From positions 10,830 through 74,829 of the forward strand of contig JAFGJB010000153.1 in NCBI GenBank assembly GCA_016929295.1: a DNA stretch of 64,000 nt, in the 5' to 3' direction. Below are positions 1 through 64,000 of the stretch, in pieces (within the stretch, counting starts at the first letter, position 1; the number at the start of each line of letters is the position of its first letter). Both the position numbers and the translations under genes were made by a program. The notes under the pieces are model-generated. The model was not told the DNA's origin. It was given only the letters and a program-made list of their open reading frames with translations, and searched no databases. The stretch is from Candidatus Zhuqueibacterota bacterium (GTDB lineage: Bacteria; Zhuqueibacterota; Zhuqueibacteria; Residuimicrobiales; Krinioviventaceae).

Positions 1-423
1 GCTCGCCGCCGGACAACTCTTCCGGATACTTGCGCGATTTGTGACTGAGACCGACATCGGCCAGAGCCCGCAGCACCTTGCGCTTGATCACCTTGCCGCG
101 AACTCCCACCACTTCCAGAACAAAGGAAATATTGCGAAAGACATCGCGATCATTGAGCAATTTGAAATCCTGAAAGACGATCCCCAGTTTGCGGCGAAGA
201 TAGGGAATATCCTGCTTTGACACAAACAACGAATTATATTCGCCGACGATGATATGGCCTTCGCTCGGCCTCTCCTCTAAAAATATAGACTTGAGTACAG
301 TCGATTTGCCGGCGCCACTCGGGCCAACCAGAAATACCACCTCGCCGGGATTGACCTTGAAAGTGATCTGCTGAATGCCATCACCGGTTGGATAGGACAC
401 TTTGACGTTATGCAGTTCTAACA
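1..423 (-). CDS. ftsE: Cell division ABC-transporter ATP-binding protein FtsE, partial (C-terminus runs off window start)
   Basis: Manual reverse translation from the ATG at 423..421 gives MLELHNVKVSYPTGDGIQQITFKVNPGEVVFLVGPSGAGKSTVLK...LSGGE: Walker A, Q-loop and ABC signature LSGGE in FtsE order. Not in the ORF track because no stop lies in the window. Confidence 0.85.
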
Positions 424-1188
424 TGTCGAGCTATTTTTCTTCAAGACAAAATGTACGCGTTCGCAGTTTTCGTGATACGGCTCCAGAGAGAATTCTTTGT
501 ATCCCGCAATGAGGCTGAATGGTGAATGGTCGATCAGAGCGACTATCTCTTCAAGATGCCGTATGCGCTGATGATGCGTCTCACAAAACAGATGTCCCGG
601 CTGGTGTGATAATTTTATTTCAAAATAGTTCGTCTGAATATTCTCTTTCCTGTCGAAGGTCGATCTTCGATGGTAGCTTCCGCCGGCGAAGGACTCACTA
701 TGAATATATCGTGCAAAGTCTTTTCTGGAATTATAGATCGTGCTGACATCGAAAATAAAGAGCCCGTTGTCCTTGAGGGCGAGAAAAATTTCGCGCAAAG
801 ACTTGTGCCACGATTCGGCCTTCATGAGATAGTTCATGCTGTCATAGAGCGAGACCATGACATCCGGCTGCGCCGCGAAGGGTAGCGAACGGAGGTCAGC
901 ACAAATATAGCTGTTTTTTTGCGGCAGTGTTTTACGCGCCGCCTGCTTCAACATGGCCGGCGAGCGATCCATGCCGGTCACATTATAGCCGTATCTGGCC
1001 AATAGCAGGCACAGCGTGCCGGTGCCGCACGATATATCAACGATCCAGTGACTGTGGGGCCGAAATCGAGTTATAATTTCATGAATATAGGCCGCCCAGC
1101 GCTTATAGTTGACGTGCGCCATCACATCATCATAGATATGTGCCAGGGCGGAATAGGGCGCCACACGCTTTTTTGCAACCCATATCAT
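418..1188 (-). CDS. Class I SAM-dependent methyltransferase
   Basis: VDISCGTGTLCLLLARYGYNVTGMDRS is methyltransferase motif I (GxGxG-like) with a downstream acidic motif II. A 4-bp overlap with the ftsE start suggests co-transcription. Confidence 0.8.
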   Translation of the reverse strand: MIWVAKKRVAPYSALAHIYDDVMAHVNYKRWAAYIHEIITRFRPHSHWIVDISCGTGTLCLLLARYGYNVTGMDRSPAMLKQAARKTLPQKNSYICADLRSLPFAAQPDVMVSLYDSMNYLMKAESWHKSLREIFLALKDNGLFIFDVSTIYNSRKDFARYIHSESFAGGSYHRRSTFDRKENIQTNYFEIKLSHQPGHLFCETHHQRIRHLEEIVALIDHSPFSLIAGYKEFSLEPYHENCERVHFVLKKNSSTC

Positions 1189-1286
1189 TTGATTAAAATA
1201 TAGGCAGTTTTTTTTTAAAAGCCAATTTGTTTAGGACGATGCAACCACCCAAAAGCGCCGTTCGCCGAGGCTCGTCACGATTCGGA

Positions 1287-1688
1287 TCAACCTTCGCACA
1301 CCTTGACAATACAGGACCTTGACCGCGGTCCGTCAAATTCACAAAAATAGAGAGATTGCCATGTTCCGTAGAGTGGACGACCATCTTCAATGATCAACGT
1401 AAGTGAGGGGCCGATCACACTCGACTTTATATGGGCGGCAGAATTGCCTTCCATATGAGAATAGCCATCGTCGAACGGGACGATCTTGTTGATCTCTTTT
1501 GTCATGTCACGCACCACATCAGGATCGGCATTTTCATTGATCGTCACCGCCGCTGTGGTGTGCGGCACGAAAATGAGACAAAAGCCATCCGCGACACCGC
1601 TGTTGCGGATGATCTCTTGCACCTCGCGATCGATATTGATGAATTGCACCCCCTGTGATGTCTTGATATGCAGTCTTGTTGATTTCAT
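1287..1688 (-). CDS. yjbQ: YjbQ/UPF0047 family secondary thiamine-phosphate synthase-like protein
   Basis: 133 aa. Motifs HTTAAVTINENADPDV, AHIKSSVIGPSLT and GTWQSLYFCEFDGP are typical of the YjbQ family. Confidence 0.85.
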   Translation of the reverse strand: MKSTRLHIKTSQGVQFINIDREVQEIIRNSGVADGFCLIFVPHTTAAVTINENADPDVVRDMTKEINKIVPFDDGYSHMEGNSAAHIKSSVIGPSLTLIIEDGRPLYGTWQSLYFCEFDGPRSRSCIVKVCEG

Positions 1689-1705
1689 GCGTCGCTCTCG
1701 TTTGC

Positions 1706-2317
1706 CTAAAATATGCCAACAGCCAATGAGCTGGATGCCGTGAATCCGGACAGGTTGCCGTCTTGCAATCCCGGGGCCTTTACTCCGGATACGAATCGAT
1801 AAATAAATCCGATATTTACCTTTACATATTCTGATATATTGAAATTGATGTTCACGGTTGGTTCGACAAAAAGGTGTCGATCATCGATTAACGCCTCAAA
1901 ATAGGCCGGCTCCTCATATATAACATGGCCCACGCCCATCAATATGGCGAGAGAAAAATGCGCCTGTTTTTCAGGTGTGAAATAATATTCAAACTCTATT
2001 CCCGCTTTATTTGTGTCAAACAGATAATAGTTACCGTCCTGTTGCGGTTGCACGGCGTCCGGCGCATAGACTTTATAGTGAGTTAAATACTTTGCCATAT
2101 CAAAATATGCCGCACCCAGGCTAAAATGGCGATTGACAATCCACCCCATTCGAAAGCCATACATACCATACCAGGCATCTTTCACATTGGCGCACGTGAC
2201 AGAAGCGGCGATAAATCCGCCATGCTGAGCATTGCCTCTGGTCAACGTCTGCTTTTCCTCCATCTCCGACAGCACGATACTGGCCAACATGAAAATTAAA
2301 AGCAAGGCCTTTTTCAA
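1706..2317 (-). CDS. Hypothetical outer-membrane beta-barrel (porin-like) protein
   Basis: N-terminal signal peptide MKKALLLIFMLASIVLS, alternating hydrophobic beta-strand pattern, C-terminal aromatic residue (..LAVGIF) typical of OMP barrels. Confidence 0.5.
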   Translation of the reverse strand: MKKALLLIFMLASIVLSEMEEKQTLTRGNAQHGGFIAASVTCANVKDAWYGMYGFRMGWIVNRHFSLGAAYFDMAKYLTHYKVYAPDAVQPQQDGNYYLFDTNKAGIEFEYYFTPEKQAHFSLAILMGVGHVIYEEPAYFEALIDDRHLFVEPTVNINFNISEYVKVNIGFIYRFVSGVKAPGLQDGNLSGFTASSSLAVGIF

Positions 2318-2332
2318 AATTCGTCATCCATT

Positions 2333-3601
2333 CTATGTTTTCAGCTTTTTCTTCTTGGCTGCAGGGAATAGAATGTTGTTCAGAATGAGTCGATAGCCGG
2401 GTGAATTTTTATGCAAAGAGAGCTGCGTGGGAGGATCATTGACAAAATGCTGATAGTCTTCAGGATCATGTCCCGCATAGTAGGTGAACGTCCCCTTGCC
2501 GAAATTGCCATGCACGTACTTGACCTGTTCCGTACCTTCGGCTTCGCCCAAAATGACGACGGATGGCTTGATGAGGCTCTTTTTAAAACCCGTGGTTTGC
2601 CCCATAAAACCTTTAATCGCATTGACATGGCACTGGGTGAGCATCGTCGGCACCGGATCGTACTTGGCGGAAAATTCAAAAAGTGTAAAATAGTCCGCTT
2701 CTGCGCCGCGCAGGAGCGGCGCATAGCTTGGCGGGATATCGATATCAGAGTATTCATAGAGCAGCGGATTCGGATCGATGGTGAAATTTTCAAAAGCCAG
2801 AGTATTGGCATAGTCCAGTTTTGACTGAGCCCCGGGCTCCACCGGGTCGCCATCAAAAACAGCATCCACAATATCCACGCCCATGGCAGCCAGAGCGATA
2901 TCAAAAGTGTCTGTGGCCGAGCACATGGCAAAAACAAAACCACCACGGCGAATATAGTCCTGAATGGCCAGGACAACGGCTTTTTTTAGCTCGGATACTT
3001 TGGCAAATCCCAGCCGCTGCGCCATCGCCTCATTTTTTTCGACTTCATCTCTATACCAGGCGGTATTTCTGTAATTTGCATAAAACTTGCCATATTGACC
3101 GGTAAAGTCCTCATGATGAAGATGGAGCCAGTCGTAGAGCTCCAGCTCGCCGCCGAGGACCTTGTCATCCCATAATTTGTCGTGCGGAATTTCAGCATAT
3201 TCCAGCGCCATCAACACCGCATCATCCCACGCCTGCTTGTTTGGCGGGGCATATATGGCAATTTTCGGCGCCTTTTCGAGCAACACCTTGTCCATATTCT
3301 CTTCATCAATGACCGCATACAGCTGCGCCATCTCACTGCCGCCGAGCAATGAAAAGGATACGCCGCGAATGCGCAGCTCTCTCTCGACAGCCGGATAGTG
3401 ATCCATCAAAAAGGAGCCGCCGCGATAGTTGAGCAGCCACTCGACATTGATGCCGTTCTCAAGGGTCCAATAGGCAACGCCATAAGCTTTCAGATGATCA
3501 GCCTGCTGCAAGTCCATATAAACGAGTATTTTTTGGGCGCAAGCGGACGAAGAAAAAAACATAAAGAGGAGCCACAATAGCAGAATATTTTTCGTTGTCA
3601 T
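2333..3601 (-). CDS. Secreted hypothetical protein (possible glutamine-amidotransferase-like fold); last gene of DUF4159 operon
   Basis: Signal peptide MTTKNILLLWLLFMFFSSSACAQ. 422 aa. Start overlaps the stop of the upstream TPR gene by 4 bp, suggesting translational coupling. No diagnostic catalytic motif recognised. Confidence 0.6.
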   Translation of the reverse strand: MTTKNILLLWLLFMFFSSSACAQKILVYMDLQQADHLKAYGVAYWTLENGINVEWLLNYRGGSFLMDHYPAVERELRIRGVSFSLLGGSEMAQLYAVIDEENMDKVLLEKAPKIAIYAPPNKQAWDDAVLMALEYAEIPHDKLWDDKVLGGELELYDWLHLHHEDFTGQYGKFYANYRNTAWYRDEVEKNEAMAQRLGFAKVSELKKAVVLAIQDYIRRGGFVFAMCSATDTFDIALAAMGVDIVDAVFDGDPVEPGAQSKLDYANTLAFENFTIDPNPLLYEYSDIDIPPSYAPLLRGAEADYFTLFEFSAKYDPVPTMLTQCHVNAIKGFMGQTTGFKKSLIKPSVVILGEAEGTEQVKYVHGNFGKGTFTYYAGHDPEDYQHFVNDPPTQLSLHKNSPGYRLILNNILFPAAKKKKLKT

Positions 3602-5439
3602 TTTTTCTCTTCCAGCTTTCTGACTCTTTCCCTGGCGCGTTCCAGGTGGATGCTGCCGGGAAATTCTGCCAGTAATTTCTCATATCGTTGCTGCGCCAGG
3701 GCATAGTCGGCGATATCCTGTTCGTATATCTCCGCCGATGTCAGCAGGGCTTCATCCCGGCAGTAACTGTCCTGGTCGGCGTAAATGCTGTCAAGAGCTG
3801 AGACGGCCGGCGCAAAGTCTTTCATCTTTCGATATGCTTCCGCTAGTAAAAGCCGTAACTCGCTACGTAGCAGTGAATTGCGGCTTTCTGACAGGTGCAC
3901 TTCCAGAGCCGTTTTCGCTGCTTCATAGCGCCGTTGGTTCATCAGCAAGCGCGATTTTCCCAAAACGGCCAATCCGGTCGAATCGTGAATGTTATCCTGT
4001 AAAAGTATACTCAGCTCCAGAGCGTCATTCTCCAATTCATCGACGCGAGTCGTGGGCACAGCGGCCGATAGATCAGCGAGATAATTCAGGCTTGCACGCG
4101 GCCGCATGCGATAAAATTCCAGATATGCCAGTTGCAAAAGACAGGCGTCCTTCAAGTCCGGCGCTTTCAGCGTCCTGGAAAAGGCATTCTGCAGATAATT
4201 TTCAGCGCCCGTCAGATCATCTCTGGCGAGAGCGCATTCGGCGAGGCGAAACCATGTCTGGATTTGCAGTCGATTGTCAGGATAGTGCAGCGCGCGTTTG
4301 TAAGCGCTTTCAGCCTGGCTGATATCGAACAGGTGCTGAAAGGAAATCTCGCCGATCTGCAGCAAGGCATTTCGCGTGTCTTCGGCGGATTCATTCGACT
4401 CGACAAAGAGCTGCAGGGCAGCGAGCGCCTGCGCATAATTCCGGTTTTTCACATAGACGTTTGCCAGATTGAGGCGTGATTTTGCCACAAATTTGCTGTC
4501 AGGCAGATCTGCAATGATCGCCAGCAAAGCTTCTTCGGCATATTGTGTTGCCCCCGCATTCAACGCCATATTGGCAAAGTCGAAGAGATACTTGCCGCTC
4601 TGAGAGGGGGCAAAAATCTTGTCCGCCTTGCCCTGCAGCAGGGCTGACTCCAGCTCTCGGTAATGCAGCAGCGCGTTATCATAAATATCGAGCGCGCTGT
4701 AGGCATCGGCGAGAAAGAGATGAATTGCCCACTCGATTTCGCCCTGATTTTTGAGCGCCTTGTTCAACTCCTTGAGCAGAACCCGAACATCCGGCTGATT
4801 TTGGCAAAATCGCTGCAATTCCGTCGATAAAAACGCGATTTGTTGGGGATGAGTTTGCGCATAGCGCAGATATTCGTGAACCAGCTTCTCTTGTTCGTTG
4901 GTTATTTTATAGAGATTCGCCATTTCGAACATGTAAACAGTCTCATCTTTCAACATCGCGCGAGCGGACTGAAAAACGCCGATGGCCTCTTCATAAAGCT
5001 GCGCTTCCGCGTAAATCTGGCCGATCAGAGCATAAGCCTGTTGATCATATGGATTCTCCTGCAGAATCCGTTTCCATGCCTCTCGAGCCGTCGCTTCATC
5101 GCCTCTCGCATGAATGATCCAGGCCAGATCGACGCGATAGCGAATGTCGCGGCGCTTTTGTTCGAGCATATGAATCAGCTGCTCCAAGCGATCGTAATCG
5201 CGCAACTGTGCAAGAGCGCGTTTGGCGCCAAGGTAGGCGACGACATCTTGCGGATTAGCCAGGCATGCCCGGATATAAAAGTCCGCGGCGTTCTCATACT
5301 GACCGACTCTTTCGAATGATTCTGCCATCCTTTTCAGAGTCAGAAGGTCATCCTTGTTCGCCGGTTGAGCATGGCTCGCCGTCTGCAACAGAAAGAGCGC
5401 GGCGAAAAAAAATAGTGCCCTATTCTTGCGACATTTCAT
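3598..5439 (-). CDS. Tetratricopeptide-repeat protein with signal peptide
   Basis: Signal peptide ...FFFAALFLLQTASHAQ, then multiple 34-aa helical repeats with the A/Y/L pattern of TPR. Overlaps both neighbouring genes (3598/3601 and 5420/5439). Confidence 0.7.
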   Translation of the reverse strand: MKCRKNRALFFFAALFLLQTASHAQPANKDDLLTLKRMAESFERVGQYENAADFYIRACLANPQDVVAYLGAKRALAQLRDYDRLEQLIHMLEQKRRDIRYRVDLAWIIHARGDEATAREAWKRILQENPYDQQAYALIGQIYAEAQLYEEAIGVFQSARAMLKDETVYMFEMANLYKITNEQEKLVHEYLRYAQTHPQQIAFLSTELQRFCQNQPDVRVLLKELNKALKNQGEIEWAIHLFLADAYSALDIYDNALLHYRELESALLQGKADKIFAPSQSGKYLFDFANMALNAGATQYAEEALLAIIADLPDSKFVAKSRLNLANVYVKNRNYAQALAALQLFVESNESAEDTRNALLQIGEISFQHLFDISQAESAYKRALHYPDNRLQIQTWFRLAECALARDDLTGAENYLQNAFSRTLKAPDLKDACLLQLAYLEFYRMRPRASLNYLADLSAAVPTTRVDELENDALELSILLQDNIHDSTGLAVLGKSRLLMNQRRYEAAKTALEVHLSESRNSLLRSELRLLLAEAYRKMKDFAPAVSALDSIYADQDSYCRDEALLTSAEIYEQDIADYALAQQRYEKLLAEFPGSIHLERARERVRKLEEKK

Positions 5440-8400
5440 ATTCTGTCAACGCCTTGAAATAGTGCTCAATCACCTCCAGGTAATCACGAGTATAGCCTTC
5501 CTTCTTGGCGCGCATCAGGGCCTGATCGAGTTGATTTTCTCTTTCTCCCAGCGATGGAGGAAGTTCATCGGGGCTCCTTGTGACATAGTCTTTTCCTCGT
5601 TCGGCTTGTCGCTCGCGGCTGAATTCTCTTTGATGTACCGATTTTTGCGCATCCAGCATGCGGGATAAAATTCGGTTTTGGCGATTGATCGTATCGCGCG
5701 TTATATTTTGATTGACAAAATCATCCTCGACTTTTTTCATCTCCTCGGCTATGTGGTCCAGACTTCCCAACACCTCGGACATGCCCGCTGCTTCGCGGGC
5801 CAGCTGTTCCATGGATTTGCGCACCTGGCGCTGCTCCGCCGCCAGTCTCGCCATGGCAGCCTGTTGACCGAGAGTCAGCATGCCCTCGGATCCCAAAGCT
5901 TGCGATTGTTGGTTTATCTGACTTTGAGAATCGCCCATCTGCTGCATCTGCTGTAAAAACTGTTGATAACTCATGCCGCCGCCGCCCCCTTGCTGCTGCA
6001 TATTTTGCATCGACTGCTGCAATTGACGGACAGCGGCGTTGAGAGCCATCATAGCATTGCCCTGGTTCACCGAAGCATTTGCCGCATTTCGACTCTCCAT
6101 ATACGCGAGCGCATCGTCCATGCTCATCATCGCCTGGCCGAGAGAACGGCTCACCTGCGGGTCCATACCGAAATTTTCCTTCATTGCCTGCGACATATCG
6201 TCGGCAACGCGCTCGAGGCCGGCAGCGATCTGCTGCTGCTGGTTCGCCTGATCGGGAAATTCCGCGCTGTTGAGCGGCATGCTCTTTGTCCCGTGCATGA
6301 CTTTTTCCTGGCGTTTGGATAACTGCAGCAATTCCCGCTGACTCTTGCGCATGGCCTTTAGCGCCTCTTGTTGCATCTGGCCACTCAAGAGCTGTTTGGC
6401 CATATCCAGTTGAGCGGCGATGTTTTCGAACGAGCCTGCGGCTTGAGATGATTTTTGTGGAACATTTTGCAAGAGATTTCTTGCCAGCAAATCTTGCAGT
6501 GTCGTCAGATTATCCTGCAGATTCTGGCTTTGCATCTCTGCGGCAGCATCATTGATCTGTTGATTCGGCATGGTCGGGATATCTTGAGATTCGCGTTGCA
6601 GCTCATTCAGCAGATCGGATAATGCGGCGGAATCTCTGCTGATCCGCTCCTGCTCCGCGTGCAGCCGCTGATGGTCGGGTTGCCGTTGCGCGCCCTCGGT
6701 GATGGAGGATTGTCTTGCCTGCAGATCGTGCGCCATTTTTAGCGCCTGATCCAATTTTTGTTCAGCTTTTAATTTTTTCAACAACGAGATCGTCCGGTCC
6801 AGCGTCTTTTCATACTCTTCGGCGTTCAGTTTTATTTCTTCCATGGCCTGACGTATCATCTCTTCATCCAGATTCTGCAGGGCCTCGGCCATTTTTTCCA
6901 TCGCCGTTTGCAGTTCAGGCGTCATGATCTCCTGATATAATTGCTGAATCTCCTGTAACTTGGTTGCTGTTTCCGGCGTGAAGAGATCGTTCTTTGTGAT
7001 CTTTTCGACCATGCTTTCCATTTTTTGCGTCAGCTCTTGAATATTTTTGTCGATCTCTTTCTGTTGCTCAACGGCCTGCTCTATTTCCTGCTTTTGCTGC
7101 CAGTCCATATCCGATGTCCGTTTCATATCCAGCGACAGTTGATCAAATTTCTTCTGCAATTCGCGGTTTTTCTCCAGGGTCTCGGCAAATGCATCTGTCA
7201 CATCATCCTGTTCAGTCGCAAACTCTTCATACATCTCATAGAGGGATGGAAAACGGGCCCGATACATGGCGCTGCGGGAACTCTTTGGGCCGCTGATGTC
7301 GTCATTGTCAAAGGCTTGTACATAGTAGACAAGAACATCTGTCGGAAACATCTCCTGCTGAGATAGATCCCAATTGAAGGCTATACGCAGCTCTTCCTCA
7401 TCTGCAGCGAATCCCCGTATGGGAGTCAAGGCAAAGCGCGCCGAGTCCGGCTCGCCTTCGCCACCCGGGAGGAGCTGATGGGCGAGCTGGAGTTTCGAAA
7501 TGCCAAAATCGTCTTGCGCCTCGATGGCGAGCGGGATCAGCATATCATCAGCGAGATCTATATCCCGCCCCGGGGTGACAATCTGCACGAAAGGAGCATT
7601 ATCCGGCATGACAGTTATCTGATAGGTGATGGGGGCGGCATTGCTGTGGCCGGCATCATCCGTCAGATTAATCGAATAAGTGTCATTCTGCCTGATGATG
7701 AAATCAGCGGAGATTCGCCGATCCTGAACATCAATACTCCTCCTGTCATCGGAAAAAAGCAGATAACCGAAATCCAGTTCTTTATTGGCGATGCCGGCAA
7801 GCTTGATTCTTGATCCCTTGAGCGCATAAATATCGCCGATATTTTCATCCAGCAGTGAGGATTCAATGCCAGCGTAGGCAGGAGGATCGACGCGCACCTG
7901 CAGGGAGCGCAGCATGGGGCGTTCGATGGGATAGACTGAAAAAACGCGCGAACGAATATCCCGCAATGAAAAAGAGTAGTTCAGGGTGTCGCGTATATTG
8001 GGAAAGGTGTGAGAAAAAGAATCAGCCATGGACCGCTGCAAGGTCAGCTGTTGCTGTCCGGATGGATTTTCAAAATGCAGCGTGAGTGACATGGCGCTGC
8101 TGTCAGAAAGCCACGCGCGCACGCGGAGATCCTGTCCTTTTATCACGCTTGCATCGCCCGGCACGACGACAAAGTCAATTTTTTCTTCGCCACGGACATC
8201 GGCGGCAGGAGACAACAGCCGCGCCAGCCCGACGGAAAAAAAGCTGCTGAACAGGAGGCCGGGAAGGAGAGAGAGTGCAACCAGGATGGCCAGCTTTTGG
8301 CCGGCACTTTTGGTCTGTGCGGCATTCACTTTCGAACTGAACTGTTCATCACCGATGAGATGTTCTATTTTAGCCAGGGAAGCCTCGATCAGATCGACCG

Positions 8401-8782
8401 AATATCTCCCTTCATCCCTTTCATAGTTTTCATAAAGTTGAAGAGCATTCACCAGCCGATCATCGACATTTGCATACAGTGCCCCCACTCGCAGCGCCAC
8501 GTCGGCCATATCGGGTCTGAACAATGAGACAAACGATCGCAGCGTGCGGCCGCCATGAATCAGCCCAACGATCAGCAACACGCATGACAATGCGATGAGA
8601 CAGGCAAGTCGCCACGCTTTCCCTGGCAGCAGCGCCAGTGCGAGAGTGGACATAAAGACAGCGGGGATCATGACGATGAAAATTGCCATCAGGCCCTGCA
8701 CCGTCGCCAGCGTTTTCTCTTTGCGATAATATCGCTTGAGATTGGCGACGAGCTTGAGAAATGTCGGGGTGTTTTGTTTCAT
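5420..8782 (-). CDS. Giant membrane-anchored coiled-coil protein (1120 aa) with poly-Q/low-complexity C-terminal half
   Basis: Two N-terminal TM helices (IFIVMIPAVFMSTLALALL, LACLIALSCVLLIVGLI) and a third at about residue 170. A beta-rich middle region, then ~550 aa rich in E/K/Q/M with heptad character and a QQQGGGGGMSYQQFLQQMQQM tract. The stop overlaps the DUF4159 gene start. Confidence 0.7.
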   Translation of the reverse strand: MKQNTPTFLKLVANLKRYYRKEKTLATVQGLMAIFIVMIPAVFMSTLALALLPGKAWRLACLIALSCVLLIVGLIHGGRTLRSFVSLFRPDMADVALRVGALYANVDDRLVNALQLYENYERDEGRYSVDLIEASLAKIEHLIGDEQFSSKVNAAQTKSAGQKLAILVALSLLPGLLFSSFFSVGLARLLSPAADVRGEEKIDFVVVPGDASVIKGQDLRVRAWLSDSSAMSLTLHFENPSGQQQLTLQRSMADSFSHTFPNIRDTLNYSFSLRDIRSRVFSVYPIERPMLRSLQVRVDPPAYAGIESSLLDENIGDIYALKGSRIKLAGIANKELDFGYLLFSDDRRSIDVQDRRISADFIIRQNDTYSINLTDDAGHSNAAPITYQITVMPDNAPFVQIVTPGRDIDLADDMLIPLAIEAQDDFGISKLQLAHQLLPGGEGEPDSARFALTPIRGFAADEEELRIAFNWDLSQQEMFPTDVLVYYVQAFDNDDISGPKSSRSAMYRARFPSLYEMYEEFATEQDDVTDAFAETLEKNRELQKKFDQLSLDMKRTSDMDWQQKQEIEQAVEQQKEIDKNIQELTQKMESMVEKITKNDLFTPETATKLQEIQQLYQEIMTPELQTAMEKMAEALQNLDEEMIRQAMEEIKLNAEEYEKTLDRTISLLKKLKAEQKLDQALKMAHDLQARQSSITEGAQRQPDHQRLHAEQERISRDSAALSDLLNELQRESQDIPTMPNQQINDAAAEMQSQNLQDNLTTLQDLLARNLLQNVPQKSSQAAGSFENIAAQLDMAKQLLSGQMQQEALKAMRKSQRELLQLSKRQEKVMHGTKSMPLNSAEFPDQANQQQQIAAGLERVADDMSQAMKENFGMDPQVSRSLGQAMMSMDDALAYMESRNAANASVNQGNAMMALNAAVRQLQQSMQNMQQQGGGGGMSYQQFLQQMQQMGDSQSQINQQSQALGSEGMLTLGQQAAMARLAAEQRQVRKSMEQLAREAAGMSEVLGSLDHIAEEMKKVEDDFVNQNITRDTINRQNRILSRMLDAQKSVHQREFSRERQAERGKDYVTRSPDELPPSLGERENQLDQALMRAKKEGYTRDYLEVIEHYFKALTEYEMSQE

Positions 8783-9525
8783 TGGGTTAGAGCATAGATG
8801 ATGATATTGACGCCCATCTGCAGCGCTTTTTCACGCACGGCCTCCGGGTTGCCATGCACCTCCGCGTCAGCCCAGCCGTCCGAAATATTGGTGTTGACAC
8901 TGTAAAAAGCAACCATGCGTCCGTTGTGAAAATAGGCATACGCCGCCGGTGGGCCGCCATCGTGTTCGTGAATTTTCGGCAGACCGCTCGGAAATTCAAA
9001 ATGATTATGAAAAACAGGGTGACTGAAAGGCACTGGCACCATTTCTTTGTTCGGAAACACCTTGGTCATTTCCTGGCGAAAGTATTGATCCATGCCATAA
9101 TCATCATCGGCGTACAAAAATCCGCCGTTTGTCAAATAAGCGAACAGCCGTTCTGCCTCTTTGGCTGAAAAGGATATCCTTCCATGGCCTGTCATGAAGA
9201 GAAACGGAAATGAGAATAGATTATCATCCAGCAACGAAACTCGCGCCTCCTCCTGAGCGACGTGAACGGCGGACTGTTCTCCAAGATAGTTCAGCATATT
9301 GGGCACGCTCGACGGATCATTGTACCAATCCCCGCCACCGCTGTATTTCAGCCGAGCGATGGTGAACGCACTCGTCGCCTCGCTGACCTGGGACAAGGCA
9401 CTCTCGGTGAGGGTGATCATGGCAAATGCCGCTAAAAACAGTGTCAATGAATATCTCATATACGCTTCGTACCAACAATCAGGCCATGAGCAAAAAAGCC
9501 GGCGCAAACCGGCTTTTTTCATCAA
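8779..9525 (-). CDS. DUF4159 domain protein (secreted)
   Basis: Conserved LKYSGGGDWYNDPSSVPNML block (the GGG motif of DUF4159). Signal peptide likely begins at internal Met (MRYSLTLFLAAFAMITLTESA), so the true start may be about 9459. Confidence 0.65.
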   Translation of the reverse strand: MMKKAGLRRLFCSWPDCWYEAYMRYSLTLFLAAFAMITLTESALSQVSEATSAFTIARLKYSGGGDWYNDPSSVPNMLNYLGEQSAVHVAQEEARVSLLDDNLFSFPFLFMTGHGRISFSAKEAERLFAYLTNGGFLYADDDYGMDQYFRQEMTKVFPNKEMVPVPFSHPVFHNHFEFPSGLPKIHEHDGGPPAAYAYFHNGRMVAFYSVNTNISDGWADAEVHGNPEAVREKALQMGVNIIIYALTQ

Positions 9526-9539
9526 GAATGACGGCAGAT

Positions 9540-10835
9540 TTACAGGAGCGATTTGTCTTTATATTCAATATAAACCTGTCTTTTCATTTGCTCGAGCCAC
9601 TTTTCCAGCTCTTTTTGTTTTTTATAATTCAGCGCCAACGCCTCAATACGATCATAATCTTTATCAAGATCAATTTCCCGCGCCTGCTCGCGCGAATTCA
9701 ATTTCAGTATATGAAATCCGTATTGCGTTTTGACAGGATCACTGATTCCACCCACCTCGACGCCTTCGAGTGCAAAAATGAATTCTTTGGCCATGCTGCG
9801 CAGTTGCTCGACTTCATAGACGCCCAGATGTCCGCGATCATTTTTGGTGGACTCATCGTCTGAAAACTCCTCAACCAAAGCGACGAAATCAGCGCCGTCT
9901 TGCAACTGTCGATGAATATCTTTGATCCTGGCTGCGGCGGCGATTTCATCCTCTCGCGTGGGTGTGATGCTGATCAGTATATGACGAGTATGAATTTTTT
10001 CGCCTCGTTTGTCTTCCAGTTTGATGATATGGAAGCCGAACTGGCTTTCAACAATGTCTGATAGTTCTCCGGGTTGCAGGCTGAAGGCGGCTTCAGCGTA
10101 TTCTTTCACAAACTCATCGCGCGACATGAAGCCGAGGTCACCGCCGCGTTGGGCAGAACCCGGGTCAGCCGATTGCTTGGCCAATTCGGCAAAGTCCGCG
10201 CCATCCAGCAGCTCTTTGCGAATTTGAATCGCTTTTTCCATGGCTTCCATTCTCGCTTTTTCGCCCGGCTGCGTCTCGACGAGAATATGGCTGATATCAA
10301 CCGTATCATTAATTCTGCCGAGAGAGTCTTTCATCGTATTATAAAATTCTCTCACCTCGCGCCGATTGACCGTCACATTCGCCAATTTCTGTTCTTGCAC
10401 CGCATTGGCGCGCAATTCCTTTTCAATGTCATCCCGATAATTTCGCCGTATTCGCGAGATCGTCATGCCAAATATCTGCTCCAGTTTTTCCTCGCCGCCG
10501 GCCTGTTGTGTGGCCATTTGCATTTGCTGATTGAGATACGTTTCAATCTGCTGTTCATCCGCATTTATGGTGTCTTTATCTGCCTGGATGACGAGCAGTT
10601 CTTTGGTCACGATATTATTCGCGGCGATCTTGCGAAATTCAGCAAATTTGGTCTGATCGCGCGCCGGGTCAACGCCCATCTGCGCCGCCATCATCCAGGC
10701 CATCTGCGTGACTTCCGATTCCAGTACAATCTCGTCATCAACAACCGCGACGATGCGATCGAGCAGTTCCTGCCCGGACAGCATCGTCAGCAGGATGAAA
10801 ATGGTGCTGAAAATGATTTTTCCGATTCGCTTCAT
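9540..10835 (-). CDS. SurA-like periplasmic chaperone / PpiC (parvulin)-type peptidyl-prolyl isomerase
   Basis: Signal anchor, SurA N-domain-like region, and two parvulin motifs (GGDLGFMSRDEF..FGFHIIKLEDKR and DRGHLGVYEVEQL..YGFHILKL). Confidence 0.8.
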   Translation of the reverse strand: MKRIGKIIFSTIFILLTMLSGQELLDRIVAVVDDEIVLESEVTQMAWMMAAQMGVDPARDQTKFAEFRKIAANNIVTKELLVIQADKDTINADEQQIETYLNQQMQMATQQAGGEEKLEQIFGMTISRIRRNYRDDIEKELRANAVQEQKLANVTVNRREVREFYNTMKDSLGRINDTVDISHILVETQPGEKARMEAMEKAIQIRKELLDGADFAELAKQSADPGSAQRGGDLGFMSRDEFVKEYAEAAFSLQPGELSDIVESQFGFHIIKLEDKRGEKIHTRHILISITPTREDEIAAAARIKDIHRQLQDGADFVALVEEFSDDESTKNDRGHLGVYEVEQLRSMAKEFIFALEGVEVGGISDPVKTQYGFHILKLNSREQAREIDLDKDYDRIEALALNYKKQKELEKWLEQMKRQVYIEYKDKSLL

Positions 10836-10838
10836 TTT

Positions 10839-11720
10839 TCATCTTTCCAATTTAAGGGAATCAAGATAATTCCACTTTATGTCAATCTTTGCCTCTTCGT
10901 TCAGCTGGCTCAACAGCTCTTTATAGCTGTCTTCCCGATTTCGTGCCTTGACGCGCCATTCGATGATATCCCGGACTTCTTCAAGTTCCTGCACCTTGCC
11001 TTTTTCGCGAATGTCGCGAACGAGGACCAAATAGTAGCCGAGTGATGTATAGATTGGCGTCGACACTGTGTTGAGAGACAAGCCGGCAAGTCTTCTCGCA
11101 ATTTGCTCCGGCAGCCTGTCGGGCGTGATCCAGCCCATGTTGCCGCTACTCTCTTTGCTGGCGTCTATCGAGCTCTCCTTGGCGAGCGTTGCAAAATCTT
11201 CTCCAGCCGCAATTTTTCCTCGTATTTCATAGGCCTCTGTTGCCGACTTTAAAAGCATAAGCTGAATATTGTAAAAATCCTTGTCGCGGACGAACTCTTC
11301 CGCGTTTTCATTATAGTACAAAAGAATCTCACTCTCGGATACCGACAGGTTGCTGTCAATTTTTTCCTGCAAATAGGCTGCGACAATAAAGTCTTTGTTC
11401 AATTCGTAAATTTTCTTCTGTACGGCTGGATTCTTGTCGAATTGTTCAACAAGAGCCTGCTGGTAAATCAACTCTTTTTCAGACCATCTCTGAACATAAT
11501 TTTGCAGCTGAATTTTAGACAGTTGCAGTCCAGGATTGCTGTTGAGTATGGCTCTTATTTCATCCAGGTGCAAAGTTGCATTGCCAGAAGATGCAACAAC
11601 GGGCGAGTCCTCCATTGCACCATCACGATTGCTGCACGACACAATAGTCAAAATCACTGCAAAAAAGAGAATCCCGTGAACTCGCACCTTACTCATCAGA
11701 CTGCTCTCGCTCCTTTTCAA
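10839..11720 (-). CDS. PpiC (parvulin)-type peptidyl-prolyl isomerase
   Basis: Signal peptide/lipobox-like ILFFAVILTIVSCS. Parvulin domain SGNMGWITPDRLPEQIA...LGYYLVLVRDIREKG. Confidence 0.7.
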   Translation of the reverse strand: MKRSESSLMSKVRVHGILFFAVILTIVSCSNRDGAMEDSPVVASSGNATLHLDEIRAILNSNPGLQLSKIQLQNYVQRWSEKELIYQQALVEQFDKNPAVQKKIYELNKDFIVAAYLQEKIDSNLSVSESEILLYYNENAEEFVRDKDFYNIQLMLLKSATEAYEIRGKIAAGEDFATLAKESSIDASKESSGNMGWITPDRLPEQIARRLAGLSLNTVSTPIYTSLGYYLVLVRDIREKGKVQELEEVRDIIEWRVKARNREDSYKELLSQLNEEAKIDIKWNYLDSLKLER

Positions 11721-13401
11721 TCACGTCTCGATAGACAAAAACAGGATATTTTTTTCTCAGCTCATCCATCCACTCACGGTTCAACTGATCCCGGCGTGCA
11801 ATCCGTTTTTCTCTGCGAATGGCGAGTCTCACTTGGTCGAACGGCTTGGGTGCATCGGCCTGTCGCTCCAGGATCTTTATTATGGAATAACGATTGCCGA
11901 TTTTAATTGGTTCCGATATTTCACCGGCTTTCATTTTAACCGCCGCCCTGCCGATTTCGCCGTGATCTCTTCGGGTGACATAGCCTAACATTCCATCATC
12001 ATTGTTCTCTCTGTTATCGCCAAAATTGCGCACAAGCGTCGTAAAATCTTCCGTCAATGCTTTCTGATGTATTTCACGGGCTCTGGTGGAATCGGACAGC
12101 TGCAGTTCCTGCACCTTGACACGGACATTTTCCTCGTACAGATGCGTATTGGCGTTATAGTGAGCCACCAGTTCCTCATCTGTTATTTCGGCATTTTGAT
12201 CGATCTTGAGGCGTTGTATTCGTTGTATCATGGCGTTCTCTTTTTGCCGCAAAACAGCCTTCCGCACGCGCTCGCAGCGCTGCATTCGAGTTTTATAACC
12301 GTGATGTATCATGATTTTCCGCGGCACATTTCGATTTAAAAATTCAAGAACGGCAGCGGTATCCACCAGGGCCGGGCGTCGCATCGGCGATATCCGCTCA
12401 TAGGTGGTCAACAGCTCCGCAAAAGTATACTCACCACCTCTGAAGGAGGCGAGAGGAATTTGGCGTTCAGATAATGATAAAAACCCGGCAAACTGCCGCG
12501 GATCGCGGCGCAGGTTCACTTTCTCTTCTGTATGATTCTTCTCGGTGGCGTCGATCAGCACCAGTATGGTGTCGATCTTGTCCCGAAATATCTGCCCGTC
12601 ATACTTTTTGAACATCGCATCTCTGTAGGCGAAATAGGCGCTGTCCAATCTTGCGCTATTTTCACGAATCAGTTGTCGCTCGATATTTTCTTTTTCCTTT
12701 TCGAACGGTCCTTGAGCAACCGCGCGAATTTTAGCGACTTTGACCAGATGCAGCCCTTTGTCTGAGACAAAAGCCTTTGATACCTGCCCTTCTCTCAACG
12801 CCGCCACCTGCTGCATAAAGGCCTCGCCCCAGCTATTAACATCCCAGCGGATGAATCCCAGATCGCCATTCTTGCCGGCGCTTTTGGCGTCGCGCGAATA
12901 TTCACGCGCCAGTGCGCCAAAATCTTCGCCACGTAAAGCTCTCGCGCGCAACGAGTTCAGCTGTTGCATCGCCTGAGCAGAATCCTGCGTGAGGGGCATG
13001 AAGATATGACGGACCTGCCACTCTTTGGCATTTTCATAGCGCTGTCGAATCATTTTTTTGCTGATGACTTTGCGGATGACATCCCGTTCGATGGTATTGG
13101 ACAAAACCTCGCGCGTCTCGAAATCATTCATCCGCGACAGCACAACGGAATCCTGTTCAAAGCCGGAATTATAGGCGTCCATCAATTTCAGCTTTTCTTC
13201 CACCAGTCTGTCGACAATTTTTAACACCTCTGACAGAGAGTTCGCCGGCGTGCGTGCAGCCTGGATCTCTTGTTCAAGATCCTGCAGGCTGATGACATAG
13301 TTGCCGACGCGCGCAACAACCGGCCGTCGTTCGCACGTCGGGGAAAACATCGTAAAAATCATAAAAACAGCAAGATATATAAAAATAAGATGTTTTTTCA
13401 T
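11689..13401 (-). CDS. PpiC (parvulin)-type peptidyl-prolyl isomerase, SurA/PpiD-like
   Basis: Signal peptide. Two parvulin-like segments (NGDLGFIRWDVNS..KGLHLVKVAKIR and DDGMLGYVTRRDHGEIG..RYSIIKILERQ). Confidence 0.75.
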   Translation of the reverse strand: MKKHLIFIYLAVFMIFTMFSPTCERRPVVARVGNYVISLQDLEQEIQAARTPANSLSEVLKIVDRLVEEKLKLMDAYNSGFEQDSVVLSRMNDFETREVLSNTIERDVIRKVISKKMIRQRYENAKEWQVRHIFMPLTQDSAQAMQQLNSLRARALRGEDFGALAREYSRDAKSAGKNGDLGFIRWDVNSWGEAFMQQVAALREGQVSKAFVSDKGLHLVKVAKIRAVAQGPFEKEKENIERQLIRENSARLDSAYFAYRDAMFKKYDGQIFRDKIDTILVLIDATEKNHTEEKVNLRRDPRQFAGFLSLSERQIPLASFRGGEYTFAELLTTYERISPMRRPALVDTAAVLEFLNRNVPRKIMIHHGYKTRMQRCERVRKAVLRQKENAMIQRIQRLKIDQNAEITDEELVAHYNANTHLYEENVRVKVQELQLSDSTRAREIHQKALTEDFTTLVRNFGDNRENNDDGMLGYVTRRDHGEIGRAAVKMKAGEISEPIKIGNRYSIIKILERQADAPKPFDQVRLAIRREKRIARRDQLNREWMDELRKKYPVFVYRDVIEKEREQSDE

Positions 13402-13464
13402 CGCACCATCCTCATATGCGGCTATCCTTTTGTTTTATATTAATTTAGAATGAAATTTAATCAA

Positions 13465-16400
13465 TTATAACATACTTTGCAAGAACTTTTTGGCATCTGT
13501 CAGGTTCGTTTCTTTGCGGGACATGGTCATGGCAAAGCCGAGCTTTTCTTCGCCGTGTAAGAGCTCAAAACTGTCCGGAGCCTGTCGGATGATGTCAGCC
13601 AGCCAGGGTCGGAACTTGTCGCCTTGCGGGATCGCTGCGTAATCGAATTCTCCGCTCAGCCGGCCATTGTGAATGGTCACTTTTTTGAGGCGCAGCTGAC
13701 GTGCGGCCATTTTTATCAGAATATAGTCGATGAGATTTTGTGCCTGAGCAGGGATATCGCCAAATCGATCCAGGAGTTCTGTCCTCATGTCGTCGACCTC
13801 GGTCGCCTTGCGCGCCCTCACCAACCGACGATAGATATCAACTCGCTCCGCTGATGAGGTGACGTAATTCTCCGGCAGATAGGCATCCGCGTCGCACTCC
13901 ACTTTGGCCGCAAAAGAATCGTCCACTTGAACATCATCGTTCATATTCAAATCACGGCGAATCTCGGCGATCGTTTCCTGAATGATTTTGGTATACAGTT
14001 CATAGCCGAGGGCATTGATGAAACCTGTCTGCTCCGCGCCAAAGACGTTGCCAGCGCCACGGATTTCCAGGTCGCGCATGGCGATTTTATATCCGGCGCC
14101 CAGCTCCGAATATTCCTGAATCGTCTGCAATCGTTTGATCGCATCGCGCGTCATTTTCCGCATCGACGGGATGAGCAAGTAGGCGTAAGCTTGCTGGTCG
14201 GATCGTCCGACGCGTCCGCGCAGCTGATAGAGCTGCGCCAGGCCGAATTTATCCGCTCGATGAATGATGAGCGTATTGGCATTTGGCATGTCAATGCCGG
14301 ATTCAATGATCATCGTGCAGACCAGGACGTGCACTTTGCCTTCGATGAATTGCAGCATGATCTTTTCCAGTTGATGGCCTTTCATCTGGCCATGGGCCAC
14401 GGCGATGTTGGCTTCGGGAACGATCTCGTTCAATAGAGCGCTCACGCCATGTATGGATTGCACCCGGTTGTGCACAAAAAAGACCTGTCCGCCGCGATCC
14501 ATTTCCCGCAAGATCGCCTCACGGACGAGCTCGCGATCGAATCTGCTCACCTCGGTTTTGATGGCCAGTCGATTATGCGGAGGGGAATTGATGATGGACA
14601 TATCCTTGGCGCCCATGAGAGCGAGGTGCATTGTGCGCGGAATCGGCGTCGCGGAGAGCGTCAGTGTATCGACGGTCTGTTTCAAAAGCTTTATTTTCTC
14701 TTTATGAATGACGCCAAATCGCTGTTCTTCGTCGATGATCAGCAGACCAAGATCATTGAACTGTACGTCCTTAGACAGCAAACGATGTGTGCCGATGATG
14801 ATATCCACCTCGCCGTTCGCGAGTTTTTCGAGTATGTTTTTCTGCTGTCCGGTTGTTTTGAAGCGAGAAATCACTTCAACAAGGACGGGAAACTGCGCCA
14901 GTCGTTGCTGGAAAGTGGCGAAATGCTGTTCGGCTAAAATGGTGGTCGGGACGAGGATGGCCACCTGTCTGCCGTCAGTGACCGCCTTGAATGCGGCGCG
15001 AACGGCGACTTCTGTTTTGCCATAGCCGACATCCCCGCAGATGAGTCGATCCATGGGTTGGGCGGCCTGCATATCTTTTTTAACCTCGGCGATCGCGCTC
15101 AATTGATCGACCGTCTCTTCAAACTGGAAGGACGCTTCCAGCTCTTTCTGCCACACTGTATCCTCCGAAAAAGCATATCCCGGACGCATTTTGCGGGTAG
15201 CATAGAGCTTGATCAGATCCTCGGTGATTTCGCGCATGCGTTTTTTGGTACGTTTTTTCAATCTCTCCCAATTGGGACTGCCGAGCTTGTTCAGCACCGG
15301 CACAGCGCCTTCGGCGGACGAGTATTTTTGCACCTGATCCATTTTTTCAAGCGGCACATAGAGCTTGTCACCGTCCTGATAGAACAGTGTCAAGCATTCG
15401 CGAACCTTGCCATAGGCCTTGATTTTCTCAAGACCGCCGAAAGAACCGACGCCATAGTCATTATGGACGACATAATCGCCTTTTTTGATTGATAATCGCT
15501 CGCGAAAAGAGACTGAGCCCCTTTGCACTGGACTGAGCGCGTGCATTCGTATGCGGCTGTATAATTCACGCGTGGTGAAGACATGGAGATTCTTTGCCGG
15601 CCAGGAGAATCCGTGCGACAGATTCAAAGTGCATATGTGGATAAGTGGTGGAAAACCCTCTTCACGGAACAGCTCGATCATTCTATCTCTCTGACTATCA
15701 GTGTCGCACACAAGACAAACGACTGGCGGCGCTTTGGTGGATAAAAGGTGATCAAAATCCTGGCGAAACAATTTCAAGTTTCCGCCGTAATGGCCGTTTT
15801 CCCGAATGCCAAAATGGATGGCATTCTCATCCTGATCCGCAAAAGGCTTCACCTGGATGACGGGCCGTTTTTGCAAGCGTTCATCCAGTTCATCGGCGCT
15901 GCTGTAATAGTCGCCATAGGCAGGTTCGTCCGGCGCCCCTGCTTCCGCCACACTTTCAAAATGAACCATGGCCTGCCGCTCATGGTCCCGCAGCGCCGCT
16001 TGAATGAGCGCCTTGTTTTCAAGCCACAGGACGAACTCTTCATCCAGATAATCAAAAACAGTACATTTCAAGTCGAGATCGAGGAGGGTGCGCGCCTCGA
16101 CCGGGCCATAAGGGCCGGCGCAGCCGAGAGGCAAAATTCGTAGGGCGGAACATTTTTCGACAGATCGTTGCGTTTCAGCATCGAATGACCGAATGGATTC
16201 GATGGTGTCGCCCCAGAATTCAATGCGAAACGGATTTGGCCGTTCAAAAAGAAAGACGTCCACCAGACCGCCGCGGACGCTCATCTCTCCAGGGATGTCC
16301 ACGCGCTCCTCGCGACTGAATCCCATTTCCACCAGTTGTTTGACAAAGAGATCGAAAGGGGTTGTATCGCCGACCTGCAATGACAGGCTATACAGCTCAA

Positions 16401-16815
16401 CATCAGCGGGATCCGCCACCTTTTCCAGAAGTGCGGGCGCGGCGGTGATGAAAAAGCGGGCTGTCTTGGTCATGAGAGCATCAAGCGCCAAAATTCTGCC
16501 GCCGACCTGGGATCGCAGTGGGCCGAGCTCGTTCCATAATTTTGCCCCCAGCGCCGGATAGTAGACCACTTTTTCGTCATCAACCAGCTCGCGTATATCG
16601 GCAAAAAAGTGTTCTGCCTGCGACTCGCTCTCGCAGACGCAGAAAAATTTTCGTCGCAGACGTTGGTGCAGAGATGAAATCAGAAAGGCAGTGGCTGAAC
16701 CGGCCAAGGTGGCGACCGTCACATTCCGATGCTGTTCAACCCTGTTTTGAACGACATCGAGATTTTTTTCACCAGAAAACGCTGATCTGATTTTATCCAC
16801 AGCTGTCATCAACAC
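13465..16815 (-). CDS. mfd: Transcription-repair coupling factor Mfd
   Basis: 1116 aa. UvrB-homology N-terminus, RNAP-interacting domain, DEAD/DEAH superfamily-2 helicase motifs ([22 protein letters not shown]), and a TRG/translocation C-terminal region. Confidence 0.95.
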
Positions 16816-16851
16816 CGTTGTCCTTTTTGAACTGCTACAAACAAGCGCGCC

Positions 16852-17481
16852 TCATCGTCGTGCAAGGATGACAAGTTTTCGATGCGGCTCATGCGGCAAA
16901 AGCTGCTCGACGCGACAGGACACCGACTCTTTTTCCACCAGCTCTTTCAGTTCATCGTCCAGTTCGCCGCCTTTGAAGGCTAGGAGAAGTCCGTCCGTTC
17001 GCAAGTGCGGGCTGCTCCATGTCCACAAGCGGTGCAAACGAGCGACGGCGCGCGCGGTGATAATATCATAGCCGCAGTCACGCGCGAGTGTTTCCAGACG
17101 TCCGCAGACCACCGTCACATTTTTGAGGCCAATTGTTTCGACCGTCTCCCGGAGAAACAGCGCTTTTTTTCGCTGCGAATCGAGGAGTGTCACCGTCAAT
17201 TGCGGGAAATAGAGGGCGAGCGGAACGCCCGGAAAACCGGCGCCGGCGCCGACATCCAGCAGAGCGCCATTTCTGTCTATCAGATGATGCTGCACCACGG
17301 CCAAAGAGTCGGCGATGTGGCGCGAGACAATCTTGTCGCGATCAGATGTGGACACCAGATTCGCCCGGCTGGTCCATTTCTCGAGCAATTCAACATACTG
17401 CACAAATTGCCGCGTTTGCATCTCCGAGAGCGCGTGACGGCGAACGAGCGTCTGCAGAGCGATTTCGTTTGCCTTGATCAT
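16852..17481 (-). CDS. rsmG: 16S rRNA (guanine527-N7)-methyltransferase RsmG (GidB)
   Basis: LLDVGAGAGFPGVPLAL SAM-binding motif; 209 aa; directly downstream of mnmG as in the canonical gid operon. Confidence 0.9.
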   Translation of the reverse strand: MIKANEIALQTLVRRHALSEMQTRQFVQYVELLEKWTSRANLVSTSDRDKIVSRHIADSLAVVQHHLIDRNGALLDVGAGAGFPGVPLALYFPQLTVTLLDSQRKKALFLRETVETIGLKNVTVVCGRLETLARDCGYDIITARAVARLHRLWTWSSPHLRTDGLLLAFKGGELDDELKELVEKESVSCRVEQLLPHEPHRKLVILARR

Positions 17482-17510
17482 CGCAAATGTTTCACGTGGA
17501 ACATCATCTG

Positions 17511-19439
17511 TCAGTTGCGGTTCAATCGGCTCAGGATCATCATCAACACGGCGATATCAGCCGGTGATACGCCGAGGATTCTGGACGCCTGTCCAAGGGT
17601 CAGTGGCCGAAAGCGCATCAACTTTTCCCGTCCCTCTGTTGAAATGGCGGTCACCTCGCGATAATCAAATTCCATCGGGATAGTCAGTTCCTCGAACTCG
17701 ACCATTTTTTTGATCTGCTCGTTCTGTCGCTGCAAGAAGCCTTCATATTTAATATCGATCTCAACCTGTTCGCGGACGCGTCGCCAGAAATGACTGTCAG
17801 TTGCGTTGAACAGCTCATCAGCATAGAGTGGGGCAAAATCGGTCAGGTGCAGCTCCGGTCGTTTGAGCAGGCGTTGCAGTGATTCGCCATTTTCTATTCT
17901 GGCGCTGCCGACTTTTTCCAGGATCTCATTGGCATCCCGGACAGATGGGCGCTCTCTTTTGAGAAAGGCGATGCTCTCGGCAATTCTTTCTTTCATCGCC
18001 AGCATGGTTGAGTGGGTGTTGGAGTCAATGAGTCCGAATCGATATCCATAGCTCATCAATCGCAAATCGGCATTATCCTGGCGCAACAGCAATCGATATT
18101 CCGCCCGCGAGGTGAACATTCGATAGGGCTCCAGCACATCTTTGGTGACCAGGTCATCAATGAGGACGCCGATATAGGCTTCGGAGCGACCGAGGACAAA
18201 CGGTTCCTCGCGGCGCAGCTTGAGGACGGCATTGACGGCGGCAATAAATCCCTGCACAGCGGCCTCCTCGTAACCCGAGGTGCCATTTATCTGTCCGACA
18301 AAGTACAAATTTTCATAGAGCTTTGTCTCCAGCGTCGGACGCAGCTGCGATGGCGGAAAATAGTCATACTCGATCGCATAGCCCAATCGAGTGAGACGCG
18401 CCTTTTCCAGTCCCGGAACCGAGCGCACAGCTTTCACCTGGATATCTTCCGGCAGGCTGGTGGCGAATCCATTCAGGTAATATTCTCTCGTCCCGCGCCC
18501 CTCCGGCTCCAGGAAGAGCTGATGGCTCTCCTTATCCGCAAAGCGGACGACCTTGTCTTCAACCGACGGGCAATAGCGCGGTCCGATGCCTTCGATGATG
18601 CCGGCGTAGAGCGGCGACCGATCCAGTCCCGACCTGAGCAGCTCGTGCGTCCGAGCGGTCGTTCTGGTCAGATAGCAGGGAATCTGTTCGAGCTCAATTT
18701 TTTCATGTTTGTGCGAAAAAGGAACGGGATCGCTATCGCCCGGCTGTATTTCCATCGCCGAAAAATCGATTGTTCGCCCGTCAATACGTGGCGGCGTGCC
18801 CGTTTTCAGGCGGCCGACCTGAAAGCCGCAGGCGGCCAGCTGTTCGCTCAAGCCGCTGGAGGCGATCTCGCCCGATCGTCCGCCGCGCACATTTCTCAGG
18901 CCGACATGTATTTTCCCGTTCAAAAAAGTGCCCGCCGCGAGGATGACAGCGCCGCCCCATATCTGTGTGCCTATTTCGGTCACAATGCCGGCGACGCGTT
19001 TGCCGGCGAAAATGAGCTCCTTGACGTCATGCTGGCGGAGGTAGAGATTCGGTTGATTCTCCAAAATTTGCCGCATGATGTTGGCGTACTGGATTCGATC
19101 ATTTTGTGAGCGCAGAGACCAGACGGCCGGCCCCTTTGAGCGATTGAGAACCTTGAATTGAATGGCGCTGTCATCCGCGACAATCCCCATCTGCCCGCCC
19201 AGCACATCGAGCTCCTTCACCAGATGACCCTTGGCCAGACCACCGATGGCGGGATTGCACGACATCTGCGCGATGGTGAATATGTTGATGGTCACCAGCA
19301 GCGTGCTCGCCCCCATGCGCGCCGCGGCCAAAGCCGCTTCGCACCCGGCATGACCGGCGCCGATGACGATGACATCATATTTATTTTCACAATCCATCAA
19401 TTGCTTTTCACTGTTCCACGTGAAACAATCACTTGCCAA
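17511..19439 (-). CDS. mnmG: tRNA uridine 5-carboxymethylaminomethyl modification enzyme MnmG (GidA)
   Basis: YDVIVIGAGHAGCEAALAAARMG FAD-binding motif; about 630 aa. Likely true start at the internal Met (MDCENKYDVIV), about 19397. Confidence 0.95.
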   Translation of the reverse strand: MASDCFTWNSEKQLMDCENKYDVIVIGAGHAGCEAALAAARMGASTLLVTINIFTIAQMSCNPAIGGLAKGHLVKELDVLGGQMGIVADDSAIQFKVLNRSKGPAVWSLRSQNDRIQYANIMRQILENQPNLYLRQHDVKELIFAGKRVAGIVTEIGTQIWGGAVILAAGTFLNGKIHVGLRNVRGGRSGEIASSGLSEQLAACGFQVGRLKTGTPPRIDGRTIDFSAMEIQPGDSDPVPFSHKHEKIELEQIPCYLTRTTARTHELLRSGLDRSPLYAGIIEGIGPRYCPSVEDKVVRFADKESHQLFLEPEGRGTREYYLNGFATSLPEDIQVKAVRSVPGLEKARLTRLGYAIEYDYFPPSQLRPTLETKLYENLYFVGQINGTSGYEEAAVQGFIAAVNAVLKLRREEPFVLGRSEAYIGVLIDDLVTKDVLEPYRMFTSRAEYRLLLRQDNADLRLMSYGYRFGLIDSNTHSTMLAMKERIAESIAFLKRERPSVRDANEILEKVGSARIENGESLQRLLKRPELHLTDFAPLYADELFNATDSHFWRRVREQVEIDIKYEGFLQRQNEQIKKMVEFEELTIPMEFDYREVTAISTEGREKLMRFRPLTLGQASRILGVSPADIAVLMMILSRLNRN

Positions 19440-20811
19440 TACAGAAAGAGGAGAATATGTCGTTCAAGATCTCCTCGGTCGTCACGTCGCCGGTGATCTC
19501 ACCCAGAGCGTCCAGCGCAGCGCGAACATCGAAGGCGATGAATTCCGCCGACAAACGCTTCTCAATTGAATCTGCGGCCAGCGCCAGAAAGTATCGGCTC
19601 CTTCGTAACGCCTCCAGATGGCGCACTTTGTTGATGTGAACGGTCAATTCCGGCGTTTCTGAACCGACATTCGAATCCACCAGTTTTTTCTTCAATTCGG
19701 CAAATCCGTCACCCGTTTTAGCGGATATACTGCAGACGTGCTTGAATTGTCCCACAAATTTCCTGTCAATGGCATTGGCCGCGAGATCATTCTTGTTCAA
19801 AAGCAAAAGAGTGCTCTCCAGCCTGCCATTGATCAGAGAGAACGTTTTCAGGTCCAGTTCATCGAGCGGCGTACTCTCATCAACGACAAAGAGTATCTGA
19901 TCCGCATTTTTCAAGGTCTCCATGGCGCGCGCAACGCCGCTCGATTCGATGATGTCTTTTGCCACGCCTATTCCGGCGGTATCAGAGATTTTAAATAAAA
20001 ATCCATCGATATCCAACGACTCTTGTATGACATCTCGCGTCGTCCCCGGAATCTCGGAGACGATGGCGCGCTCCTCCTGCAAGAGTCTGTTCAGAATACT
20101 CGACTTGCCGACGTTGGGTTTGCCAATCAATGCGAGGTGCAGCCCTTCCCTGATGATTTTGCCAAAGCGGAAAGAGTCTATCAACTGGTCAACCTGGCGC
20201 TGCAGGGCAGAGACATGATCCGGCAACAGTTCTCTGTCGGCCAATTCAATATCTTCGGAAAAATCAAGCTCTATCTCCAGCAGGGCCAGCTGCTGTTTGA
20301 GCTGCTCGCGCAAGTGATCGAGTCTGTCGGACAAAACACCGGACAACTGGCGACGGGCGCTGTGCAAACTGTGTTGCGTTTGTGCGTCGATGACATCGCC
20401 GACGGACTCTGCCTGCAACAAATCCATCTTGCCGTTGAGAAATGCGCGACGGGTGAATTCTCCGGGCGCTGCCAGACGAGCGCCACAGCTCAACAGCTCG
20501 GCGATAATTTCCTGCACAATGTAGTCGCTGCCATGGCAATTGATCTCGATGAGATCTTCGCCGGTGTAAGAGTGCGGTCTGCTGAACTTTGCCACGAGCA
20601 CATCATCGATCATGCGGCCATTTTGTTCGTTCCGCATCGTGCCGTACGTCAGTGATGCGTGCGGCGCATCTTTTATTGTCCGCGCCGGACTTTTGAATAG
20701 TGCATCGATGATGCGAATGCTCTCCGCACCGCTCAGACGCACAATGGCGATCGCACTCTTGCCTCTTGCAGTGGACAGAGCGCAAATAGTATCACTCTGA
20801 TAGGCGATCAT
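19429..20811 (-). CDS. mnmE: tRNA modification GTPase MnmE (TrmE)
   Basis: G-domain GKPNVGKSSILNRLL, DTAG, NKND; C-terminal C(I)GK motif (..FCIGK). Confidence 0.95.
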   Translation of the reverse strand: MIAYQSDTICALSTARGKSAIAIVRLSGAESIRIIDALFKSPARTIKDAPHASLTYGTMRNEQNGRMIDDVLVAKFSRPHSYTGEDLIEINCHGSDYIVQEIIAELLSCGARLAAPGEFTRRAFLNGKMDLLQAESVGDVIDAQTQHSLHSARRQLSGVLSDRLDHLREQLKQQLALLEIELDFSEDIELADRELLPDHVSALQRQVDQLIDSFRFGKIIREGLHLALIGKPNVGKSSILNRLLQEERAIVSEIPGTTRDVIQESLDIDGFLFKISDTAGIGVAKDIIESSGVARAMETLKNADQILFVVDESTPLDELDLKTFSLINGRLESTLLLLNKNDLAANAIDRKFVGQFKHVCSISAKTGDGFAELKKKLVDSNVGSETPELTVHINKVRHLEALRRSRYFLALAADSIEKRLSAEFIAFDVRAALDALGEITGDVTTEEILNDIFSSFCIGK

Positions 20812-20820
20812 TTTATCCGC

Positions 20821-20860
20821 AAATACAAAACCCCACTATCGCTTGAACAAGAGTGGGGTG
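20821..20860 (-). terminator. Hairpin plus U-run downstream of yidC (intrinsic terminator or attenuator)
   Basis: Minus-strand RNA reads CACCCCACUCUUGUUCAAGCGAUAGUGGGGUUUUGUAUUU: 7-8 bp GC-rich stem followed by U-tract. It lies only about 10 nt upstream of the mnmE start, so read-through is likely. Confidence 0.5.
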
Positions 20861-20883
20861 TCAGCTCCTTTTCTGGTTTTCAG

Positions 20884-22665
20884 CTACTTTTTGCGCCTTT
20901 TAACAACCTGTGTTTCTACGACCTGCTGCGGCTTTTTCGGTGACAAATATTTTTGCTGCAGAATAGAAAGGATATTGAAAAGTGCATAATATAAGTTTAA
21001 TCCTGACGGAAAACTGTTGAACAGCAGCGTCAGAAATATTGGCATAAAGTACACCATCATCTTTTGCTTTGGGTCGGTCACGGTCATTTTTTGCTGAATG
21101 AACATCGTTGCCCCCATGACCAGCGGCAGAATATTGACGGTGTTGCCGTACAGCGGCAAGGAGAAATTTCCCGGAAAAGTATAGATCGTATCTGGCGCTG
21201 AAAGGTCGGTGATCCACAGGCCAAAGCCTTCCCCGCGCAACTCGATCGTCGTCCTGAACACGATGAATAAACCGAACAAAAGGGGCATCTGAATGAGCAT
21301 GGGCAAACAACCACCCATGGGATTGACGCGTTCCTCCTTATACATGGCCATTGTCGCCTGATTGAGCTTCTGCGGATCATTTTTATATTTTTCCTGCAGC
21401 TCTTTCAGCCTCGGCTGCAATGCTTGCATTTTTTGCATGGATTCATAGCTTTTATGCGTCAGCGGATAGACAATGAGCTTGATCAAAATCGAGAAAATCA
21501 GCAGAACGACGCCATAATTGGGGATGAAATTATGCATCCACTTCAAGGTCTTTAAAATCGGCAAACTGAAGTATTTTATGAATCCCCAGCCAAAATCCAT
21601 AAAGTCGTGCAAATTTTCATCATACTTTTTCAAAATATCATATTCAAGCGGGCCCAAATAGAGCTTGAATTCGCTGCTGGCGATCCGCTCGCCCAGAAAA
21701 GGCAGCGCGATCAGCAGACTGAATTTTTTCCATCTCTCCTTCACCGCCGGATTGATCGATATCTCCTCGCCGATGATGCGGGCATAATTGATATTCTCTG
21801 TCTGTGGAATGATAAAAAAAGCAAAATATTTTGTTCGCACGGCGACCCAGTCAATGTTGCCGCTTTCTGTGTAGGGCTTGCCGTTTGATCGATATCCCTT
21901 CTCGATGTCGCCGGCGGCGGATGTGGCCGCCTTTGCATACATCATATCATCTTTCAGCAGGCGCTCTGTGGATGCCAGACCGTTCGGGGCGGCAATGAAA
22001 AACCGCTTGTCAGCTATGATGTCTTCCATATTTTCAAGATCGACCTTCATCTCGATGTCGTATGAGCCATTCTTCAGGATGAAATGCTTCCTGATGCTCC
22101 TTCCCTCGCCAATCGGCAATGTAAATGTCAATGTATCTGAATCGGCGCCTTGCAGACGAGTTGAATTCGCCTCGGTCGCAAAGACCAGGTCGGCGGTGCC
22201 CAGAGAATCGCCACCCCGGGTGGTAAAACCCAGACTCAAGGTGCCATAACTGTCTTGCTGAAAAAGTTGCACCGCCTTTCCATCTGCCATGAGATATTTC
22301 TTTAATTCCCATTGCAAAATTGCGGCGCCGCGAGAAGTGAACGTCGCCTTGTACAGATCAGTATCGATGGTGATCGTCTTTTCTTCGGCTTTTTCAACGG
22401 CTTCAAAAAGGGGACTGTCATCCCCAGCAACGGGCTCTGGCGGCGCCGCCTTTTCAGTGTCAGGGGCTTTTTCCAGCTCTGCCAGGACCTGCCTGGCATC
22501 ATCCGCCGGGGGATTGGCGGCACGCTCGGCGATCATCTGTTTTCGCTGCTGGCTCCGCTCATAGCCGTGCGGATCGATCCATTTACGATAGAAACTGCTA
22601 TTGGCCAGAATCAATATCAAGCCAATCAAGACAAAGGCGAAAATGGTTTTTTTGTCAAAATCCAT
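20884..22665 (-). CDS. yidC: Membrane protein insertase YidC
   Basis: N-terminal TM, large periplasmic domain, C-terminal five-TM Oxa1/YidC core (..GCLPMLIQMPLLFGLF..), basic tail KRRKK. Confidence 0.9.
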   Translation of the reverse strand: MDFDKKTIFAFVLIGLILILANSSFYRKWIDPHGYERSQQRKQMIAERAANPPADDARQVLAELEKAPDTEKAAPPEPVAGDDSPLFEAVEKAEEKTITIDTDLYKATFTSRGAAILQWELKKYLMADGKAVQLFQQDSYGTLSLGFTTRGGDSLGTADLVFATEANSTRLQGADSDTLTFTLPIGEGRSIRKHFILKNGSYDIEMKVDLENMEDIIADKRFFIAAPNGLASTERLLKDDMMYAKAATSAAGDIEKGYRSNGKPYTESGNIDWVAVRTKYFAFFIIPQTENINYARIIGEEISINPAVKERWKKFSLLIALPFLGERIASSEFKLYLGPLEYDILKKYDENLHDFMDFGWGFIKYFSLPILKTLKWMHNFIPNYGVVLLIFSILIKLIVYPLTHKSYESMQKMQALQPRLKELQEKYKNDPQKLNQATMAMYKEERVNPMGGCLPMLIQMPLLFGLFIVFRTTIELRGEGFGLWITDLSAPDTIYTFPGNFSLPLYGNTVNILPLVMGATMFIQQKMTVTDPKQKMMVYFMPIFLTLLFNSFPSGLNLYYALFNILSILQQKYLSPKKPQQVVETQVVKRRKK

Positions 22666-22688
22666 GGCGATTCTTTTTTAGTGAGCTG

Positions 22689-22943
22689 TCAAACCGGATC
22701 ATAACCTCCGGACGAAAAAGGATTGCATCGGAGAATTCTGTAGAGAGATTTCATCACACCCTTGACCACGCCATACTTCTTTATGGCCTGCAGCGCATAG
22801 TCAGAGCATGTGGGGTGGTAGCGGCAGCAGTTCGGCAAAAGCGGTGAGATCGTCAACTGATAGAGCCGAATAAATGCAATGCACGCATGCGCCGCAGCCT
22901 TGGCCGCATATGAAAAAATAATCTGCATCCGCTTTCTCAACAC
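22689..22943 (-). CDS. yidD: Membrane protein insertion efficiency factor YidD
   Basis: [31 protein letters not shown] is the YidD hallmark; the true start is possibly the internal Met. Confidence 0.9.
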
Positions 22944-22952
22944 CGCTCTTCT

Positions 22953-23324
22953 CTAGATTATACCCGATATGCCCGATACTTGACTTTTATAGCACCTTTT
23001 TGCGATCATGTTTACCAGTTTGTTGAATTCACTTTGCCTTTTGTCATGCTTTGCAAGCAGGGCGCGCTTGTGTGTGATAATGACAATATGGGCAGAAAAG
23101 TGCTGCTGCAGGCTGTTTGTGCGCCACAATTCACGCGCAATCCTTTTCAGTTTGTTACGCATCGGCTTGTTTGGAGCTCTCCCTGCGGCAAAACCGATCT
23201 TAAAGTCATCTTCTTGTACAAAGAAAATGGAAAAATATTCATTCTTGACGGCATGGCCATGCTGAACAATGGAGCGAAATTCAGCGCTGTTTTTCAAAAT
23301 CGTGCTTTTGGGCAGCGTGTTCAC
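22953..23324 (-). CDS. rnpA: Ribonuclease P protein component RnpA
   Basis: 123 aa, basic; the motif KLKRIARELWR falls in the RNR-like region; sits in canonical position between rpmH and yidD. Confidence 0.85.
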   Translation of the reverse strand: MNTLPKSTILKNSAEFRSIVQHGHAVKNEYFSIFFVQEDDFKIGFAAGRAPNKPMRNKLKRIARELWRTNSLQQHFSAHIVIITHKRALLAKHDKRQSEFNKLVNMIAKRCYKSQVSGISGII

Positions 23325-23352
23325 TCAACGTTCAAGCCGGCTTCATTCGTCA

Positions 23353-23496
23353 CTGACAGTCAATTTTTTACGACCTTTGGCTCGACGGCGGCTGAGAACA
23401 GCTCTGCCGTTCTTGGTCGCCATGCGGGTTCGGAAACCATGCTTGTTAATTCTTTTTCGCCGGTGCGGTTGAAAAGTCTGTTTCATTCTTTATCTC
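23353..23496 (-). CDS. rpmH: 50S ribosomal protein L34
   Basis: Not in the ORF track because it is short. Manual translation of the minus strand from ATG 23496..23494 gives [47 protein letters not shown], a near-consensus L34. Confidence 0.9.
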
Positions 23497-23606
23497 CATC
23501 GCCTTGATAATTATCACAAGATTTATATTATAAGTATTTTAGTAATTAAAATCAAGCTCTTTTCTTTTGTTAACAAACACTTAGCACTCTCTGAACAACA
23601 CTATAT

Positions 23607-24140
23607 CTAGTATATTTCTATACGTCGCGCCCCTATAAATTGACTTGCATAGTATCTGTCCGACAACTTACTCAGAATAACACCTTTTGTTGAAGAAGCG
23701 TGGACAAAATAGCCTTTTGTCAGGTATAGTCCCATATGCGTCGGCTGGCGCCCGTGGCTGGAAAAAAAGACCAGATCACCAAAGAGCAGATCCATCTTGT
23801 AGATCTTTTTGCTTCTGGCGAATATTTCCTGGGTATTGTGGGGCAAGGTGATATTCGCCGAATTTTTATAAATGGTCACAATCAGTCCGGAACAGTCCGT
23901 GCCCTGCGACGAATCACCCCCCCATCTGTAGGGTGCACCATAAAACTTTTTGATTTCATCTTTCATCTTTTGCAAAATCTCTTCATTGAAAGAGACCTGA
24001 TGGCGCATGCCGTCGTAATACGGTACAGGCGCCAACCGGGCGCCACAGTGAAAAAGAGTCAGGGTTAGCAAAAATAACGGAAATAACAGGTGCTTTTTTT
24101 TCATTTTATGCAGTGTCATTCTTTTCGCTTGCATTTTCAT
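23607..24140 (-). CDS. NlpC/P60 (C40) family peptidoglycan endopeptidase lipoprotein
   Basis: Signal peptide/lipobox ..TLTLFHCG; catalytic Cys context GTDCSGLIV and His context THMGLYL. Confidence 0.8.
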   Translation of the reverse strand: MKMQAKRMTLHKMKKKHLLFPLFLLTLTLFHCGARLAPVPYYDGMRHQVSFNEEILQKMKDEIKKFYGAPYRWGGDSSQGTDCSGLIVTIYKNSANITLPHNTQEIFARSKKIYKMDLLFGDLVFFSSHGRQPTHMGLYLTKGYFVHASSTKGVILSKLSDRYYASQFIGARRIEIY

Positions 24141-24204
24141 TATATTGAATTAAATTGAATTATTAAAGAATTTTACTTATTATTTACTTCAATGACTGTT
24201 CTAT

Positions 24205-24747
24205 TTGCCACTTGGGTCGCCTATGTCCGGAATATATTCAACATTAAGATCGTGTTATCCCTGTTATTTGATACTGATCTCGATCGTATCAATCGTCTGC
24301 ATTTATCTCATTTCTCTTTTATACAAAAAACAGCCCAAAATATTTTGGACTATACTGATAACATCGATGGCGGTCAGCATATTCACCCTCGCCACGCAAC
24401 GGTTTTTCTTTCCCAGGTTCTTCAGACTTTTTTCTCTCATGTGCGGCAGACAACAACAGGTTGCGGAAGAATGGATCATCTATGATACTGATCCGCGCAA
24501 CGATGTCTTCATCAAGGGCAACCTGCGCTACGGCGAGTTGCGACGTCTCGATTCGGTGCTGATGCATGAAAAGAGAAACTACAACGGCATGCGTCTTGAC
24601 AGCGCCACCTTGAATGAATATGCCAAATACGATCCCCAGATAATCGATGCCTATGATCGCTGGCGTAAATGCAAGGATATGCGCCGCTCCTACCACAAGA
24701 GCATCTATCCCGATGAGCGCAGATTATACTATTATTTAAGGGACTAG
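24205..24747 (+). CDS. Hypothetical membrane protein (2 TM plus basic/aromatic C-terminal domain)
   Basis: ORF only. First gene after the minus-to-plus strand switch and followed by a clean intrinsic terminator. Start uncertain. Confidence 0.45.
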   Translation: MPLGSPMSGIYSTLRSCYPCYLILISIVSIVCIYLISLLYKKQPKIFWTILITSMAVSIFTLATQRFFFPRFFRLFSLMCGRQQQVAEEWIIYDTDPRNDVFIKGNLRYGELRRLDSVLMHEKRNYNGMRLDSATLNEYAKYDPQIIDAYDRWRKCKDMRRSYHKSIYPDERRLYYYLRD

Positions 24748-24791
24748 ACTTTCTTCACGGAACAAAAATGAACGTATAAAATATAATAGAT

Positions 24792-24817
24792 AAACCCGAA
24801 ATGACTCGGGTTTTTTC
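24792..24817 (+). terminator. Rho-independent terminator
   Basis: AAACCCGA-AATGAC-TCGGGTTTTTT: 8-bp stem, 6-nt loop, T6 tract, 45 nt after the stop at 24747. Confidence 0.65.
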
Positions 24818-24835
24818 ATTTAAGAGTGTCCTGTC

Positions 24836-25756
24836 ATGAAAATGCATTTCTTCGTCATTCTCTTGTTTGTCGCGATAGCGCCCCTGCTGCCATCCGAAAG
24901 AAAGCTGAATGCCACCTTCCTTTTCGCTTTTGGCGAAAAAGGCGAACAACCGGCACAATTCAATCGCCCCCTGGGCGTGTCGGCAGATGCCAAAGGCAAT
25001 GTTTACGTCTCGGATAGCGGCAATAACCGGCTGCAGAAATTTACGCCGCAAGGAGAGTTGATTGCATTCATCGGCGGTTTTGGCTGGGAAAAAGAGCAGT
25101 TTCAATTCCCGATAGATATATTTGTCTACAATTCACTGGATATCTTTGTCGCTGATTTTGATAACAACAGAATCGAGCGCTATGACAAGGACTTGAATTG
25201 GCTGACCAGCTACTATTCGAACGACAACTGGTCAGCAAAGATGCGCTTTCTCTTTCCCATCTCCGTTTGCGTGAGCCTGCACGGCGATTTTTTCATCGTT
25301 GATTCCGAGAATGATCGGGTCATTAAACTCAACGCTTCTTTTGAACCCGAGCTCTCCTTTGGCGATTATGATTGGGGTGCGGGTGTTCTTCAGGAAGCTT
25401 CACACATCTATGTCTCAAAGAACGATGTCATCTATGTGACGGATCCCGGGGCGCATAAAATCCTTGTCTATGATTATTACGGCAATTTTCTCTATGATGT
25501 GGGCGTCGGTGAGCTTGTCACACCCAAAGGTCTGTGCGTCGATGACCAGGAACAGATATTTGTCGCTGATGCCAGCAAAAATCAGGTCCTGACATTCGAC
25601 AAAAACGGCCGTTTGCTTTTGACAATCGGCTCTTTGAGCAGCAAGTTTGCAGGATTTAATGAACCCTCGGATGTCACCATCATTCGCGATAAACTGTATG
25701 TTGCGGATACGCAGAATCATCGAATTCAGATTTTTCAGCTTGCATGGGAAAACTAA
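24836..25756 (+). CDS. NHL-repeat (six-bladed beta-propeller) secreted protein
   Basis: Signal peptide. Repeated GVSADAKGNVYVSDSGNNRLQKF / FVADFDNNRIERY / FIVDSENDRVIKL / YVTDPGAHKILVYD / FVADASKNQVLTFD / YVADTQNHRIQIF blocks match the NHL repeat. Confidence 0.75.
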   Translation: MKMHFFVILLFVAIAPLLPSERKLNATFLFAFGEKGEQPAQFNRPLGVSADAKGNVYVSDSGNNRLQKFTPQGELIAFIGGFGWEKEQFQFPIDIFVYNSLDIFVADFDNNRIERYDKDLNWLTSYYSNDNWSAKMRFLFPISVCVSLHGDFFIVDSENDRVIKLNASFEPELSFGDYDWGAGVLQEASHIYVSKNDVIYVTDPGAHKILVYDYYGNFLYDVGVGELVTPKGLCVDDQEQIFVADASKNQVLTFDKNGRLLLTIGSLSSKFAGFNEPSDVTIIRDKLYVADTQNHRIQIFQLAWEN

Positions 25757-25759
25757 ACA

Positions 25760-28700
25760 TTGGCTGTAAATCGGGCTCATACATGGAAGATCACTCTCTT
25801 CTCCATCCTTTTTATGGCCATCGTCCTCTCTGCACAAACGACCGGCAGGCTCGGCGCCATTTCTCTTTTTGATAAAGATCTCGTCATGCTGGGAGAAGAC
25901 CGCCGCGGGCCTTATCTCCTTCCCGACAGTCTCATCATTGAAAATTCAGCACAGGTCTTTTTGGACGATGTGCAACAGTCCCCTGATGCCTTTGCAATGA
26001 ATTATGTCGCTGGTGAATTACGATTCAATAAATCCATTGCCAAAGATGTCAAAATTCGCGTCATTTATAAAATATTGCCCGAGCCGCTGCGCAAGACCTA
26101 TGCCCATCGCACTATTCAGCATCGCGTTTTTGGCGCTCCTACAGCGTCAGAACAGATCACCGCGCCCGGCGATCAGGAAGACTATGCCGCCCAATTGACA
26201 AAAAGCGGCAGCATCACTCGCGGCGTCACCGTCGGTTCCAACAGAGGTCTGAAAGTAAATTCAGCGCTCAACATCAATGTCAGCGGCAAAGTCGGCGACA
26301 ATGTTGAAATTGTCGCCGCCCTGACCGATCAGACGACGCCCATTCAGCCGGAAGGCACCACGCAAAACCTTCAGGAGATCGACAAGGTTTTCATCCAGAT
26401 AAAATCGACCGAATTGGCTGCTACTATGGGTGATTTTCAGATCTCATATGACCAAACGCAATTTGCCCAATATAATCGCAAACTCCAGGGCGCGTTGGGC
26501 GAGGCCAAGTATGATAAAATTCAGGCGGCCGCCTCTGCCGCGGTGTCGCGCGGGAAATATCATTCCATGCAATTCAATGGCCAGGAAGGCAACCAGGGCC
26601 CCTATCAACTCAAAGGCGACCGCGGCCAGAGCTACATCATTGTCCTGGCCGGCACAGAGCGAGTCTTCATCGACGGCGAGCTCATGGTGCGCGGCGAAAC
26701 AAATGACTATATCATCGATTATGCCGCCGCACAGGTCATCTTTTCGCGCCGCCGACTCATCACTTCTGATTCGCGTATCACGGTGGATTTTCAATACTCG
26801 GATGAACAGTACAGACGCAATCTCTACTCCGCTTCGGTGAATACAAACCTGTGGGACGAGCGGATTCATCTGCGATCCGTCTATCTTCATGAGGCGGATG
26901 ATGAGGAGAACCCCCTGGATTTCACCCTCAGCGATGACTATAAAAAAATCCTTCAACAAGCCGGAGATGATCAACTCAAGGCGGTCATCGAAGGCGCCAC
27001 TTTTGTCGGGCCGGAAAAGGGACGCTATAATTTCATCGACAGCGTCTATGTCTATGCCGGCGAAAAACTGGGCGACTATAACGTTGTATTTTCCGATGTT
27101 GGCGATGGCCTGGGTAGCTATCAGTATAACGGCAATGCTGTCTATAAATTCGTCGGCGAGGGCGAGGGCCAATTTGCTCCGGTGATCATTCTGCCGCTGC
27201 CCAAAAGTCATGATATCCTCGATTTATCCGTAAGTTTTTCACCATTGAAATTCCTCAACCTGTCCAGCGAATATGCCTTGAGCAATTTTGACAACAACTC
27301 TTTTTCAACAGCGGACAAAGATGATGATGTCGGCCTTGCGTACAACTATACAATCGATGTGCGGCCGAAAAACATCAAAATGTTCGGCAAGAATATCGGC
27401 AATCTGACTTTGACAGGTAAATACAAAAACGTCGACAATGACTTTTCAGATATCGATCGAACGACCGAAATAGAGTACACGCGTCGCTGGGATTTGCCCG
27501 ACTCTTCGGGAAGGGAGGAGGTGGTGAAGGAGTTTCGCACCCTCTACGAGCCCTTCAATGGATTCGGCATCGGTGGCGAAATTGGCAACATTCAAAAAGG
27601 CAACTATTTTAGGTCAGATCGCTGGCAGATCGAAAATTATTTCAGATATAATAAAATGCCGTCTGTAAATATCCGCGTGGAAAAAATTGACCGCCAGAAC
27701 GTGAACCAGAATCGACAGGCCGAGTGGTGGCGACAGCGCGGCGATGCAGAATGGGACATTTGGAAACTCAAACCTTTTTTTCGCTATGAGGGTGAAGTTC
27801 AAAAGGAGAGCTGGGCGGATACACTTCATACCGGATTAAAATTTGACGACCTCACAGGCGGGCTTGAAGTGAGACCTTTTGACAAGCTGCTCGTCTCCGG
27901 CCGTTTATCGCAACGCGATGACAAAGACTATACAGGATACGGACAGTTCCGTGATAAATCTTTCGCCAACACGCAAAACGTTCAAATACAGCTGCAACGC
28001 ATCAAGGAATTCAGCGCGTCCCTCGATCTGACCCATCGCGTCAAAAAATATGCGAATAGCGAATTAAGCGACAGCAATACGGACCTGGCTGAATTGCGCA
28101 TGCAGTTGACACCGTGGAAACGCGCCTTGAATGCCAATCTCAATTATATGATTTCCAATACAGCGACGGCCAAAAAGGAAAGAATCTATATAAAGGTGGC
28201 AGATGGGGAAGGCACTTTTCGATATGATCAAGATCTTAATGAATATGTCTATGATCCGCTCGGCAACTATGTGTTGCGCATTCTCACGACCGATCAGTTG
28301 ATACCAACCATCGAAATGAAGACAAGCACACGCGTTCGCCTGGAACCAAGCAATCTGTTTGCTCCGAAAACTTCTGATAGCACCGACGGATCTTTCTGGA
28401 GCAAATCCCTGCGCGCTGTTTCATCCGAAACCTATATCGCTCTGGAGGAACGCACGCAGACGGATGATGCGATGGATGTTTACCTGCTGCGCCAGCACAC
28501 ATTCCGCCAGCCAGGAACGACCATCCTGGGTTCTCTCCAGCTGCGCCAGGATCTCTATCTGTTTGAGCGTAATCGCGATTTTTCAGTTCGCTATCGATAC
28601 CTCACGCGCGATGAGTTGAACAATCAGTTTCTCGAGGGTGGCGAAGAGCGCAATGAACATGAGAATGCCCTGCGCATCACCGCGCGACTGTCACAGTTTT

Positions 28701-29182
28701 TCAGCTCACAATCGGAGATAAGCCAAAAAAGGATGCGTCGTTTTTTCGACTATGCCGGCAAACAAAATCGGGATATCCAGGCAACCCTGTTGAACTCGGA
28801 TCTGTCCTACGCACCGACGACCATCATCAAATTTGCGCTGGAGGGTCGCCTGTCGTGGGAAGAGGACGTCGTATATGAAACGCCCACACAGGTGCAATCC
28901 TATGCGCTGACGCCAAGAATCACCTATTCGATCCGTAATCGTGGTCGTCTGAGCGGCGAGTTTGAATGGAGCTATGTCGATGCCACTCCGGACGATCGCG
29001 TGCTGCCGTATGAGATGGCGAGTGGCCGAAGCATTGGACAGTCCACCCGCTGGGATATCCGCTTCGATTATCGGCTATCCAGCGCCATCCAGGCAACCCT
29101 CTCATATTCCGGTCGTAACGAGCCGGAACGCGAGCAGGTGATACACACCGGCAGAGCGCAGGTGACGGCCGCTTTCAGATAG
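25760..29182 (+). CDS. Giant (1140 aa) cysteine-free predicted outer-membrane beta-barrel protein
   Basis: Cleavable signal peptide (..FMAIVLSAQ). I found no Cys on scanning the 1140 residues by eye. Pervasive alternating polar/hydrophobic beta-strand pattern with Y/F/W/N/D/R-rich turns. C-terminus ..AQVTAAFR. Sits 34 bp upstream of the Omp85 gene. Confidence 0.55.
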   Translation: MAVNRAHTWKITLFSILFMAIVLSAQTTGRLGAISLFDKDLVMLGEDRRGPYLLPDSLIIENSAQVFLDDVQQSPDAFAMNYVAGELRFNKSIAKDVKIRVIYKILPEPLRKTYAHRTIQHRVFGAPTASEQITAPGDQEDYAAQLTKSGSITRGVTVGSNRGLKVNSALNINVSGKVGDNVEIVAALTDQTTPIQPEGTTQNLQEIDKVFIQIKSTELAATMGDFQISYDQTQFAQYNRKLQGALGEAKYDKIQAAASAAVSRGKYHSMQFNGQEGNQGPYQLKGDRGQSYIIVLAGTERVFIDGELMVRGETNDYIIDYAAAQVIFSRRRLITSDSRITVDFQYSDEQYRRNLYSASVNTNLWDERIHLRSVYLHEADDEENPLDFTLSDDYKKILQQAGDDQLKAVIEGATFVGPEKGRYNFIDSVYVYAGEKLGDYNVVFSDVGDGLGSYQYNGNAVYKFVGEGEGQFAPVIILPLPKSHDILDLSVSFSPLKFLNLSSEYALSNFDNNSFSTADKDDDVGLAYNYTIDVRPKNIKMFGKNIGNLTLTGKYKNVDNDFSDIDRTTEIEYTRRWDLPDSSGREEVVKEFRTLYEPFNGFGIGGEIGNIQKGNYFRSDRWQIENYFRYNKMPSVNIRVEKIDRQNVNQNRQAEWWRQRGDAEWDIWKLKPFFRYEGEVQKESWADTLHTGLKFDDLTGGLEVRPFDKLLVSGRLSQRDDKDYTGYGQFRDKSFANTQNVQIQLQRIKEFSASLDLTHRVKKYANSELSDSNTDLAELRMQLTPWKRALNANLNYMISNTATAKKERIYIKVADGEGTFRYDQDLNEYVYDPLGNYVLRILTTDQLIPTIEMKTSTRVRLEPSNLFAPKTSDSTDGSFWSKSLRAVSSETYIALEERTQTDDAMDVYLLRQHTFRQPGTTILGSLQLRQDLYLFERNRDFSVRYRYLTRDELNNQFLEGGEERNEHENALRITARLSQFFSSQSEISQKRMRRFFDYAGKQNRDIQATLLNSDLSYAPTTIIKFALEGRLSWEEDVVYETPTQVQSYALTPRITYSIRNRGRLSGEFEWSYVDATPDDRVLPYEMASGRSIGQSTRWDIRFDYRLSSAIQATLSYSGRNEPEREQVIHTGRAQVTAAFR

Positions 29183-29216
29183 TTGTACAAATTTTTAACT
29201 ATATTTATTTTCGACG

Positions 29217-30986
29217 ATGAAAAATTTGATCAAATATTTTACCCTCTTTTTCCTTTTGCCGGCTCTGTCGCAGCAGGCGCAAAAACGCATCACCGTCGCG
29301 GAAATCGAGTTCTTTGGTGCGGAACGCGTCTCAAGACGGATGGTGCAAAAATGGGCCGATCTGCAAAAAGGAGATCCTTTTCAACCGGACGAGCTGCTGC
29401 AAAAATGCGTTGCGATTTTGCAGGGATATAAATCGGCAGGTATGCCGTACACTCGGATCGACTCGCTCACCTATTCTATCTCACCCGACAGCAGTGCTGC
29501 AACGGTCCGCTTTTACATCCGCGAAGGGGAGCATGTCAATACGGGCGAGTTGACGCTCGCAGGACTGGATAGCAATGAAGCAGAAAATATCAAGAGATCT
29601 TTATATACAAAAACCGGCAGACCTTTCGATCGCGACAAACTGGAGCGCGATCTGGATGAAAGCATCACAAACCTGGAAAAACAGGGCTTCCCATTTGCCA
29701 AATACGATCTGCAGTCCCTCCGACTGGATTCAAGTTTGAAGGCCGACCAGCTGAGCTTCACCTTCAAAGTGTCGAAAGGACCCCGTCTTGTAATACAGGA
29801 AATTCAGATCGCCGGCAATGAGGTGACAAAAGACAAGGTCATACGCAGAGAAATCAGAATTAAAGAAGGCGAGCTGTATGATTATAAAAAAGTGGCCAAA
29901 ATTCCGACGAAACTGATGAAACTGGGTTATTTCCGCCGCGTGCATGAGCCCGCTGTATACATCGCGGAGGGCGATGCAGGTGGCCTGCTCATCACTGTGG
30001 AAGAGGGCAACACGAGCTCTTTTGACGGCGTGGTGGGTTATACGCCGGGGACGGATGAAGAAAAAGGCTATTTCACCGGCCTGATCAATGTCAATCTGGG
30101 CAACCTGTTCGGCACCGGCCGGGTTTTTTCTGCGCATTGGCAAAAGCGGGATAAAACATCTCAGGATATGATGTTTCATTACCGGGAACCATGGGTCGCC
30201 GGTCTTCCCGTCCATCTGGGTGGCGGCTTTAATCAGCTCATTCAGGATTCAACCTACATACAACGTGACTATGGAATGGATGTCTCTGTCCCTCTGGTCG
30301 AAAATTTTTCTGTCATTGCCGACATCAAAAAAATGAGCATATTGCCCGACTCGCTGGGAAGCCACATGCTGGGCATACCGAAAAGCGAAACCGTCAGCGC
30401 CTCTATCGGCATTCAGTACGATTCACGAGATGACGCGCTCAATCCGCAGTCCGGCATCTACTATTTCACCAGCATCGAAACCGGCGCCAAAAAGAATCTT
30501 GGTCCGGATGAGATCATCGATACATATAAGCTCGATCGGCAAGTTGACAACAAACGCTTCGTCATTGATATTGATTTCTATATTCCGACATTCCGTCGCC
30601 AGGTTGTGGCGCTCGCTTTGCATGGTCGACAAATCACCAGCACGGAACAGCATATTCCGCTTACTGATCAATATCGTCTGGGCGGCACACGTTCACTGCG
30701 GGGTTATCGTGAGGATCAATTCCGCGGCTCCGGCATTGCCTGGACAAACATGGAGTATCGCTATATCCTTGGACCTCGCTCCAGAGCCTTCGTGTTTTGT
30801 GACGTCGGTTACTATTATGCCGCCAATTCGCGCGGCGTGGTCGAAGACCTGAAAATTGGCTACGGTTTTGGCGTGCGTCTGGAAACCGGGCTCGGCATCA
30901 TGGGCATCGATTATGGTCTGGCCTATGGTGAAAAGCAAGGGCTGATGAGCGGCTTGTTGCACGTGGGATTGGTCAATGAATTTTAG
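29217..30986 (+). CDS. Omp85-family outer membrane protein with 3 POTRA domains (TamA/BamA-like)
   Basis: Signal peptide. POTRA-like repeats (ITVAEIEFFGAERV.., ..VIQEIQIAGNEVT..). C-terminal surface antigen D15 barrel ending ..LLHVGLVNEF (terminal aromatic). 589 aa fits TamA-sized rather than 5-POTRA BamA. Confidence 0.8.
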   Translation: MKNLIKYFTLFFLLPALSQQAQKRITVAEIEFFGAERVSRRMVQKWADLQKGDPFQPDELLQKCVAILQGYKSAGMPYTRIDSLTYSISPDSSAATVRFYIREGEHVNTGELTLAGLDSNEAENIKRSLYTKTGRPFDRDKLERDLDESITNLEKQGFPFAKYDLQSLRLDSSLKADQLSFTFKVSKGPRLVIQEIQIAGNEVTKDKVIRREIRIKEGELYDYKKVAKIPTKLMKLGYFRRVHEPAVYIAEGDAGGLLITVEEGNTSSFDGVVGYTPGTDEEKGYFTGLINVNLGNLFGTGRVFSAHWQKRDKTSQDMMFHYREPWVAGLPVHLGGGFNQLIQDSTYIQRDYGMDVSVPLVENFSVIADIKKMSILPDSLGSHMLGIPKSETVSASIGIQYDSRDDALNPQSGIYYFTSIETGAKKNLGPDEIIDTYKLDRQVDNKRFVIDIDFYIPTFRRQVVALALHGRQITSTEQHIPLTDQYRLGGTRSLRGYREDQFRGSGIAWTNMEYRYILGPRSRAFVFCDVGYYYAANSRGVVEDLKIGYGFGVRLETGLGIMGIDYGLAYGEKQGLMSGLLHVGLVNEF

Positions 30987-31043
30987 GAATGTTCTGCATT
31001 GGCAAATTCGTTTATATTATGACATTCTTACTTAGCAGGCAAT

Positions 31044-31577
31044 ATGCGAAAGCTCTCTTTTGAAGAAGCAAAACAGCTCCGACCCAATTTAGCAGAACTG
31101 CACGATCGGCCACGCCATCCCTTTGTTGTTCTGCTGGACAACATCCGCAGTCTTCATAATGTCGGCGCTCTCTTTCGTACGGCGGATGCTGTGCATCTCG
31201 AACATCTCTATCTGTGCGGCATAACCGGAAGACCACCGCGGGACGAGATTCGCAAAATCAGTCTGGGTGCTGAAGAGTCGGTGCCGTGGACTTTTGTCAA
31301 GGATGCCCATGAGGTGACAGAAAAATTGCGCCGACAGAGATATCAGATCGTCGCTCTCGAACAGACCGATGAAAGCGTCGATTATCGATTGGCTCCCTAT
31401 CGCTTCCCTCTGTGTCTCATCATTGGCAATGAATATCTCGGCATTCAGGATGAGCTCGTTCTCTCTTCGGATATGGCCGTAGAAATTCCAATGCATGGCA
31501 TCAAGCAGTCTCTGAATGTTTCCGTGGCATTCGGCATTATGGCCTATGAATTATTGAACCACTGCGACAAACCCTAG
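31044..31577 (+). CDS. TrmH/SpoU family RNA 2'-O-methyltransferase
   Basis: HNVGALFRTADAVHLEHLYLCG and LIIGNEYLGI..EIPMHG..SLNVSVAFGI: SPOUT motifs 1-3. Confidence 0.8.
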   Translation: MRKLSFEEAKQLRPNLAELHDRPRHPFVVLLDNIRSLHNVGALFRTADAVHLEHLYLCGITGRPPRDEIRKISLGAEESVPWTFVKDAHEVTEKLRRQRYQIVALEQTDESVDYRLAPYRFPLCLIIGNEYLGIQDELVLSSDMAVEIPMHGIKQSLNVSVAFGIMAYELLNHCDKP

Positions 31578-31590
31578 CGGAGTTTATCAG

Positions 31591-31794
31591 ATGCTCAAAG
31601 CGGCATTCAAAAAAATCAAAGAGGCCGATAGTTATAAAAAAAGAGGCGTCCTCTATGCGTCGGTGGCGATTCTTTTCATGCTCTATGAATTCATTTTTCA
31701 TCGCCCGCCGCGTCTGACTGTTTTATTATTGTGGCTCGGCCTCCTCATCATAGCCGTTTTTGTTATGACCACCTTGAAGGATCCGCGACGATGA
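31591..31794 (+). CDS. Small hypothetical 2-TM membrane protein
   Basis: 67 aa ORF, 14 bp after the SpoU stop. Hydrophobic segments VLYASVAILFMLYEFIF and VLLLWLGLLIIAVFVM. Overlaps the next gene start by 4 bp. Confidence 0.35.
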   Translation: MLKAAFKKIKEADSYKKRGVLYASVAILFMLYEFIFHRPPRLTVLLLWLGLLIIAVFVMTTLKDPRR

Positions 31795-33743
31795 AAAAAT
31801 ATCTATTGACGCTCTGTATCATTTCGATGCTGCGGGCGCAAGACAAACATGCCACCGATTTGTTCTTTTTAAGCAAAATGCCCGCAGCCGTCGAAGAGAT
31901 CAATCCCATCGATGTCATCAGTTATGATGTCGATATGACTTTGGATCTGCAAAATGAAAAGATCAGCGGCCATGTTCGGATGGAGATAAAGCTGCTTGAT
32001 CCGACAGCACCCTCTTTTTACATCCATTTGACAACGCCCCGTATTGCCAAAGCCATGTTGAATGGTGATGAAATTTCCTTCCTCCATGCTGCTGACAAGG
32101 TCTATTTCACTCTGCTGTCACCAGCAGAGGATATCACTTTAGACATTGATTACAGCGGCACTCCCGGCAATGACGGATTCGGCGGCTTTTATTTTCAGGA
32201 CAGCTATGCCTATACCATTGGCCAGGGGCTCAATTCCACCATTCCATCCATGCTGCGCCACTGGATTCCATCTCATGATGTCCCGCACGACAAAGCGACG
32301 GTTGACATGCGGCTCACCGTGCCGGCTGCGCTCGAGGCATTTGCAAACGGCTCACTGGTCACATCCGTCACTCACAACTCCACCAAAACAGTTCACTGGC
32401 GAGAGACCCATCCAATTGCCACCTACTTGATCGCCATTGCGGTCGGCCATTATACCATACTGCGTTCCACTTATCGTTCCATCAGCGGAGATTCCATCCC
32501 GCTCGAATTTTATGTTTACCCCGAACATGCGGCGGCGGCGGCAAATGACTGGAAAAACTTACCCCAAATGATGGGCTTTTTTGAACATCATTTTGCACCC
32601 TATCCATTTGACCGCTACAGCATGGCAGAGGCTTTCAATCGCGGCGCCATGGAACACCAAACGATGACCACCTATTCCTATCAGCTGATCACCGGCGATA
32701 ATCGATATGACTATATTATGGCCCATGAATTGGCGCACCATTGGTGGGGTGATCTGGTCACCCTGGCTGACTGGAGAGAGATCTGGCTGAATGAGGGATT
32801 TGCCACCTATTCCGAAGCCCTCTATTTTGAATCGCTTTACGGCGATGACTATTTGGCCGAATACATGAATGCACTTTTGGAAATCTATTTGGCCGAGGTG
32901 GTGCGCCGCGGTCATTTTCCAATCTACAATCCGGATTATCTGTGGGGTGGAACGATTTATCAAAAAGGCGCATGGGTGCTGCATATGCTGCGCTGGACCA
33001 TTGGCGAAGATGCTTTTTGGCGCACCCTGCAAAGCTGGGCGCACCGTTTTGCCTACGGCAATGCCTTCATCACCGATTTCATCCGCCTGGCAGAAGAACA
33101 GTCTTCCCAGGACCTGGATTGGTTTTTTGATCAATGGATCTATCAGGCCGGCTATCCGGATTTTGATATCATTTGGGACTATAGATTGAATGACAAGCGC
33201 ACCTGGTCAGTGACCATCGAGATCAGACAGCAACAATGGCAGAACTTCCCGTTCAGGGCGCCAATCGAAATCGAATTCGAATTTGCCGGCGGCTCGCGGC
33301 TGGATACGCTCATCTCATCTGCTGCATATCAGACCTTTCAGATTGAACTGCAGAATGAGCCGTACGCATTACATCTTGACCCGCGTAACTGGCTCTTGAA
33401 GCAGTATGATCTCATTTTTTCTCCATCTCTGCCGGATGCACAACCAAACGATTTTTACCTCGCGCAAAACTATCCCAATCCATTCGTCACTGGCTCGCAA
33501 ACATCTATCGTCTATCAGGTAGCGCAAATGGATTCTCCGCACCAGATGAGCATCCAGGTTTATAATATACTCGGCCAGCGAGTGAGCACACTCTTTGATG
33601 GACCATTACATGGCGGCATCTATAAAGCGGTCTGGGATGGGAAGGATATGGCGGGAAGGACTGTTCCATCGGGTGTCTATTTTTATCGTCTGCAATCTGC
33701 TGAAAAAACATATGAAAGAAAATTGGTCATATTGGAAAAATAG
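31791..33743 (+). CDS. M1-family zinc aminopeptidase with T9SS C-terminal sorting domain
   Basis: Start chosen at MKKYLLTLCIISMLRAQ (signal peptide). GAMEHQTMTTY (GAMEN motif), HELAHHWWGDLVT (HExxH) and downstream E (WLNEGFATY). C-terminal ..NYPNPFVTGSQTSI..GVYFYRLQ..KLVILEK matches the T9SS CTD. Confidence 0.85.
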   Translation: MKKYLLTLCIISMLRAQDKHATDLFFLSKMPAAVEEINPIDVISYDVDMTLDLQNEKISGHVRMEIKLLDPTAPSFYIHLTTPRIAKAMLNGDEISFLHAADKVYFTLLSPAEDITLDIDYSGTPGNDGFGGFYFQDSYAYTIGQGLNSTIPSMLRHWIPSHDVPHDKATVDMRLTVPAALEAFANGSLVTSVTHNSTKTVHWRETHPIATYLIAIAVGHYTILRSTYRSISGDSIPLEFYVYPEHAAAAANDWKNLPQMMGFFEHHFAPYPFDRYSMAEAFNRGAMEHQTMTTYSYQLITGDNRYDYIMAHELAHHWWGDLVTLADWREIWLNEGFATYSEALYFESLYGDDYLAEYMNALLEIYLAEVVRRGHFPIYNPDYLWGGTIYQKGAWVLHMLRWTIGEDAFWRTLQSWAHRFAYGNAFITDFIRLAEEQSSQDLDWFFDQWIYQAGYPDFDIIWDYRLNDKRTWSVTIEIRQQQWQNFPFRAPIEIEFEFAGGSRLDTLISSAAYQTFQIELQNEPYALHLDPRNWLLKQYDLIFSPSLPDAQPNDFYLAQNYPNPFVTGSQTSIVYQVAQMDSPHQMSIQVYNILGQRVSTLFDGPLHGGIYKAVWDGKDMAGRTVPSGVYFYRLQSAEKTYERKLVILEK

Positions 33744-33755
33744 AGAGAAGCTATC

Positions 33756-34517
33756 ATGAATTTGAGTATTTCGCTAAGTGATCAAGTCGCCCTGGTCACG
33801 GGAGGTTCACGCGGCATCGGTCGCGCGATTGCTGTCAGGCTGGCGCAAGCGGGCGCAGATGTTGCCATCAATTATCTTCGACAGCGGACCGCAGCGGATG
33901 AAACCGTCCGCTTGATTGAAGAGCAGGGCGCAAAAGCGCTGGCCATCCGCGCCAATGTGGGCGAGTATGAGAATATTGGCCAGATGATAAAAGAGATCGA
34001 GAACGCGTTCGGCAAACTGGACATCCTCATCAGCAACGCGGCGTCCGGTGTTCTCAAACCGGCGTTGGAGCTGACCGAACGCCATTGGCACTGGACAATG
34101 GATATCAACGCCGGCACGCTCTTGCCATTGACCCAGCACGCCTTGCCGTTGATGAAAGATGGCGGCACGATTGTCGCGGTCTCCAGTCTCGGCTCGGTGC
34201 GCGCGATCCCAAACTATGCCGCGGTGGGTGCATCAAAAGCGGCGCTGGAATCGCTCATCCGTCACCTCGCCATTGAGCTGGCGCCAAAAGGCATCAAAGT
34301 GAATGCCATCTCCGCCGGCACTGTTGACACTGATGCTCTCAAATATTTTCCGAACAGGGATGAACTTTTGGACGAATCCAAAAGGCGCACGCCCACCGGA
34401 CGCTTGACGACACCGGATGACATTGCCAATGTGGCATTGTATCTGTGCAGTCGTTTTTCGGATCAAATCCAGGGTCAAACCATCGTCATCGACGGCGGCT
34501 ATTCTATCCTGGCGTGA
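33756..34517 (+). CDS. SDR-family NAD(P)H oxidoreductase, FabL-like enoyl-ACP reductase
   Basis: VTGGSRGIGRAIAVRLAQAGADV (TGxxxGxG). The block SSLGS..IPNYAAVGASKAALESLIRHLAIELAPKGIKVNAISAGTVDTDALKYFPNR closely resembles Bacillus FabL. Confidence 0.8.
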   Translation: MNLSISLSDQVALVTGGSRGIGRAIAVRLAQAGADVAINYLRQRTAADETVRLIEEQGAKALAIRANVGEYENIGQMIKEIENAFGKLDILISNAASGVLKPALELTERHWHWTMDINAGTLLPLTQHALPLMKDGGTIVAVSSLGSVRAIPNYAAVGASKAALESLIRHLAIELAPKGIKVNAISAGTVDTDALKYFPNRDELLDESKRRTPTGRLTTPDDIANVALYLCSRFSDQIQGQTIVIDGGYSILA

Positions 34518-34608
34518 TCTCCACAGCGCTATCATCTCCTTTTCCCTTTCAGGAAAAATCGCTATATTTGGACATGCGGGTGATGATATCACATATAATG
34601 GAGCTTGC

Positions 34609-35313
34609 ATGACGCGTTCTGACATTGTGGGTCTCGTGCTTTCTTACTTCTACGCCTTTGGCTTGCTGTTCATCGTCGAGGCGATCGGCAAACGATTGCA
34701 CGTTTCACAAAATATAACCCGCAAGATCATTCACATCGGCGCGGGCTTGTGGGTGTGGGCCATCGTTGCCATTTTTGACCACTGGTTTTTCGGCATCATC
34801 CCGTTCGCAACTTTTATCATCCTCAATTACATTTTCATCAGAAAACAGTCGTTCGAACAGATGGATGACGAGCAGTCAACGCTCGGAACTGTCTATTTTG
34901 CTTTTTCGATCACAGTGCTGTTTTTAGCCTTCTGGCGCACCGACGCTCTCATTGATCGTGTTCCGCTCGCGATCGCAGCGACTATGGCCATGACGCTCGG
35001 CGATGCGTTTGCGGCTCTCCTGGGAGGACGCTTTGGCAAAAAAGTTTTTCATTTTTTCGGCAACACAAAAACGCTGTTTGGATCTGTTACCATGTTCTTT
35101 TCGAGTTTCGTCGCCATATTTTTCACCCTGCGTTATGTTCCGGGATCATCCTTGAGCCCGGCAAGCGCTGTGCTGTCGACTCAACTCGTTTTCTTATACT
35201 CGCTCTATTCTTCACTGGTGGCAACCATGGCGGAAGCACTTTCTCCGCAAGGGACAGATAATCTGACCGTTCCGCTGCTGACCGGATTGCTGCTGTATCT
35301 GTTAATTGGCTGA
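34609..35313 (+). CDS. Polytopic membrane protein, polyprenol/phytol kinase-like (SEC59/DGK1/VTE5, CTP-dependent) family candidate
   Basis: Start taken at ATG 34609 (MTRSDIVGLV..). Six or more TM helices. Motif ITRKIIHIGAGLW resembles the family signature. Assignment is by motif only. Confidence 0.5.
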   Translation: MTRSDIVGLVLSYFYAFGLLFIVEAIGKRLHVSQNITRKIIHIGAGLWVWAIVAIFDHWFFGIIPFATFIILNYIFIRKQSFEQMDDEQSTLGTVYFAFSITVLFLAFWRTDALIDRVPLAIAATMAMTLGDAFAALLGGRFGKKVFHFFGNTKTLFGSVTMFFSSFVAIFFTLRYVPGSSLSPASAVLSTQLVFLYSLYSSLVATMAEALSPQGTDNLTVPLLTGLLLYLLIG

Positions 35314-35366
35314 ACTCCTTCTCGGCACAACAGGCCGAAGGAAAACCTCATGTGAAAGGACTGCTC

Positions 35367-37808
35367 ATGGACTATGGTCATTTTGATGACGACAACAAAC
35401 AATATGTCATAACCAGACCAGACACACCTCTTCCCTGGATAAACTATCTCGGCAGCCATGAGTTTTTTGGCATCATTTCCAATACGGCCGGCGGCTATAC
35501 ATTTTACAAAGATGCCAAACTGCGTCGTCTGACCCGTTACCGTTATAACAATGTGCCGATAGACAGCAACGGCCGCTACATTTATGTGAAGGACGGCGAG
35601 ACCATATGGAATCCCATGTGGAAACCGACGAAAACGGCCCTGGATTATTACGAATGCCGGCATGGCATCGGCTATTCCATCATTCGCGGCGTTAAAAATG
35701 AACTCGGTGTGGAGATCACCTATTTTATCCCGACCGACGACACCGTTGAAATCTGGGATGTCAAAGTTCGCAATCTGTCGGAAAAAGAAAAAAATGTTCG
35801 CCTGTGGGGATTTGTCGAGTGGTGTCTGTGGGATGCCTGGGATGACCAGACCAACTTTCAGCGTAATTTTTCAATCGGCCAGGTGGAGGTGGAAGAAGAC
35901 ACGATCTTTCACAAGACCGAATACCGTGAGCGTCGTGACCATTTTGCCTATTTTTCAACCAGCGTGGCGACGAGCGGTTTTGACACCAGCCGCGATGCCT
36001 TCGTCGGTTTGCATAACGGCCTGAACGAACCGCGAGCCGTTCTGCAGGGTGACTGCTCGGGCAGCATCGCCTATGGCTGGGCTCCGGTGGCGGCGCAGCA
36101 GATCGACTTGACGATAGCGCCTGGTGACGAAAAATGTTTTCATTTTCTACTTGGCTATGCTGAAAACGATAAAGAGAGCAAATTTGTCAGGCAACACGTC
36201 ATCAACAAAACGCCGCTCCGGCGGATGAAAGAAAAATATTCGACGCAGCAGGCTGTTGATGCTGCTTTCGCTCGATTGAAGGACAGCTGGCAAGATCTCT
36301 TTTGCGTCTATCAGACAGAAACTCCTGACGAACATGTCAATCGTATGGTCAATGTGTGGAATCAATATCAATGCATGACGACCTTTAACATGTCGCGCTC
36401 CGCCTCTTTTTACGAATCCGGCATCGGCCGCGGCATGGGCTACCGCGACAGCAATCAGGATGTTCTCGGCTTTGTGCATATGATTCCTGACCGGGCGCGC
36501 CAACGCATCCTCGACATCGCCGCCACGCAGTTGTCAGACGGCGCCTGCTATCACCAATATCAACCACTGACGAAAAAGGGCAATGCGGACCTGGGGAGTG
36601 GATTCAATGATGACCCGCTATGGCTCATCCTCTCGACAGCGTCTTATCTGAAAGAGACCGGCGATTTCACCATTCTCGACGAAAAAATTGGCTATGCCGA
36701 CGTCGAGAGCAAAGAGGCGACCCTGATGGATCATCTCGATATCTCGATTGAATACACTATGAAATTTCGCGGGCCGCATCGTTTGCCGCTCATCGGCCAC
36801 GCGGACTGGAACGATTGTCTGAATCTCAACTGTTTTTCCGCTACACCGGGAGAAAGCTTCCAGTTGGCGGGCGATATATCAGAGGGGGCGGATGTCGCCG
36901 AATCGCTGATGATCGCCGGTCTGTTCTGCGCCGCCTGCACTGAATTGAGTGATATCTATTCATATTTACATCTCGAAGAAAAGTCGCGTCGCCTGCAAGA
37001 CTACTACAACGACATGTCAAAGGCAATCGTGCAAGAGGGCTGGGACGGCGAGTGGTTTTTGCGCGCCTTTGACGCTTATGGCGCCAAGATCGGTTCCAAA
37101 GAATGCAAAGAAGGAAAAATATTCATCGAAAGCCAGGCCTGGTGCATACTTGGCGGCGTTGGTTTGGCGCAAGGATATGCGCACAAAGCCCTGGCGAGTG
37201 TCAAAGAGCATTTAGCCACGCCGAACGGCATCATCCTGCAACAACCTGCCTATCAGGAATACCATCTGGAGCTCGGCGAGATATCATCCTATCCCCCTGG
37301 CTATAAAGAGAACGCCGGAATTTTCACCCATAATAACACCTGGATCCAGATAGCGGAAACCATGTTGGGCCACGGCGATCAGGCGATAGAATATTATATG
37401 AATATCTGTCCATCGACCAAAGAGAGCCAGATAAACACCTATCGAGCGGAACCCTATGTTTACAGTCAGATGACGGCCGGTCGTGATGCTCCGACGCCGG
37501 GGGAGGGCAAGAACAGTTGGCTGACCGGCACAGCATCGTGGTCCTTCGTCGCCATTTCACAGTTCATCCTTGGCATCAGACCCAAATTCAACGGACTGGA
37601 GATTGACCCCTGCATTCCCACAGCCTGGCGGGAGTATCATGTCACACGGCAGTTTCGCGGCAAAACCTACCAGATTTCTGTTGAAAACCCGCAGGCTGTC
37701 TCAAAGGGGGTAAAAGCAATCTTTGTTGATGAAAAAGAGATTGATGGAGTGCTCATTCCCCTGCAGCATGGCTCTGACATTGTCAAGGTTAGAGTGGTGA
37801 TGGGATAG
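35367..37808 (+). CDS. Cellobiose (cellodextrin/chitobiose) phosphorylase, glycoside hydrolase family 94
   Basis: MDYGHFDDDNKQYVITRPDTPLPWINYLGS..GGYTFYKDAKLRRLTRYRYNNVP..WDAWDDQTNFQRNFSIGQVEVEE..TEYRERRDHFAYF is near-identical in pattern to characterised GH94 cellobiose phosphorylases; about 810 aa. RBS AAAGGA 7 nt upstream of ATG 35367. Confidence 0.9.
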   Translation: MDYGHFDDDNKQYVITRPDTPLPWINYLGSHEFFGIISNTAGGYTFYKDAKLRRLTRYRYNNVPIDSNGRYIYVKDGETIWNPMWKPTKTALDYYECRHGIGYSIIRGVKNELGVEITYFIPTDDTVEIWDVKVRNLSEKEKNVRLWGFVEWCLWDAWDDQTNFQRNFSIGQVEVEEDTIFHKTEYRERRDHFAYFSTSVATSGFDTSRDAFVGLHNGLNEPRAVLQGDCSGSIAYGWAPVAAQQIDLTIAPGDEKCFHFLLGYAENDKESKFVRQHVINKTPLRRMKEKYSTQQAVDAAFARLKDSWQDLFCVYQTETPDEHVNRMVNVWNQYQCMTTFNMSRSASFYESGIGRGMGYRDSNQDVLGFVHMIPDRARQRILDIAATQLSDGACYHQYQPLTKKGNADLGSGFNDDPLWLILSTASYLKETGDFTILDEKIGYADVESKEATLMDHLDISIEYTMKFRGPHRLPLIGHADWNDCLNLNCFSATPGESFQLAGDISEGADVAESLMIAGLFCAACTELSDIYSYLHLEEKSRRLQDYYNDMSKAIVQEGWDGEWFLRAFDAYGAKIGSKECKEGKIFIESQAWCILGGVGLAQGYAHKALASVKEHLATPNGIILQQPAYQEYHLELGEISSYPPGYKENAGIFTHNNTWIQIAETMLGHGDQAIEYYMNICPSTKESQINTYRAEPYVYSQMTAGRDAPTPGEGKNSWLTGTASWSFVAISQFILGIRPKFNGLEIDPCIPTAWREYHVTRQFRGKTYQISVENPQAVSKGVKAIFVDEKEIDGVLIPLQHGSDIVKVRVVMG

Positions 37809-37821
37809 ATTCCGCTGCCGG

Positions 37822-38445
37822 TCAAAACTTTTGCGCTTTATAAAATATGATCTGCAAAATGAAAAAGAGCAGCGCGCCGGCAAGCGCAATCATACTGTCC
37901 AGTTTGCTGCAAACAAGCGCGGCAAAAAATGCGCAGCTGTCGATCAGGATGACCAACAGGGCGGAATAGAAAAAAATAGAATTCGTCTTGCCGAATTTCA
38001 GATGTTTGAGAGAGTCAATAGTCCAGTTGTATGCCTCTCTATCCAGTTTATAATTTTTCATATGCGAACTGTAAAAACTCTTTATCTTGTTCATGCTCAT
38101 AGCACTCTCAAACCAGGCCACGCGCAAGCGGATCAACGTGAGCAAAAAGAGTACGCCCATGAGAAAAAGTATGACGAATGCAGCCAAGACAACATGACGA
38201 AAAAGAGAAAATTGCAGCAACTCTGACTTTTTCGCGCCCAAGGCCATCAGGCCAACCATTGCCGTCAGGTACGGGATGAAAATACTAATGACATAAAACT
38301 GCACCATTTTGTGTCTGTCTTCCATCGCCTGCGCTGCCGTCTCGCGTGCATATTCAAACTCGGCAATCAAAATGGCATTGGGATCGAGTGGTTTTGCAGC
38401 TTGTTCGCTTTGCTCAGCTAAAGGCTTGGCATTTTCCTGTGTCAT
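37822..38445 (-). CDS. Hypothetical polytopic membrane protein
   Basis: ORF with 4-5 hydrophobic helices. Convergent with the GH94 gene. The long inverted-repeat element lies upstream. Confidence 0.5.
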   Translation of the reverse strand: MTQENAKPLAEQSEQAAKPLDPNAILIAEFEYARETAAQAMEDRHKMVQFYVISIFIPYLTAMVGLMALGAKKSELLQFSLFRHVVLAAFVILFLMGVLFLLTLIRLRVAWFESAMSMNKIKSFYSSHMKNYKLDREAYNWTIDSLKHLKFGKTNSIFFYSALLVILIDSCAFFAALVCSKLDSMIALAGALLFFILQIIFYKAQKF

Positions 38446-38532
38446 GATGTCCTCTCTTCTTACTCTTTTTTAAAACTACAAAATAATGAAACAAATCGCT
38501 ATCAAATATTGAACTGTAGAAATATAACTTTT

Positions 38533-38646
38533 TTCTGCACTCACGCAAAGGCGAGCCGCAAAGGATACGCAAAGAAAAATGAAATATTTTCATTCTTTTC
38601 AAGAACTTGCATATCTTTGCGCCTGCGTCTTTGCGTGAGTGCAGAA
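38533..38646. repeat. Long inverted repeat with perfect 18-bp arms and internal CGCAAAG/CTTTGCG heptamer iterations
   Basis: TTCTGCACTCACGCAAAG (38533-38550) is the exact reverse complement of CTTTGCGTGAGTGCAGAA (38629-38646). The interior holds three direct CGCAAAG copies (38544, 38557, 38568), two CTTTGCG copies (38615, 38629) and a central AATGAAATATTTTCATT near-palindrome. Confidence 0.6.
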
Positions 38647-38844
38647 GATAATATTTTAATGTCCCAACTAAATTACCCGCCCAGAATGGATATTCTGGGC
38701 GATCTCACATAGGGGTACGTGCTTTTTTATCAGGTTCTTGATGCTTTTACTACCTGTAACTGACCTTTCACCTCGTGAAGCTATTTGCTGTTGGATTACA
38801 ACTTCATTTTTTGTAAATTTTGTGATGCACATGATGGAGAAAAG

Positions 38845-39513
38845 ATGCGACGATTTAATCTGGTCATTTTTGATGTGGATGGTACGCTGGTGGACACTGC
38901 GACGGATGTGCATATCTGCCTCAATATGGCGCTGGAAAAAATGAAGCTGCCGACGATTACCGTCGAGATGGCAAAAAAAGCGATCGGACCTGGTCCGAAA
39001 GATTTTATCAAATATATACTGGCAGATCGAATTGACCTGGCGGAAGAATTTCATCATGTATTTCGCCCGCTTTATCTGCAGCATTGTGCGGACAATGCCA
39101 TCCCTTTTGATGGCATTGTGGAACTTTTACAGGAGCTTCGCGATAGAAATATAAAGATGGCCGTCGCTACTAACAAGGCCCGTAACAGCAATAATGCTGT
39201 ACTCACAGCATTACAGCTTGATTCCTATTTCGATATCATCTTGTCGCGCGACGATGTTGAAAATTCAAAACCGTCGCCGGACATGCTGTTTAAAGCGTGC
39301 GATCAACTGAATATCCCGCCGGCTAAAGCGCTGATGCTCGGCGACACCTATAACGATATATATGCTGCAAATGCCGCCGGCATGAAAAGTTGTCTGGCGT
39401 TATGGGGATTTTCGGAGGACTATCAGGATCTCATGGCGATTTCTACCTATGCTATCGAAAATCCCCTGCAGATTCTGGATATTATCGAAAGCGACATTCT
39501 TGAAAATGCCTGA
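38845..39513 (+). CDS. HAD-superfamily hydrolase (phosphoglycolate-phosphatase-like subfamily IA)
   Basis: Start at MRRFNLVIFDVDGTLVDT (DxDGT motif I), ..VATNK.. motif II, ..MLGDTYNDIYAANAAG motif III/IV. Confidence 0.8.
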   Translation: MRRFNLVIFDVDGTLVDTATDVHICLNMALEKMKLPTITVEMAKKAIGPGPKDFIKYILADRIDLAEEFHHVFRPLYLQHCADNAIPFDGIVELLQELRDRNIKMAVATNKARNSNNAVLTALQLDSYFDIILSRDDVENSKPSPDMLFKACDQLNIPPAKALMLGDTYNDIYAANAAGMKSCLALWGFSEDYQDLMAISTYAIENPLQILDIIESDILENA

Positions 39514-39991
39514 AGAAACATTTTTGCCGACCTACAAAGGCTGCCTGATATGCGGCGATCCGCAGGTCAATCCAAACACCCTCAATCGGCGATTCAAAGT
39601 CACGATGGGCGGGGTGGAGGTCGAATTTACCGCAGATGCTCGTCATGTTGGCTATGAGGGCATCGTCCATGGCGGCATCATCACTGCCCTGCTTGATGAG
39701 ACCATTGGCTGGGCTGTCGCCGTCGATCGTAAAAAACTCTTCATGACCGCCGAACTGACCGTTCGTTTCATACGCCCCCTGCCGATAGATTTGATGGTCA
39801 CAGTGAGAGGTCGCTCTGTGGAACACAAGTCCCGCTACTCCATTGCCGAGGGTGAAATCATCGATACGACAGGAACCGTCTATGCCAGAGCCTCGGGAAA
39901 ATTTTTTCTCATGAAAGAAGATCTAGCTCACAAGGTGAACGACTATCTCACCTATCTGGAAAATGACCTCAACATTTTAGCGTCATCATGA
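39506..39991 (+). CDS. Hotdog-fold thioesterase (PaaI/YbgC-like)
   Basis: GIVHGGIITALLDETIGWAV matches the PaaI-type active-site helix. Start taken at MPEETFLPT; 8-bp overlap with the HAD gene. Confidence 0.65.
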   Translation: MPEETFLPTYKGCLICGDPQVNPNTLNRRFKVTMGGVEVEFTADARHVGYEGIVHGGIITALLDETIGWAVAVDRKKLFMTAELTVRFIRPLPIDLMVTVRGRSVEHKSRYSIAEGEIIDTTGTVYARASGKFFLMKEDLAHKVNDYLTYLENDLNILASS

Positions 39992-41802
39992 ATATACTCG
40001 GCATATCCTGTTTTTATCACGACAGCGCGGCCTGCCTGGTGCAGGACGGCAAAATTTCTGCGGCAGCGCAGGAAGAACGGTTCACGCGCAAAAAACATGA
40101 CTTTGGCTTTCCCTATCATGCCATCCACTTTTGCCTTGATTTCAAAAAGCTCTCCATTGAAGATATTGACATCATTTCCTTTTATGACAAACCGTTCCTG
40201 AAATTTGAACGAATTCTCGAAACCTATCTCGCTTATGCACCGCGCGGCTTGAAATCCTATTTGATGGCCATGCCGCTGTGGATCAAACAAAAGCTCTGGA
40301 TCCCGGATATGATCCGCAATGAGCTCAATTATGACAATCGTATTATTTTTCCCGAACATCACGAGTCGCATGCGGCAGCCGCTTTCTTTCCGTCACCTTT
40401 TCAAAAAGCGGCCTTTTTGACAATGGATGGCGTGGGAGAATGGACGACGACTTCATACGGCATCGGCGTCGATAATCACCTCGACATCCTGGCCGAGCTG
40501 CATTTTCCCCATTCTCTTGGCCTGCTCTATTCCGCATTCACCTATTATACGGGATTCAAGGTCAATTCGGGCGAGTATAAAGTCATGGGACTGGCGCCAT
40601 ATGGCGAGCCCCTCTATGTGCAGACGATTTTAGACCATCTTGTTGATCTCAAGCAGGACGGCTCTTTCAAGCTGAATATGTCCTGTTTCAATTATGCCGC
40701 CGGTCTGACAATGACGAACAAAAAGTTTGACGCCCTGTTCGGCGGCCCGCCGAGAAAACCGGAATCAAAACTGACGCAGAAAGAAATGGATCTCGCGCGC
40801 TCCATTCAAGATGTGACAGAAGAAATAATGCTGCGCGCAGCGCGACATGTTCACCAGGAGACGCAGCAGAAATATCTCTGCCTTGCCGGCGGTGTGGCGC
40901 TCAACTGCGTCGGCAATGGCCGGCTGCTGCGCGAGAGCCCTTTTGCTGATATCTGGATTCAACCAGCTGCGGGAGACGCCGGCGGCGCAATCGGCGCCGC
41001 CCTGTTCGCCTGGTATCAGGTGGAAGGACATCCTCGCAAGACAAACGGTGAAGATGCACAGTCCGCTTCTTTGCTTGGCCCCGAGTTCGATGATGACAGC
41101 ATTCGTCTCTTTCTCGATGAAAATGCCATTCCCTACAAAAAACTCACCGACGCCGAGGTGATTGATGTGACAGCGCAACTGCTGACGGAGGAAAATGTCA
41201 TTGGCTGGTTTCAGGGACGCATGGAATTTGGTCCGCGCGCACTGGGCGGGCGCTCGATCATCGGCGATGCCCGTTCACCGCATATGCAATCGCGCATGAA
41301 TCTGAAAATAAAATATCGCGAAAGTTTTCGCCCGTTTGCACCGACGGTTCTGCAGGAACGCGTCAGCGACTACTTTGACATTGACCGCGAGAGTCCCTAC
41401 ATGCTCCTCGTCGCATCTGTTAAAAAAGAAAAACGCCGTCATATGTCGGAGCAGGAACAGCTGCTGTGGGGCATTGACAAACTCAATGTCGTTCGCTCCG
41501 AGGTGCCGGCCATCACCCACGTGGATTACTCGGCTCGCATTCAGACCGTGTCAGAACGGAATAACGGCCGCTATTACCAGCTTTTGAAAAAATTTGCCGC
41601 AAAGACCGGCTGTCCGCTCATCATCAATACGTCCTTCAATGTTCGCGGCGAACCCATCGTTTGCACACCTCAGGATGCTTATAACTGTTTCATGCGCACA
41701 GAAATGGATTTTCTGGTGATGGGCAACTATATTCTTGACAAAAAGAACCAGCCTCATTTTGCCGACAAAAGCAACTGGAAGGTGCAGTATGAGCTTGATT
41801 AG
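39988..41802 (+). CDS. Carbamoyltransferase (NodU/CmcH/HypF-like family)
   Basis: MNILGISCFYHDSAACLVQDGKI..AAQEERFTRKKHD..EHHESHAAAAF..: YrdC/Kae1-like N-domain plus carbamoyltransferase C-domain, 604 aa. Confidence 0.9.
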   Translation: MNILGISCFYHDSAACLVQDGKISAAAQEERFTRKKHDFGFPYHAIHFCLDFKKLSIEDIDIISFYDKPFLKFERILETYLAYAPRGLKSYLMAMPLWIKQKLWIPDMIRNELNYDNRIIFPEHHESHAAAAFFPSPFQKAAFLTMDGVGEWTTTSYGIGVDNHLDILAELHFPHSLGLLYSAFTYYTGFKVNSGEYKVMGLAPYGEPLYVQTILDHLVDLKQDGSFKLNMSCFNYAAGLTMTNKKFDALFGGPPRKPESKLTQKEMDLARSIQDVTEEIMLRAARHVHQETQQKYLCLAGGVALNCVGNGRLLRESPFADIWIQPAAGDAGGAIGAALFAWYQVEGHPRKTNGEDAQSASLLGPEFDDDSIRLFLDENAIPYKKLTDAEVIDVTAQLLTEENVIGWFQGRMEFGPRALGGRSIIGDARSPHMQSRMNLKIKYRESFRPFAPTVLQERVSDYFDIDRESPYMLLVASVKKEKRRHMSEQEQLLWGIDKLNVVRSEVPAITHVDYSARIQTVSERNNGRYYQLLKKFAAKTGCPLIINTSFNVRGEPIVCTPQDAYNCFMRTEMDFLVMGNYILDKKNQPHFADKSNWKVQYELD

Positions 41803-42226
41803 CGACGTTCGTATCGGCCTGGCTCGACTGGATCAATCTCCCCGGAATATGAAAAAGTTTGGCATCACCATGGCTGTGATATTTGGACTGTTGGCCACGC
41901 TGATATTTATTCTCGGCAGCCGGCCGCAGCGCGCCTGGTGGCTGTGGAGTATCGGCGCTCTCTTCCTTGTCCTGGTATTTTTTCTCCCTTTTCTTCTCAA
42001 ACCCATTCATCGTCTCTGGATGGGACTCTCACTCGTCCTCGGCTATTTCATGTCCCGACTCTTGCTCACTCTTCTCTTTTTCCTCGTCATCACTCCTATC
42101 GGCCTGGCAATGCGTCTATTCGGCAAAGATATTCTCAATGAAAAAATAGAGCCTGGCAAAGACAGCTATTGGATTAAAAGACCCGTAAAAAAGATACTGC
42201 CAGATCGCTATGAAAAATTATTCTAA
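41789..42226 (+). CDS. Small polytopic membrane protein (possible SxtJ-like partner of the carbamoyltransferase)
   Basis: Start ATG 41789 overlaps the carbamoyltransferase stop (41800-41802). About 145 aa with 3-4 TM helices. The SxtJ-like label is inferred from gene context only. Confidence 0.45.
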   Translation: MSLISDVRIGLARLDQSPRNMKKFGITMAVIFGLLATLIFILGSRPQRAWWLWSIGALFLVLVFFLPFLLKPIHRLWMGLSLVLGYFMSRLLLTLLFFLVITPIGLAMRLFGKDILNEKIEPGKDSYWIKRPVKKILPDRYEKLF

Positions 42227-42227
42227 A

Positions 42228-42787
42228 TTTAAAAATCACCAATAAGCATGTCGGTTTACTGATTAATTTCAATGTGTTGCAATTGAAAGACGGAGTGAAA
42301 AGGCTTGTAAACAAGTACGATGATAGTGAATGAGCATACATATTTTCATGCCTCGGCGACACTCGGCGTTCCCGGCGGTTGGGTACGCATTGTGGGAATT
42401 AACCAAATTTCACTTTACTTATCCACAGACAAATCTGGAAAAGTGGTCAAAAGCAGTGTAAAAGCTGTCGATTATGTGTTGATGAATTCGAATTTATCCA
42501 CCTTGATTCGGATTATTTTCAACAAGTGGTGATAAGAGCTTTATTATTCACCTTTATTCCACATTTCATTGTTGATATTCTGAAAAAGAATCAGCGTTGT
42601 TTTTTATAAAGTTATAATTAGTTTTTTAACATTATTACTTCTTTTCAACATATCCACAGCGTCTATTACTATAAATTATTTAAATAAATATTAATATATA
42701 TAATAATTATCTGGAACAGATTAAATTTCTTGTCGTATCCCTCATTATTATAAATATCTTTCATAACAGTTAAATTTGGAGGCTCAA
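42228..42787 (+). promoter_or_regulatory. 560-bp AT-rich intergenic region with DnaA-box-like motifs and promoter elements upstream of tldD
   Basis: Perfect TTATCCACA at 42419-42427; one-mismatch boxes TTATCCACC (42494-42502), ATATCCACA (42649-42657), TTATTCACC (42544-42552). About 100 bp nearly pure A/T at 42661-42760. TAAATTTG (42763-42770) resembles an FCB-type -7 element, followed by GGAGG and ATG 42788. Confidence 0.4.
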
Positions 42788-44320
42788 ATGGCAAACGTGA
42801 GCAGAAGGACTTTTCTTAACACGTCCATTGCCGTCGGAGGTGCTGCAGCATTCATGCGAATTATTCCGGGTGCGTGGGTACAATCTGCTAAAGCAGCAGC
42901 TGCGGGATTTTTCGAATCCGAGTTTGGCATGGATGATGAGCTGTGTAAAAAGGCACTCGAAAAGGCGCTGAGCAGAGGCGGCGATTTTGCTGACATCTAC
43001 TTTGAGCACACTGTATCGAATTGGGTGAGTCTGGAGGACGGCAAGGTTGATCGCGCCTACGGCAGTATTGATCTGGGTGTGGGGATCAGAACCGTTAAAG
43101 GAGATCAGACAGGTTATGGCTTCACTCAGGAGCTGACCGAAGAATCGATCCTTGCTGCCGCAGCGACGGCGGCAACGATTGCCGATGGTGCAGCAACTGG
43201 CACGGCCAAAAGCTTTGTCCGCGTGGAAACTGAGAATCACTATCCCCTGGAAAAACTCCTCACCGATATATCGCTTTCTGCCAAACTCCCGTTGGTGAAA
43301 AGCGTGAACGAAAAATGTTTTTCACTGTCCGACCTGATTATAAAGGTCAATGCGACCATGCACGATCAACAAAAAAGGATCATGATAGTGACAAGTGATG
43401 GCGCCAAAGCAGAAGATCTCATTCCGCGCAACTATTTGTCCGCTTCCATTGTGGCTGAAAAAGACGGTCGCCAGGAACGCGCCGGTTGGAATTTTGGTGG
43501 CAGACAGGAATTTTCCTATTTCACCCCGACCGTTGTCGATCGCTTGGCTGATGAGGTTGTGCGCCGCGCAGTCGTACTGTTTGAGGCTGAACAGCCGCCC
43601 GCCGGTGAAATGTCCGTTGTGCTTGGGCCTGGCGTGACTGGTATCCTGCTGCACGAGGCGATTGGCCATGGCATGGAAGCCGATTTCAACCGCAAAGGCA
43701 TCTCGACCTATGCGACAATGATCAGCAAAAAGGTGGCCGAACCTTTTGTCAATATCGTCGATGAAGGCATCACGCCCCGTCAGCTCGGTTCGATAAATGT
43801 TGATGACGAGGGCGTGCCCGGGCAAAGGACGATGTTGGTGGAAAACGGCATCTTGACTAGCTACCTGCACGACCGAATCTCGGCGAAACATTATGGCGTC
43901 AAGCCGACCGGCAACGGCAGGCGGCAAAGTTATCAGCACTATCCCATTCCGCGCATGCGCAATACCTATATGCTAGCCGGCGAGAGCACACCGCAAGATG
44001 TCATAGCATCTGTCAAAAAGGGCATCTACGTCGAAGACATCAGCAACGGCCAGGTGAAAATCGGCGAAGGAGATTTTGCCTTTTATGTGTCGCAGGGCAA
44101 GATGATTGAAAATGGTGAAATCACCAGGCCTGTCAAAGACATCAACATAATGGGTAATGGTCCCAAGATGCTGCAGAATGTGACCATGGTAGCGAATGAT
44201 CTCAAGCTGTACGAAGGCGGCACCGGCATGTGCGGAAAAGACGGACAATCGATGCCGGTTTCATTTGGTCTACCCACCTGTTTGGTGAAATCCATGACTG
44301 TTGGCGGCGTGCAAAAATAG
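42788..44320 (+). CDS. tldD: TldD-family zinc metalloprotease with twin-arginine (Tat) signal peptide
   Basis: Start at the second ATG, after GGAGG. MANVSRRTFLNTSIAVGGAAAFM is a Tat motif (S-R-R-x-F-L). HEAIGHGMEADF HExxxH metal site. TldD/PmbA fold signature (..GEGDFAFYVSQG..). Confidence 0.85.
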   Translation: MANVSRRTFLNTSIAVGGAAAFMRIIPGAWVQSAKAAAAGFFESEFGMDDELCKKALEKALSRGGDFADIYFEHTVSNWVSLEDGKVDRAYGSIDLGVGIRTVKGDQTGYGFTQELTEESILAAAATAATIADGAATGTAKSFVRVETENHYPLEKLLTDISLSAKLPLVKSVNEKCFSLSDLIIKVNATMHDQQKRIMIVTSDGAKAEDLIPRNYLSASIVAEKDGRQERAGWNFGGRQEFSYFTPTVVDRLADEVVRRAVVLFEAEQPPAGEMSVVLGPGVTGILLHEAIGHGMEADFNRKGISTYATMISKKVAEPFVNIVDEGITPRQLGSINVDDEGVPGQRTMLVENGILTSYLHDRISAKHYGVKPTGNGRRQSYQHYPIPRMRNTYMLAGESTPQDVIASVKKGIYVEDISNGQVKIGEGDFAFYVSQGKMIENGEITRPVKDINIMGNGPKMLQNVTMVANDLKLYEGGTGMCGKDGQSMPVSFGLPTCLVKSMTVGGVQK

Positions 44321-44331
44321 GGAGCATAATT

Positions 44332-45654
44332 ATGAGTACCGAGATGAATAATTTATGTGAGTTTGTTTTGGAGACGGCTAAAAAAGCCGGCGCCGATGAC
44401 TGCCGAGTTGCATTTTCCAAAAATCGTTTTGTCGAAGTGCAATATCGCGAGCGCAAGCCGGAGACCGTGAAAGAGGCCACGACACTAGGCGTCAATGTCG
44501 ATATTTATGTGAACGGTCGATACTCGTCGCAGAGCACGGCAGATGTGCGGAAAGAGGCATTGCGGACTTTTGTCGTCAATGCCATAGAGGCGACAAAGTT
44601 GTTGGAAGAAGATCCCTACCGCAGTCTTCCAGATCCCAGCTATTACCAAGGTCGCGCTGATATCGATCTGCAATTGTGCGATTCCGGCTATGAAACAATT
44701 ACACCCGAGCTGAGGCACAGCATGGCCAAAAAGCTTGAGGGCGCCTGTCGTGAAGCTGGCGGCGATGTGGTCATTTCTGTCACGTCGCAAGTTTACGATG
44801 AATTTCAGCAAGAAAAAATACTGACGAGCAATGGTTTTGCCGGTGAAACGCAAGCGACGGTCTGTTTCGCATACGCCGAGATGACGGCGCAAGATGAAGG
44901 TGATCGCCGTCCACAGGGCTATCACTATGTCGTGGATCGATCGTTGAGTAAATTTCCCGACTGTCAGCAAATCGGCAAAGAGGCCGCTGCCAGGACTATG
45001 GAATTGATGGGTGGAAAGAAAATACCGACAGAGACGTTGCCCATCATCATCGAGAATCGCGTTGCGGGTAATGTCGTTGATGGATTTGTCTCGGCGATGA
45101 GCGGCTGGGCGCTGCAGCAAAAACGCTCTTTTCTCATCGATAAAAAAGGGGAACGTGTTGGCAGCGATGTATTCACGCTCGTAGATGATCCTCACATTAT
45201 CGCAGGACTCGGCAGTCGCTTGTACGATGGCGATGGTTTTGCCACGCGCAAGCGCACCATGATTGAAAACGGCATTTTGAATGAATATTACATCGACTGG
45301 TACCGCAGCCGCAAGCTCGGGGTGAATCCAACGACCGGCGGAACATTCAACTTGATTCTGCCGCCGGGCAGCCGCACGGTTCAGGAGATCATGAAAGATC
45401 TGGGACGAGGAATTCTGATCAACGGTTTCATCGGCGGCAACTCCAACTCCAATACCGGCGATTTCTCCATCGGCATCACCGGCACCCTGTTCGAAAACGG
45501 CGAGCGGACCCAGGCGGTGGCCGAGATGAATATCGCCGATAATCACCTCAAATTCTGGCAAAAGCTGGCCGAGACGGCGAATGATCCGTGGACCTATAGC
45601 AGCTGGAGGATGCCGAGTTTGGTGTTTGGGGATGTGGTGGTGTCGGGAGTGTGA
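44332..45654 (+). CDS. pmbA: PmbA/TldE-family protein (partner of TldD)
   Basis: Start at MSTEMNNLCEFVLETAKKAGADD, 11 bp after the tldD stop. TldD/PmbA family C-terminal pattern ..GDFSIGITGTLFENGE..; lacks HExxxH, as PmbA/TldE does. Confidence 0.8.
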   Translation: MSTEMNNLCEFVLETAKKAGADDCRVAFSKNRFVEVQYRERKPETVKEATTLGVNVDIYVNGRYSSQSTADVRKEALRTFVVNAIEATKLLEEDPYRSLPDPSYYQGRADIDLQLCDSGYETITPELRHSMAKKLEGACREAGGDVVISVTSQVYDEFQQEKILTSNGFAGETQATVCFAYAEMTAQDEGDRRPQGYHYVVDRSLSKFPDCQQIGKEAAARTMELMGGKKIPTETLPIIIENRVAGNVVDGFVSAMSGWALQQKRSFLIDKKGERVGSDVFTLVDDPHIIAGLGSRLYDGDGFATRKRTMIENGILNEYYIDWYRSRKLGVNPTTGGTFNLILPPGSRTVQEIMKDLGRGILINGFIGGNSNSNTGDFSIGITGTLFENGERTQAVAEMNIADNHLKFWQKLAETANDPWTYSSWRMPSLVFGDVVVSGV

Positions 45655-45695
45655 GAAAGATTTACGTTCACATTGACATTATTTGATAGTCTGGA

Positions 45696-45780
45696 AAAAC
45701 CAGACCGAGAATTTTCACGAATGAAGGACTTTAGATTTATGTAACAGCGTCACTATGCGCGTTGTTCTCGGTCTGGTTTT
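45696..45780. repeat. 16-bp perfect inverted repeat with 53-nt spacer at the left edge of the low-GC island
   Basis: AAAACCAGACCGAGAA (45696-45711) and TTCTCGGTCTGGTTTT (45765-45780) are exact reverse complements. The right arm is followed by GTCAAGTTTTATATTT. Lies 41 bp after the pmbA stop. Confidence 0.5.
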
Positions 45781-46221
45781 GTCAAGTTTTATATTTGCAT
45801 TTTCTGCAAAACCGCACGTTGACTATTATCCCTAAAAAAAGCAGAGTTGGCAAAGATTTAATATGTTCTATAAACAATCTATAATAGGCTATTAATAGTC
45901 CCTCAGAAACTTGGCCGCTTTCGAAATATTCTGCTTTTAAAGGTTGTTCTCCATATAAAATAATGCCGGGGAAATTAAATCGAACCAAAAATCTACTATG
46001 TGACAATACTTGATATGCCGTCCCGGGAATAGTTAACGATCTTTATATTTTGCACCGACTGTTCTGTAGAATAAGTTTCGCTTCTCATAACTGATATTTT
46101 TCAGGAAATGCATGTAAGCGCCCCCAAGCCATACTGTGAAGGAAAAGACGAAATTGATTGGCTTGAAAAATGGGGCACGAGGTGCGATCCGAAAACAGAT
46201 GCTACTCTATTGGAGAGAGAA

Positions 46222-49200
46222 ATGAAAAAATTATTCTGTATAATTTTGTGCATCCTTGCTGTATCTACGCTTTTCGCGCAAAACAAGATTGATCCTACCC
46301 TCAAAAAAACCATCGAAAACAATACACTGCGGAAAGTCGATGCCGCAGATGTTGAAGTGCTCATAAAAATAACGAATAGCGACCTGTCCGCGTTGGAAAA
46401 AAGTGGCGCCAAAATAAAATACGTCATAGATGATGAATACGTCCGCGCTGCCGTACCCATTTTTAAAATTACTGAATTAGCAAATAATAAAGCCGTTTGC
46501 TACATAACCGGTTCTCGGCAAATGCAGCCACATAACGACATTGCCGCTTGTGTTTGCGGTGGTATCGTGGCAGCACAAGCCGGTTACACCGGAGAAGATG
46601 TTCTCATTGGGATTGTTGACACAGGACTTGATTTCAAGCATCCTGGATTCCTCAATGCAGATGGCAGTACCAGAGTTTTATACTTCTGGGACCAGACCGA
46701 TTTAGGATCAGACCAGCCAACGAACCAATTTTCCTATGGTTCAGAATGGACGAGCGCCGATATTGACGGCGGAGCCTGCACGTCAAAGGACACCGAAGGT
46801 CATGGCACGCACGTTGCCGGTTGTGCGGCGCAGCATTTTTATCATGACGCAGATGAGCAATATAACAGCGGCACGCTTTCGAACTTGCTCATTGTCAAGA
46901 CTGATTTTAATGGCCTGCACATTTTGGACGGTATTGTTCGAATTTTTCAAAAGGCGGAACAACTTGGCAAACCGGCTATTGTGAATCTAAGCTTAGGAAG
47001 TCGATGGGGTCCCCATGATGGTACTGATCCATTAACGGCTGCAACGGACCTGCTTACAGGACCCGGAAAAATTATTGTGCGATCGGCCGGAAATGATGGT
47101 GCTCGCAAATTTCATAACTATGCCATAGCTGATGCCGATGGCAATAGTATGGTGTTTAAGCTGTCGACAACTGTTGAAAATCTCGTAATTGGATGCTGGT
47201 ATGATGGGTCATCGAAAGTCGAAGCTGAAATTTTCTTGCCAGGTAACTTGAGTACGGGAAAAATTGCTACAGGTAAAGAGGCTACATTTAATATTGGCAA
47301 TACCAGCCGCCTGGAAATCTTAAACGCGCCATATGGCGTTGAGAACTATAATGGCGATAATAATTTAATGATTTCCTTTGTTGGCAAAATTCCAGCGGGC
47401 GAATATAGAATAGTTCTTTTCTCCAATGACAGGCCAGCAGTGTATGCTTGGTTGTATGACTGCTCGGTCGATACAAGTTTTGCCTTTGAAAATTCAAGCG
47501 ACCATTTTAGTCTGGCCAACGAAGCCTGTGGACGGAATGTCATTGTCATTGGTGCTGCAGTCACACGCAAAGAATTTTATGCTGTGGACGAACATGGCAA
47601 AGCGGCAACATGGGTAACACACGAAGAGGAAGAAACAGTAGCGTCGTTCAGCTCTGCTGGGCCAACGCGTGATGGCCGCCACAAGCCGGATGTGGTTATG
47701 CCAGGATCTTATATTACCACTGCCTTTTCCACTGATGCTATTTCGTCAGGCCCAGTAGGATCCTTGAGCATGATGCGCGAAGGTCCCATATATATCAATC
47801 CTTCTACAGTGAATACATTTGCCTATGTCCAGGGCACCAGCAGTTCCAGTCCGATATTTGTCAGTACGGCTGCGAAAACTTTTGCCTTTTTTAAAAAGAA
47901 ATTTGGACATTTCCCGGGTCCGACAGATATAATTGATCAAATCATAAAATATGCTGCAAAACCTGTATTCCAGTTGAAGGACGATTGTCAAAAACCAGTC
48001 GCAGGGCTCTCGCCCGTCTGGGATGAAAAAGCCGGATGGGGATATCTGGATTTACGCGCGCTTTTAAAAGAAGATATCCTCATTGTCACATGCGAGCAAA
48101 CTCAAGCAGATCAACTTGAGGTTCAATTTAGTAATCAGCAGGGCGTCGTCGAGAATCTCAATTCATATGTTATCACCGGCGCTTCGGAATCTCGTGTAGT
48201 GGAACTGCTACGACAGGGAGAAAGAGTCACGCTCACCTTGAATACGCCTTTAACTCCCGGCTTTAGAGATACTTTGAAAATCGACGCGGGCTTGGATCAA
48301 CGCCTCATTCCCATAAAAAAAATCGGCACCATTGTCGAATTGACCGATTTAACGACGAGAATGACATGGGATGCTGCACACTCTCCCTATTATGTGCATG
48401 GACAAATTGTCGTATACGAAAATGCATCGCTGACACTTTTAGCGGGCACGCAAATAGAGTTTATGCCCAATCCAAATGATGGATCTTCCGGGATAGTCGT
48501 TTTAGGTGAGCTGAAGGCATGTGGAGAAGAAAACTCGCCTGTTACAATACTGCCAGCAGCCCAAGCGGACTATTGGGATGGTATTTACATTGATCGAAAA
48601 GGGATGGCAAATCTAACCTGTAGTGAAATTGGCTACGCAATAGATGCAATAATGTGTTGGGGAGGAGATCTGGAAATCCACCACTCGATGATTGCGCATG
48701 CAAAAGGATTCGGTGTTTTCCTTGATAGTTGTGCTGCTAAAATCGATCACCTTCTATTGTGGGATACAAACGGCACTTCTGATAGCGGTAGCCTATGGAT
48801 TCAAAATACAATTGCTGACAACAATTTGTCTCACTTGACGCTTTATCAAAATATGCCGAATGGTATAGTTTCTCTAGGGCAACATCCGATAATTATTGAC
48901 TCTAGTATCATTGTTGAGAGCTCCATCTATGCGGAACCATATTATGGCAGCAAAATAATCATTAATGAATCGGATATATATAATTGCCAAATTTTTGGAA
49001 CTGTAAATGAGAGCGAATGCATTAGTGCTGATCCACGCTTTGAAAATCCGGATTCAGGTGATTTTAGACTGCGAGCTGATTCTCCGTGTCCAACATGGGG
49101 TGCCATAATTGACGACATAAATGATAAAAATATACAAGCTTCACCGTCTGCTTTTCGCATACATCAGAACTATCCTAATCCATTCAATGGCCACACCATC

Positions 49201-49425
49201 ATAAATTTTGATATGCCAAGGAAGGTTCATATCAATTTGGCCATATATAATATTCGAGGTGAACTTGTCAAGACATTGGCAGATAAAGAGTACAATACCG
49301 GCTATTACACACTTTCGTGGAATGGTATTGGCGACTCTGGGCAAATAATGTCTAGCGGAATATATTTTTGCCGTCTATCTGGAGACAGTTTTTCGCACAG
49401 TATTCGAATGCTGTACTTAAAATAG
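46222..49425 (+). CDS. S8 (subtilisin-like) serine peptidase with beta-helix region and T9SS C-terminal sorting domain
   Basis: Start at MKKLFCIILCILAVSTLFAQ (signal peptide; RBS GGAGAGAGAA). Catalytic triad contexts IGIVDTGLD, HGTHVAGCAA, GTSSSSPIFV. Right-handed beta-helix-like repeats in the middle. C-terminal ..NYPNPFNGHTIINF..GIYFCRL..MLYLK is a T9SS CTD. Confidence 0.9.
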   Translation: MKKLFCIILCILAVSTLFAQNKIDPTLKKTIENNTLRKVDAADVEVLIKITNSDLSALEKSGAKIKYVIDDEYVRAAVPIFKITELANNKAVCYITGSRQMQPHNDIAACVCGGIVAAQAGYTGEDVLIGIVDTGLDFKHPGFLNADGSTRVLYFWDQTDLGSDQPTNQFSYGSEWTSADIDGGACTSKDTEGHGTHVAGCAAQHFYHDADEQYNSGTLSNLLIVKTDFNGLHILDGIVRIFQKAEQLGKPAIVNLSLGSRWGPHDGTDPLTAATDLLTGPGKIIVRSAGNDGARKFHNYAIADADGNSMVFKLSTTVENLVIGCWYDGSSKVEAEIFLPGNLSTGKIATGKEATFNIGNTSRLEILNAPYGVENYNGDNNLMISFVGKIPAGEYRIVLFSNDRPAVYAWLYDCSVDTSFAFENSSDHFSLANEACGRNVIVIGAAVTRKEFYAVDEHGKAATWVTHEEEETVASFSSAGPTRDGRHKPDVVMPGSYITTAFSTDAISSGPVGSLSMMREGPIYINPSTVNTFAYVQGTSSSSPIFVSTAAKTFAFFKKKFGHFPGPTDIIDQIIKYAAKPVFQLKDDCQKPVAGLSPVWDEKAGWGYLDLRALLKEDILIVTCEQTQADQLEVQFSNQQGVVENLNSYVITGASESRVVELLRQGERVTLTLNTPLTPGFRDTLKIDAGLDQRLIPIKKIGTIVELTDLTTRMTWDAAHSPYYVHGQIVVYENASLTLLAGTQIEFMPNPNDGSSGIVVLGELKACGEENSPVTILPAAQADYWDGIYIDRKGMANLTCSEIGYAIDAIMCWGGDLEIHHSMIAHAKGFGVFLDSCAAKIDHLLLWDTNGTSDSGSLWIQNTIADNNLSHLTLYQNMPNGIVSLGQHPIIIDSSIIVESSIYAEPYYGSKIIINESDIYNCQIFGTVNESECISADPRFENPDSGDFRLRADSPCPTWGAIIDDINDKNIQASPSAFRIHQNYPNPFNGHTIINFDMPRKVHINLAIYNIRGELVKTLADKEYNTGYYTLSWNGIGDSGQIMSSGIYFCRLSGDSFSHSIRMLYLK

Positions 49426-49432
49426 TAGCCTC

Positions 49433-52405
49433 ATGAATGCCGACGTACTACAAAATTACAATCAAAACGATCGTGAGGTGAACATATTTATTTCCTCGAC
49501 ATTTCTTGACATGAACAATGATCGTGATTTTTTAAAGAACAAAGCGTTCTTGCAGCTCGCGGAAATATGTGAAAATAGGGGTGTGATCCTTACAGTCGTC
49601 GATTTGCGCTGGGGTGTTAATACTGATGAGATCGATAGTGAGAACGAAACCGAAAAACTCGAAAAAAAGGTGCTTGATGTTTGCTTTGATAGAATTGACC
49701 GATGTAATTATTTTGTCGGCATTCTTGGGGCGAGATATGGCTATATACCGAGGCATCTTTCAAGTCATATTATCGAACTGTTTGATGAAAAGTCGTCACC
49801 TATTGGACGTTCCGTAACCGAACTTGAGATAATTTATGCGACCCGGAAAAAAGGCTTGAACCAGGATAATATGCTCTTTTGCCTGCGCGATGATGATTAT
49901 TCTAAAAGTTTAGGTGCAGATTTTATCGAACATAATAACGAAAATCGTCAAAAACTAAAAGAACTATGTGATTACGTCAAGAGATATCAACCTCATTTTA
50001 TCGAAGGCTACAAGAATGTTCATGTGCTCAACAAAGGTATATTTGAATTTTTTAAAAATGTTCTAGACAGGCGATTCCCAGCGCCGGCAGCTCATGATCC
50101 GAATGAACTTTATTCATTAACCCACTACTTTTACGCCCTGCGGCAGCGACGATACTATGAAAAAAATGATCTTCTTCACTCAGAATTGAATCAATTCATA
50201 GAAAAGAAAGATCAAACTCTCCTGGTACTTGAAGGGGCGATCGGTTCTGGTAAATCATCTTTGCTAGCAAACTGGGGACTGTCATTGCTCGAAAAGAACA
50301 CAGCTAATGTCATTCTTCACTTTGTTGGGATAAGTAGTCAAAGTACAACATGGCAATCCACTCTAAGACACATGATATATGAACTTTGTTTTGATAACGG
50401 ATTGCCCTTTCTAATGCCTGAGAATGAGCTTGATCTACCCATGCTGCTGTATCAAACATTGCAGACGGTTAGCAAAAAACGCCGTGTGGTCATCGTTATT
50501 GACGGAATAAATAAATTCGAATTTGAAAATGGGACAACAGATTTATTTTGGCTGCCAGGAAATCTGCCCCAGAACGTGTCAATTATCATTTCAACTACAG
50601 CTCCCATCGAACAATTTTATAATCATGACGCTTGTAAATTCAAACTTGGGCATGAAGCTTTCTATGCCAGGGGGCAACAGCGTGACGAATTTATAAAACA
50701 ATACTTGGACAAAATACAATTTCGCGAGCTAAGCAAACAGCAAATTTCAAAGATTAGCAATCATCACCTTGCGTCAACGCCAAAGTTTTTGGTGACGATT
50801 CTGGAGAGTCTTTCATTATTTGGACTCGGAAAACGTGACAGTCCAGAATCAACCGAGAAAAACGACGATTATAAATATTATCTAGATAGCGAACTAGAAT
50901 ATTACATATCATCTAATAGTTATGTTGAATTATACGAGCGGATTTTTGACAAAATTGAGAAATTCAGTCAAGAAAGTAAGGAAATTTTGCGAGATGGCCT
51001 TCGATTTATATTTTACTCAAAAGACGGGCTTGCTGAAGAAGAGGTACTCCATTTAATCAGCAGAACGACCAAAAGTGAAATAATGTATATTGACTGGCAG
51101 CCTGTCTACTTGTCGATAGCAAACCTATTGGTAAATAATTCGGGCTTGCTATCGATCAGAGAAGAAGCAATCCGCCAGGCCGTGCAGAAAAAGTATGCGA
51201 TTGGCAAAGATTCTGAATTAGCATATAGGCAGGAAATACTGAATTATTTTGTGAGAAATAGAAATTCAACTCGTAAACTACAAGAATACGCGTGGCAGCT
51301 ATCACAATTGGGCTACAATGAAAAGTTGTTTAGGTATTTAAAACAGAGATCAGTATTTCATGATTTTTGGAGATTAGATCCTATTTCATTAAAAAAATAT
51401 TTTGTTTTTCTTATTAACAGTAAAGCAATTTATTTAAAAGATATCGCCGAGCATTTTGCAAAATTAGCCAAATCGAACAGTAAGAATGCAAAATTCCTTG
51501 AATCATTGTCTATTTTTTTATTTGATTTGGGTTTCTATGAGCATGCAAAAGAAATACAAGAAGACTTGATCAATCAGTTCAAAACGAAGGACAAAAATAT
51601 CTATCAAAGAACGTTGAGATTACTGGCTAATAGCGAGCTAAGACTTGGCAACTGGAGCAATGCTTATAGATACTATAAAAAGCAAGCATCAATTGTTACG
51701 CCTGCCGTATGTTTGGATGATTTTAATTCATTGCAAAAAAGCTATGGAAATCAGGCTATCGTTCTCGTAAAAATGGGTAAGAGTAAAAGGGCTCTTGAGC
51801 GCCTTGAAAAACAAGAAAATATTTGCAAAGACTATCATTTCTACGATGGTTTGATGAAGTGCTACGGCACATATGCGAATGCTTTTATTCAATTGCGAAA
51901 GTTAAAGGAAGCCTTGGAGTATCAGCATGAACAGGAGATATTAGCCAAGCGTATGAACGATCTCAAGGATTTGCATATCTCGCTTGGCAACAAGGCTGTT
52001 ATTTTGCAGACTTTGGGCAAATTTGAAGAAGCATTTCGTACTCATGAGCAAGAACGAGAAATATGCCTTAAAATTGGTGACCGCTACGGGCTTCAAGCTT
52101 CTTATGGCAATCAGGGCCATATTTTTTTAAAAAGAGGGATGTATATTGAAGCACTATCTCTTTATCTTCGACAAGAAGAAATTTGCATGGACATATCTGA
52201 AATGTGGGGCCTGCAAAATGCTTATTTTAATATAGGCGTTGCTTATACAAGATTAAAAAATCCACTCAAAGCAGCAGACTTTATAAGCAAGTGCATAAAA
52301 ATATGTGTTGAATTGCACTATAAAAAAGACTTACGCAAAGCTAAAATTCTACTATTTGCTTTAAAATTACTTAAACTTGGATTCAAGTCAGCCAAAAAAG
52401 CCTAA
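49433..52405 (+). CDS. NLR-like STAND NTPase: DUF4062-like N-terminal domain, NACHT-type P-loop NTPase, C-terminal TPR array
   Basis: N-term VNIFISSTFLDMNNDRDFL..VDLRWGV..GARYGYIP matches DUF4062 conserved blocks. Walker A LLVLEGAIGSGKSSLLANW (about nt 50231-50254); Walker B RRVVIVIDGINKFE (about nt 50486-50509). C-terminal about 300 aa of 34-aa TPR/KLC-like repeats. No signal peptide or TM. Start 7 bp after the S8 stop. Confidence 0.85.
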   Translation: MNADVLQNYNQNDREVNIFISSTFLDMNNDRDFLKNKAFLQLAEICENRGVILTVVDLRWGVNTDEIDSENETEKLEKKVLDVCFDRIDRCNYFVGILGARYGYIPRHLSSHIIELFDEKSSPIGRSVTELEIIYATRKKGLNQDNMLFCLRDDDYSKSLGADFIEHNNENRQKLKELCDYVKRYQPHFIEGYKNVHVLNKGIFEFFKNVLDRRFPAPAAHDPNELYSLTHYFYALRQRRYYEKNDLLHSELNQFIEKKDQTLLVLEGAIGSGKSSLLANWGLSLLEKNTANVILHFVGISSQSTTWQSTLRHMIYELCFDNGLPFLMPENELDLPMLLYQTLQTVSKKRRVVIVIDGINKFEFENGTTDLFWLPGNLPQNVSIIISTTAPIEQFYNHDACKFKLGHEAFYARGQQRDEFIKQYLDKIQFRELSKQQISKISNHHLASTPKFLVTILESLSLFGLGKRDSPESTEKNDDYKYYLDSELEYYISSNSYVELYERIFDKIEKFSQESKEILRDGLRFIFYSKDGLAEEEVLHLISRTTKSEIMYIDWQPVYLSIANLLVNNSGLLSIREEAIRQAVQKKYAIGKDSELAYRQEILNYFVRNRNSTRKLQEYAWQLSQLGYNEKLFRYLKQRSVFHDFWRLDPISLKKYFVFLINSKAIYLKDIAEHFAKLAKSNSKNAKFLESLSIFLFDLGFYEHAKEIQEDLINQFKTKDKNIYQRTLRLLANSELRLGNWSNAYRYYKKQASIVTPAVCLDDFNSLQKSYGNQAIVLVKMGKSKRALERLEKQENICKDYHFYDGLMKCYGTYANAFIQLRKLKEALEYQHEQEILAKRMNDLKDLHISLGNKAVILQTLGKFEEAFRTHEQEREICLKIGDRYGLQASYGNQGHIFLKRGMYIEALSLYLRQEEICMDISEMWGLQNAYFNIGVAYTRLKNPLKAADFISKCIKICVELHYKKDLRKAKILLFALKLLKLGFKSAKKA

Positions 52406-52426
52406 AAACAAAAAAGGAGAACTAAA

Positions 52427-52789
52427 ATGAAAGTGCTATGCAAAATTTTGATTGTAGCCTTTATCATTCTCTCAATTTCGGGATGCAAGGAATACACAAA
52501 ATTTAAAGTCAGTATTATCAACGACAGTTCATCTGAAATTACAGAAATTGAGCTGGGGATGATTGGCGTAGAAAAGACCGTTTCAGTTAATAGCCTGGCG
52601 GTTGGAGCAAGTACAAAGGTTTTTGTATTTTTATTGAAAAAGCTAGAGGAAGGCGTACCAGTACCAATTAGCTATGGTGATTATAGAGGTGGCTATAGTC
52701 AAAAAGGTGAAAAAAAACCCATATTTATTACCACACCTAATAAAAAAATTGAAATCAAAATAAATGATGATTCCTATTCCCCGATCTAG
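52427..52789 (+). CDS. Small lipoprotein (120 aa), third gene of island operon
   Basis: Lipobox ..FIILSISGC. RBS AAGGAGAAC 6 nt upstream. 21 bp after the NLR gene stop. Low GC like the NLR gene. Confidence 0.55.
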   Translation: MKVLCKILIVAFIILSISGCKEYTKFKVSIINDSSSEITEIELGMIGVEKTVSVNSLAVGASTKVFVFLLKKLEEGVPVPISYGDYRGGYSQKGEKKPIFITTPNKKIEIKINDDSYSPI

Positions 52790-55314
52790 TCAACAAGCAC
52801 AACCTTTAGCTGTCGGACTCTCTCGCCCATCTTCAGCCGCACTAAATAGACCCCGCTCGCCACAGCCTTATCATGCTCATTCAATCCATTCCATACAACG
52901 GAATGCTGCCCCGCGGCTGTCCTCCCCTCAAGCAGAATCCTGACGCGCCGGCCGCACACATCAAATATACTCAAGCGCACATCTTGCTCTTTCGGGACAT
53001 AAAACTCTATCCTCGTCGCGGCGTTGAACGGATTCGGATAGGCTTTTTTCATAACAAAACTATCCGATACCGCCCTTTGAACAACTTTGTTCACAATTTC
53101 GAAAAACGCTTTTATCGAGACATCACTATGGAGTGTCATGGATATTTGCGATTCTTGTTCAGCAATTCCCTCCCAGCCGACGAACCTGAACCCTTCATCG
53201 GGGAGCGCGGCGAGCTGAATGGGGACATCGCGATAGTAGATGCCACTCCACTCTTTTTCTATGGTCAATGAGTTGATCTGCAGCCGCCCGACGCCGCGGG
53301 GCTGCACATCTGCATGCACATCAGCTAAACCAGCGAGATTGAATTCATCTATAACGTGATCATGCAGGTAATCGCGACGATTGGCGAGAAAATTTTCGAC
53401 GTAACTAACATTCCGACGCCACTGCGTTTTGCTGCCGCCCCAGCGCGACAGATGCGCGCCAATTTCAGGATCGAGCTGCGCCGTCAACTTGCCCAGTTTC
53501 GCCAGGGTGACCTCCTCGCTGAAAAAAGAATTCATGAAATCGGCCAACTTGTTGATGAACATACAGGTGAAATTTTCATTTTCCAGTATCTTGCGAAAGA
53601 GAAAAGTGGACTCGGGCGGATTGGGCCAGTCCGGTCCGTCCTCCTCGCGGTAATAGGCGATGGTGTTGTCCATGTAGGCATCCGGCGCAAAGTGAAAATT
53701 GGGCACGAACAGGCGCATGGCGAAGGAATGATCAGTGTCATATAACAGCCAGCGATAACGCGATCCTGGATCATGCGAACGCCAGAATTTGCAGTTGTGG
53801 CCAGGACCGTCATGGTTGGCGAAAAAGATCTGGACAGCCATATAGGTGAGATAGTTGTCGACGTCCATCTGCGTCTTAACGTAATCGGCATGGGCGTCAT
53901 CCTGCAAATCATGGTCGAGGAGATAGTCGATGAGCGAGTTGTAGTGCTCGGCGCTGCCTTCGACGACCAGCGGATAGAGGGTGTGATAATCATCCAAAAT
54001 GTCCACCTCATCCGGATCGACGCCATGATGGGACGCGAGATAATCTTCATTCAGCTTTTCGCGGATCTCATAGATGCCCCAATAATCGCCATTCAGGTAA
54101 AGGTGACAGGGACGGTAAAGTTGATTATCAATATCCACATCCCGATCATCGAGCAGGAGGGCCGTCAAACCATCGCGAAACTGCACGCCACCTTCATTGT
54201 GCGTGTTATCGCTGCCGCCATTGCGCAGTAAAAATGATTTAAAGGTCGTCACGGAATAACCGGGGAAAAGAGCGTACTCCAGTTCGTCCGCACCATAGCC
54301 GCTACGCATGAAAATGGCAAACGATTTTTGCGGCAGCGTGCGCGTTGTCTTGCCGAACATCTTGATGCCCGCATTGACGCTCAAGCCGCGACCATCGGGC
54401 TCATACAGCTCGAGGTGCACCGGCCGCTCCCAGTCTTCCCAATAATTGGCCGGCGGCCCAATGGGATTGCTGGGATAGCCGCCCATGGCCGTGCCATTGC
54501 CGACGACATAGATGCCAATGTCGTCATCAAAAAGGTTGTCCGGATGCGTCGATATCGAGACCAGCGGGATGCCGCTCGTCACATCGACAAAATAGGTATA
54601 AGTGACCACAGCGCCGGCCAGTTTGCCCGTTTCGAAACAACGCGCTTTCAAGACGGTCGTCCGATTGATGGTGATGGGAGAAAGATAAGAGTGAGAGTTG
54701 ATATTCGGATCCGCGCCGTTCGTCGTGTAGCGGATCAGGCTGCCGGCGGTAGACGAGGAGAGGGCGACTGCGAGGGGCTGGCTGTGCAATCCGCCAGGTG
54801 GCGAGATCAACGGTTCGGGCGCATAGCCGGCAGCCGGCGCGGCGTCGTTGGCCGCTCGCGGCGTCGGCCGGCTGTAAAAAGCCCATTGACCCGGATCAGC
54901 AGGCGTGCGTCCGTAGGAATGATCCACAGCAAGAGGGGGGACGGTGAGGTCATCGAGGATCCTGCCCGACGCGTCGGAGAGCAGAATGCGTTCACCCCTG
55001 GATTTGATCTTAAAGTTGGTGTGCAACGAGTTCGGCGTGCGGCGATTTTTGTCGGATGCAAACACGACGAGGAAAGCATTCGTGGCAAGAGAGATGTTGG
55101 GAAAAGTCCATTTGTGCGGTTCTTCGGCATCATCTGACAGTCCATAACCGTTCAGATTGATGGGTGAACCCGGATTATAGAGCTCGATCCAGTCGGGATA
55201 GTCATCATCCTCATCTGCGAGGATGGAGGCATTCAATGACATCACCTCGTTGATGAGCGGAGCTTGAGAAAAGCAGAGTGCAATCAATGAAATTGCCAGC
55301 ATAAAGATTTTCAT
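52786..55314 (-). CDS. CotH-family (atypical kinase) protein with N-terminal lamin-tail domain and T9SS C-terminal sorting domain
   Basis: Start taken at ATG 55314 (MKIFMLAISLIALCFS signal peptide; the track ORF begins 6 nt earlier at TTG). LTD-like segment INEVMSLNAS..DWIELYNPG. CotH core ..YLNGDYWGIYEIREKLNEDYL... C-terminal ..KKAYPNPFNAATRIEF..GVYLVRLKMG..KVVLVD is a T9SS CTD. Confidence 0.85.
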   Translation of the reverse strand: MKIFMLAISLIALCFSQAPLINEVMSLNASILADEDDDYPDWIELYNPGSPINLNGYGLSDDAEEPHKWTFPNISLATNAFLVVFASDKNRRTPNSLHTNFKIKSRGERILLSDASGRILDDLTVPPLAVDHSYGRTPADPGQWAFYSRPTPRAANDAAPAAGYAPEPLISPPGGLHSQPLAVALSSSTAGSLIRYTTNGADPNINSHSYLSPITINRTTVLKARCFETGKLAGAVVTYTYFVDVTSGIPLVSISTHPDNLFDDDIGIYVVGNGTAMGGYPSNPIGPPANYWEDWERPVHLELYEPDGRGLSVNAGIKMFGKTTRTLPQKSFAIFMRSGYGADELEYALFPGYSVTTFKSFLLRNGGSDNTHNEGGVQFRDGLTALLLDDRDVDIDNQLYRPCHLYLNGDYWGIYEIREKLNEDYLASHHGVDPDEVDILDDYHTLYPLVVEGSAEHYNSLIDYLLDHDLQDDAHADYVKTQMDVDNYLTYMAVQIFFANHDGPGHNCKFWRSHDPGSRYRWLLYDTDHSFAMRLFVPNFHFAPDAYMDNTIAYYREEDGPDWPNPPESTFLFRKILENENFTCMFINKLADFMNSFFSEEVTLAKLGKLTAQLDPEIGAHLSRWGGSKTQWRRNVSYVENFLANRRDYLHDHVIDEFNLAGLADVHADVQPRGVGRLQINSLTIEKEWSGIYYRDVPIQLAALPDEGFRFVGWEGIAEQESQISMTLHSDVSIKAFFEIVNKVVQRAVSDSFVMKKAYPNPFNAATRIEFYVPKEQDVRLSIFDVCGRRVRILLEGRTAAGQHSVVWNGLNEHDKAVASGVYLVRLKMGERVRQLKVVLVD

Positions 55315-55323
55315 TTGCAAAAC

Positions 55324-55536
55324 TCACATTTTCACATCGATCCATACCAGACGATGGTCGGATGCCTTCTCTGCCAGTTTATAGCTCTGCGGGTCGTCGT
55401 CCTCAAACGGCCAGAACACACCGCCGCCGACGATTTTGAGATCGACGCTAGGCAGAACATAATCGACGCGCACTTGCCGGCCACTGACATTTGCCATAGT
55501 TGCTCCCATGATGAACCAAAATACTGTTGTTTTCAC
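55324..55536 (-). pseudogene. Endonuclease/exonuclease/phosphatase (EEP) family C-terminal gene remnant
   Basis: The 70-aa ORF ends ..QVRVDYVLPSVDLKIVGGGVF...ASDHRLVWIDVKM, matching the last two conserved blocks of EEP domains (RIDYI..S..L and SDHxPV). The N-terminal catalytic 200 or more aa are absent, and upstream is non-coding. Confidence 0.45.
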
Positions 55537-55751
55537 GCAAGCCTCATTTTCATACGTGGCAATAATGGATATAAAGATATGAAAATATTTCTTACATTGT
55601 AAAAATATTTCGCGCCTGACTATTTTCGATTTATCGACTGCGTTTACGCGCCTTTATTTTCAATAGGTTGGCGACCTTGAAAATACGATAGTATGGCACA
55701 GATGTTGTCCCATTTTCTTTGGTACAATCTCATCAATCATGGAGGAAAAGC

Positions 55752-58328
55752 ATGCGACACATTTTAACGCTGTTGTGTTTTGTTCTGCCGGCCGCACTCC
55801 TGACGCAGACAACTTTTAGCGCCGATGCCTACGAGCAATTTCTGCAGGATAACGCCAATATGACTGCACAGCAGATCTTGCAACGTCACCAACCTAGTAT
55901 GCAGTATTATAATGATCGCAAAGATAAATTGCAAGTCGCTGATTATGCCTATCTCGATTCCGTGCAGATGAAATACGGGCTCACGGCTAATGAAATGGAA
56001 AAACTGCAGAAAAACCATTTTGTCGTCAGCGAACGGCTTTCTTTCGATTGTTTTGGGCGGGCTCTGCATGATATCTATCAAAAGGATTTGCCTGTCATGG
56101 TGACCAGCGATGCCATTTTGTACGCGTTGCATTTTTCCTATGATCGAATTCTCTTTGATATCGAGCGCACCATACTCGAAGCCAAATTGAAGCAAGTTCT
56201 TGACGGCCTGTATTCGAGTTTTGAAAAACTGCAAAGCGAATACGGCAGTGAGCATGTCTTGCAGGAGCCACTGCAGGACGTCGATCTCTACATCACCCTG
56301 GCAAAATCGCTGCTGGATGAACAAGTGTCGCCGCCGCATCATGCTGACAAGAGCGATGTCGACGCTTTGTGGAAAGCCATTGCCAATGAGCAAATGACTT
56401 TTATGCCGCTATTCTCCGAGCGCGCTCGCAAACTGGATTTCAGCCAGTTCACCGTTCGCGGCCACTATACGAACGAGTTCTGGGATATCGGCGGCAAGCG
56501 TACGCTGGGGAATTACTTCAAGGCCATGATGTGGCTCGGCCGCATGGATTTCTATCTGACACCGCCGCCGGTCGGCCCCGAGGAAATGCCATGGACGCGC
56601 GAAGAGATCAGTCGCATGATCGCCGGCTCGCTTTTGCTGAATGAGCTGCTCGATCTCGCCGGCGTTCGTGACGAACTGAACGAGATCGATGCCATCATCA
56701 ACTTTATGGTCGGCGAGAGCGACAACCTGACGCCGGCGGAGTTGGCAGATGTGGTCGCTGAATTGACTATAACGCCGCTCTCCATCTACGACGAGACGGT
56801 CTACGATGAGCTGCAGAGCGAGCTCGTCTCCGAGGTCGTCTATGGCCAGCGCATCATGTCCGCTTTCTTCATCGTCGATCCTTTTGCCAACAAACCGGAC
56901 GAGCTGCCCATTTCCTATCGCTTGAGCGGGCAACGGTTCATCATCGATTCCTACGTGCTGGCGAATGTGGTCTATGATCGGATCATCTTTGACAATTATA
57001 AAGTGTGGCGGCCGATGCCCGATCCGCTGGATGCGATGTTTGTGCTCGGCAACGACAATGCGCTGCCTCTTTTACAGGAGGAGATCGAAGAATACAAATA
57101 TGCCTCGCAACTCGAAGCCTTGCGCTATCTTGTCGATGCCTACGATGCGGACTTTTGGGGCAACTCGCTCTACAACGTCTGGCTGCAGGGCATTCGCGCT
57201 CTCAATCCATCGGCGCAGGATGAGCACGCGCCCTATTTCATGCGGACCGTCGCCTGGCAGCAGCAAAAGCTGAACACCCAGTTGGCCTCCTGGGCACAGC
57301 TGCGGCACGACAACCTGCTCTACGCCAAACAGTCTTATACCGGCGGCACATCGTGCTCCTATCCGCACTCTTTTGTAGAGCCCTATCCCGATTTCTATCA
57401 ACAGATCGCTGCCTTTGCCGAAAAGGCTGAAAACCAGCTCATCCCCCTGTTGCCGGATGGTTCCTGGGAAGCCAATCTTTTGAAAAGATTTTTTCCTCAA
57501 GTCAGGGAAGTGATGTTGAAACTCAAGGCATTGGCGCAAAAGGAATTGGCCGGACAACCTTTTGCTGAAGATGAGATTCAATGGCTAAAGACCATGCTGT
57601 TCATCGACGGCATGAGCGGCGCGCCGCCGTTCTCCGGCTGGTATTCCGATCTGTTTTATAAACTGGAGATGACAATGGATGGGCAATATGAAGGGCACGA
57701 CTATCTCGTCGCCGATGTGCACACCCAGCCGACGGATCTGGGAGGCGCCGTTGTCGGCCGTGTTTTGCACGTCGGTGTCGGCGAGGTGAATCTCGGGCTC
57801 TTTCTCGCGCAATCGCCGTCCATGCAGTATCAGCCCATGGTTTTTGCCGGACCTGTGATGTCGTACTATGAAAAAATTACCGAGAACTTTAAGAGACATA
57901 CGGACGAGGAATGGGCCGAGCTGGTGATCAAGAAACAGCTGCCGCCACGGCCCGATTGGGTCAATGTCTATTTGACGGATGAAAATGGCAATGCCCGATC
58001 GACTGGTCGCGAACTGCCCGGCATGGAATATGTGCAGACGGACGTGGATGACATCTCCCTGCCGGACAAGAGTTCCTTGTTGCAGAATTACCCGAATCCA
58101 TTCAATCCAACGACATCCCTGCGCTATCAGATCAAAACGGCGGGGCAGGTCAAATTAGCGGTCTATAACACCCTGGGCGAAGAAATTGCCCTGCTGGTGA
58201 ATGAGAGCCATGAGCCAGGTGAATATCGAGTTGAATGGAATGGCCGGGATTTTCCGACCGGACTTTATTTTGCTGTGCTCGAAGCCGGTCAGTTACGCAA
58301 AACGATAAAAATGATATTGGTAAAATAA
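55752..58328 (+). CDS. Large secreted hypothetical protein with T9SS C-terminal sorting domain
   Basis: Start at MRHILTLLCFVLPAALLTQ after GGAGGAAAAGC. 859 aa. C-terminal ..QNYPNPFNPTTSLRYQI..GLYFAVLEAG..KMILVK is a T9SS CTD. No catalytic motif recognised. Confidence 0.75.
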   Translation: MRHILTLLCFVLPAALLTQTTFSADAYEQFLQDNANMTAQQILQRHQPSMQYYNDRKDKLQVADYAYLDSVQMKYGLTANEMEKLQKNHFVVSERLSFDCFGRALHDIYQKDLPVMVTSDAILYALHFSYDRILFDIERTILEAKLKQVLDGLYSSFEKLQSEYGSEHVLQEPLQDVDLYITLAKSLLDEQVSPPHHADKSDVDALWKAIANEQMTFMPLFSERARKLDFSQFTVRGHYTNEFWDIGGKRTLGNYFKAMMWLGRMDFYLTPPPVGPEEMPWTREEISRMIAGSLLLNELLDLAGVRDELNEIDAIINFMVGESDNLTPAELADVVAELTITPLSIYDETVYDELQSELVSEVVYGQRIMSAFFIVDPFANKPDELPISYRLSGQRFIIDSYVLANVVYDRIIFDNYKVWRPMPDPLDAMFVLGNDNALPLLQEEIEEYKYASQLEALRYLVDAYDADFWGNSLYNVWLQGIRALNPSAQDEHAPYFMRTVAWQQQKLNTQLASWAQLRHDNLLYAKQSYTGGTSCSYPHSFVEPYPDFYQQIAAFAEKAENQLIPLLPDGSWEANLLKRFFPQVREVMLKLKALAQKELAGQPFAEDEIQWLKTMLFIDGMSGAPPFSGWYSDLFYKLEMTMDGQYEGHDYLVADVHTQPTDLGGAVVGRVLHVGVGEVNLGLFLAQSPSMQYQPMVFAGPVMSYYEKITENFKRHTDEEWAELVIKKQLPPRPDWVNVYLTDENGNARSTGRELPGMEYVQTDVDDISLPDKSSLLQNYPNPFNPTTSLRYQIKTAGQVKLAVYNTLGEEIALLVNESHEPGEYRVEWNGRDFPTGLYFAVLEAGQLRKTIKMILVK

Positions 58329-58361
58329 CCTCCTAAAATATACGAAAGCCTTCTTTCCTAA

Positions 58362-58594
58362 TGGATTAGGGCTCAAGTCCTTTGTCGGGCTTAAGCCCTA
58401 AAACATTTCGCGGGACTGCATCAAAAGCCATAGTCGCAATGTCAAAATATTTATATTGTTATCCTTTGTGCTCTTTGCGTCCTCGGCGGTTAAAAATATG
58501 CTTTTGATACACCCCCGATCGTTCATATTTGACTCACTCATCAATGCTTTTTGGTTTACTTGCTACCTCGTACCCAGGCTCAGCCTGGGTACGC
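58362..58594. repeat. Two GC-rich hairpins in the 422-bp intergenic region upstream of the yfhO-like gene
   Basis: TTAGGGCTCAAG...CTTAAGCCCTAA (58366-58401; 12-bp arms, one mismatch) and CGTACCCAGG-CTCAG-CCTGGGTACG (58569-58593; perfect 10-bp stem). Neither is followed by a U-tract. Confidence 0.4.
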
Positions 58595-58750
58595 AATGGG
58601 CTCTGCGCAGATGTCTTGCTGCTGTTAATGATGCTCAGCATCGTAACTCCCAGAATTGCGCTAAAGGCTGATCACCTCAACGCCCTTTTTGATTTTCCAA
58701 CTTTTGCTGGACTTTATTTTTAAATCTGATTATTTTACAAGTAGAGTAAA

Positions 58751-61111
58751 ATGAACGGGAGCATAGTGGCAAAAACAGGGAAAAAGTTGTTATTTTTGTC
58801 CAAAGCACCGGCCTTTCTGGAACGGCAGGCGTTCTGGTTGACATTATTTGTCGCCATCCTGCTCTTACTTGCTTTTTATCACCAGTCGATTCTGCCGCAA
58901 GTGACGCAGCAAGCTCCCTATCTGCCAATTGACCGTTACACCTCCCTCGAACGTATACCACTTTGGAATCCGGCCATTTACAGCGGCATGCCCGTATGGG
59001 GAAATCCGCCCGATATCTCGCGAATCAATATCATTGATTCGGCACTTTTTTCTTTACTACAAGTTACGCGGCCGTTTGTACCGGATATCCATTTCTTTTA
59101 TCTCTTGCTCAATTTATTGTTGTGCAGCGGATTCATGTATGGCTTTATGCGACAGCTCGGTATTCGGCCTGCGGCAGCGGCTTATACAGCGCTTCTGGTG
59201 CTTTTCATCCCGCAAATTGTGATCCATGTTGTCGACATTCAGTGGCTAAATATTTTGCCTTTCTGTCTGACGCCGGCCGTGCTTTATTACACCTTGCTGC
59301 TGCTGGAGCAACGCAGATTGTTATGGTTTGCGTTGGGTGCATTTTTTCTCACTTTTCAACTGCTGCGAGCCAGCGCCGAAGTCACCATTATGACGCTGGC
59401 GTTGATTCTTGTTTTATACATCGTCTATAGTCTGCACTGGCGCGTCAAAACTAAAGTCCGAACTTTTATGAGCCGCGGCGCCCTGTGCCTGGCGATGATC
59501 GGCCTGAGCTCCTTACTGGCAGCCTATGTCTACCTGCCGTTTTTAGAGTTCATCCGCTATATTATCTTGCCCGAAAACGCCCGGCCGTTCTCCTTTGACG
59601 ATATTTTCCTGTGCGCTTATCCTTCTTTTAATGGCCAACTTGTCGATATGGAAACACGATTCATTCCGTATTTCGGCGTCATTGTCTTGTTTCTGGCCGG
59701 CTTTGCCATTTTGTTACGGCGAAACTGGCGAACGTTCTTATTGTTGAGCGCAAGCATCGGCTGCGTGGTCATCTCCTTATCCGGTCATTGGCGTCCGGCC
59801 ATTTATGCAACTCCTTTCATTTTTCTCATTTTGGCCGGCATTGGATTAAACGCCCTGGTGAAATATCGCCATAAAGAGCATGCGCGCAAGAAAGCAAGAT
59901 GGCTCGATGTTTATATGCTGATCGTTTGGGGAGTCTTTAGCGTCGGATTTATGATTTTTCTCATCAACAAGCCCGGCTATATGCATCATATTCTCGAACA
60001 AATGCCCTTGCTCACCTTGACCGATCAGAATATGCATTATCGGACGATGCTCCTGGAAGGCGCCATCGCTTTTGTTCTCATAAGCCTGGCTTTCCTGCTC
60101 ATCAGATTGTATATTGATGAAAAGATTCATGTCGGGCTATTCTTTGTCTCTCTCCTTGCCCTCAGCCTGGGAGATTACATGATCGCCGACTATAGGCTGA
60201 TGGCGGTTCGTAAAGAGCAGGCGCCGGAGCTGCCGGCCATTGTATCGGCGGAGCTAAAAAATGATAAAGACGTCTATAGAATCTTTTCGACGACCGAGCA
60301 CTCGTTGGCAGAATATTTTTCCATACTGGGTGAAACCAGGTCGGTGCTGAAAACATATTATGCTTTTCTGGATCGAACGGGCTTGAATGAAACCGACGTG
60401 CGTGGCATGCGAAATCCCTTTTTTGCCAAATACACGCGACTGGTCGCGCGAGGCGACGACATCGTCGAGGAGCCAATCCCTGTCGATTATATTGATCCCG
60501 TTCGTCTGCAATTCGATCGCATGATGCTGGATTTACTGAATGTCAAGTACATCGTTTGCCAGTCCCCTATTCATGACGCCAATTATTTTTGCATATATGA
60601 CAGCAGCTTTTTCGTTTACCGAAACAGTTCATTTTTGCCGCGCGCCTTTTTTGTTGATTCCGTTTTCGTATTGCCCGGTCGGCGAGCGATATTTGATGCA
60701 ATGCAGACAGCCAACTATGATCCGCGTCAGCTCGCTTTCATAGAGCAATATCCGCCGTTTTCAGTCGGCAAATCAGATAGCAGCCGCCTCGAAATCACCT
60801 CTTTTCGTGCAGGCAGAATGACAATGGACGTTGATGTGAAACATCCTTCCATGCTCGTCTTGAGTGAGGTTTATCATCCTGTCGGTTGGCGTCTCTTCAT
60901 CGATGATCAAAAAGCTGATTTGTATAAAACAAATTATTTTCTCATCTCTATGTTTTTACAGCCCGGCCAACATCGTATTCGCCTCGAATTTCAGCCAACC
61001 CTTTTCAGGCTCGGCGTCTCCATCAGCATTGTCAGCCTGGTCTTCTGGCTAGGCGCTTTTGTAACCGGAGTGATTTTCTATCTCCGTAAAAACAAACCCG
61101 GGACCAGATAA
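58751..61111 (+). CDS. YfhO-family polytopic membrane protein (putative envelope glycosyltransferase)
   Basis: 786 aa. 12 or more TM helices in the N-terminal 480 aa followed by about 300 aa extracytoplasmic domain, the topology and size of YfhO-family proteins. Family call by architecture. Confidence 0.6.
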   Translation: MNGSIVAKTGKKLLFLSKAPAFLERQAFWLTLFVAILLLLAFYHQSILPQVTQQAPYLPIDRYTSLERIPLWNPAIYSGMPVWGNPPDISRINIIDSALFSLLQVTRPFVPDIHFFYLLLNLLLCSGFMYGFMRQLGIRPAAAAYTALLVLFIPQIVIHVVDIQWLNILPFCLTPAVLYYTLLLLEQRRLLWFALGAFFLTFQLLRASAEVTIMTLALILVLYIVYSLHWRVKTKVRTFMSRGALCLAMIGLSSLLAAYVYLPFLEFIRYIILPENARPFSFDDIFLCAYPSFNGQLVDMETRFIPYFGVIVLFLAGFAILLRRNWRTFLLLSASIGCVVISLSGHWRPAIYATPFIFLILAGIGLNALVKYRHKEHARKKARWLDVYMLIVWGVFSVGFMIFLINKPGYMHHILEQMPLLTLTDQNMHYRTMLLEGAIAFVLISLAFLLIRLYIDEKIHVGLFFVSLLALSLGDYMIADYRLMAVRKEQAPELPAIVSAELKNDKDVYRIFSTTEHSLAEYFSILGETRSVLKTYYAFLDRTGLNETDVRGMRNPFFAKYTRLVARGDDIVEEPIPVDYIDPVRLQFDRMMLDLLNVKYIVCQSPIHDANYFCIYDSSFFVYRNSSFLPRAFFVDSVFVLPGRRAIFDAMQTANYDPRQLAFIEQYPPFSVGKSDSSRLEITSFRAGRMTMDVDVKHPSMLVLSEVYHPVGWRLFIDDQKADLYKTNYFLISMFLQPGQHRIRLEFQPTLFRLGVSISIVSLVFWLGAFVTGVIFYLRKNKPGTR

Positions 61112-62332
61112 ATGATCGCTTCTTTGAAAAGAACCATATATTTGCTCTCCGGCAGGCTGCGGGGCGCATTTTTTGTTCTTCTCACTTTGTCTGTCGTCGG
61201 CATTCTTCTCTACGGACAAAATATAGTCCGCGAGCTGCGCGACGAGTCTCGCGATATCGTCGAGTTTTATGTGAAAACCGTCGAGGGAATTGCCACAGCC
61301 GACATCGATGCTAAAGCCCTGGGGTGGGCCTTTACGAACATTAATGAAAAAATTGATTTTCCCATCATCATGACCGATCCCAATGGCATCCCGACCGGCT
61401 GGCGCGGCCTGGACATCGACTCGGAGGACAAATCACCGCAGGCGATTGAGGAAGTGAAAAAAATAATGTCGCGCATGAAACAGCAGACGCCGCCGGTTCC
61501 GATTTATTACAAGGATCCGACCACCGCAGAAGAAAGCATCCTGCAATATCTGTATTATGGAGAATCAAAAAATATCGTTCAACTCTCACTTTTACCCTAT
61601 ATCTCTTTGAGTATCATGGGACTGCTGGCTCTCATCGCCTTTGTTGGCTTTAACAGCATCAAAGCCAGTGAACAACGATTCATATGGGTTGGCATGGCGA
61701 AAGAGACCGCCCATCAGCTGGGCACGCCGGTGTCGTCTCTTTTGGGGTGGGTCGAAATGCTCAAAACAGGTCATGTGCAGAACAGTGACATGGCGACTAT
61801 CGCTCAGGATATGCGAACGGATGTCGCCCGTCTGGAAAAGGTGGTTGCGCGGTTTTCGCAAATCGGCTCCCAATCCGATCTCAAGGTTCAGGATATTCTT
61901 CCCATCTTTCGCGATATCGCCGACTATTTCATTCGGCGCCTGCCACAAGCCGGCAAAGAGATAAAAATAGTCCAACACTACGACGCTGTTCCGCCCATCG
62001 CTGTCAACAGAGATTTATTCGAGTGGGCGATCGAGAATTTAATCAAAAATTCCATCGATGCCGTCAAACGGAAAAAGGGCATCATTGAAATTTCGACCGG
62101 CATGATAGATGACAGACGAGTTTATATTGACATCCGTGATAACGGCATTGGCATAACCGCCAAGAGAAAACAGGACATTTTCAAACCCGGCTATTCGACA
62201 AAAAAACGGGGATGGGGTCTGGGATTGAGCCTGGCGAAACGCATCATCGAAGAATATCATCATGGTCGACTTTATGTCAAGGAGAGTCACCTGGACGAAG
62301 GCACGACCATGCGCATCGAATTGGGTCATTGA
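61112..62332 (+). CDS. Sensor histidine kinase (two TM, HisKA plus HATPase_c)
   Basis: ATG immediately follows the yfhO-like stop (TAAATG). TM1 FFVLLTLSVVGILLY, TM2 ISLSIMGLLALIAFVGF. H-box ETAHQLGTPVSSLLGWVEML; N/G boxes LIKNSIDAV..IRDNGIGI..GWGLGLSLAK. No response regulator gene adjacent. Confidence 0.85.
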   Translation: MIASLKRTIYLLSGRLRGAFFVLLTLSVVGILLYGQNIVRELRDESRDIVEFYVKTVEGIATADIDAKALGWAFTNINEKIDFPIIMTDPNGIPTGWRGLDIDSEDKSPQAIEEVKKIMSRMKQQTPPVPIYYKDPTTAEESILQYLYYGESKNIVQLSLLPYISLSIMGLLALIAFVGFNSIKASEQRFIWVGMAKETAHQLGTPVSSLLGWVEMLKTGHVQNSDMATIAQDMRTDVARLEKVVARFSQIGSQSDLKVQDILPIFRDIADYFIRRLPQAGKEIKIVQHYDAVPPIAVNRDLFEWAIENLIKNSIDAVKRKKGIIEISTGMIDDRRVYIDIRDNGIGITAKRKQDIFKPGYSTKKRGWGLGLSLAKRIIEEYHHGRLYVKESHLDEGTTMRIELGH

Positions 62333-62337
62333 GCGGA

Positions 62338-63315
62338 TCAGAGCCAGCCGTTTTCGTGATACCAGCTTGCGGTTTTTTGCATTCCTTGTGCAAGTGTCGT
62401 GGTGGACTGAAAATCCAGCATTCGCCTGGCTTTTTCACTGCTGCACAACCAGGCAGGTTGTTTCATTTCCTCAAATTTGTCCCGAGTGATGAAAGGCGGC
62501 TTTTTTGTCAATCGTGAGCTCAACGCCGCGGCTATGGCAATCAGTTTGACAAGAGGCAGCGGAATATGCAGCAGGTGAGGCTGGACACCCATGGCCAGCG
62601 AGATTGCCCTGGCAAGATCGGCAAAAGTGACAACCTCATCCGAGGTCATGAAAAATATTTCGCCGGCTGCTTCTTTTTTCATAGCGGCGAGGAGCCCGGC
62701 AATGAGGTCGGATATATAAATGAGGCTCATTTTCTGTGTTCCGTCACCGATCATCGGCAGAAAGCCAAAACGGCAGCTCTTGAACAGCTTGAAAAAATCG
62801 CGATCGCGCGGCCCGTACACGCTGGGAGGACGAATGATCGTCGCATGACGGTCATGGGCAAATTCCAAAACAGCCTCTTCGGCCATCCTTTTGGACCGAC
62901 CATAGCTGGAAATGGGATGAAGCGCCTCTTCCTCGCTCAGCGGCGTGCCCGCCATGCTGGGTCCTCCCGCTGCCTGACTGGAGACAAAGACGAATTTCTG
63001 CTGCGCGGGTCCTGAATTCTTGCATGCCTCGAGAAGATTCATCGTCGTAGTAAAATTACCGGCGATAAAATCCTCTTCCCTGTGGCCCCTGGTCACGCCG
63101 GCAAGATGGAAAACAACATCAACGTCGCGCACGGCCGGGGACAGCTGCGCCGGCGTGCGCAGGTCACCATAGTACAGCTCGACTTGCTTCTTTTGCAGCC
63201 ATTGCAGATTGCTCGTCTGGCGCACCAGACATCTGACTTGATATCCCTCCTCGACGAGTTTCTCGACGAGAGAGGAGCCGATAAAGCCATTGCTGCCGGT
63301 GACGAATGCTCTCAT
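62338..63315 (-). CDS. NAD-dependent epimerase/dehydratase (extended SDR) family protein
   Basis: Start at MRAFVTGSNGFIGSSLVEKL (GxxGxxG Rossmann motif) and a YxxxK-like catalytic region. The track ORF extends upstream of this Met without support. Confidence 0.85.
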   Translation of the reverse strand: MRAFVTGSNGFIGSSLVEKLVEEGYQVRCLVRQTSNLQWLQKKQVELYYGDLRTPAQLSPAVRDVDVVFHLAGVTRGHREEDFIAGNFTTTMNLLEACKNSGPAQQKFVFVSSQAAGGPSMAGTPLSEEEALHPISSYGRSKRMAEEAVLEFAHDRHATIIRPPSVYGPRDRDFFKLFKSCRFGFLPMIGDGTQKMSLIYISDLIAGLLAAMKKEAAGEIFFMTSDEVVTFADLARAISLAMGVQPHLLHIPLPLVKLIAIAAALSSRLTKKPPFITRDKFEEMKQPAWLCSSEKARRMLDFQSTTTLAQGMQKTASWYHENGWL

Positions 63316-63452
63316 GCCTGTCTCCTCAAAAAATGTAATATAAAATTTTTGCGGCATTTTCAACAGCTTTTTTGCGGCAAGAATTGGCTTGTGATTCGAT
63401 GATATTATTATTAACATTCTGCGGGTGAGGCGAAAAAATGTAATATATAGGC

Positions 63453-64000
63453 ATGAAATACTTTGATCAAAGCATAAAGATAACCACATCCATGCATCAC
63501 GCTGTTCCCTCGCTCATCTTCACCGTCGACGACGATCTGCGAGCTTTACATTCATTTGATAGAACAACAATCATTAACGATGTCGAGCATATGATGCTGC
63601 AAATAAATGACGGTCATGACTTTGGCATCGAACTCGCACAGGAATGGGTGCACTATCTGGAATTATTGCTGCGCGGAAAAAAGCAGCAGCTCGCCGATCC
63701 CTACGCCGATATACGAAATTATCACGTTCGCTCATTTTCACAATCAAGGCCAGATTTGTGCCAGGACGATTCTCTATTCATTCTCGATGAAATGCCAAAA
63801 GAAATTATGCATTCGAGCAATGGTGACAAAGATTTGTTGCCCAAATCGCTTTTTGTCATGGCTCTTGGCGGCGCGGATACAACTTTTTACAAGAGACTCG
63901 ATCATGAGCAAATGTTATCATTTGCCAGTGAGTTTTATGCCGCGGATGTCGTGGAGGTATTTGTCCGGCACAAGGTCGCGGATTTGATACCGCGCGGATT
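63453..64000 (+). CDS. Hypothetical protein, partial (runs off window end)
   Basis: Manual translation from ATG 63453: MKYFDQSIKITTSMHHAVPSLIFTVDDDLRALHSFDRTTIINDVEHMMLQINDGHDFGIELAQEW... stays open for 182 codons to the window end. Preferred over the track ORF 63607..63987 in another frame on composition. Divergent from the epimerase gene. Confidence 0.45.
   Translation, partial: MKYFDQSIKITTSMHHAVPSLIFTVDDDLRALHSFDRTTIINDVEHMMLQINDGHDFGIELAQEWVHYLELLLRGKKQQLADPYADIRNYHVRSFSQSRPDLCQDDSLFILDEMPKEIMHSSNGDKDLLPKSLFVMALGGADTTFYKRLDHEQMLSFASEFYAADVVEVFVRHKVADLIPRG

Follow-up and report, generated by a model that had tools for sequence, protein, structure and literature searches.

The window, by which we mean the whole stretch of 64,000 nucleotides analysed here, contains three + strand open reading frames (ORFs) that lie in a row, exactly 7 and 21 bp apart, and together form an island of low GC. 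The first encodes an S8 protease, the second an NLR-like protein and the third a small lipoprotein. Their features, counted from the first letter of the window, are as follows.

45696..45780, +, perfect 16-bp inverted repeat with a 53-nt spacer, just past the tldD/pmbA-type gene upstream
45800..46221, +, AT-rich cassette leader with promoter-like sites; GGAG lies 8 nt 5' of ATG 46222
46222..49425, +, S8 ORF, 1067 aa
46222..46278, +, predicted signal peptide, aa 1-19; the mature end QNKID is kept family-wide
46591..47958, +, S8 catalytic domain, aa 124-579 (Peptidase_S8 match)
46618-46620, 46801-46803 and 47839-47841, +, S8 triad D133, H194 and S540
48319..49101, +, beta-helix region, aa about 700-960, carrying SPYY(V/I)HG, a motif of the family (alignments A1, A5)
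49171..49422, +, T9SS type-A C-terminal sorting domain (CTD), aa 984-1067 (TIGR04183)
49426..49432, +, S8/NLR junction, 7 nt, without SD or hairpin
49433..52405, +, NLR ORF, NIR(DUF4062)-NACHT-TPR, cytoplasmic, 990 aa
49472..49987, +, NIR/DUF4062 TIR-like NADase domain, aa 14-185 (PF13271, PDB 11gz_A)
49820-49822 and 49826-49828, +, E130 and E132 of the NIR motif GRSVTELEI, aligned with TEP1 GRSVTEMEV
50177..50692, +, NACHT/STAND NTPase core, aa about 249-420 (Walker A and Walker B)
50252-50254 and 50501-50503, +, K274 of Walker A (GAIGSGKSS) and D357 of Walker B (VVIVID)
51500..52327, +, putative C-terminal TPR sensor, aa about 690-965, LGN/Pins-like
52427..52789, +, third ORF, small lipoprotein, 120 aa

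The S8 reading frame is also open from an ATG at 46108; all of the orthologues and the NCBI annotation begin at the signal peptide. For the NLR-like protein the NCBI start is Met27, and the ATG at 49433 is the better choice because starting at Met27 would remove the conserved FISSTF strand of DUF4062. The S8 stop codon TAG (49423-49425) is followed by TAGCCTC and then by the NLR ATG, and no purine-rich SD was found in these 7 nt, just as an earlier note on this DNA had reported. That note had also placed an RBS ahead of the lipoprotein gene, and one is there: between the NLR stop TAA (52403-52405) and the ATG at 52427, the 21 nt carry AAGGAG. Neither window junction contains a terminator-like site, and their folding is no better than that of shuffled sequence (z -0.43 and +1.25).

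GC content is 0.437 in the S8 gene, 0.369 in the NLR gene and 0.347 in the lipoprotein gene, compared with 0.52-0.53 in the genes on either side. The three genes had been said to share the same low GC; low it is, but graded rather than equal. On the left, GC drops to 0.34 at 45800-46099, and the inverted repeat is probably where a host operon ends and where the island begins on this side. Among the promoter-like sites of the leader, all of them only matches to a consensus from which KSB1 promoters may differ, is TTAATA-16-TATAAT at 45858-45885. L001, an independently built Logan assembly, reproduces window positions 44081-53704 identically and spans both island borders. Judged by its sequence, the S8-NLR pair is a recent horizontal acquisition of the KSB1 genome in a cassette of ~7 kb, and the low-GC island is consistent with the co-acquisition proposed earlier. 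In the other genomes that carry the pair, its GC equals that of the host. The window neighbourhood consists of housekeeping and metabolic genes together with two T9SS cargo genes (CotH, DUF3160), which also bear T9SS CTDs and so hint indirectly that the host may encode T9SS machinery; no defence or mobile-element genes were found in it, and it is not a defence island. Such a housekeeping neighbourhood counts against the reading that we prefer below.

A protease predicted to be exported and a cytoplasmic NLR-like protein

The S8 protein is laid out as a Sec signal peptide, a propeptide-like region, a catalytic domain with an inserted beta domain, an Ig-like linker, a right-handed beta-helix and the T9SS type-A CTD. 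Its N-terminal hydrophobic signal reads MKKLFCIILCILAVSTLFA up to QNK, with the hydrophobic segment at aa 1-23 and the predicted cut between A and QNK. The catalytic domain matches Peptidase_S8 (PF00082) at 87.7 bits and 1e-24 against a cut-off of 21.8, and D133, H194, S540 and the oxyanion N291 are unchanged across 11 family members, which places the protein in S8. Its nearest solved folds, as judged from a low-confidence model, may be those of Csp-type subtilases. The beta-helix is matched by PF13229/NosD in homologues and modelled with pLDDT 75-93; the modelled region appears similar to tailspike and pectate-lyase folds. At the C-terminus, TIGR04183 scores 29.3 bits (cut-off 23) and PF18962 a borderline 26.8 (cut-off 27); the motif NYPNPFN is kept in the family, and the modelled domain finds structural matches in the CTDs of PorZ, PorU and RemZ. 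The signal peptide and T9SS CTD that the earlier note had read are thus both upheld, by the hydrophobic segment and by the TIGR04183 score. Every family member keeps a predicted signal peptide, the QNK(I/L)D mature N-terminus, the triad and the CTD, and the family is tiny: among 1.84 billion representatives it makes up about six clusters at 50% identity. By all of these sequence features, the S8 protein is an active protease predicted to be exported via Sec and T9SS.

Export bears directly on one idea of how the two proteins could be connected, namely that the S8 protein serves the NLR inside the cytosol, as effector or as maturation protease, and on STAND activation would cleave an intracellular target in the style of gasdermin/NLR-protease or IetAS systems. 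Among the NLR-like and gasdermin systems of bacteria and fungi, S8 and CHAT proteases occur as alternative effector modules (PMC8851545, 10.1101/2021.06.07.447441), and there are weak PADLOC matches to 'subtilase' and IetS. TPR or STAND proteins are likewise joined to S8 or CHAT in cell-death immunity by the gasdermin-side CHAT/S8/trypsin proteases, the fungal HET-Q2 S8 and the type III-E TPR-CHAT 'Craspase'. In those systems, however, the protease is cytosolic and acts as effector or activator of an adjoining substrate, whereas the window S8 is exported and has no substrate gene. The proposal, already put forward in the earlier note, clashes with the Sec signal peptide, Q-rule N-terminus and T9SS CTD in every family member; no gasdermin or other substrate gene was found nearby, the NLR has an effector of its own in its NIR domain, and the IetS match has E=0.0054, with no IetA nearby. 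The locus is consequently not a gasdermin/IetAS-type system, since the S8 is exported and neither gasdermin nor IetA adjoins it, and we regard a cytosolic effector role as highly improbable.

The NLR-like protein begins with a DUF4062 domain (PF13271, 51.3 bits, cut-off 24.7, profile match aa 18-136) that aligns with the TEP1 NIR crystal chain 11gz_A at E=5e-20. Preprints of 2026 have shown DUF4062 to be a TIR-like NADase in anti-phage defence (10.64898/2026.05.01.722283, 10.64898/2026.09.04.749371, 10.64898/2026.06.25.731849), and a catalytic Glu is documented for NIR (10.64898/2026.05.01.722283, 10.64898/2026.09.04.749371); E130 and E132, both unchanged in alignment A3, are the candidates for it. 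The NACHT profile match covers aa 264-389 (PF05729, 27.0 bits, cut-off 26.7; NPHP3_N, 25.8 bits, cut-off 24.8), so that a P-loop NTPase core lies between effector and repeat domains, as in STAND/NACHT NLR-like proteins. The TPR region, with profile matches at aa about 700-960, most resembles the peptide-binding TPRs of LGN/Pins. No hydrophobic segment was found in the protein, in agreement with the earlier reading that it lacks a secretion signal. In PADLOC-DB v2 it matches neither Avs1-5 nor bNACHT, only generic TPR (3e-6) and mad8 (0.007); its orthologues in L002 and L020 are likewise without an Avs or bNACHT match, and PADLOC models place neither the S8 nor the NLR in a known system.

NIR/DUF4062 NLR-like proteins have recently been recognised as NADase immune effectors common to bacteria and humans (TEP1, NPHP3, NWD1/2; 10.64898/2026.05.01.722283). 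From characterised homologues we infer NADase activity and a defence role for the window NLR, which most likely would kill by NAD+ depletion. The closest parallel in design is PsAvs2 of Pseudomonas chlororaphis, which also combines a NIR NADase bearing the catalytic Glu motif with a STAND NTPase and TPR, and which is a single-gene system sensing phage terminase (10.64898/2026.09.04.749371). By this likeness, ligand-induced oligomerisation followed by NAD+ depletion would be the expected mechanism. Unlike PsAvs2, the window protein has a NACHT/NPHP3-like STAND module, without an Avs/bNACHT match in PADLOC, and is paired with an obligatory exported S8, which no described NIR system has. The same DUF4062-NACHT-repeat order is found in the eukaryotic NPHP3, TEP1 and NWD1-2 (10.64898/2026.05.01.722283), and homologues of the window NLR match the NPHP3_N, NPHP3_hel and TPR_NPHP3 models; the window protein, however, is bacterial and sits on an acquired island, and no S8-like partner is known for the eukaryotic proteins. 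In Vesta (VstA NIR and VstB alkaline phosphatase), Swarozyc, Evangelion and Vulcan, NIR is the NADase executioner, as we propose here, and Vesta also has its NIR gene in one tight operon with the gene of an accessory enzyme that takes no part in killing. These four systems differ in having other sensors, no STAND module and no secreted protease, the accessory enzyme being a phosphatase.

Conservation of the protease and its neighbour

The S8-NLR form is seen in three independent lineages, all of them metagenome-assembled: the window, L002/L003 and Calditrichaeota CLD5. In L002/L003 the S8 gene (40% identity) is followed by a NIR-NACHT-TPR gene (32%) whose product is colinear over 990 aa. In CLD5, the S8 CTD of L004 runs out at the start of contig L020, and the NLR follows; both window proteins find their closest known homologues here, side by side (42% and 34%). 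The outer flanks of the pair are unlike in all three lineages. That there are only three S8-NLR lineages counts against a module.

The lipoprotein gene does not share this history. Its product carries a lipobox, LSISG followed by C20, which conforms to [LVI][ASTVI][GAS]C; it had no family match in the profile search, and its predicted fold is a beta-sandwich. Only two homologues were found, with the lipobox kept in P0242 and missing from P0243. One is encoded behind an unrelated T9SS-CTD protein (L019) and the other upstream of a SpvB/TcdB/RHS toxin (L014-L018), and neither adjoins an NLR or an S8 catalytic domain. The gene is also absent beside the S8-NLR pair of L002/L003. We therefore rejected the S8-NLR-lipoprotein operon as a three-gene unit, given this absence and the unrelated contexts of the homologues, and the lipoprotein gene looks like a lineage-specific passenger outside the conserved module. 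Of the three-gene order proposed earlier, the step from S8 to DUF4062-NACHT-TPR recurs in two further divergent lineages, and the lipoprotein is missing from L002/L003; a toxin/sensor/immunity arrangement, another suggestion of that note, found no support.

In a sister clade of the S8 family (39-55% identity), an orthologous TPR-CHAT gene (36-48%) lies directly upstream of the S8 gene in 6/6 lineages, which have no other shared synteny. A cytoplasmic TPR death-type gene thus adjoins S8 on the same strand in all nine evaluable lineages, and one lineage has TIR-DUF4384 as an additional partner. No partner protein has a signal or TM segment at its N-terminus, and S8 and partners have diverged in parallel. 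Among wider relatives of the NIR-NLR, no adjacent S8 was found in 106 loci, so the co-occurrence with S8 that the earlier note had made its test holds for the closest subclade but not beyond it. The C-terminal TPR of the S8-linked NLRs forms a type of its own (204 and 176 bits, where 117 other relatives reach at most 118 bits). The NLR and TPR-CHAT TPR arrays score only 38-41 bits against each other and are not specifically related, and a common S8-binding sensor is therefore not evident. In CLD5 a terminator-like hairpin followed by U7 lies between S8 and NLR (-12.9 kcal/mol, z -2.1), and strict co-transcription is accordingly not universal; the co-transcription proposed for the operon fits the window junctions, which lack terminators, but does not extend to CLD5.

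Could the two genes simply be unrelated in function, and neighbours by chance or through a shared integration hotspot? Such hitch-hiking would fit the small number of S8-NLR lineages known (just three), the lack of S8 at the 106 other NIR-NLR loci and the different GC of S8 (0.437) and NLR (0.369). It is disfavoured by the same-strand TPR death-type neighbour in 9/9 evaluable S8 lineages whose outer flanks are never shared, by the adjacency in one genome of the closest homologues of both window proteins, and by the parallel divergence of S8 and partner. The earlier note had allowed for coincidence; two more divergent lineages that have the same order between different flanks speak against it, and we consider it improbable. 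The S8 and NLR proteins are probably a genuine two-gene module, one working unit of an undescribed kind.

A unit of this kind need not be an immune one. The TPR proteins might regulate or police how the protease is made and exported, or they might drive a programme of cell death and nutrient scavenging in development or starvation, with the NLR as an NPHP3-like regulator. Myxococcus, which releases its subtilisin PopC in a regulated way (PopC/PopD), offers a precedent, the window surroundings are metabolic and T9SS cargo genes (CotH, DUF3160) without defence or mobile genes, and the architecture is that of NPHP3, a eukaryotic protein with no known role in immunity. Yet the partners carry executioner-type domains (a NADase with a conserved catalytic motif, the caspase-like CHAT, TIR), NIR domains are enriched beside defence genes with every tested example anti-phage, and the cassette is a foreign low-GC island in the window genome. 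A non-immune role seems quite unlikely to us.

How the pair might work

The reading that we prefer, at a probability of about 0.55, is a two-gene cassette in which an exported S8 acts upstream of a NIR-NACHT-TPR NADase, either as the thing monitored or as the maker of a signal, with the lipoprotein as a passenger. Because S8 is the constant, obligatory partner while the cytoplasmic partner is exchanged, S8 most likely stands upstream rather than doing the killing itself. If the NLR works like NIR-Avs2, Swarozyc and Vulcan, a ligand on the C-terminal TPR array would lead to NACHT oligomerisation, which would switch on the NADase and deplete NAD+, ending in growth arrest or abortive infection. 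The TPR sensor might read S8 itself, as pre-protein or re-entered protein, or alternatively its peptide products, should either turn up in the cytoplasm because Sec/T9SS export is blocked, proton-motive force collapses or the envelope is breached. The coupling that we favour, purely as conjecture, would thus be cytoplasmic sensing of mislocalised S8 or its products; both the contact between S8 and TPR and the direction of signalling are what we infer. We know of no route of contact between a soluble cytoplasmic sensor and a protease bound to the cell surface, and this counts against coupling.

A sharper form of the preferred reading makes the exported S8 a self-encoded sentinel, whose cytoplasmic appearance or proteolysis would be detected by interchangeable cytosolic death modules (NIR-NACHT-TPR, TPR-CHAT). 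We put it forward tentatively, as a rather unlikely possibility. If it were true, the sensor would guard the integrity of a compartment and recognise no phage protein, a bacterial counterpart of the cytochrome-c/Apaf-1 principle. In Apaf-1 with cytochrome c, and in the RRNPP (Rap/AimR-type) TPR receptors, the molecule read by the cytosolic STAND or TPR receptor is encoded by the cell itself and normally resides in, or passes through, another compartment; this is a proposed analogy only, a likeness of logic and not of family, as the ligand side is not homologous.

Perhaps, instead, the two proteins are independent layers of defence, co-selected and co-transferred without mutual signalling: a surface S8-beta-helix protease, which outside the cell might degrade, for example, phage particles, receptor-binding proteins or the proteins of competitors, and an intracellular abortive-infection NIR-NLR or TPR-CHAT. 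The different compartments of S8 and NLR would suit such a division, as would the similarity of the beta-helix to tailspike and pectate-lyase folds, the separate expression permitted by the terminator-like hairpin of CLD5 and the NIR-NLR relatives that work as single genes elsewhere. Defence islands shuffle fast, however, and here 9 lineages that share no other synteny keep adjacency, order and strand even where S8 identity falls to 34-42%; the partner is swapped for another TPR-bearing death module and not lost, and the S8-linked NLRs have a sensor-domain type of their own. We judge independent layers to be unlikely, and even if the S8 were merely a co-travelling extracellular layer, a stable two-layer defence cassette would still be defined.

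On the preferred reading of a coupled cassette, a rare exported protease family is genetically tied, in all evaluable lineages, to a cytoplasmic NIR sensor or a caspase-like TPR-CHAT. The pair would offer a testable handle on a new trigger logic, whether surveillance of compartments and secretion or self-made peptide signals, and a first functional clue for the standalone TPR-CHAT proteins of FCB-group bacteria.

Most relatives of the NIR-NLR exist, or work, without S8, an observation that counts against an S8-NLR module. In L002/L003 a RyR-domain gene lies upstream of S8, and since other NIR-NLRs usually have such a gene as their upstream partner, S8 may there be an insertion into an older pair.

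The low-GC island and its junctions

The source genome is a candidate division KSB1 MAG, and three open reading frames make up the proposed cassette:

46222-49425, + strand: S8 gene (ORF call)
49433-52405, + strand: NLR-like gene (ORF call)
52427-52789, + strand: small lipoprotein gene (ORF call)

ORF calling and re-reading of both junctions reproduced exactly the coordinates and spacing that the earlier note had given: after the S8 stop codon TAG (49423-49425) come 7 nt (TAGCCTC) that carry no Shine-Dalgarno motif and then the NLR ATG, while the NLR stop and the lipoprotein ATG are separated by 21 nt that include AAGGAG. Neither the S8/NLR nor the NLR/lipoprotein junction holds a terminator-like site, and folding at these junctions is no better than that of shuffled sequence (z of -0.43 and +1.25, respectively). 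At their stop codons, the lipoprotein gene and a converging CotH/T9SS-cargo gene (52786-55320, - strand) overlap by 4 nt (52786-52789), so there is no space for terminators between the two. Three T9SS-cargo genes line up here: the S8 gene, this CotH gene and a DUF3160 protein gene (55719-58328).

Two start codons required a choice. The open frame of S8 extends to a further ATG at 46108, and the Logan gene call adds the corresponding 38 amino acids ahead of the signal peptide (46108-46221), against the comparative evidence; because the orthologues and the NCBI annotation begin at the signal peptide, we take ATG 46222 as the start. For the NLR, ATG 49433 is a better start than NCBI's Met27, since the latter, which shortens the protein by 26 amino acids (49433-49510), would drop the conserved FISSTF strand, the first of the DUF4062 domain. 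A 17-nt inverted repeat (49428-49444 / 49715-49731; 88% complementary, arms 270 nt apart) spans the NLR start codon with its left arm, and could block translation initiation or be due to chance.

The three genes had been described as sharing the same low GC content; it is indeed low relative to the genes on either side (0.52-0.53), but it is graded, falling from 0.437 in S8 to 0.369 in the NLR and 0.347 in the lipoprotein gene. An assembly chimera is excluded by an independent Logan assembly, which matches positions 44081-53704 identically and spans both borders of the island. The cassette is compositionally foreign in the window only; elsewhere, the pair resembles its genomic surroundings. 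The window neighbourhood consists of housekeeping and T9SS-cargo genes (tldD/pmbA-type peptidases, CotH, DUF3160), and searches of it recovered no defence genes, no mobile-element genes, no direct repeats at the flanks, and neither an integrase nor a tRNA close by. A phage or plasmid origin was considered and set aside: there was no phage match, the plasmid matches of the NLR were only partial, and neither S8 nor NLR relatives were found in phage records or viral contigs. No Rfam match for a regulatory RNA was obtained in 45000-53500. Between the tldD/pmbA-type genes and the island lies a perfect inverted repeat of 16 bp, its arms 53 nt apart (45696-45780; AAAACCAGACCGAGAA ... TTCTCGGTCTGGTTTT). 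Two more low-GC stretches, 42001-43000 (0.38) and 38001-39000 (0.42), occur upstream of the cassette, near the start of a tldD-type gene and a 207-aa ORF (37822-38445, - strand) that has no Pfam match.

The S8 family and its cytoplasmic neighbours

The window S8 matches the subtilase family (PF00082, 1e-24), has a predicted N-terminal signal peptide (MKKLFCIILCILAVSTLFA followed by QNK), and ends in a T9SS type-A C-terminal domain, or CTD (29.3 bits for TIGR04183, where the cut-off is 23; borderline for Pfam PF18962). It belongs to a small family of proteins of 1067-1267 aa, 34-42% identical to it, with about six 50%-identity clusters colinear with the non-catalytic half among 1.84 billion representative proteins; a metagenome scan with a profile of that half gave no confirmed relatives. 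Every member combines signal peptide, S8 domain, beta-helix and CTD, and all keep the mature N-terminus QNK(I/L)D and the triad D133/H194/S540. In the full-length model the catalytic half is of poor quality (pLDDT 60.6), so fold matches are indicative only. The earlier note had suggested that the S8 might be an effector like the peptidases fused to STAND proteins; the export signals conserved in every member speak against this and rule out the usual fused type, and we give a cytosolic protease effector hardly any credence.

Genomic context was read for every family member where possible. In all nine evaluable lineages, all of them represented by MAGs, the S8 has a cytoplasmic, TPR-bearing neighbour of cell-death or immune type. 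In three of these, the S8 is followed by an NLR: the window, a lineage of two KSB1-type MAGs (L002/L003, 88-93% identical to each other and counted as one), and the Calditrichaeota MAG CLD5. In L002/L003, the S8 is 40% identical to that of the window; 51 nt beyond it begins the gene of a 988-aa DUF4062-NACHT-TPR protein, colinear with and 32% identical to the window NLR. CLD5 is home to both the closest S8 homologue (P0122, 42%) and the closest NLR homologue (P0003, 34%); its S8 contig ends within the CTD, while its NLR contig opens with the same CTD sequence and completes it, and the NLR begins 126 nt past the end of S8. The contigs (end of L004 / L020:1-388) overlap inside the CTD with a few SNPs, and the split is probably an assembly break due to strain variation. 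A terminator-like hairpin (8 bp, then U7) lies between the two CLD5 genes. The outer flanks differ in each of the three lineages, and the pairing of S8 with the NLR is beyond chance; that the two genes are adjacent through hitch-hiking is unlikely.

The gene order proposed in the earlier note therefore held for S8 and NLR, which recur in two further lineages, and failed for the lipoprotein, whose gene is absent from L002/L003. This 120-aa protein (lipobox ISG|C20) has no family match, a predicted fold that is a generic beta-sandwich (pLDDT 73; best match an uncharacterised E. rectale protein), and only two homologues in 5.8 billion clusters. The first (71% identity) lies on a 2.3-kb contig, behind the gene of an unrelated protein with a T9SS CTD; the second (183 aa, 61% identity, an extra N-terminal domain, no lipobox), a homologue of the beta-sandwich domain, is encoded directly 5' of a gene for a 2370-aa SpvB/TcdB/RHS toxin (L014:4801-12617; also L015-L018). 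With so few homologues, in unrelated contexts, we rejected the lipoprotein as a system component; the best reading is that of a lineage-specific passenger. The genes around the L014 toxin locus look archaeal.

Six lineages (L005-7, L008/9, L010/11, L012, L013, L128) form the remaining clade of the family, and in 6/6 a TPR-CHAT protein is encoded 5' of S8 on the same strand, 30-114 nt away.

TPR-CHAT genes followed by S8 genes (contig:coordinates)
L005:512-7446
L010:4887-11804
L012:662-7382
L013:1389-8166
L008:1-6117
L128:1021-7925

The TPR-CHAT partners are about 1020-1085 aa long, lack a signal peptide, and are mutually orthologous (36-48% identity), paralleling their S8 partners (39-55%); outside the pair there is no synteny across the six lineages. 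The searchable literature contains no account of an exported T9SS S8 protease in obligatory partnership with cytoplasmic NIR-NLR or TPR-CHAT genes; a standalone caspase-like TPR-CHAT module that has a secreted protease as its partner likewise appears to be undescribed. In L008 (6196-7227) and L009, a cytoplasmic TIR-DUF4384 gene lies directly 3' of S8, an arrangement of TIR beside a caspase-like protease that is reminiscent of TIR-activated caspase-like defence systems; no TM segments were found in TIR-DUF4384 or the partners, and a relay across the membrane through them was rejected. In L012, a ClpB-like double-AAA+ protein (7431-9773; PADLOC DolB/PDC-M37B-like, 1e-39) is encoded 48 nt after S8.

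The NLR as putative executioner

The NLR carries DUF4062 (aa 18-136), NACHT (264-389; Walker A GAIGSGKSS, Walker B VVIVID) and TPRs (about 700-960), and no hydrophobic segment was found in it. DUF4062 has been defined as a TIR-like NADase, 'NIR', with a catalytic glutamate, which serves as the effector of the anti-phage systems NIR-Avs2, Swarozyc, Evangelion, Vulcan and Vesta and is also present in human TEP1, NPHP3 and NWD1/2 (10.64898/2026.05.01.722283, 10.64898/2026.09.04.749371, 10.64898/2026.06.25.731849). The N-terminal domain of the window NLR aligns with the crystallised TEP1 NIR domain (E=5e-20), GRSVTELEI facing GRSVTEMEV, and its E130 and E132 are invariant among the closest relatives. 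PADLOC models place it in no described Avs or bNACHT family; within the NIR-NLR kind, itself defined only recently, it is a new member. The nearest solved relatives of its TPRs are the peptide-binding LGN/Pins repeats.

Established knowledge on NIR-STAND proteins casts the NLR as the executioner: a ligand bound by the repeats would drive NACHT oligomerisation and switch on the NADase, and the window protein would presumably act by such ligand-triggered NAD+ depletion. Across the family, S8 is the constant element, while the partner is swapped both in kind (NADase-NLR, caspase-like CHAT, with TIR added in one lineage) and in side; from this we infer that S8 acts upstream of the death module, as a monitored or signal-producing component. 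In the coupling we favour, the S8 pre-protein, re-entered S8 or S8-derived peptides would be detected in the cytoplasm, where they would turn up upon export failure or a breach of the envelope. The same gene pairs might instead constitute a two-layer defence cassette in which S8 and NLR do not cross-talk, a reading we hold to be improbable though the strongest of the rivals, and a non-immune role, regulatory or developmental, seems less probable still. The S8-NLR pairing is a mechanistically puzzling, testable twist on the known NIR-NLR kind.

Wider NIR-NLR relatives

A profile of the NLR run on GTDB genomes and JGI metagenomes yielded 108 DUF4062-NLR loci, in 106 of which the NLR ORF could be delineated. 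By tblastn and a catalytic-domain profile HMM, none of these 106 except CLD5 has an S8 adjacent to the NLR; one has a weak S8-like ORF 3.8 kb off, on the opposite strand. A general association of S8 with NIR-NLRs was therefore rejected, and the link is confined to one NLR subclade. The earlier note's proposal was to fall if NLR homologues elsewhere never co-occurred with an S8 or lipoprotein, and the answer is divided: the close subclade is paired, the wider relatives are not. It is the C-terminal TPR domain that marks off the S8-linked subclade (41% and 37% identity, 204 and 176 bits, against at most 118 bits for 117 other relatives), while the central region does not discriminate. An S8-binding TPR common to the NLR and TPR-CHAT partners was not supported, the similarity being that of TPRs generally.

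Genes with an RyR domain (PF02026) are recurrent same-strand neighbours directly 5' of DUF4062/NIR-NACHT genes, at about 15 of the 106 loci.

RyR gene directly 5' of the NLR, same strand
L023, L024, L025, L027, L029, L042, L068
L071, L104, L105, L107, L117, L118

This neighbourhood is not mentioned in the three DUF4062 preprints. The order in L002/L003 is RyR gene (L003:2-1621), S8, NLR; since RyR is the usual upstream partner of other NIR-NLRs, S8 may there be a later addition to an older pair. The RyR-domain proteins differ in their N-terminal parts, which are TPR-S, RelA_SpoT with SLOG, or TrkA_N with a TM segment, and they may partner the NADase as sensors of nucleotides or ADPR.

What the first reader, a model, noticed from the sequence alone, without database searches (positions are those of the whole stretch)
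49433..52405. Bacterial NLR-like STAND NTPase with DUF4062-like N-terminal domain and TPR sensor array, in a low-GC island
Seen in sequence: a 990-aa cytoplasmic protein has a tripartite architecture. Residues about 15-150 carry the DUF4062 hallmark blocks (FISSTFxDMxxDRDxL, VDLRWGV, GxRYGYIP). Residues about 255-400 form a NACHT-type P-loop NTPase (Walker A GAIGSGKSS; Walker B VVIVIDGINKFE, i.e. hhhhDG rather than the hhhhDD of AAA+/NB-ARC). Residues about 690-970 are a TPR array of the kinesin-light-chain type.

Established knowledge: STAND NTPases with C-terminal repeat sensors and variable N-terminal effectors (Avs, bNACHT families) are antiphage and conflict systems. DUF4062 occurs N-terminal to NACHT modules in both bacteria and animals but has no assigned biochemical activity.

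Inference: this is a candidate antiviral/programmed-cell-death sensor whose effector domain is uncharacterised. Its low GC (about 36%) relative to the chromosome (about 50-55%) suggests horizontal acquisition.
Basis: partly seen in the sequence, partly recalled or inferred. Interest (0 to 1): 0.85.

Follow-up and report, generated by a model that had tools for sequence, protein, structure and literature searches.

The report
NLR-like immune sensor with NADase effector
This is an intact single-gene bacterial NLR-like sensor in which a TPR sensor and a NACHT-type switch control an N-terminal DUF4062 domain, which three 2026 preprints showed to be a NAD+-destroying antiphage effector; it is a credible but no longer mysterious defence gene sitting in a horizontally acquired low-GC insertion.

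Summary
ORF 49433-52405 (+) encodes a 990-aa protein with a DUF4062 domain (about 15-215), a NACHT/NPHP3-type P-loop NTPase plus winged-helix module (258-700) and seven TPR units (701-985).

[quoted passage not shown] It acts as an abortive-infection effector in Avs2, Swarozyc, Vulcan, Vesta and Evangelion, and it is active in human TEP1.

The gene lies in a 7.1-kb compositionally foreign block together with a secreted S8 protease and a lipoprotein. This block is absent from the same PmbA-CotH slot in six related KSB1-type genomes. Relatives elsewhere mostly sit among conflict genes and never next to S8 or lipoprotein genes, so it is a single-gene system.

Verdict: a new, divergent member of a known kind. 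The family has more than 1,300 clusters. NACHT-type NIR-TPR proteins have been noted in the literature, but I found no direct test of one in the papers read. Interest is modest.

The parts
49433..52405 (+). Complete gene for the 990-aa NIR(DUF4062)-NACHT-TPR NLR-like protein. The true start is the ATG at 49433; the public annotation (P0001, 964 aa) starts at M27.
   Evidence: ORF. 100% match to P0001 from a candidate division KSB1 bacterium. Residues 14-26 (beta-A strand, FISSTF) are invariant in the family and align to TEP1, so the upstream start is required. Full-length model pLDDT 88.5, pTM 0.81.
49475..50077 (+). NIR / DUF4062 TIR-like NADase effector domain (residues about 15-215): five parallel strands (15-22, 52-56, 93-98, 147-152, 189-193) flanked by helices.
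49826..49828 (+). Codon of E132, the predicted catalytic glutamate (motif S127-V-T-E-L-E132), equivalent to TEP1 E1008.
   Evidence: Chain 11gz_A index = TEP1 residue - 893, anchored on R908/R954/R976 = chain R15/R61/R83 and on the crystal construct 895-1113. Chain E115 aligns to E132. E132 is invariant in 89/89 relatives and E130 is present in 87/89.
50078..50203 (+). Helical linker between the effector and the NTPase (residues 216-257).
   Evidence: Helices 223-241 and 246-257 in both models. Poorly conserved: query-to-family identity 0.20.
50204..50662 (+). NACHT/NPHP3-type P-loop NTPase core (residues 258-410).
   Evidence: Scanned alone: NACHT 31.4 bits (cut-off 26.7), NPHP3_N 31.2 (24.8), NB-ARC 20.5 (below 23.5). 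Strands 263-268, 292-297, 352-357, 382-388 and 400-405.
50234..50260 (+). Walker A GAIGSGKSS (268-276); the lysine is K274.
   Evidence: G271, G273 and K274 are invariant in 89/89.
50486..50521 (+). Walker B VVIVIDGINKFE (352-363); D357 followed by G-I-N-K.
   Evidence: D357 conserved in 88/89. Position 358 is G/A/S. Position 360 is N in 63 and D in 24. Position 361 is Q in 75. The NACHT signature D[GAS]hDE quoted in the Kibby et al. preprint is only half met.
50663..51532 (+). Helical domain, winged helix (beta-hairpin 566-575) and second helical domain (residues 411-700), completing the STAND switch module.
   Evidence: Secondary structure of the full-length model. Weak NPHP3_hel hit, 14.8 bits, below cut-off. 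Foldseek: STAND-TPR protein PH0952 (6mfv_A) E 5.7e-13 over 761 columns, SAMD9 E 4e-9, Avs3 (8dgc_B) E 2.7e-8.
51533..52387 (+). C-terminal TPR sensor array: 14 helices forming seven TPR units (residues about 701-985), of the LGN/Pins/kinesin-light-chain type.
   Evidence: TPR_12 61.1 bits, TPR_1 45.7. PDB sequence hits to GPSM2/LGN, Pins and KLC. Model helices 702-981. Among the least conserved parts of the family.
45657..52789 (.). The 7.1-kb compositionally foreign insertion that carries the gene, between the convergent core genes pmbA (ends 45654) and cotH-like (stop at 52786).
   Evidence: Nucleotide synteny with the closest relative L007 stops at 45656 and resumes at 52790. The gap there is 1.2 kb with different cargo. 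GC3 is 0.33-0.40 against 0.47-0.65 elsewhere. Tetranucleotide z is up to 11. No tRNA, integrase or flanking direct repeats were found.
46222..49425 (+). Co-inserted upstream gene: secreted S8 subtilase with a signal peptide (MKKLFCIILCILAVSTLFAQ) and a T9SS C-terminal sorting domain. Its stop is 7 nt before the STAND start. It is probably co-transcribed cargo, not a functional partner.
   Evidence: Peptidase_S8 87.5 bits; Por_Secre_tail TIGR04183 29.3 bits (cut-off 23). GC3 0.399, z -2.7. No S8 gene next to any of 6 homologues. Absent from the slot in 6 relatives.
52427..52789 (+). Co-inserted downstream gene: 120-aa predicted lipoprotein (lipobox ISGC), with no family hit. Probably cargo, not a partner.
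   Evidence: ORF. No Pfam, PADLOC or NCBIfam hit. GC3 0.331. No similarity to the gene downstream of homologue P0011.

Best explanation
The gene encodes a self-contained, single-protein NLR-like immune sensor.

In the resting state the C-terminal TPR array and helical domains hold the NACHT-type NTPase module closed (inferred).

Binding of an invader-derived ligand to the TPR array releases the module. By analogy the ligand is most probably a conserved phage structural or packaging protein.

The NTP-bound NACHT modules then oligomerise. This clusters the N-terminal NIR (DUF4062, TIR-like) domains and so activates them.

[quoted passage not shown] NAD+ depletion arrests the infected cell (abortive infection) and protects the population.

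Shown here: the architecture, the fold, retention of the catalytic and nucleotide-binding residues, the foreign origin of the locus, and the conflict-type neighbourhoods of relatives. Inferred by homology: NADase chemistry, oligomerisation-driven activation, the phage trigger and the abortive outcome.
For: Architecture: Pfam DUF4062, NACHT/NPHP3_N and TPR_12 are all above their cut-offs. The full-length AF2 model has pLDDT 88.5 and clear domain boundaries. Foldseek hits a STAND-TPR protein, SAMD9 and Avs3.

Effector identity:
- E 5e-20 (single sequence) and 1.9e-51 (family profile) to the crystal chain of the human TEP1 NADase domain.
- The catalytic Glu equivalent (E132 = TEP1 E1008) is invariant in 89/89 relatives. 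R101 (= TEP1 R976) is conserved in 88/89.

Published function of the domain: it converts NAD+ to ADPR and nicotinamide. Glu-dependent antiphage defence with abortive-infection phenotypes was shown in PsAvs2 (a STAND+TPR protein triggered by the terminase), Swarozyc (triggered by the portal), Vulcan, Vesta and Evangelion. TEP1 domain activity rises with protein concentration, consistent with activation by oligomerisation.

Switch module: Walker A G271/G273/K274 are invariant and Walker B D357 is in 88/89.

Conservation pattern typical of immune NLRs: the effector is the most conserved part, and the TPR and helical sensor region the least.

Context:
- The gene lies in a 7.1-kb foreign block absent from six related genomes at the same slot.
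- 5 of 6 homologue loci contain conflict genes: TIR_2, SLATT, PemK, AbiEii, ThiF/JAB, RelA-LSDAT, integrases and DUF4062-STAND paralogue clusters.
- No conserved partner gene was found, and no candidate signal-responsive effector gene is evident nearby. Both points fit a self-contained NAD+ depleter.
Against: No experiment exists on this protein or, among the papers I read, on any bacterial NACHT-type NIR-TPR protein.

The only STAND example tested (PsAvs2) is an Avs2, and no family member matches any Avs or NLR model in PADLOC 2.0.

The window protein is a long-branch member, at 35% identity in the NIR domain where the family averages 55%. It deviates at several positions:
- L25 where TEP1 has R908. 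The R908A mutation reduces TEP1 activity. The family has R in 48, L in 17 and K in 11.
- It lacks the family's 'STLPGR' arginine and R398 in the NTPase.
- It lacks the acidic DE pair of the NACHT Walker-B signature.

In this window there are no other recognisable defence genes around it. The slot it occupies carries non-defence cargo in relatives. The trigger is completely unknown.
Confidence: 0.68

Rival explanations
1. The NIR domain here does not deplete NAD+. It acts either as a generator of a NAD+-derived signal or as a non-catalytic homotypic interaction or scaffold module. Many animal TIR domains behave this way, and NPHP3, NWD1 and NWD2 may do so too. The NACHT-TPR part would still act as a sensor and switch.
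For: Full-length NWD1, NWD2 and NPHP3 were inactive as NADases in vitro, and the NIR authors themselves raise functional diversification. The window protein has L25 instead of the TEP1 R908 equivalent. Its STAND module scores as NPHP3_N.
Against: The catalytic Glu is invariant across 89 relatives, together with R31, D57, R59, W60 and R101. That pattern argues for retained catalysis. No candidate signal receptor or effector gene is evident in the island or conserved near homologues. Tested DUF4062 enzymes made only ADPR, with no cyclic products.
Confidence: 0.14
2. The S8 subtilase, the STAND protein and the lipoprotein form a three-gene functional system. For example, the protease could be an effector or processing partner.
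For: The three genes are co-directional with 7-nt and 21-nt gaps. They share atypical GC3, and all three are absent together from the slot in relatives. The S8 protein weakly matches a PADLOC 'subtilase' model, E 2.5e-11.
Against: The S8 protein has a Sec signal peptide and a T9SS sorting tail, and the small protein has a lipobox. Both therefore leave the cytoplasm, while the STAND protein has no export signal. None of six homologue loci has an S8 or similar small gene adjacent. The S8 gene is compositionally less extreme than the STAND gene (z about 3.5 against 11), so they may not even share a donor.
Confidence: 0.06
3. It is a non-immune signal-transduction STAND, a regulator of a housekeeping or developmental process, vertically inherited in KSB1.
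For: In this window the surrounding genes are housekeeping or secreted enzymes with no defence genes. One homologue (L003) sits between housekeeping operons. Some STAND-TPR proteins, such as MalT and AfsR, are regulators; NCBIfam shows weak AfsR and TPR hits.
Against: There is no DNA-binding or other regulatory output domain; the output is a NADase-type domain. The gene is absent from six related genomes at the orthologous slot and is compositionally foreign. The nearest relative is only 34-36% identical and comes from another phylum-level group. Most homologue contexts are conflict islands.
Confidence: 0.05
4. It is a decaying, functionally inert remnant of a defence gene carried on an old insertion.
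For: It is a long-branch sequence that has lost several family-conserved residues (the PGR arginine, R398, Y150C, E100A, G78K). No mobility genes or repeat boundaries remain.
Against: The 990-codon reading frame is uninterrupted, and every family-invariant residue is retained (F19, S21, S22, F24, D26, R31, D57, R59, W60, G61, C84, F94, G103, S127, E132, G271, G273, K274, W373, P375, P379, G532). The high-confidence model covers all domains. The nearest relative P0003 shares the same NTPase deviations, which suggests a subclade trait rather than decay.
Confidence: 0.07

Closest known systems
PsAvs2 (Pseudomonas chlororaphis Avs2 with a DUF4062/NIR effector; Le Mouellic et al., bioRxiv 10.64898/2026.09.04.749371)
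   Same: The same three-part logic in one polypeptide: N-terminal DUF4062/NIR domain with a catalytic Glu, a central STAND NTPase and a C-terminal TPR-like sensor. PsAvs2 was shown to deplete NAD+ to ADPR and nicotinamide and to give abortive-type defence.
   Different: The STAND and sensor modules are not Avs2-type. Neither this protein nor 40 relatives hit any Avs model in PADLOC. Here the NTPase scores as NACHT/NPHP3_N, and the TPR array is of the regular LGN/KLC type, 7 units. The trigger is unknown, whereas PsAvs2 responds to the terminase large subunit.
Bacterial NACHT (bNACHT) NLR-related antiphage proteins (Kibby et al. 2022/2023)
   Same: A NACHT-type module with a winged helix, an N-terminal effector, a C-terminal super-structure-forming repeat 'antigen receptor' and a single-gene system. 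Kibby et al. report that the Walker A lysine is essential in bNACHT01.
   Different: The tested bNACHTs carry other effectors or short C-termini. The D[GAS]hDE signature is only half met here (D-G-I-N-K). The Pfam NACHT score is marginal (27.0 against 26.7 for the full-length protein). There is no PADLOC NLR or bNACHT hit.
Eukaryotic NIR-NACHT proteins: TEP1, NWD1/2, NPHP3, TTC41
   Same: A DUF4062/NIR domain directly N-terminal to a NACHT module. The NIR domain matches the TEP1 crystal chain at E 5e-20, with the catalytic Glu and R976 equivalents conserved. NPHP3 has the same NIR-NACHT-TPR order, and NPHP3_N is above its cut-off here.
   Different: TEP1 has TROVE and WD40 domains and works in vault particles. 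NPHP3, NWD1 and NWD2 were inactive NADases in vitro. The NPHP3_hel and TPR_NPHP3 models do not reach threshold on this protein. The bacterial gene is mobile and patchily distributed rather than a conserved cellular component.
Swarozyc, Vulcan, Vesta and Evangelion (DUF4062 defence systems without a STAND module)
   Same: The same effector domain and catalytic Glu. All are single- or two-gene abortive-infection systems that deplete NAD+ when a sensor region detects a phage protein (portal; lambdap79).
   Different: Those systems couple NIR to helical-stalk/AUX, HEAT or small ligand-binding domains, with no P-loop switch. Here activation is expected to go through NTP-dependent NACHT oligomerisation.
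PH0952 STAND-TPR protein (PDB 6mfv) and Avs3 (PDB 8dgc)
   Same: The best whole-protein structural matches: E 5.7e-13 over 761 columns and 2.7e-8 over 1124 columns. Both share the NTPase-WH-helical-TPR arrangement.
   Different: Sequence identity is low (10-14%). PH0952 has no NIR effector, and Avs3 has a nuclease effector and a terminase-specific sensor.

Membership tests
DUF4062 / NIR TIR-like NADase domain (PF13271) | Sequence match to the family model above the curated threshold | tested here: met
   PF13271 51.3 bits against cut-off 24.7, residues 18-136 covering profile positions 2-82 of 82. phmmer E 5.3e-20 to the TEP1 NADase domain chain 11gz_A.
DUF4062 / NIR TIR-like NADase domain (PF13271) | TIR/NDT-like flavodoxin-type fold (five parallel strands, beta-alpha repeats) | tested here: met
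DUF4062 / NIR TIR-like NADase domain (PF13271) | Conserved catalytic glutamate (PsAvs2 E108, KpSwz E97, Vulcan E98, VstA E103, TEP1 E1008) | tested here: met
   E132 aligns to TEP1 E1008 through the arginine-anchored numbering of 11gz_A. It is invariant in 89/89 relatives.
DUF4062 / NIR TIR-like NADase domain (PF13271) | Active-site arginines that support activity in TEP1 (R908, R976) | tested here: inconclusive
   The R976 equivalent R101 is present (88/89 in the family). The R908 equivalent is L25 here; the family has R in 48, L in 17 and K in 11. The effect on activity or on NAD+/NADP+ preference is unknown.
DUF4062 / NIR TIR-like NADase domain (PF13271) | [quoted passage not shown] | not testable with these tools
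   Requires an enzyme assay or cellular NAD+ measurement.
NACHT clade of STAND NTPases | Match to PF05729 above the gathering score | tested here: met
   27.0 bits against 26.7 on the full-length protein (marginal). 31.4 bits on residues 245-406 alone. NPHP3_N 31.2 against 24.8. NB-ARC 20.5, below 23.5.
NACHT clade of STAND NTPases | Walker B signature D[GAS]hDE (a small residue after the Mg-binding Asp, then two acidic residues) | tested here: not met
   The sequence is D357-G-I-N-K. The D[GAS]h part is present but the DE pair is replaced by N-K. Family: position 360 is N in 63 and D in 24; position 361 is Q in 75 and E in 2. The signature definition comes from the Kibby et al. preprint. The module is therefore NACHT-like (NPHP3/TEP1-type) rather than canonical.
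NACHT clade of STAND NTPases | Intact Walker A GxxxxGK[ST] | tested here: met
   G268-AIGSG-K274-S275. G271, G273 and K274 are invariant in 89/89.
NACHT clade of STAND NTPases | Helical domain and winged helix C-terminal to the NTPase core | tested here: met
   The model has helices 414-462 and 478-565, a beta-hairpin at 566-575, then helices to 700. Foldseek matches to the STAND proteins 6mfv, SAMD9 and Avs3 span this region.
Avs (antiviral STAND) families Avs1-5 | Match to family HMMs for the STAND and sensor modules | tested here: not met
   No Avs model hit for this protein at E<=0.01 or for 41 family members at E<=1e-5 in PADLOC-DB 2.0. Newer Avs families (for example Avs7) are not in that library.
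Avs (antiviral STAND) families Avs1-5 | Sensor binds a conserved phage protein (terminase, portal, MCP) and confers phage resistance | not testable with these tools
   Needs phage challenge or co-expression screens. No phage of KSB1 bacteria is available.
Defence-island / mobile conflict gene | Variable presence at a conserved locus and foreign composition | tested here: met
   Synteny with L007 breaks at 45656 and resumes at 52790. The block is absent from 6 related genomes. GC3 z = -3.4 and tetranucleotide z = 11.
Defence-island / mobile conflict gene | Neighbouring known defence genes | tested here: inconclusive
   There are none in this window, and the slot carries non-defence cargo in relatives. 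However, 5 of 6 homologue loci contain conflict genes. The literature reports 20% of NIR genes near defence genes against 3.9% expected.

The most novel reading that the evidence does not exclude
The NACHT/NPHP3-type NIR-TPR proteins would form a large branch of prokaryotic NLRs that I found no direct test of. It has at least 1,333 clusters at 50% identity and is missed by PADLOC 2.0. It would be distinct from Avs2 and would be the prokaryotic counterpart of eukaryotic NPHP3/TTC41.

Under this reading, the divergent KSB1/Calditrichota-type subclade represented here could use NTP binding without hydrolysis, because it has lost the 'PGR' arginine and the acidic Walker-B pair. It could also sense a new class of trigger. 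It would offer a tractable model for how the NIR domain of the ciliopathy protein NPHP3, inactive in the in-vitro assays reported, might be switched on.
Probability: 0.15. Interest if true: 0.6.

Novelty: new member of a known kind. Interest (0 to 1): 0.3.

Why it matters
If it is active, this protein would extend the newly defined NIR (DUF4062) NADase effector to NACHT-type NLR-like sensors, and to an uncultured phylum (KSB1). That would add to the picture that NAD+ depletion driven by NLR oligomerisation is an ancient immune strategy shared from bacteria to the proteins TEP1, NWD1/2 and NPHP3 in animals.

In practical terms it gives three things:
- A clean, single-gene candidate with named mutants (E132Q, K274A) for testing.
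- An example of a family that 2023-era defence-finder HMMs do not catch.
- A corrected gene start, since the public annotation removes the first beta-strand of the catalytic domain.

It no longer offers an 'unknown effector' to discover, so its value is incremental.

Tried and rejected
- Searches for mobility signatures around the island found nothing convincing. There is no tRNA in the window. There are only short chance-level direct repeats and no flanking att-like repeats. There is no integrase or transposase among the ORFs, no tandem repeats and no Rfam hits.
- The promoter and terminator scan was uninformative: 32 promoter-like sites against 20.6 expected, and terminators at the chance level.
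- I tested whether the slot is a dedicated defence hotspot and rejected the idea. Relatives carry an AbgT transporter, a Na/H exchanger, a T9SS protein and a DUF4143 ATPase there.
- I tested whether the downstream lipoprotein resembles the operonic gene downstream of homologue P0011. There is no similarity.
- I could not obtain the PsAvs2, KpSwz or NPHP3 sequences by accession, so no direct pairwise or phylogenetic placement against them was possible.

Full report
**1. Observation**

All the quoted motifs are present: FISSTF 19-24, VDLRWGV 56-62, GARYGYIP 99-106, Walker A GAIGSGKSS 268-276 and Walker B VVIVIDGINKFE 352-363.

Pfam supports the three-part architecture with scores above the curated thresholds:
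- DUF4062: 51.3 bits (cut-off 24.7)
- NACHT: 27.0 bits (26.7)
- NPHP3_N: 25.8 bits (24.8)
- TPR_12: 61.1 bits (30.1)

Scanned on its own, the NTPase segment reaches 31.4 bits for NACHT and 31.2 for NPHP3_N, while NB-ARC stays below threshold.

Two small corrections apply. The Walker A lysine is K274, not K273.

**2. What DUF4062 is**

A literature search found three 2026 preprints.

- Osinski et al. (10.64898/2026.05.01.722283) show that DUF4062 is a TIR-like NADase that makes ADP-ribose and nicotinamide. They define the portal-activated Swarozyc system (catalytic E97), solve the human TEP1 domain structure and show that TEP1 E1008 is catalytic.
- Le Mouellic et al. (10.64898/2026.09.04.749371) rename the domain NIR. 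They show that a DUF4062-STAND-TPR Avs2 protein (PsAvs2, E108) depletes NAD+ on phage infection and is toxic with the phage terminase. They add the Vulcan and Vesta systems. [quoted passage not shown]
- Ibarra-Chavez et al. describe the Evangelion family.

**3. Does the window protein have a functional-looking NIR domain?**

Residues 14-185 match the TEP1 crystal chain 11gz_A at E 5.3e-20. A profile of 89 relatives matches it at E 1.9e-51.

I anchored the chain numbering on the three arginines named in the paper: R908, R954 and R976 correspond to chain R15, R61 and R83. This agrees with the stated crystal construct 895-1113. TEP1 E1008 is therefore chain E115, which aligns to E132 of the window protein.

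E132 is invariant in 89/89 relatives, and E130 is present in 87/89. R31, D57, R59, W60 and G61 are also invariant, and R101 (= R976) is present in 88/89.

- the CMP hydrolase MilB (9.8)

This is the same hit spectrum that the NIR paper reports for PsAvs2.

One deviation is that the TEP1 R908 equivalent is L25. Leucine is a common family state there (R in 48, L in 17, K in 11).

**4. The switch and the sensor**

The full-length model is confident (pLDDT 88.5, pTM 0.81) and gives these boundaries:

| Region | Residues |
|---|---|
| NIR | 15-215 |
| Linker helices | 223-257 |
| P-loop core | 258-410 |
| Helical domain plus winged helix (hairpin 566-575) | to about 590 |
| Second helical domain | to 700 |
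| TPR array: 14 helices, seven units | 702-981 |

Foldseek of the whole model finds a STAND-TPR protein (6mfv_A, E 5.7e-13 over 761 columns), SAMD9 and Avs3 bound to terminase (8dgc_B, E 2.7e-8). The LGN/Pins TPR domains match the C-terminus.

Walker A G271/G273/K274 are invariant, and Walker B D357 is present in 88/89.

The strict NACHT signature D[GAS]hDE, as defined in the Kibby et al. preprint, is only half met: the sequence is D-G-I-N-K. The family consensus is D-A-L-N-Q.

The window protein and its nearest relative P0003 also lack the family's 'STLPGR' arginine and R398. I therefore call the module NACHT-like, of the NPHP3/TEP1 type, rather than canonical NACHT.

No Avs or NLR model in PADLOC 2.0 matches this protein or 40 relatives.

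**5. Family**

Searching residues 1-600 (NIR plus NACHT, no TPR) against 1.84 billion representatives gave 9,332 hits at E<=1e-3 and 1,333 at E<=1e-30. The best hits align over residues ~12-590 in one stretch. The NIR-NACHT fusion is thus a large family.

Named members come from KSB1, Calditrichota, Acidobacteriota, WOR-3 and Sericytochromatia. The window protein is a divergent singleton. Its best non-self match is 34-36% identical, and its identity to the family is well below the family's own average in every domain.

| Domain | Window protein vs family | Family average |
|---|---|---|
| NIR | 0.35 | 0.55 |
| TPR | 0.26 | 0.37 |
| Second helical domain | 0.20 | 0.35 |

The effector is the most conserved domain, and the helical and TPR sensor region the least. 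This is the usual pattern for NLR-type immune receptors.

**6. Genomic setting**

The window is core chromosome of a candidate division KSB1 bacterium: mfd, surA-like genes, rsmG-mnmG-mnmE-yidC, bamA-like, GH94, tldD/pmbA and several T9SS-secreted enzymes.

Among 36 ORFs, only two are GC3 outliers: the STAND gene (0.357, z -3.4) and the upstream S8 protease (0.399, z -2.7). The 120-codon downstream gene is also low, at 0.331. Tetranucleotide distance peaks at z = 11 over the STAND gene and is about 3.5 over S8.

For an empty-site test I fetched PmbA loci from species-representative genomes. In the closest relative (L007, KSB1, PmbA 85% identical), nucleotide synteny stops at window 45656, 2 nt after the pmbA stop, and resumes at 52790, at the cotH-like stop. 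There the gap is 1.2 kb and holds a frameshifted AAA_14/DUF4143 ATPase, against 7.13 kb in the window.

Five further relatives keep tldD-pmbA, and in several cases cotH or DUF3160. None has the S8 catalytic domain, the STAND gene or the lipoprotein. Their slot holds an AbgT transporter, a Na/H exchanger, a T9SS protein or other genes.

The three genes are therefore an insertion in a generally variable slot between convergent core genes. I found no tRNA, integrase or flanking repeats, so the mechanism of insertion is unknown.

**7. One gene or three?**

The S8 stop is 7 nt before the STAND start, and the lipoprotein gene follows after 21 nt, so co-transcription is likely. However, the S8 protein has a signal peptide and a T9SS sorting tail, and the small protein has a lipobox. 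Both are exported.

Six homologue loci on long contigs show no S8 or similar small gene next to the STAND gene. Instead they show:
- clusters of DUF4062-STAND paralogues with RelA-LSDAT, AbiEii and an integrase (L001)
- PemK, TIR_2 and ThiF/JAB genes (L002)
- two PNP_UDP_1 genes between housekeeping operons (L003)
- TIR_2, SLATT and TIR-TPR genes (L004)
- Imm49, an integrase and MqsA/SocA (L005)
- a DUF4062-NACHT-WD40 paralogue (L006)

I conclude that this is a single-gene system. Its relatives live mostly in conflict islands.

**8. Mechanism**

Shown here:
- the architecture and the fold
- retention of the catalytic and nucleotide-binding residues
- the foreign origin of the locus and the neighbourhood pattern of relatives

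Inferred from PsAvs2, Swarozyc, TEP1 and STAND biology in general:
- ligand binding to the TPR array releases autoinhibition
- NTP-bound NACHT modules oligomerise
- clustered NIR domains become active, matching the concentration-dependent activity of the TEP1 domain
- E132-dependent hydrolysis of NAD+ to ADPR and nicotinamide depletes NAD+ and aborts infection

No candidate signal-responsive partner gene is evident nearby, which favours bulk NAD+ depletion over second-messenger signalling.

Caveats:
- Full-length NWD1, NWD2 and NPHP3 were inactive in vitro.
- This protein is a long-branch member with the deviations listed above.
- The trigger is unknown.

**9. Verdict**

The gene is a new and divergent member of a known kind, the NIR-effector NLR-like defence proteins. 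It belongs to a NACHT-type NIR-TPR sub-family that the literature mentions, but I found no direct test of one in the papers read. Interest is modest (0.3).

The most novel reading still open is that this NACHT/NPHP3-type branch works differently from Avs2-NIR and can serve as a model for NPHP3-type proteins. I put that at about 15%.

Noticed in passing
window 49433-49513 (and P0001): The public annotation of this gene (P0001, 964 aa, 'tetratricopeptide repeat protein') starts at M27. That removes the invariant beta-A strand FISSTF of the NADase domain. Several other family representatives also begin at the equivalent conserved Met of the 'FRDM' motif (query 27-29 aligned to their residue 1-3), so this looks like a recurrent gene-calling error.
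   Followed up: partly
window 45692-45784: A perfect 16-nt inverted repeat (45696-45711 and 45765-45780) forms a long hairpin (dG -33.8 kcal/mol, z -4.0 against shuffles) followed by a U-rich run. It lies just downstream of pmbA and just inside the non-syntenic block. It is probably the pmbA terminator, or possibly a relic of the inserted element.
   Followed up: partly
L007 4749-5691 (KSB1 Zgenome_0027), orthologous slot: In the closest relative, the pmbA-cotH slot holds a low-GC (0.40) AAA_14 + DUF4143 ATPase gene split into two overlapping frames. It is apparently frameshifted, that is, different and possibly decaying cargo.
   Followed up: partly
window 31731-33743, 46222-49425, 52786-55320 (-), 55719-58328: Four large proteins with T9SS C-terminal sorting domains cluster within 27 kb: an M1 peptidase, the S8 subtilase, a CotH-kinase/lamin-tail protein and a DUF3160 protein. 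This suggests a secreted-enzyme neighbourhood typical of FCB-group bacteria.
   Followed up: no
window 16852-22665 and about 22.7-23.0 kb: The rsmG-mnmG-mnmE-yidC cluster lies on the minus strand. Gene orientation flips from minus (1-22.7 kb) to mostly plus (23-62 kb) right next to it, so the replication origin may be nearby. The cumulative GC-skew minimum, however, is near 42 kb.
   Followed up: no
window 25760-29182: A 1,140-aa ORF with no Pfam hit lies immediately upstream of a POTRA/Omp85 (BamA/TamA-like) gene. It may be a TamB-like partner too divergent for Pfam.
   Followed up: no
window 41803-42775: A roughly 1-kb AT-rich stretch (GC 0.38) between the carbamoyltransferase gene and tldD is conserved at about 80% with the L007 relative. 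It contains a 163-aa hydrophobic ORF (41735-42226) and about 550 nt without a convincing ORF.
   Followed up: no
L001 (ERZ25039479 contig_18900) and L006: Some genomes carry several DUF4062-STAND paralogues side by side with different sensors (TPR, WD40 or none). This looks like a local expansion of NIR-NLR genes reminiscent of NLR clusters in eukaryotes.
   Followed up: no
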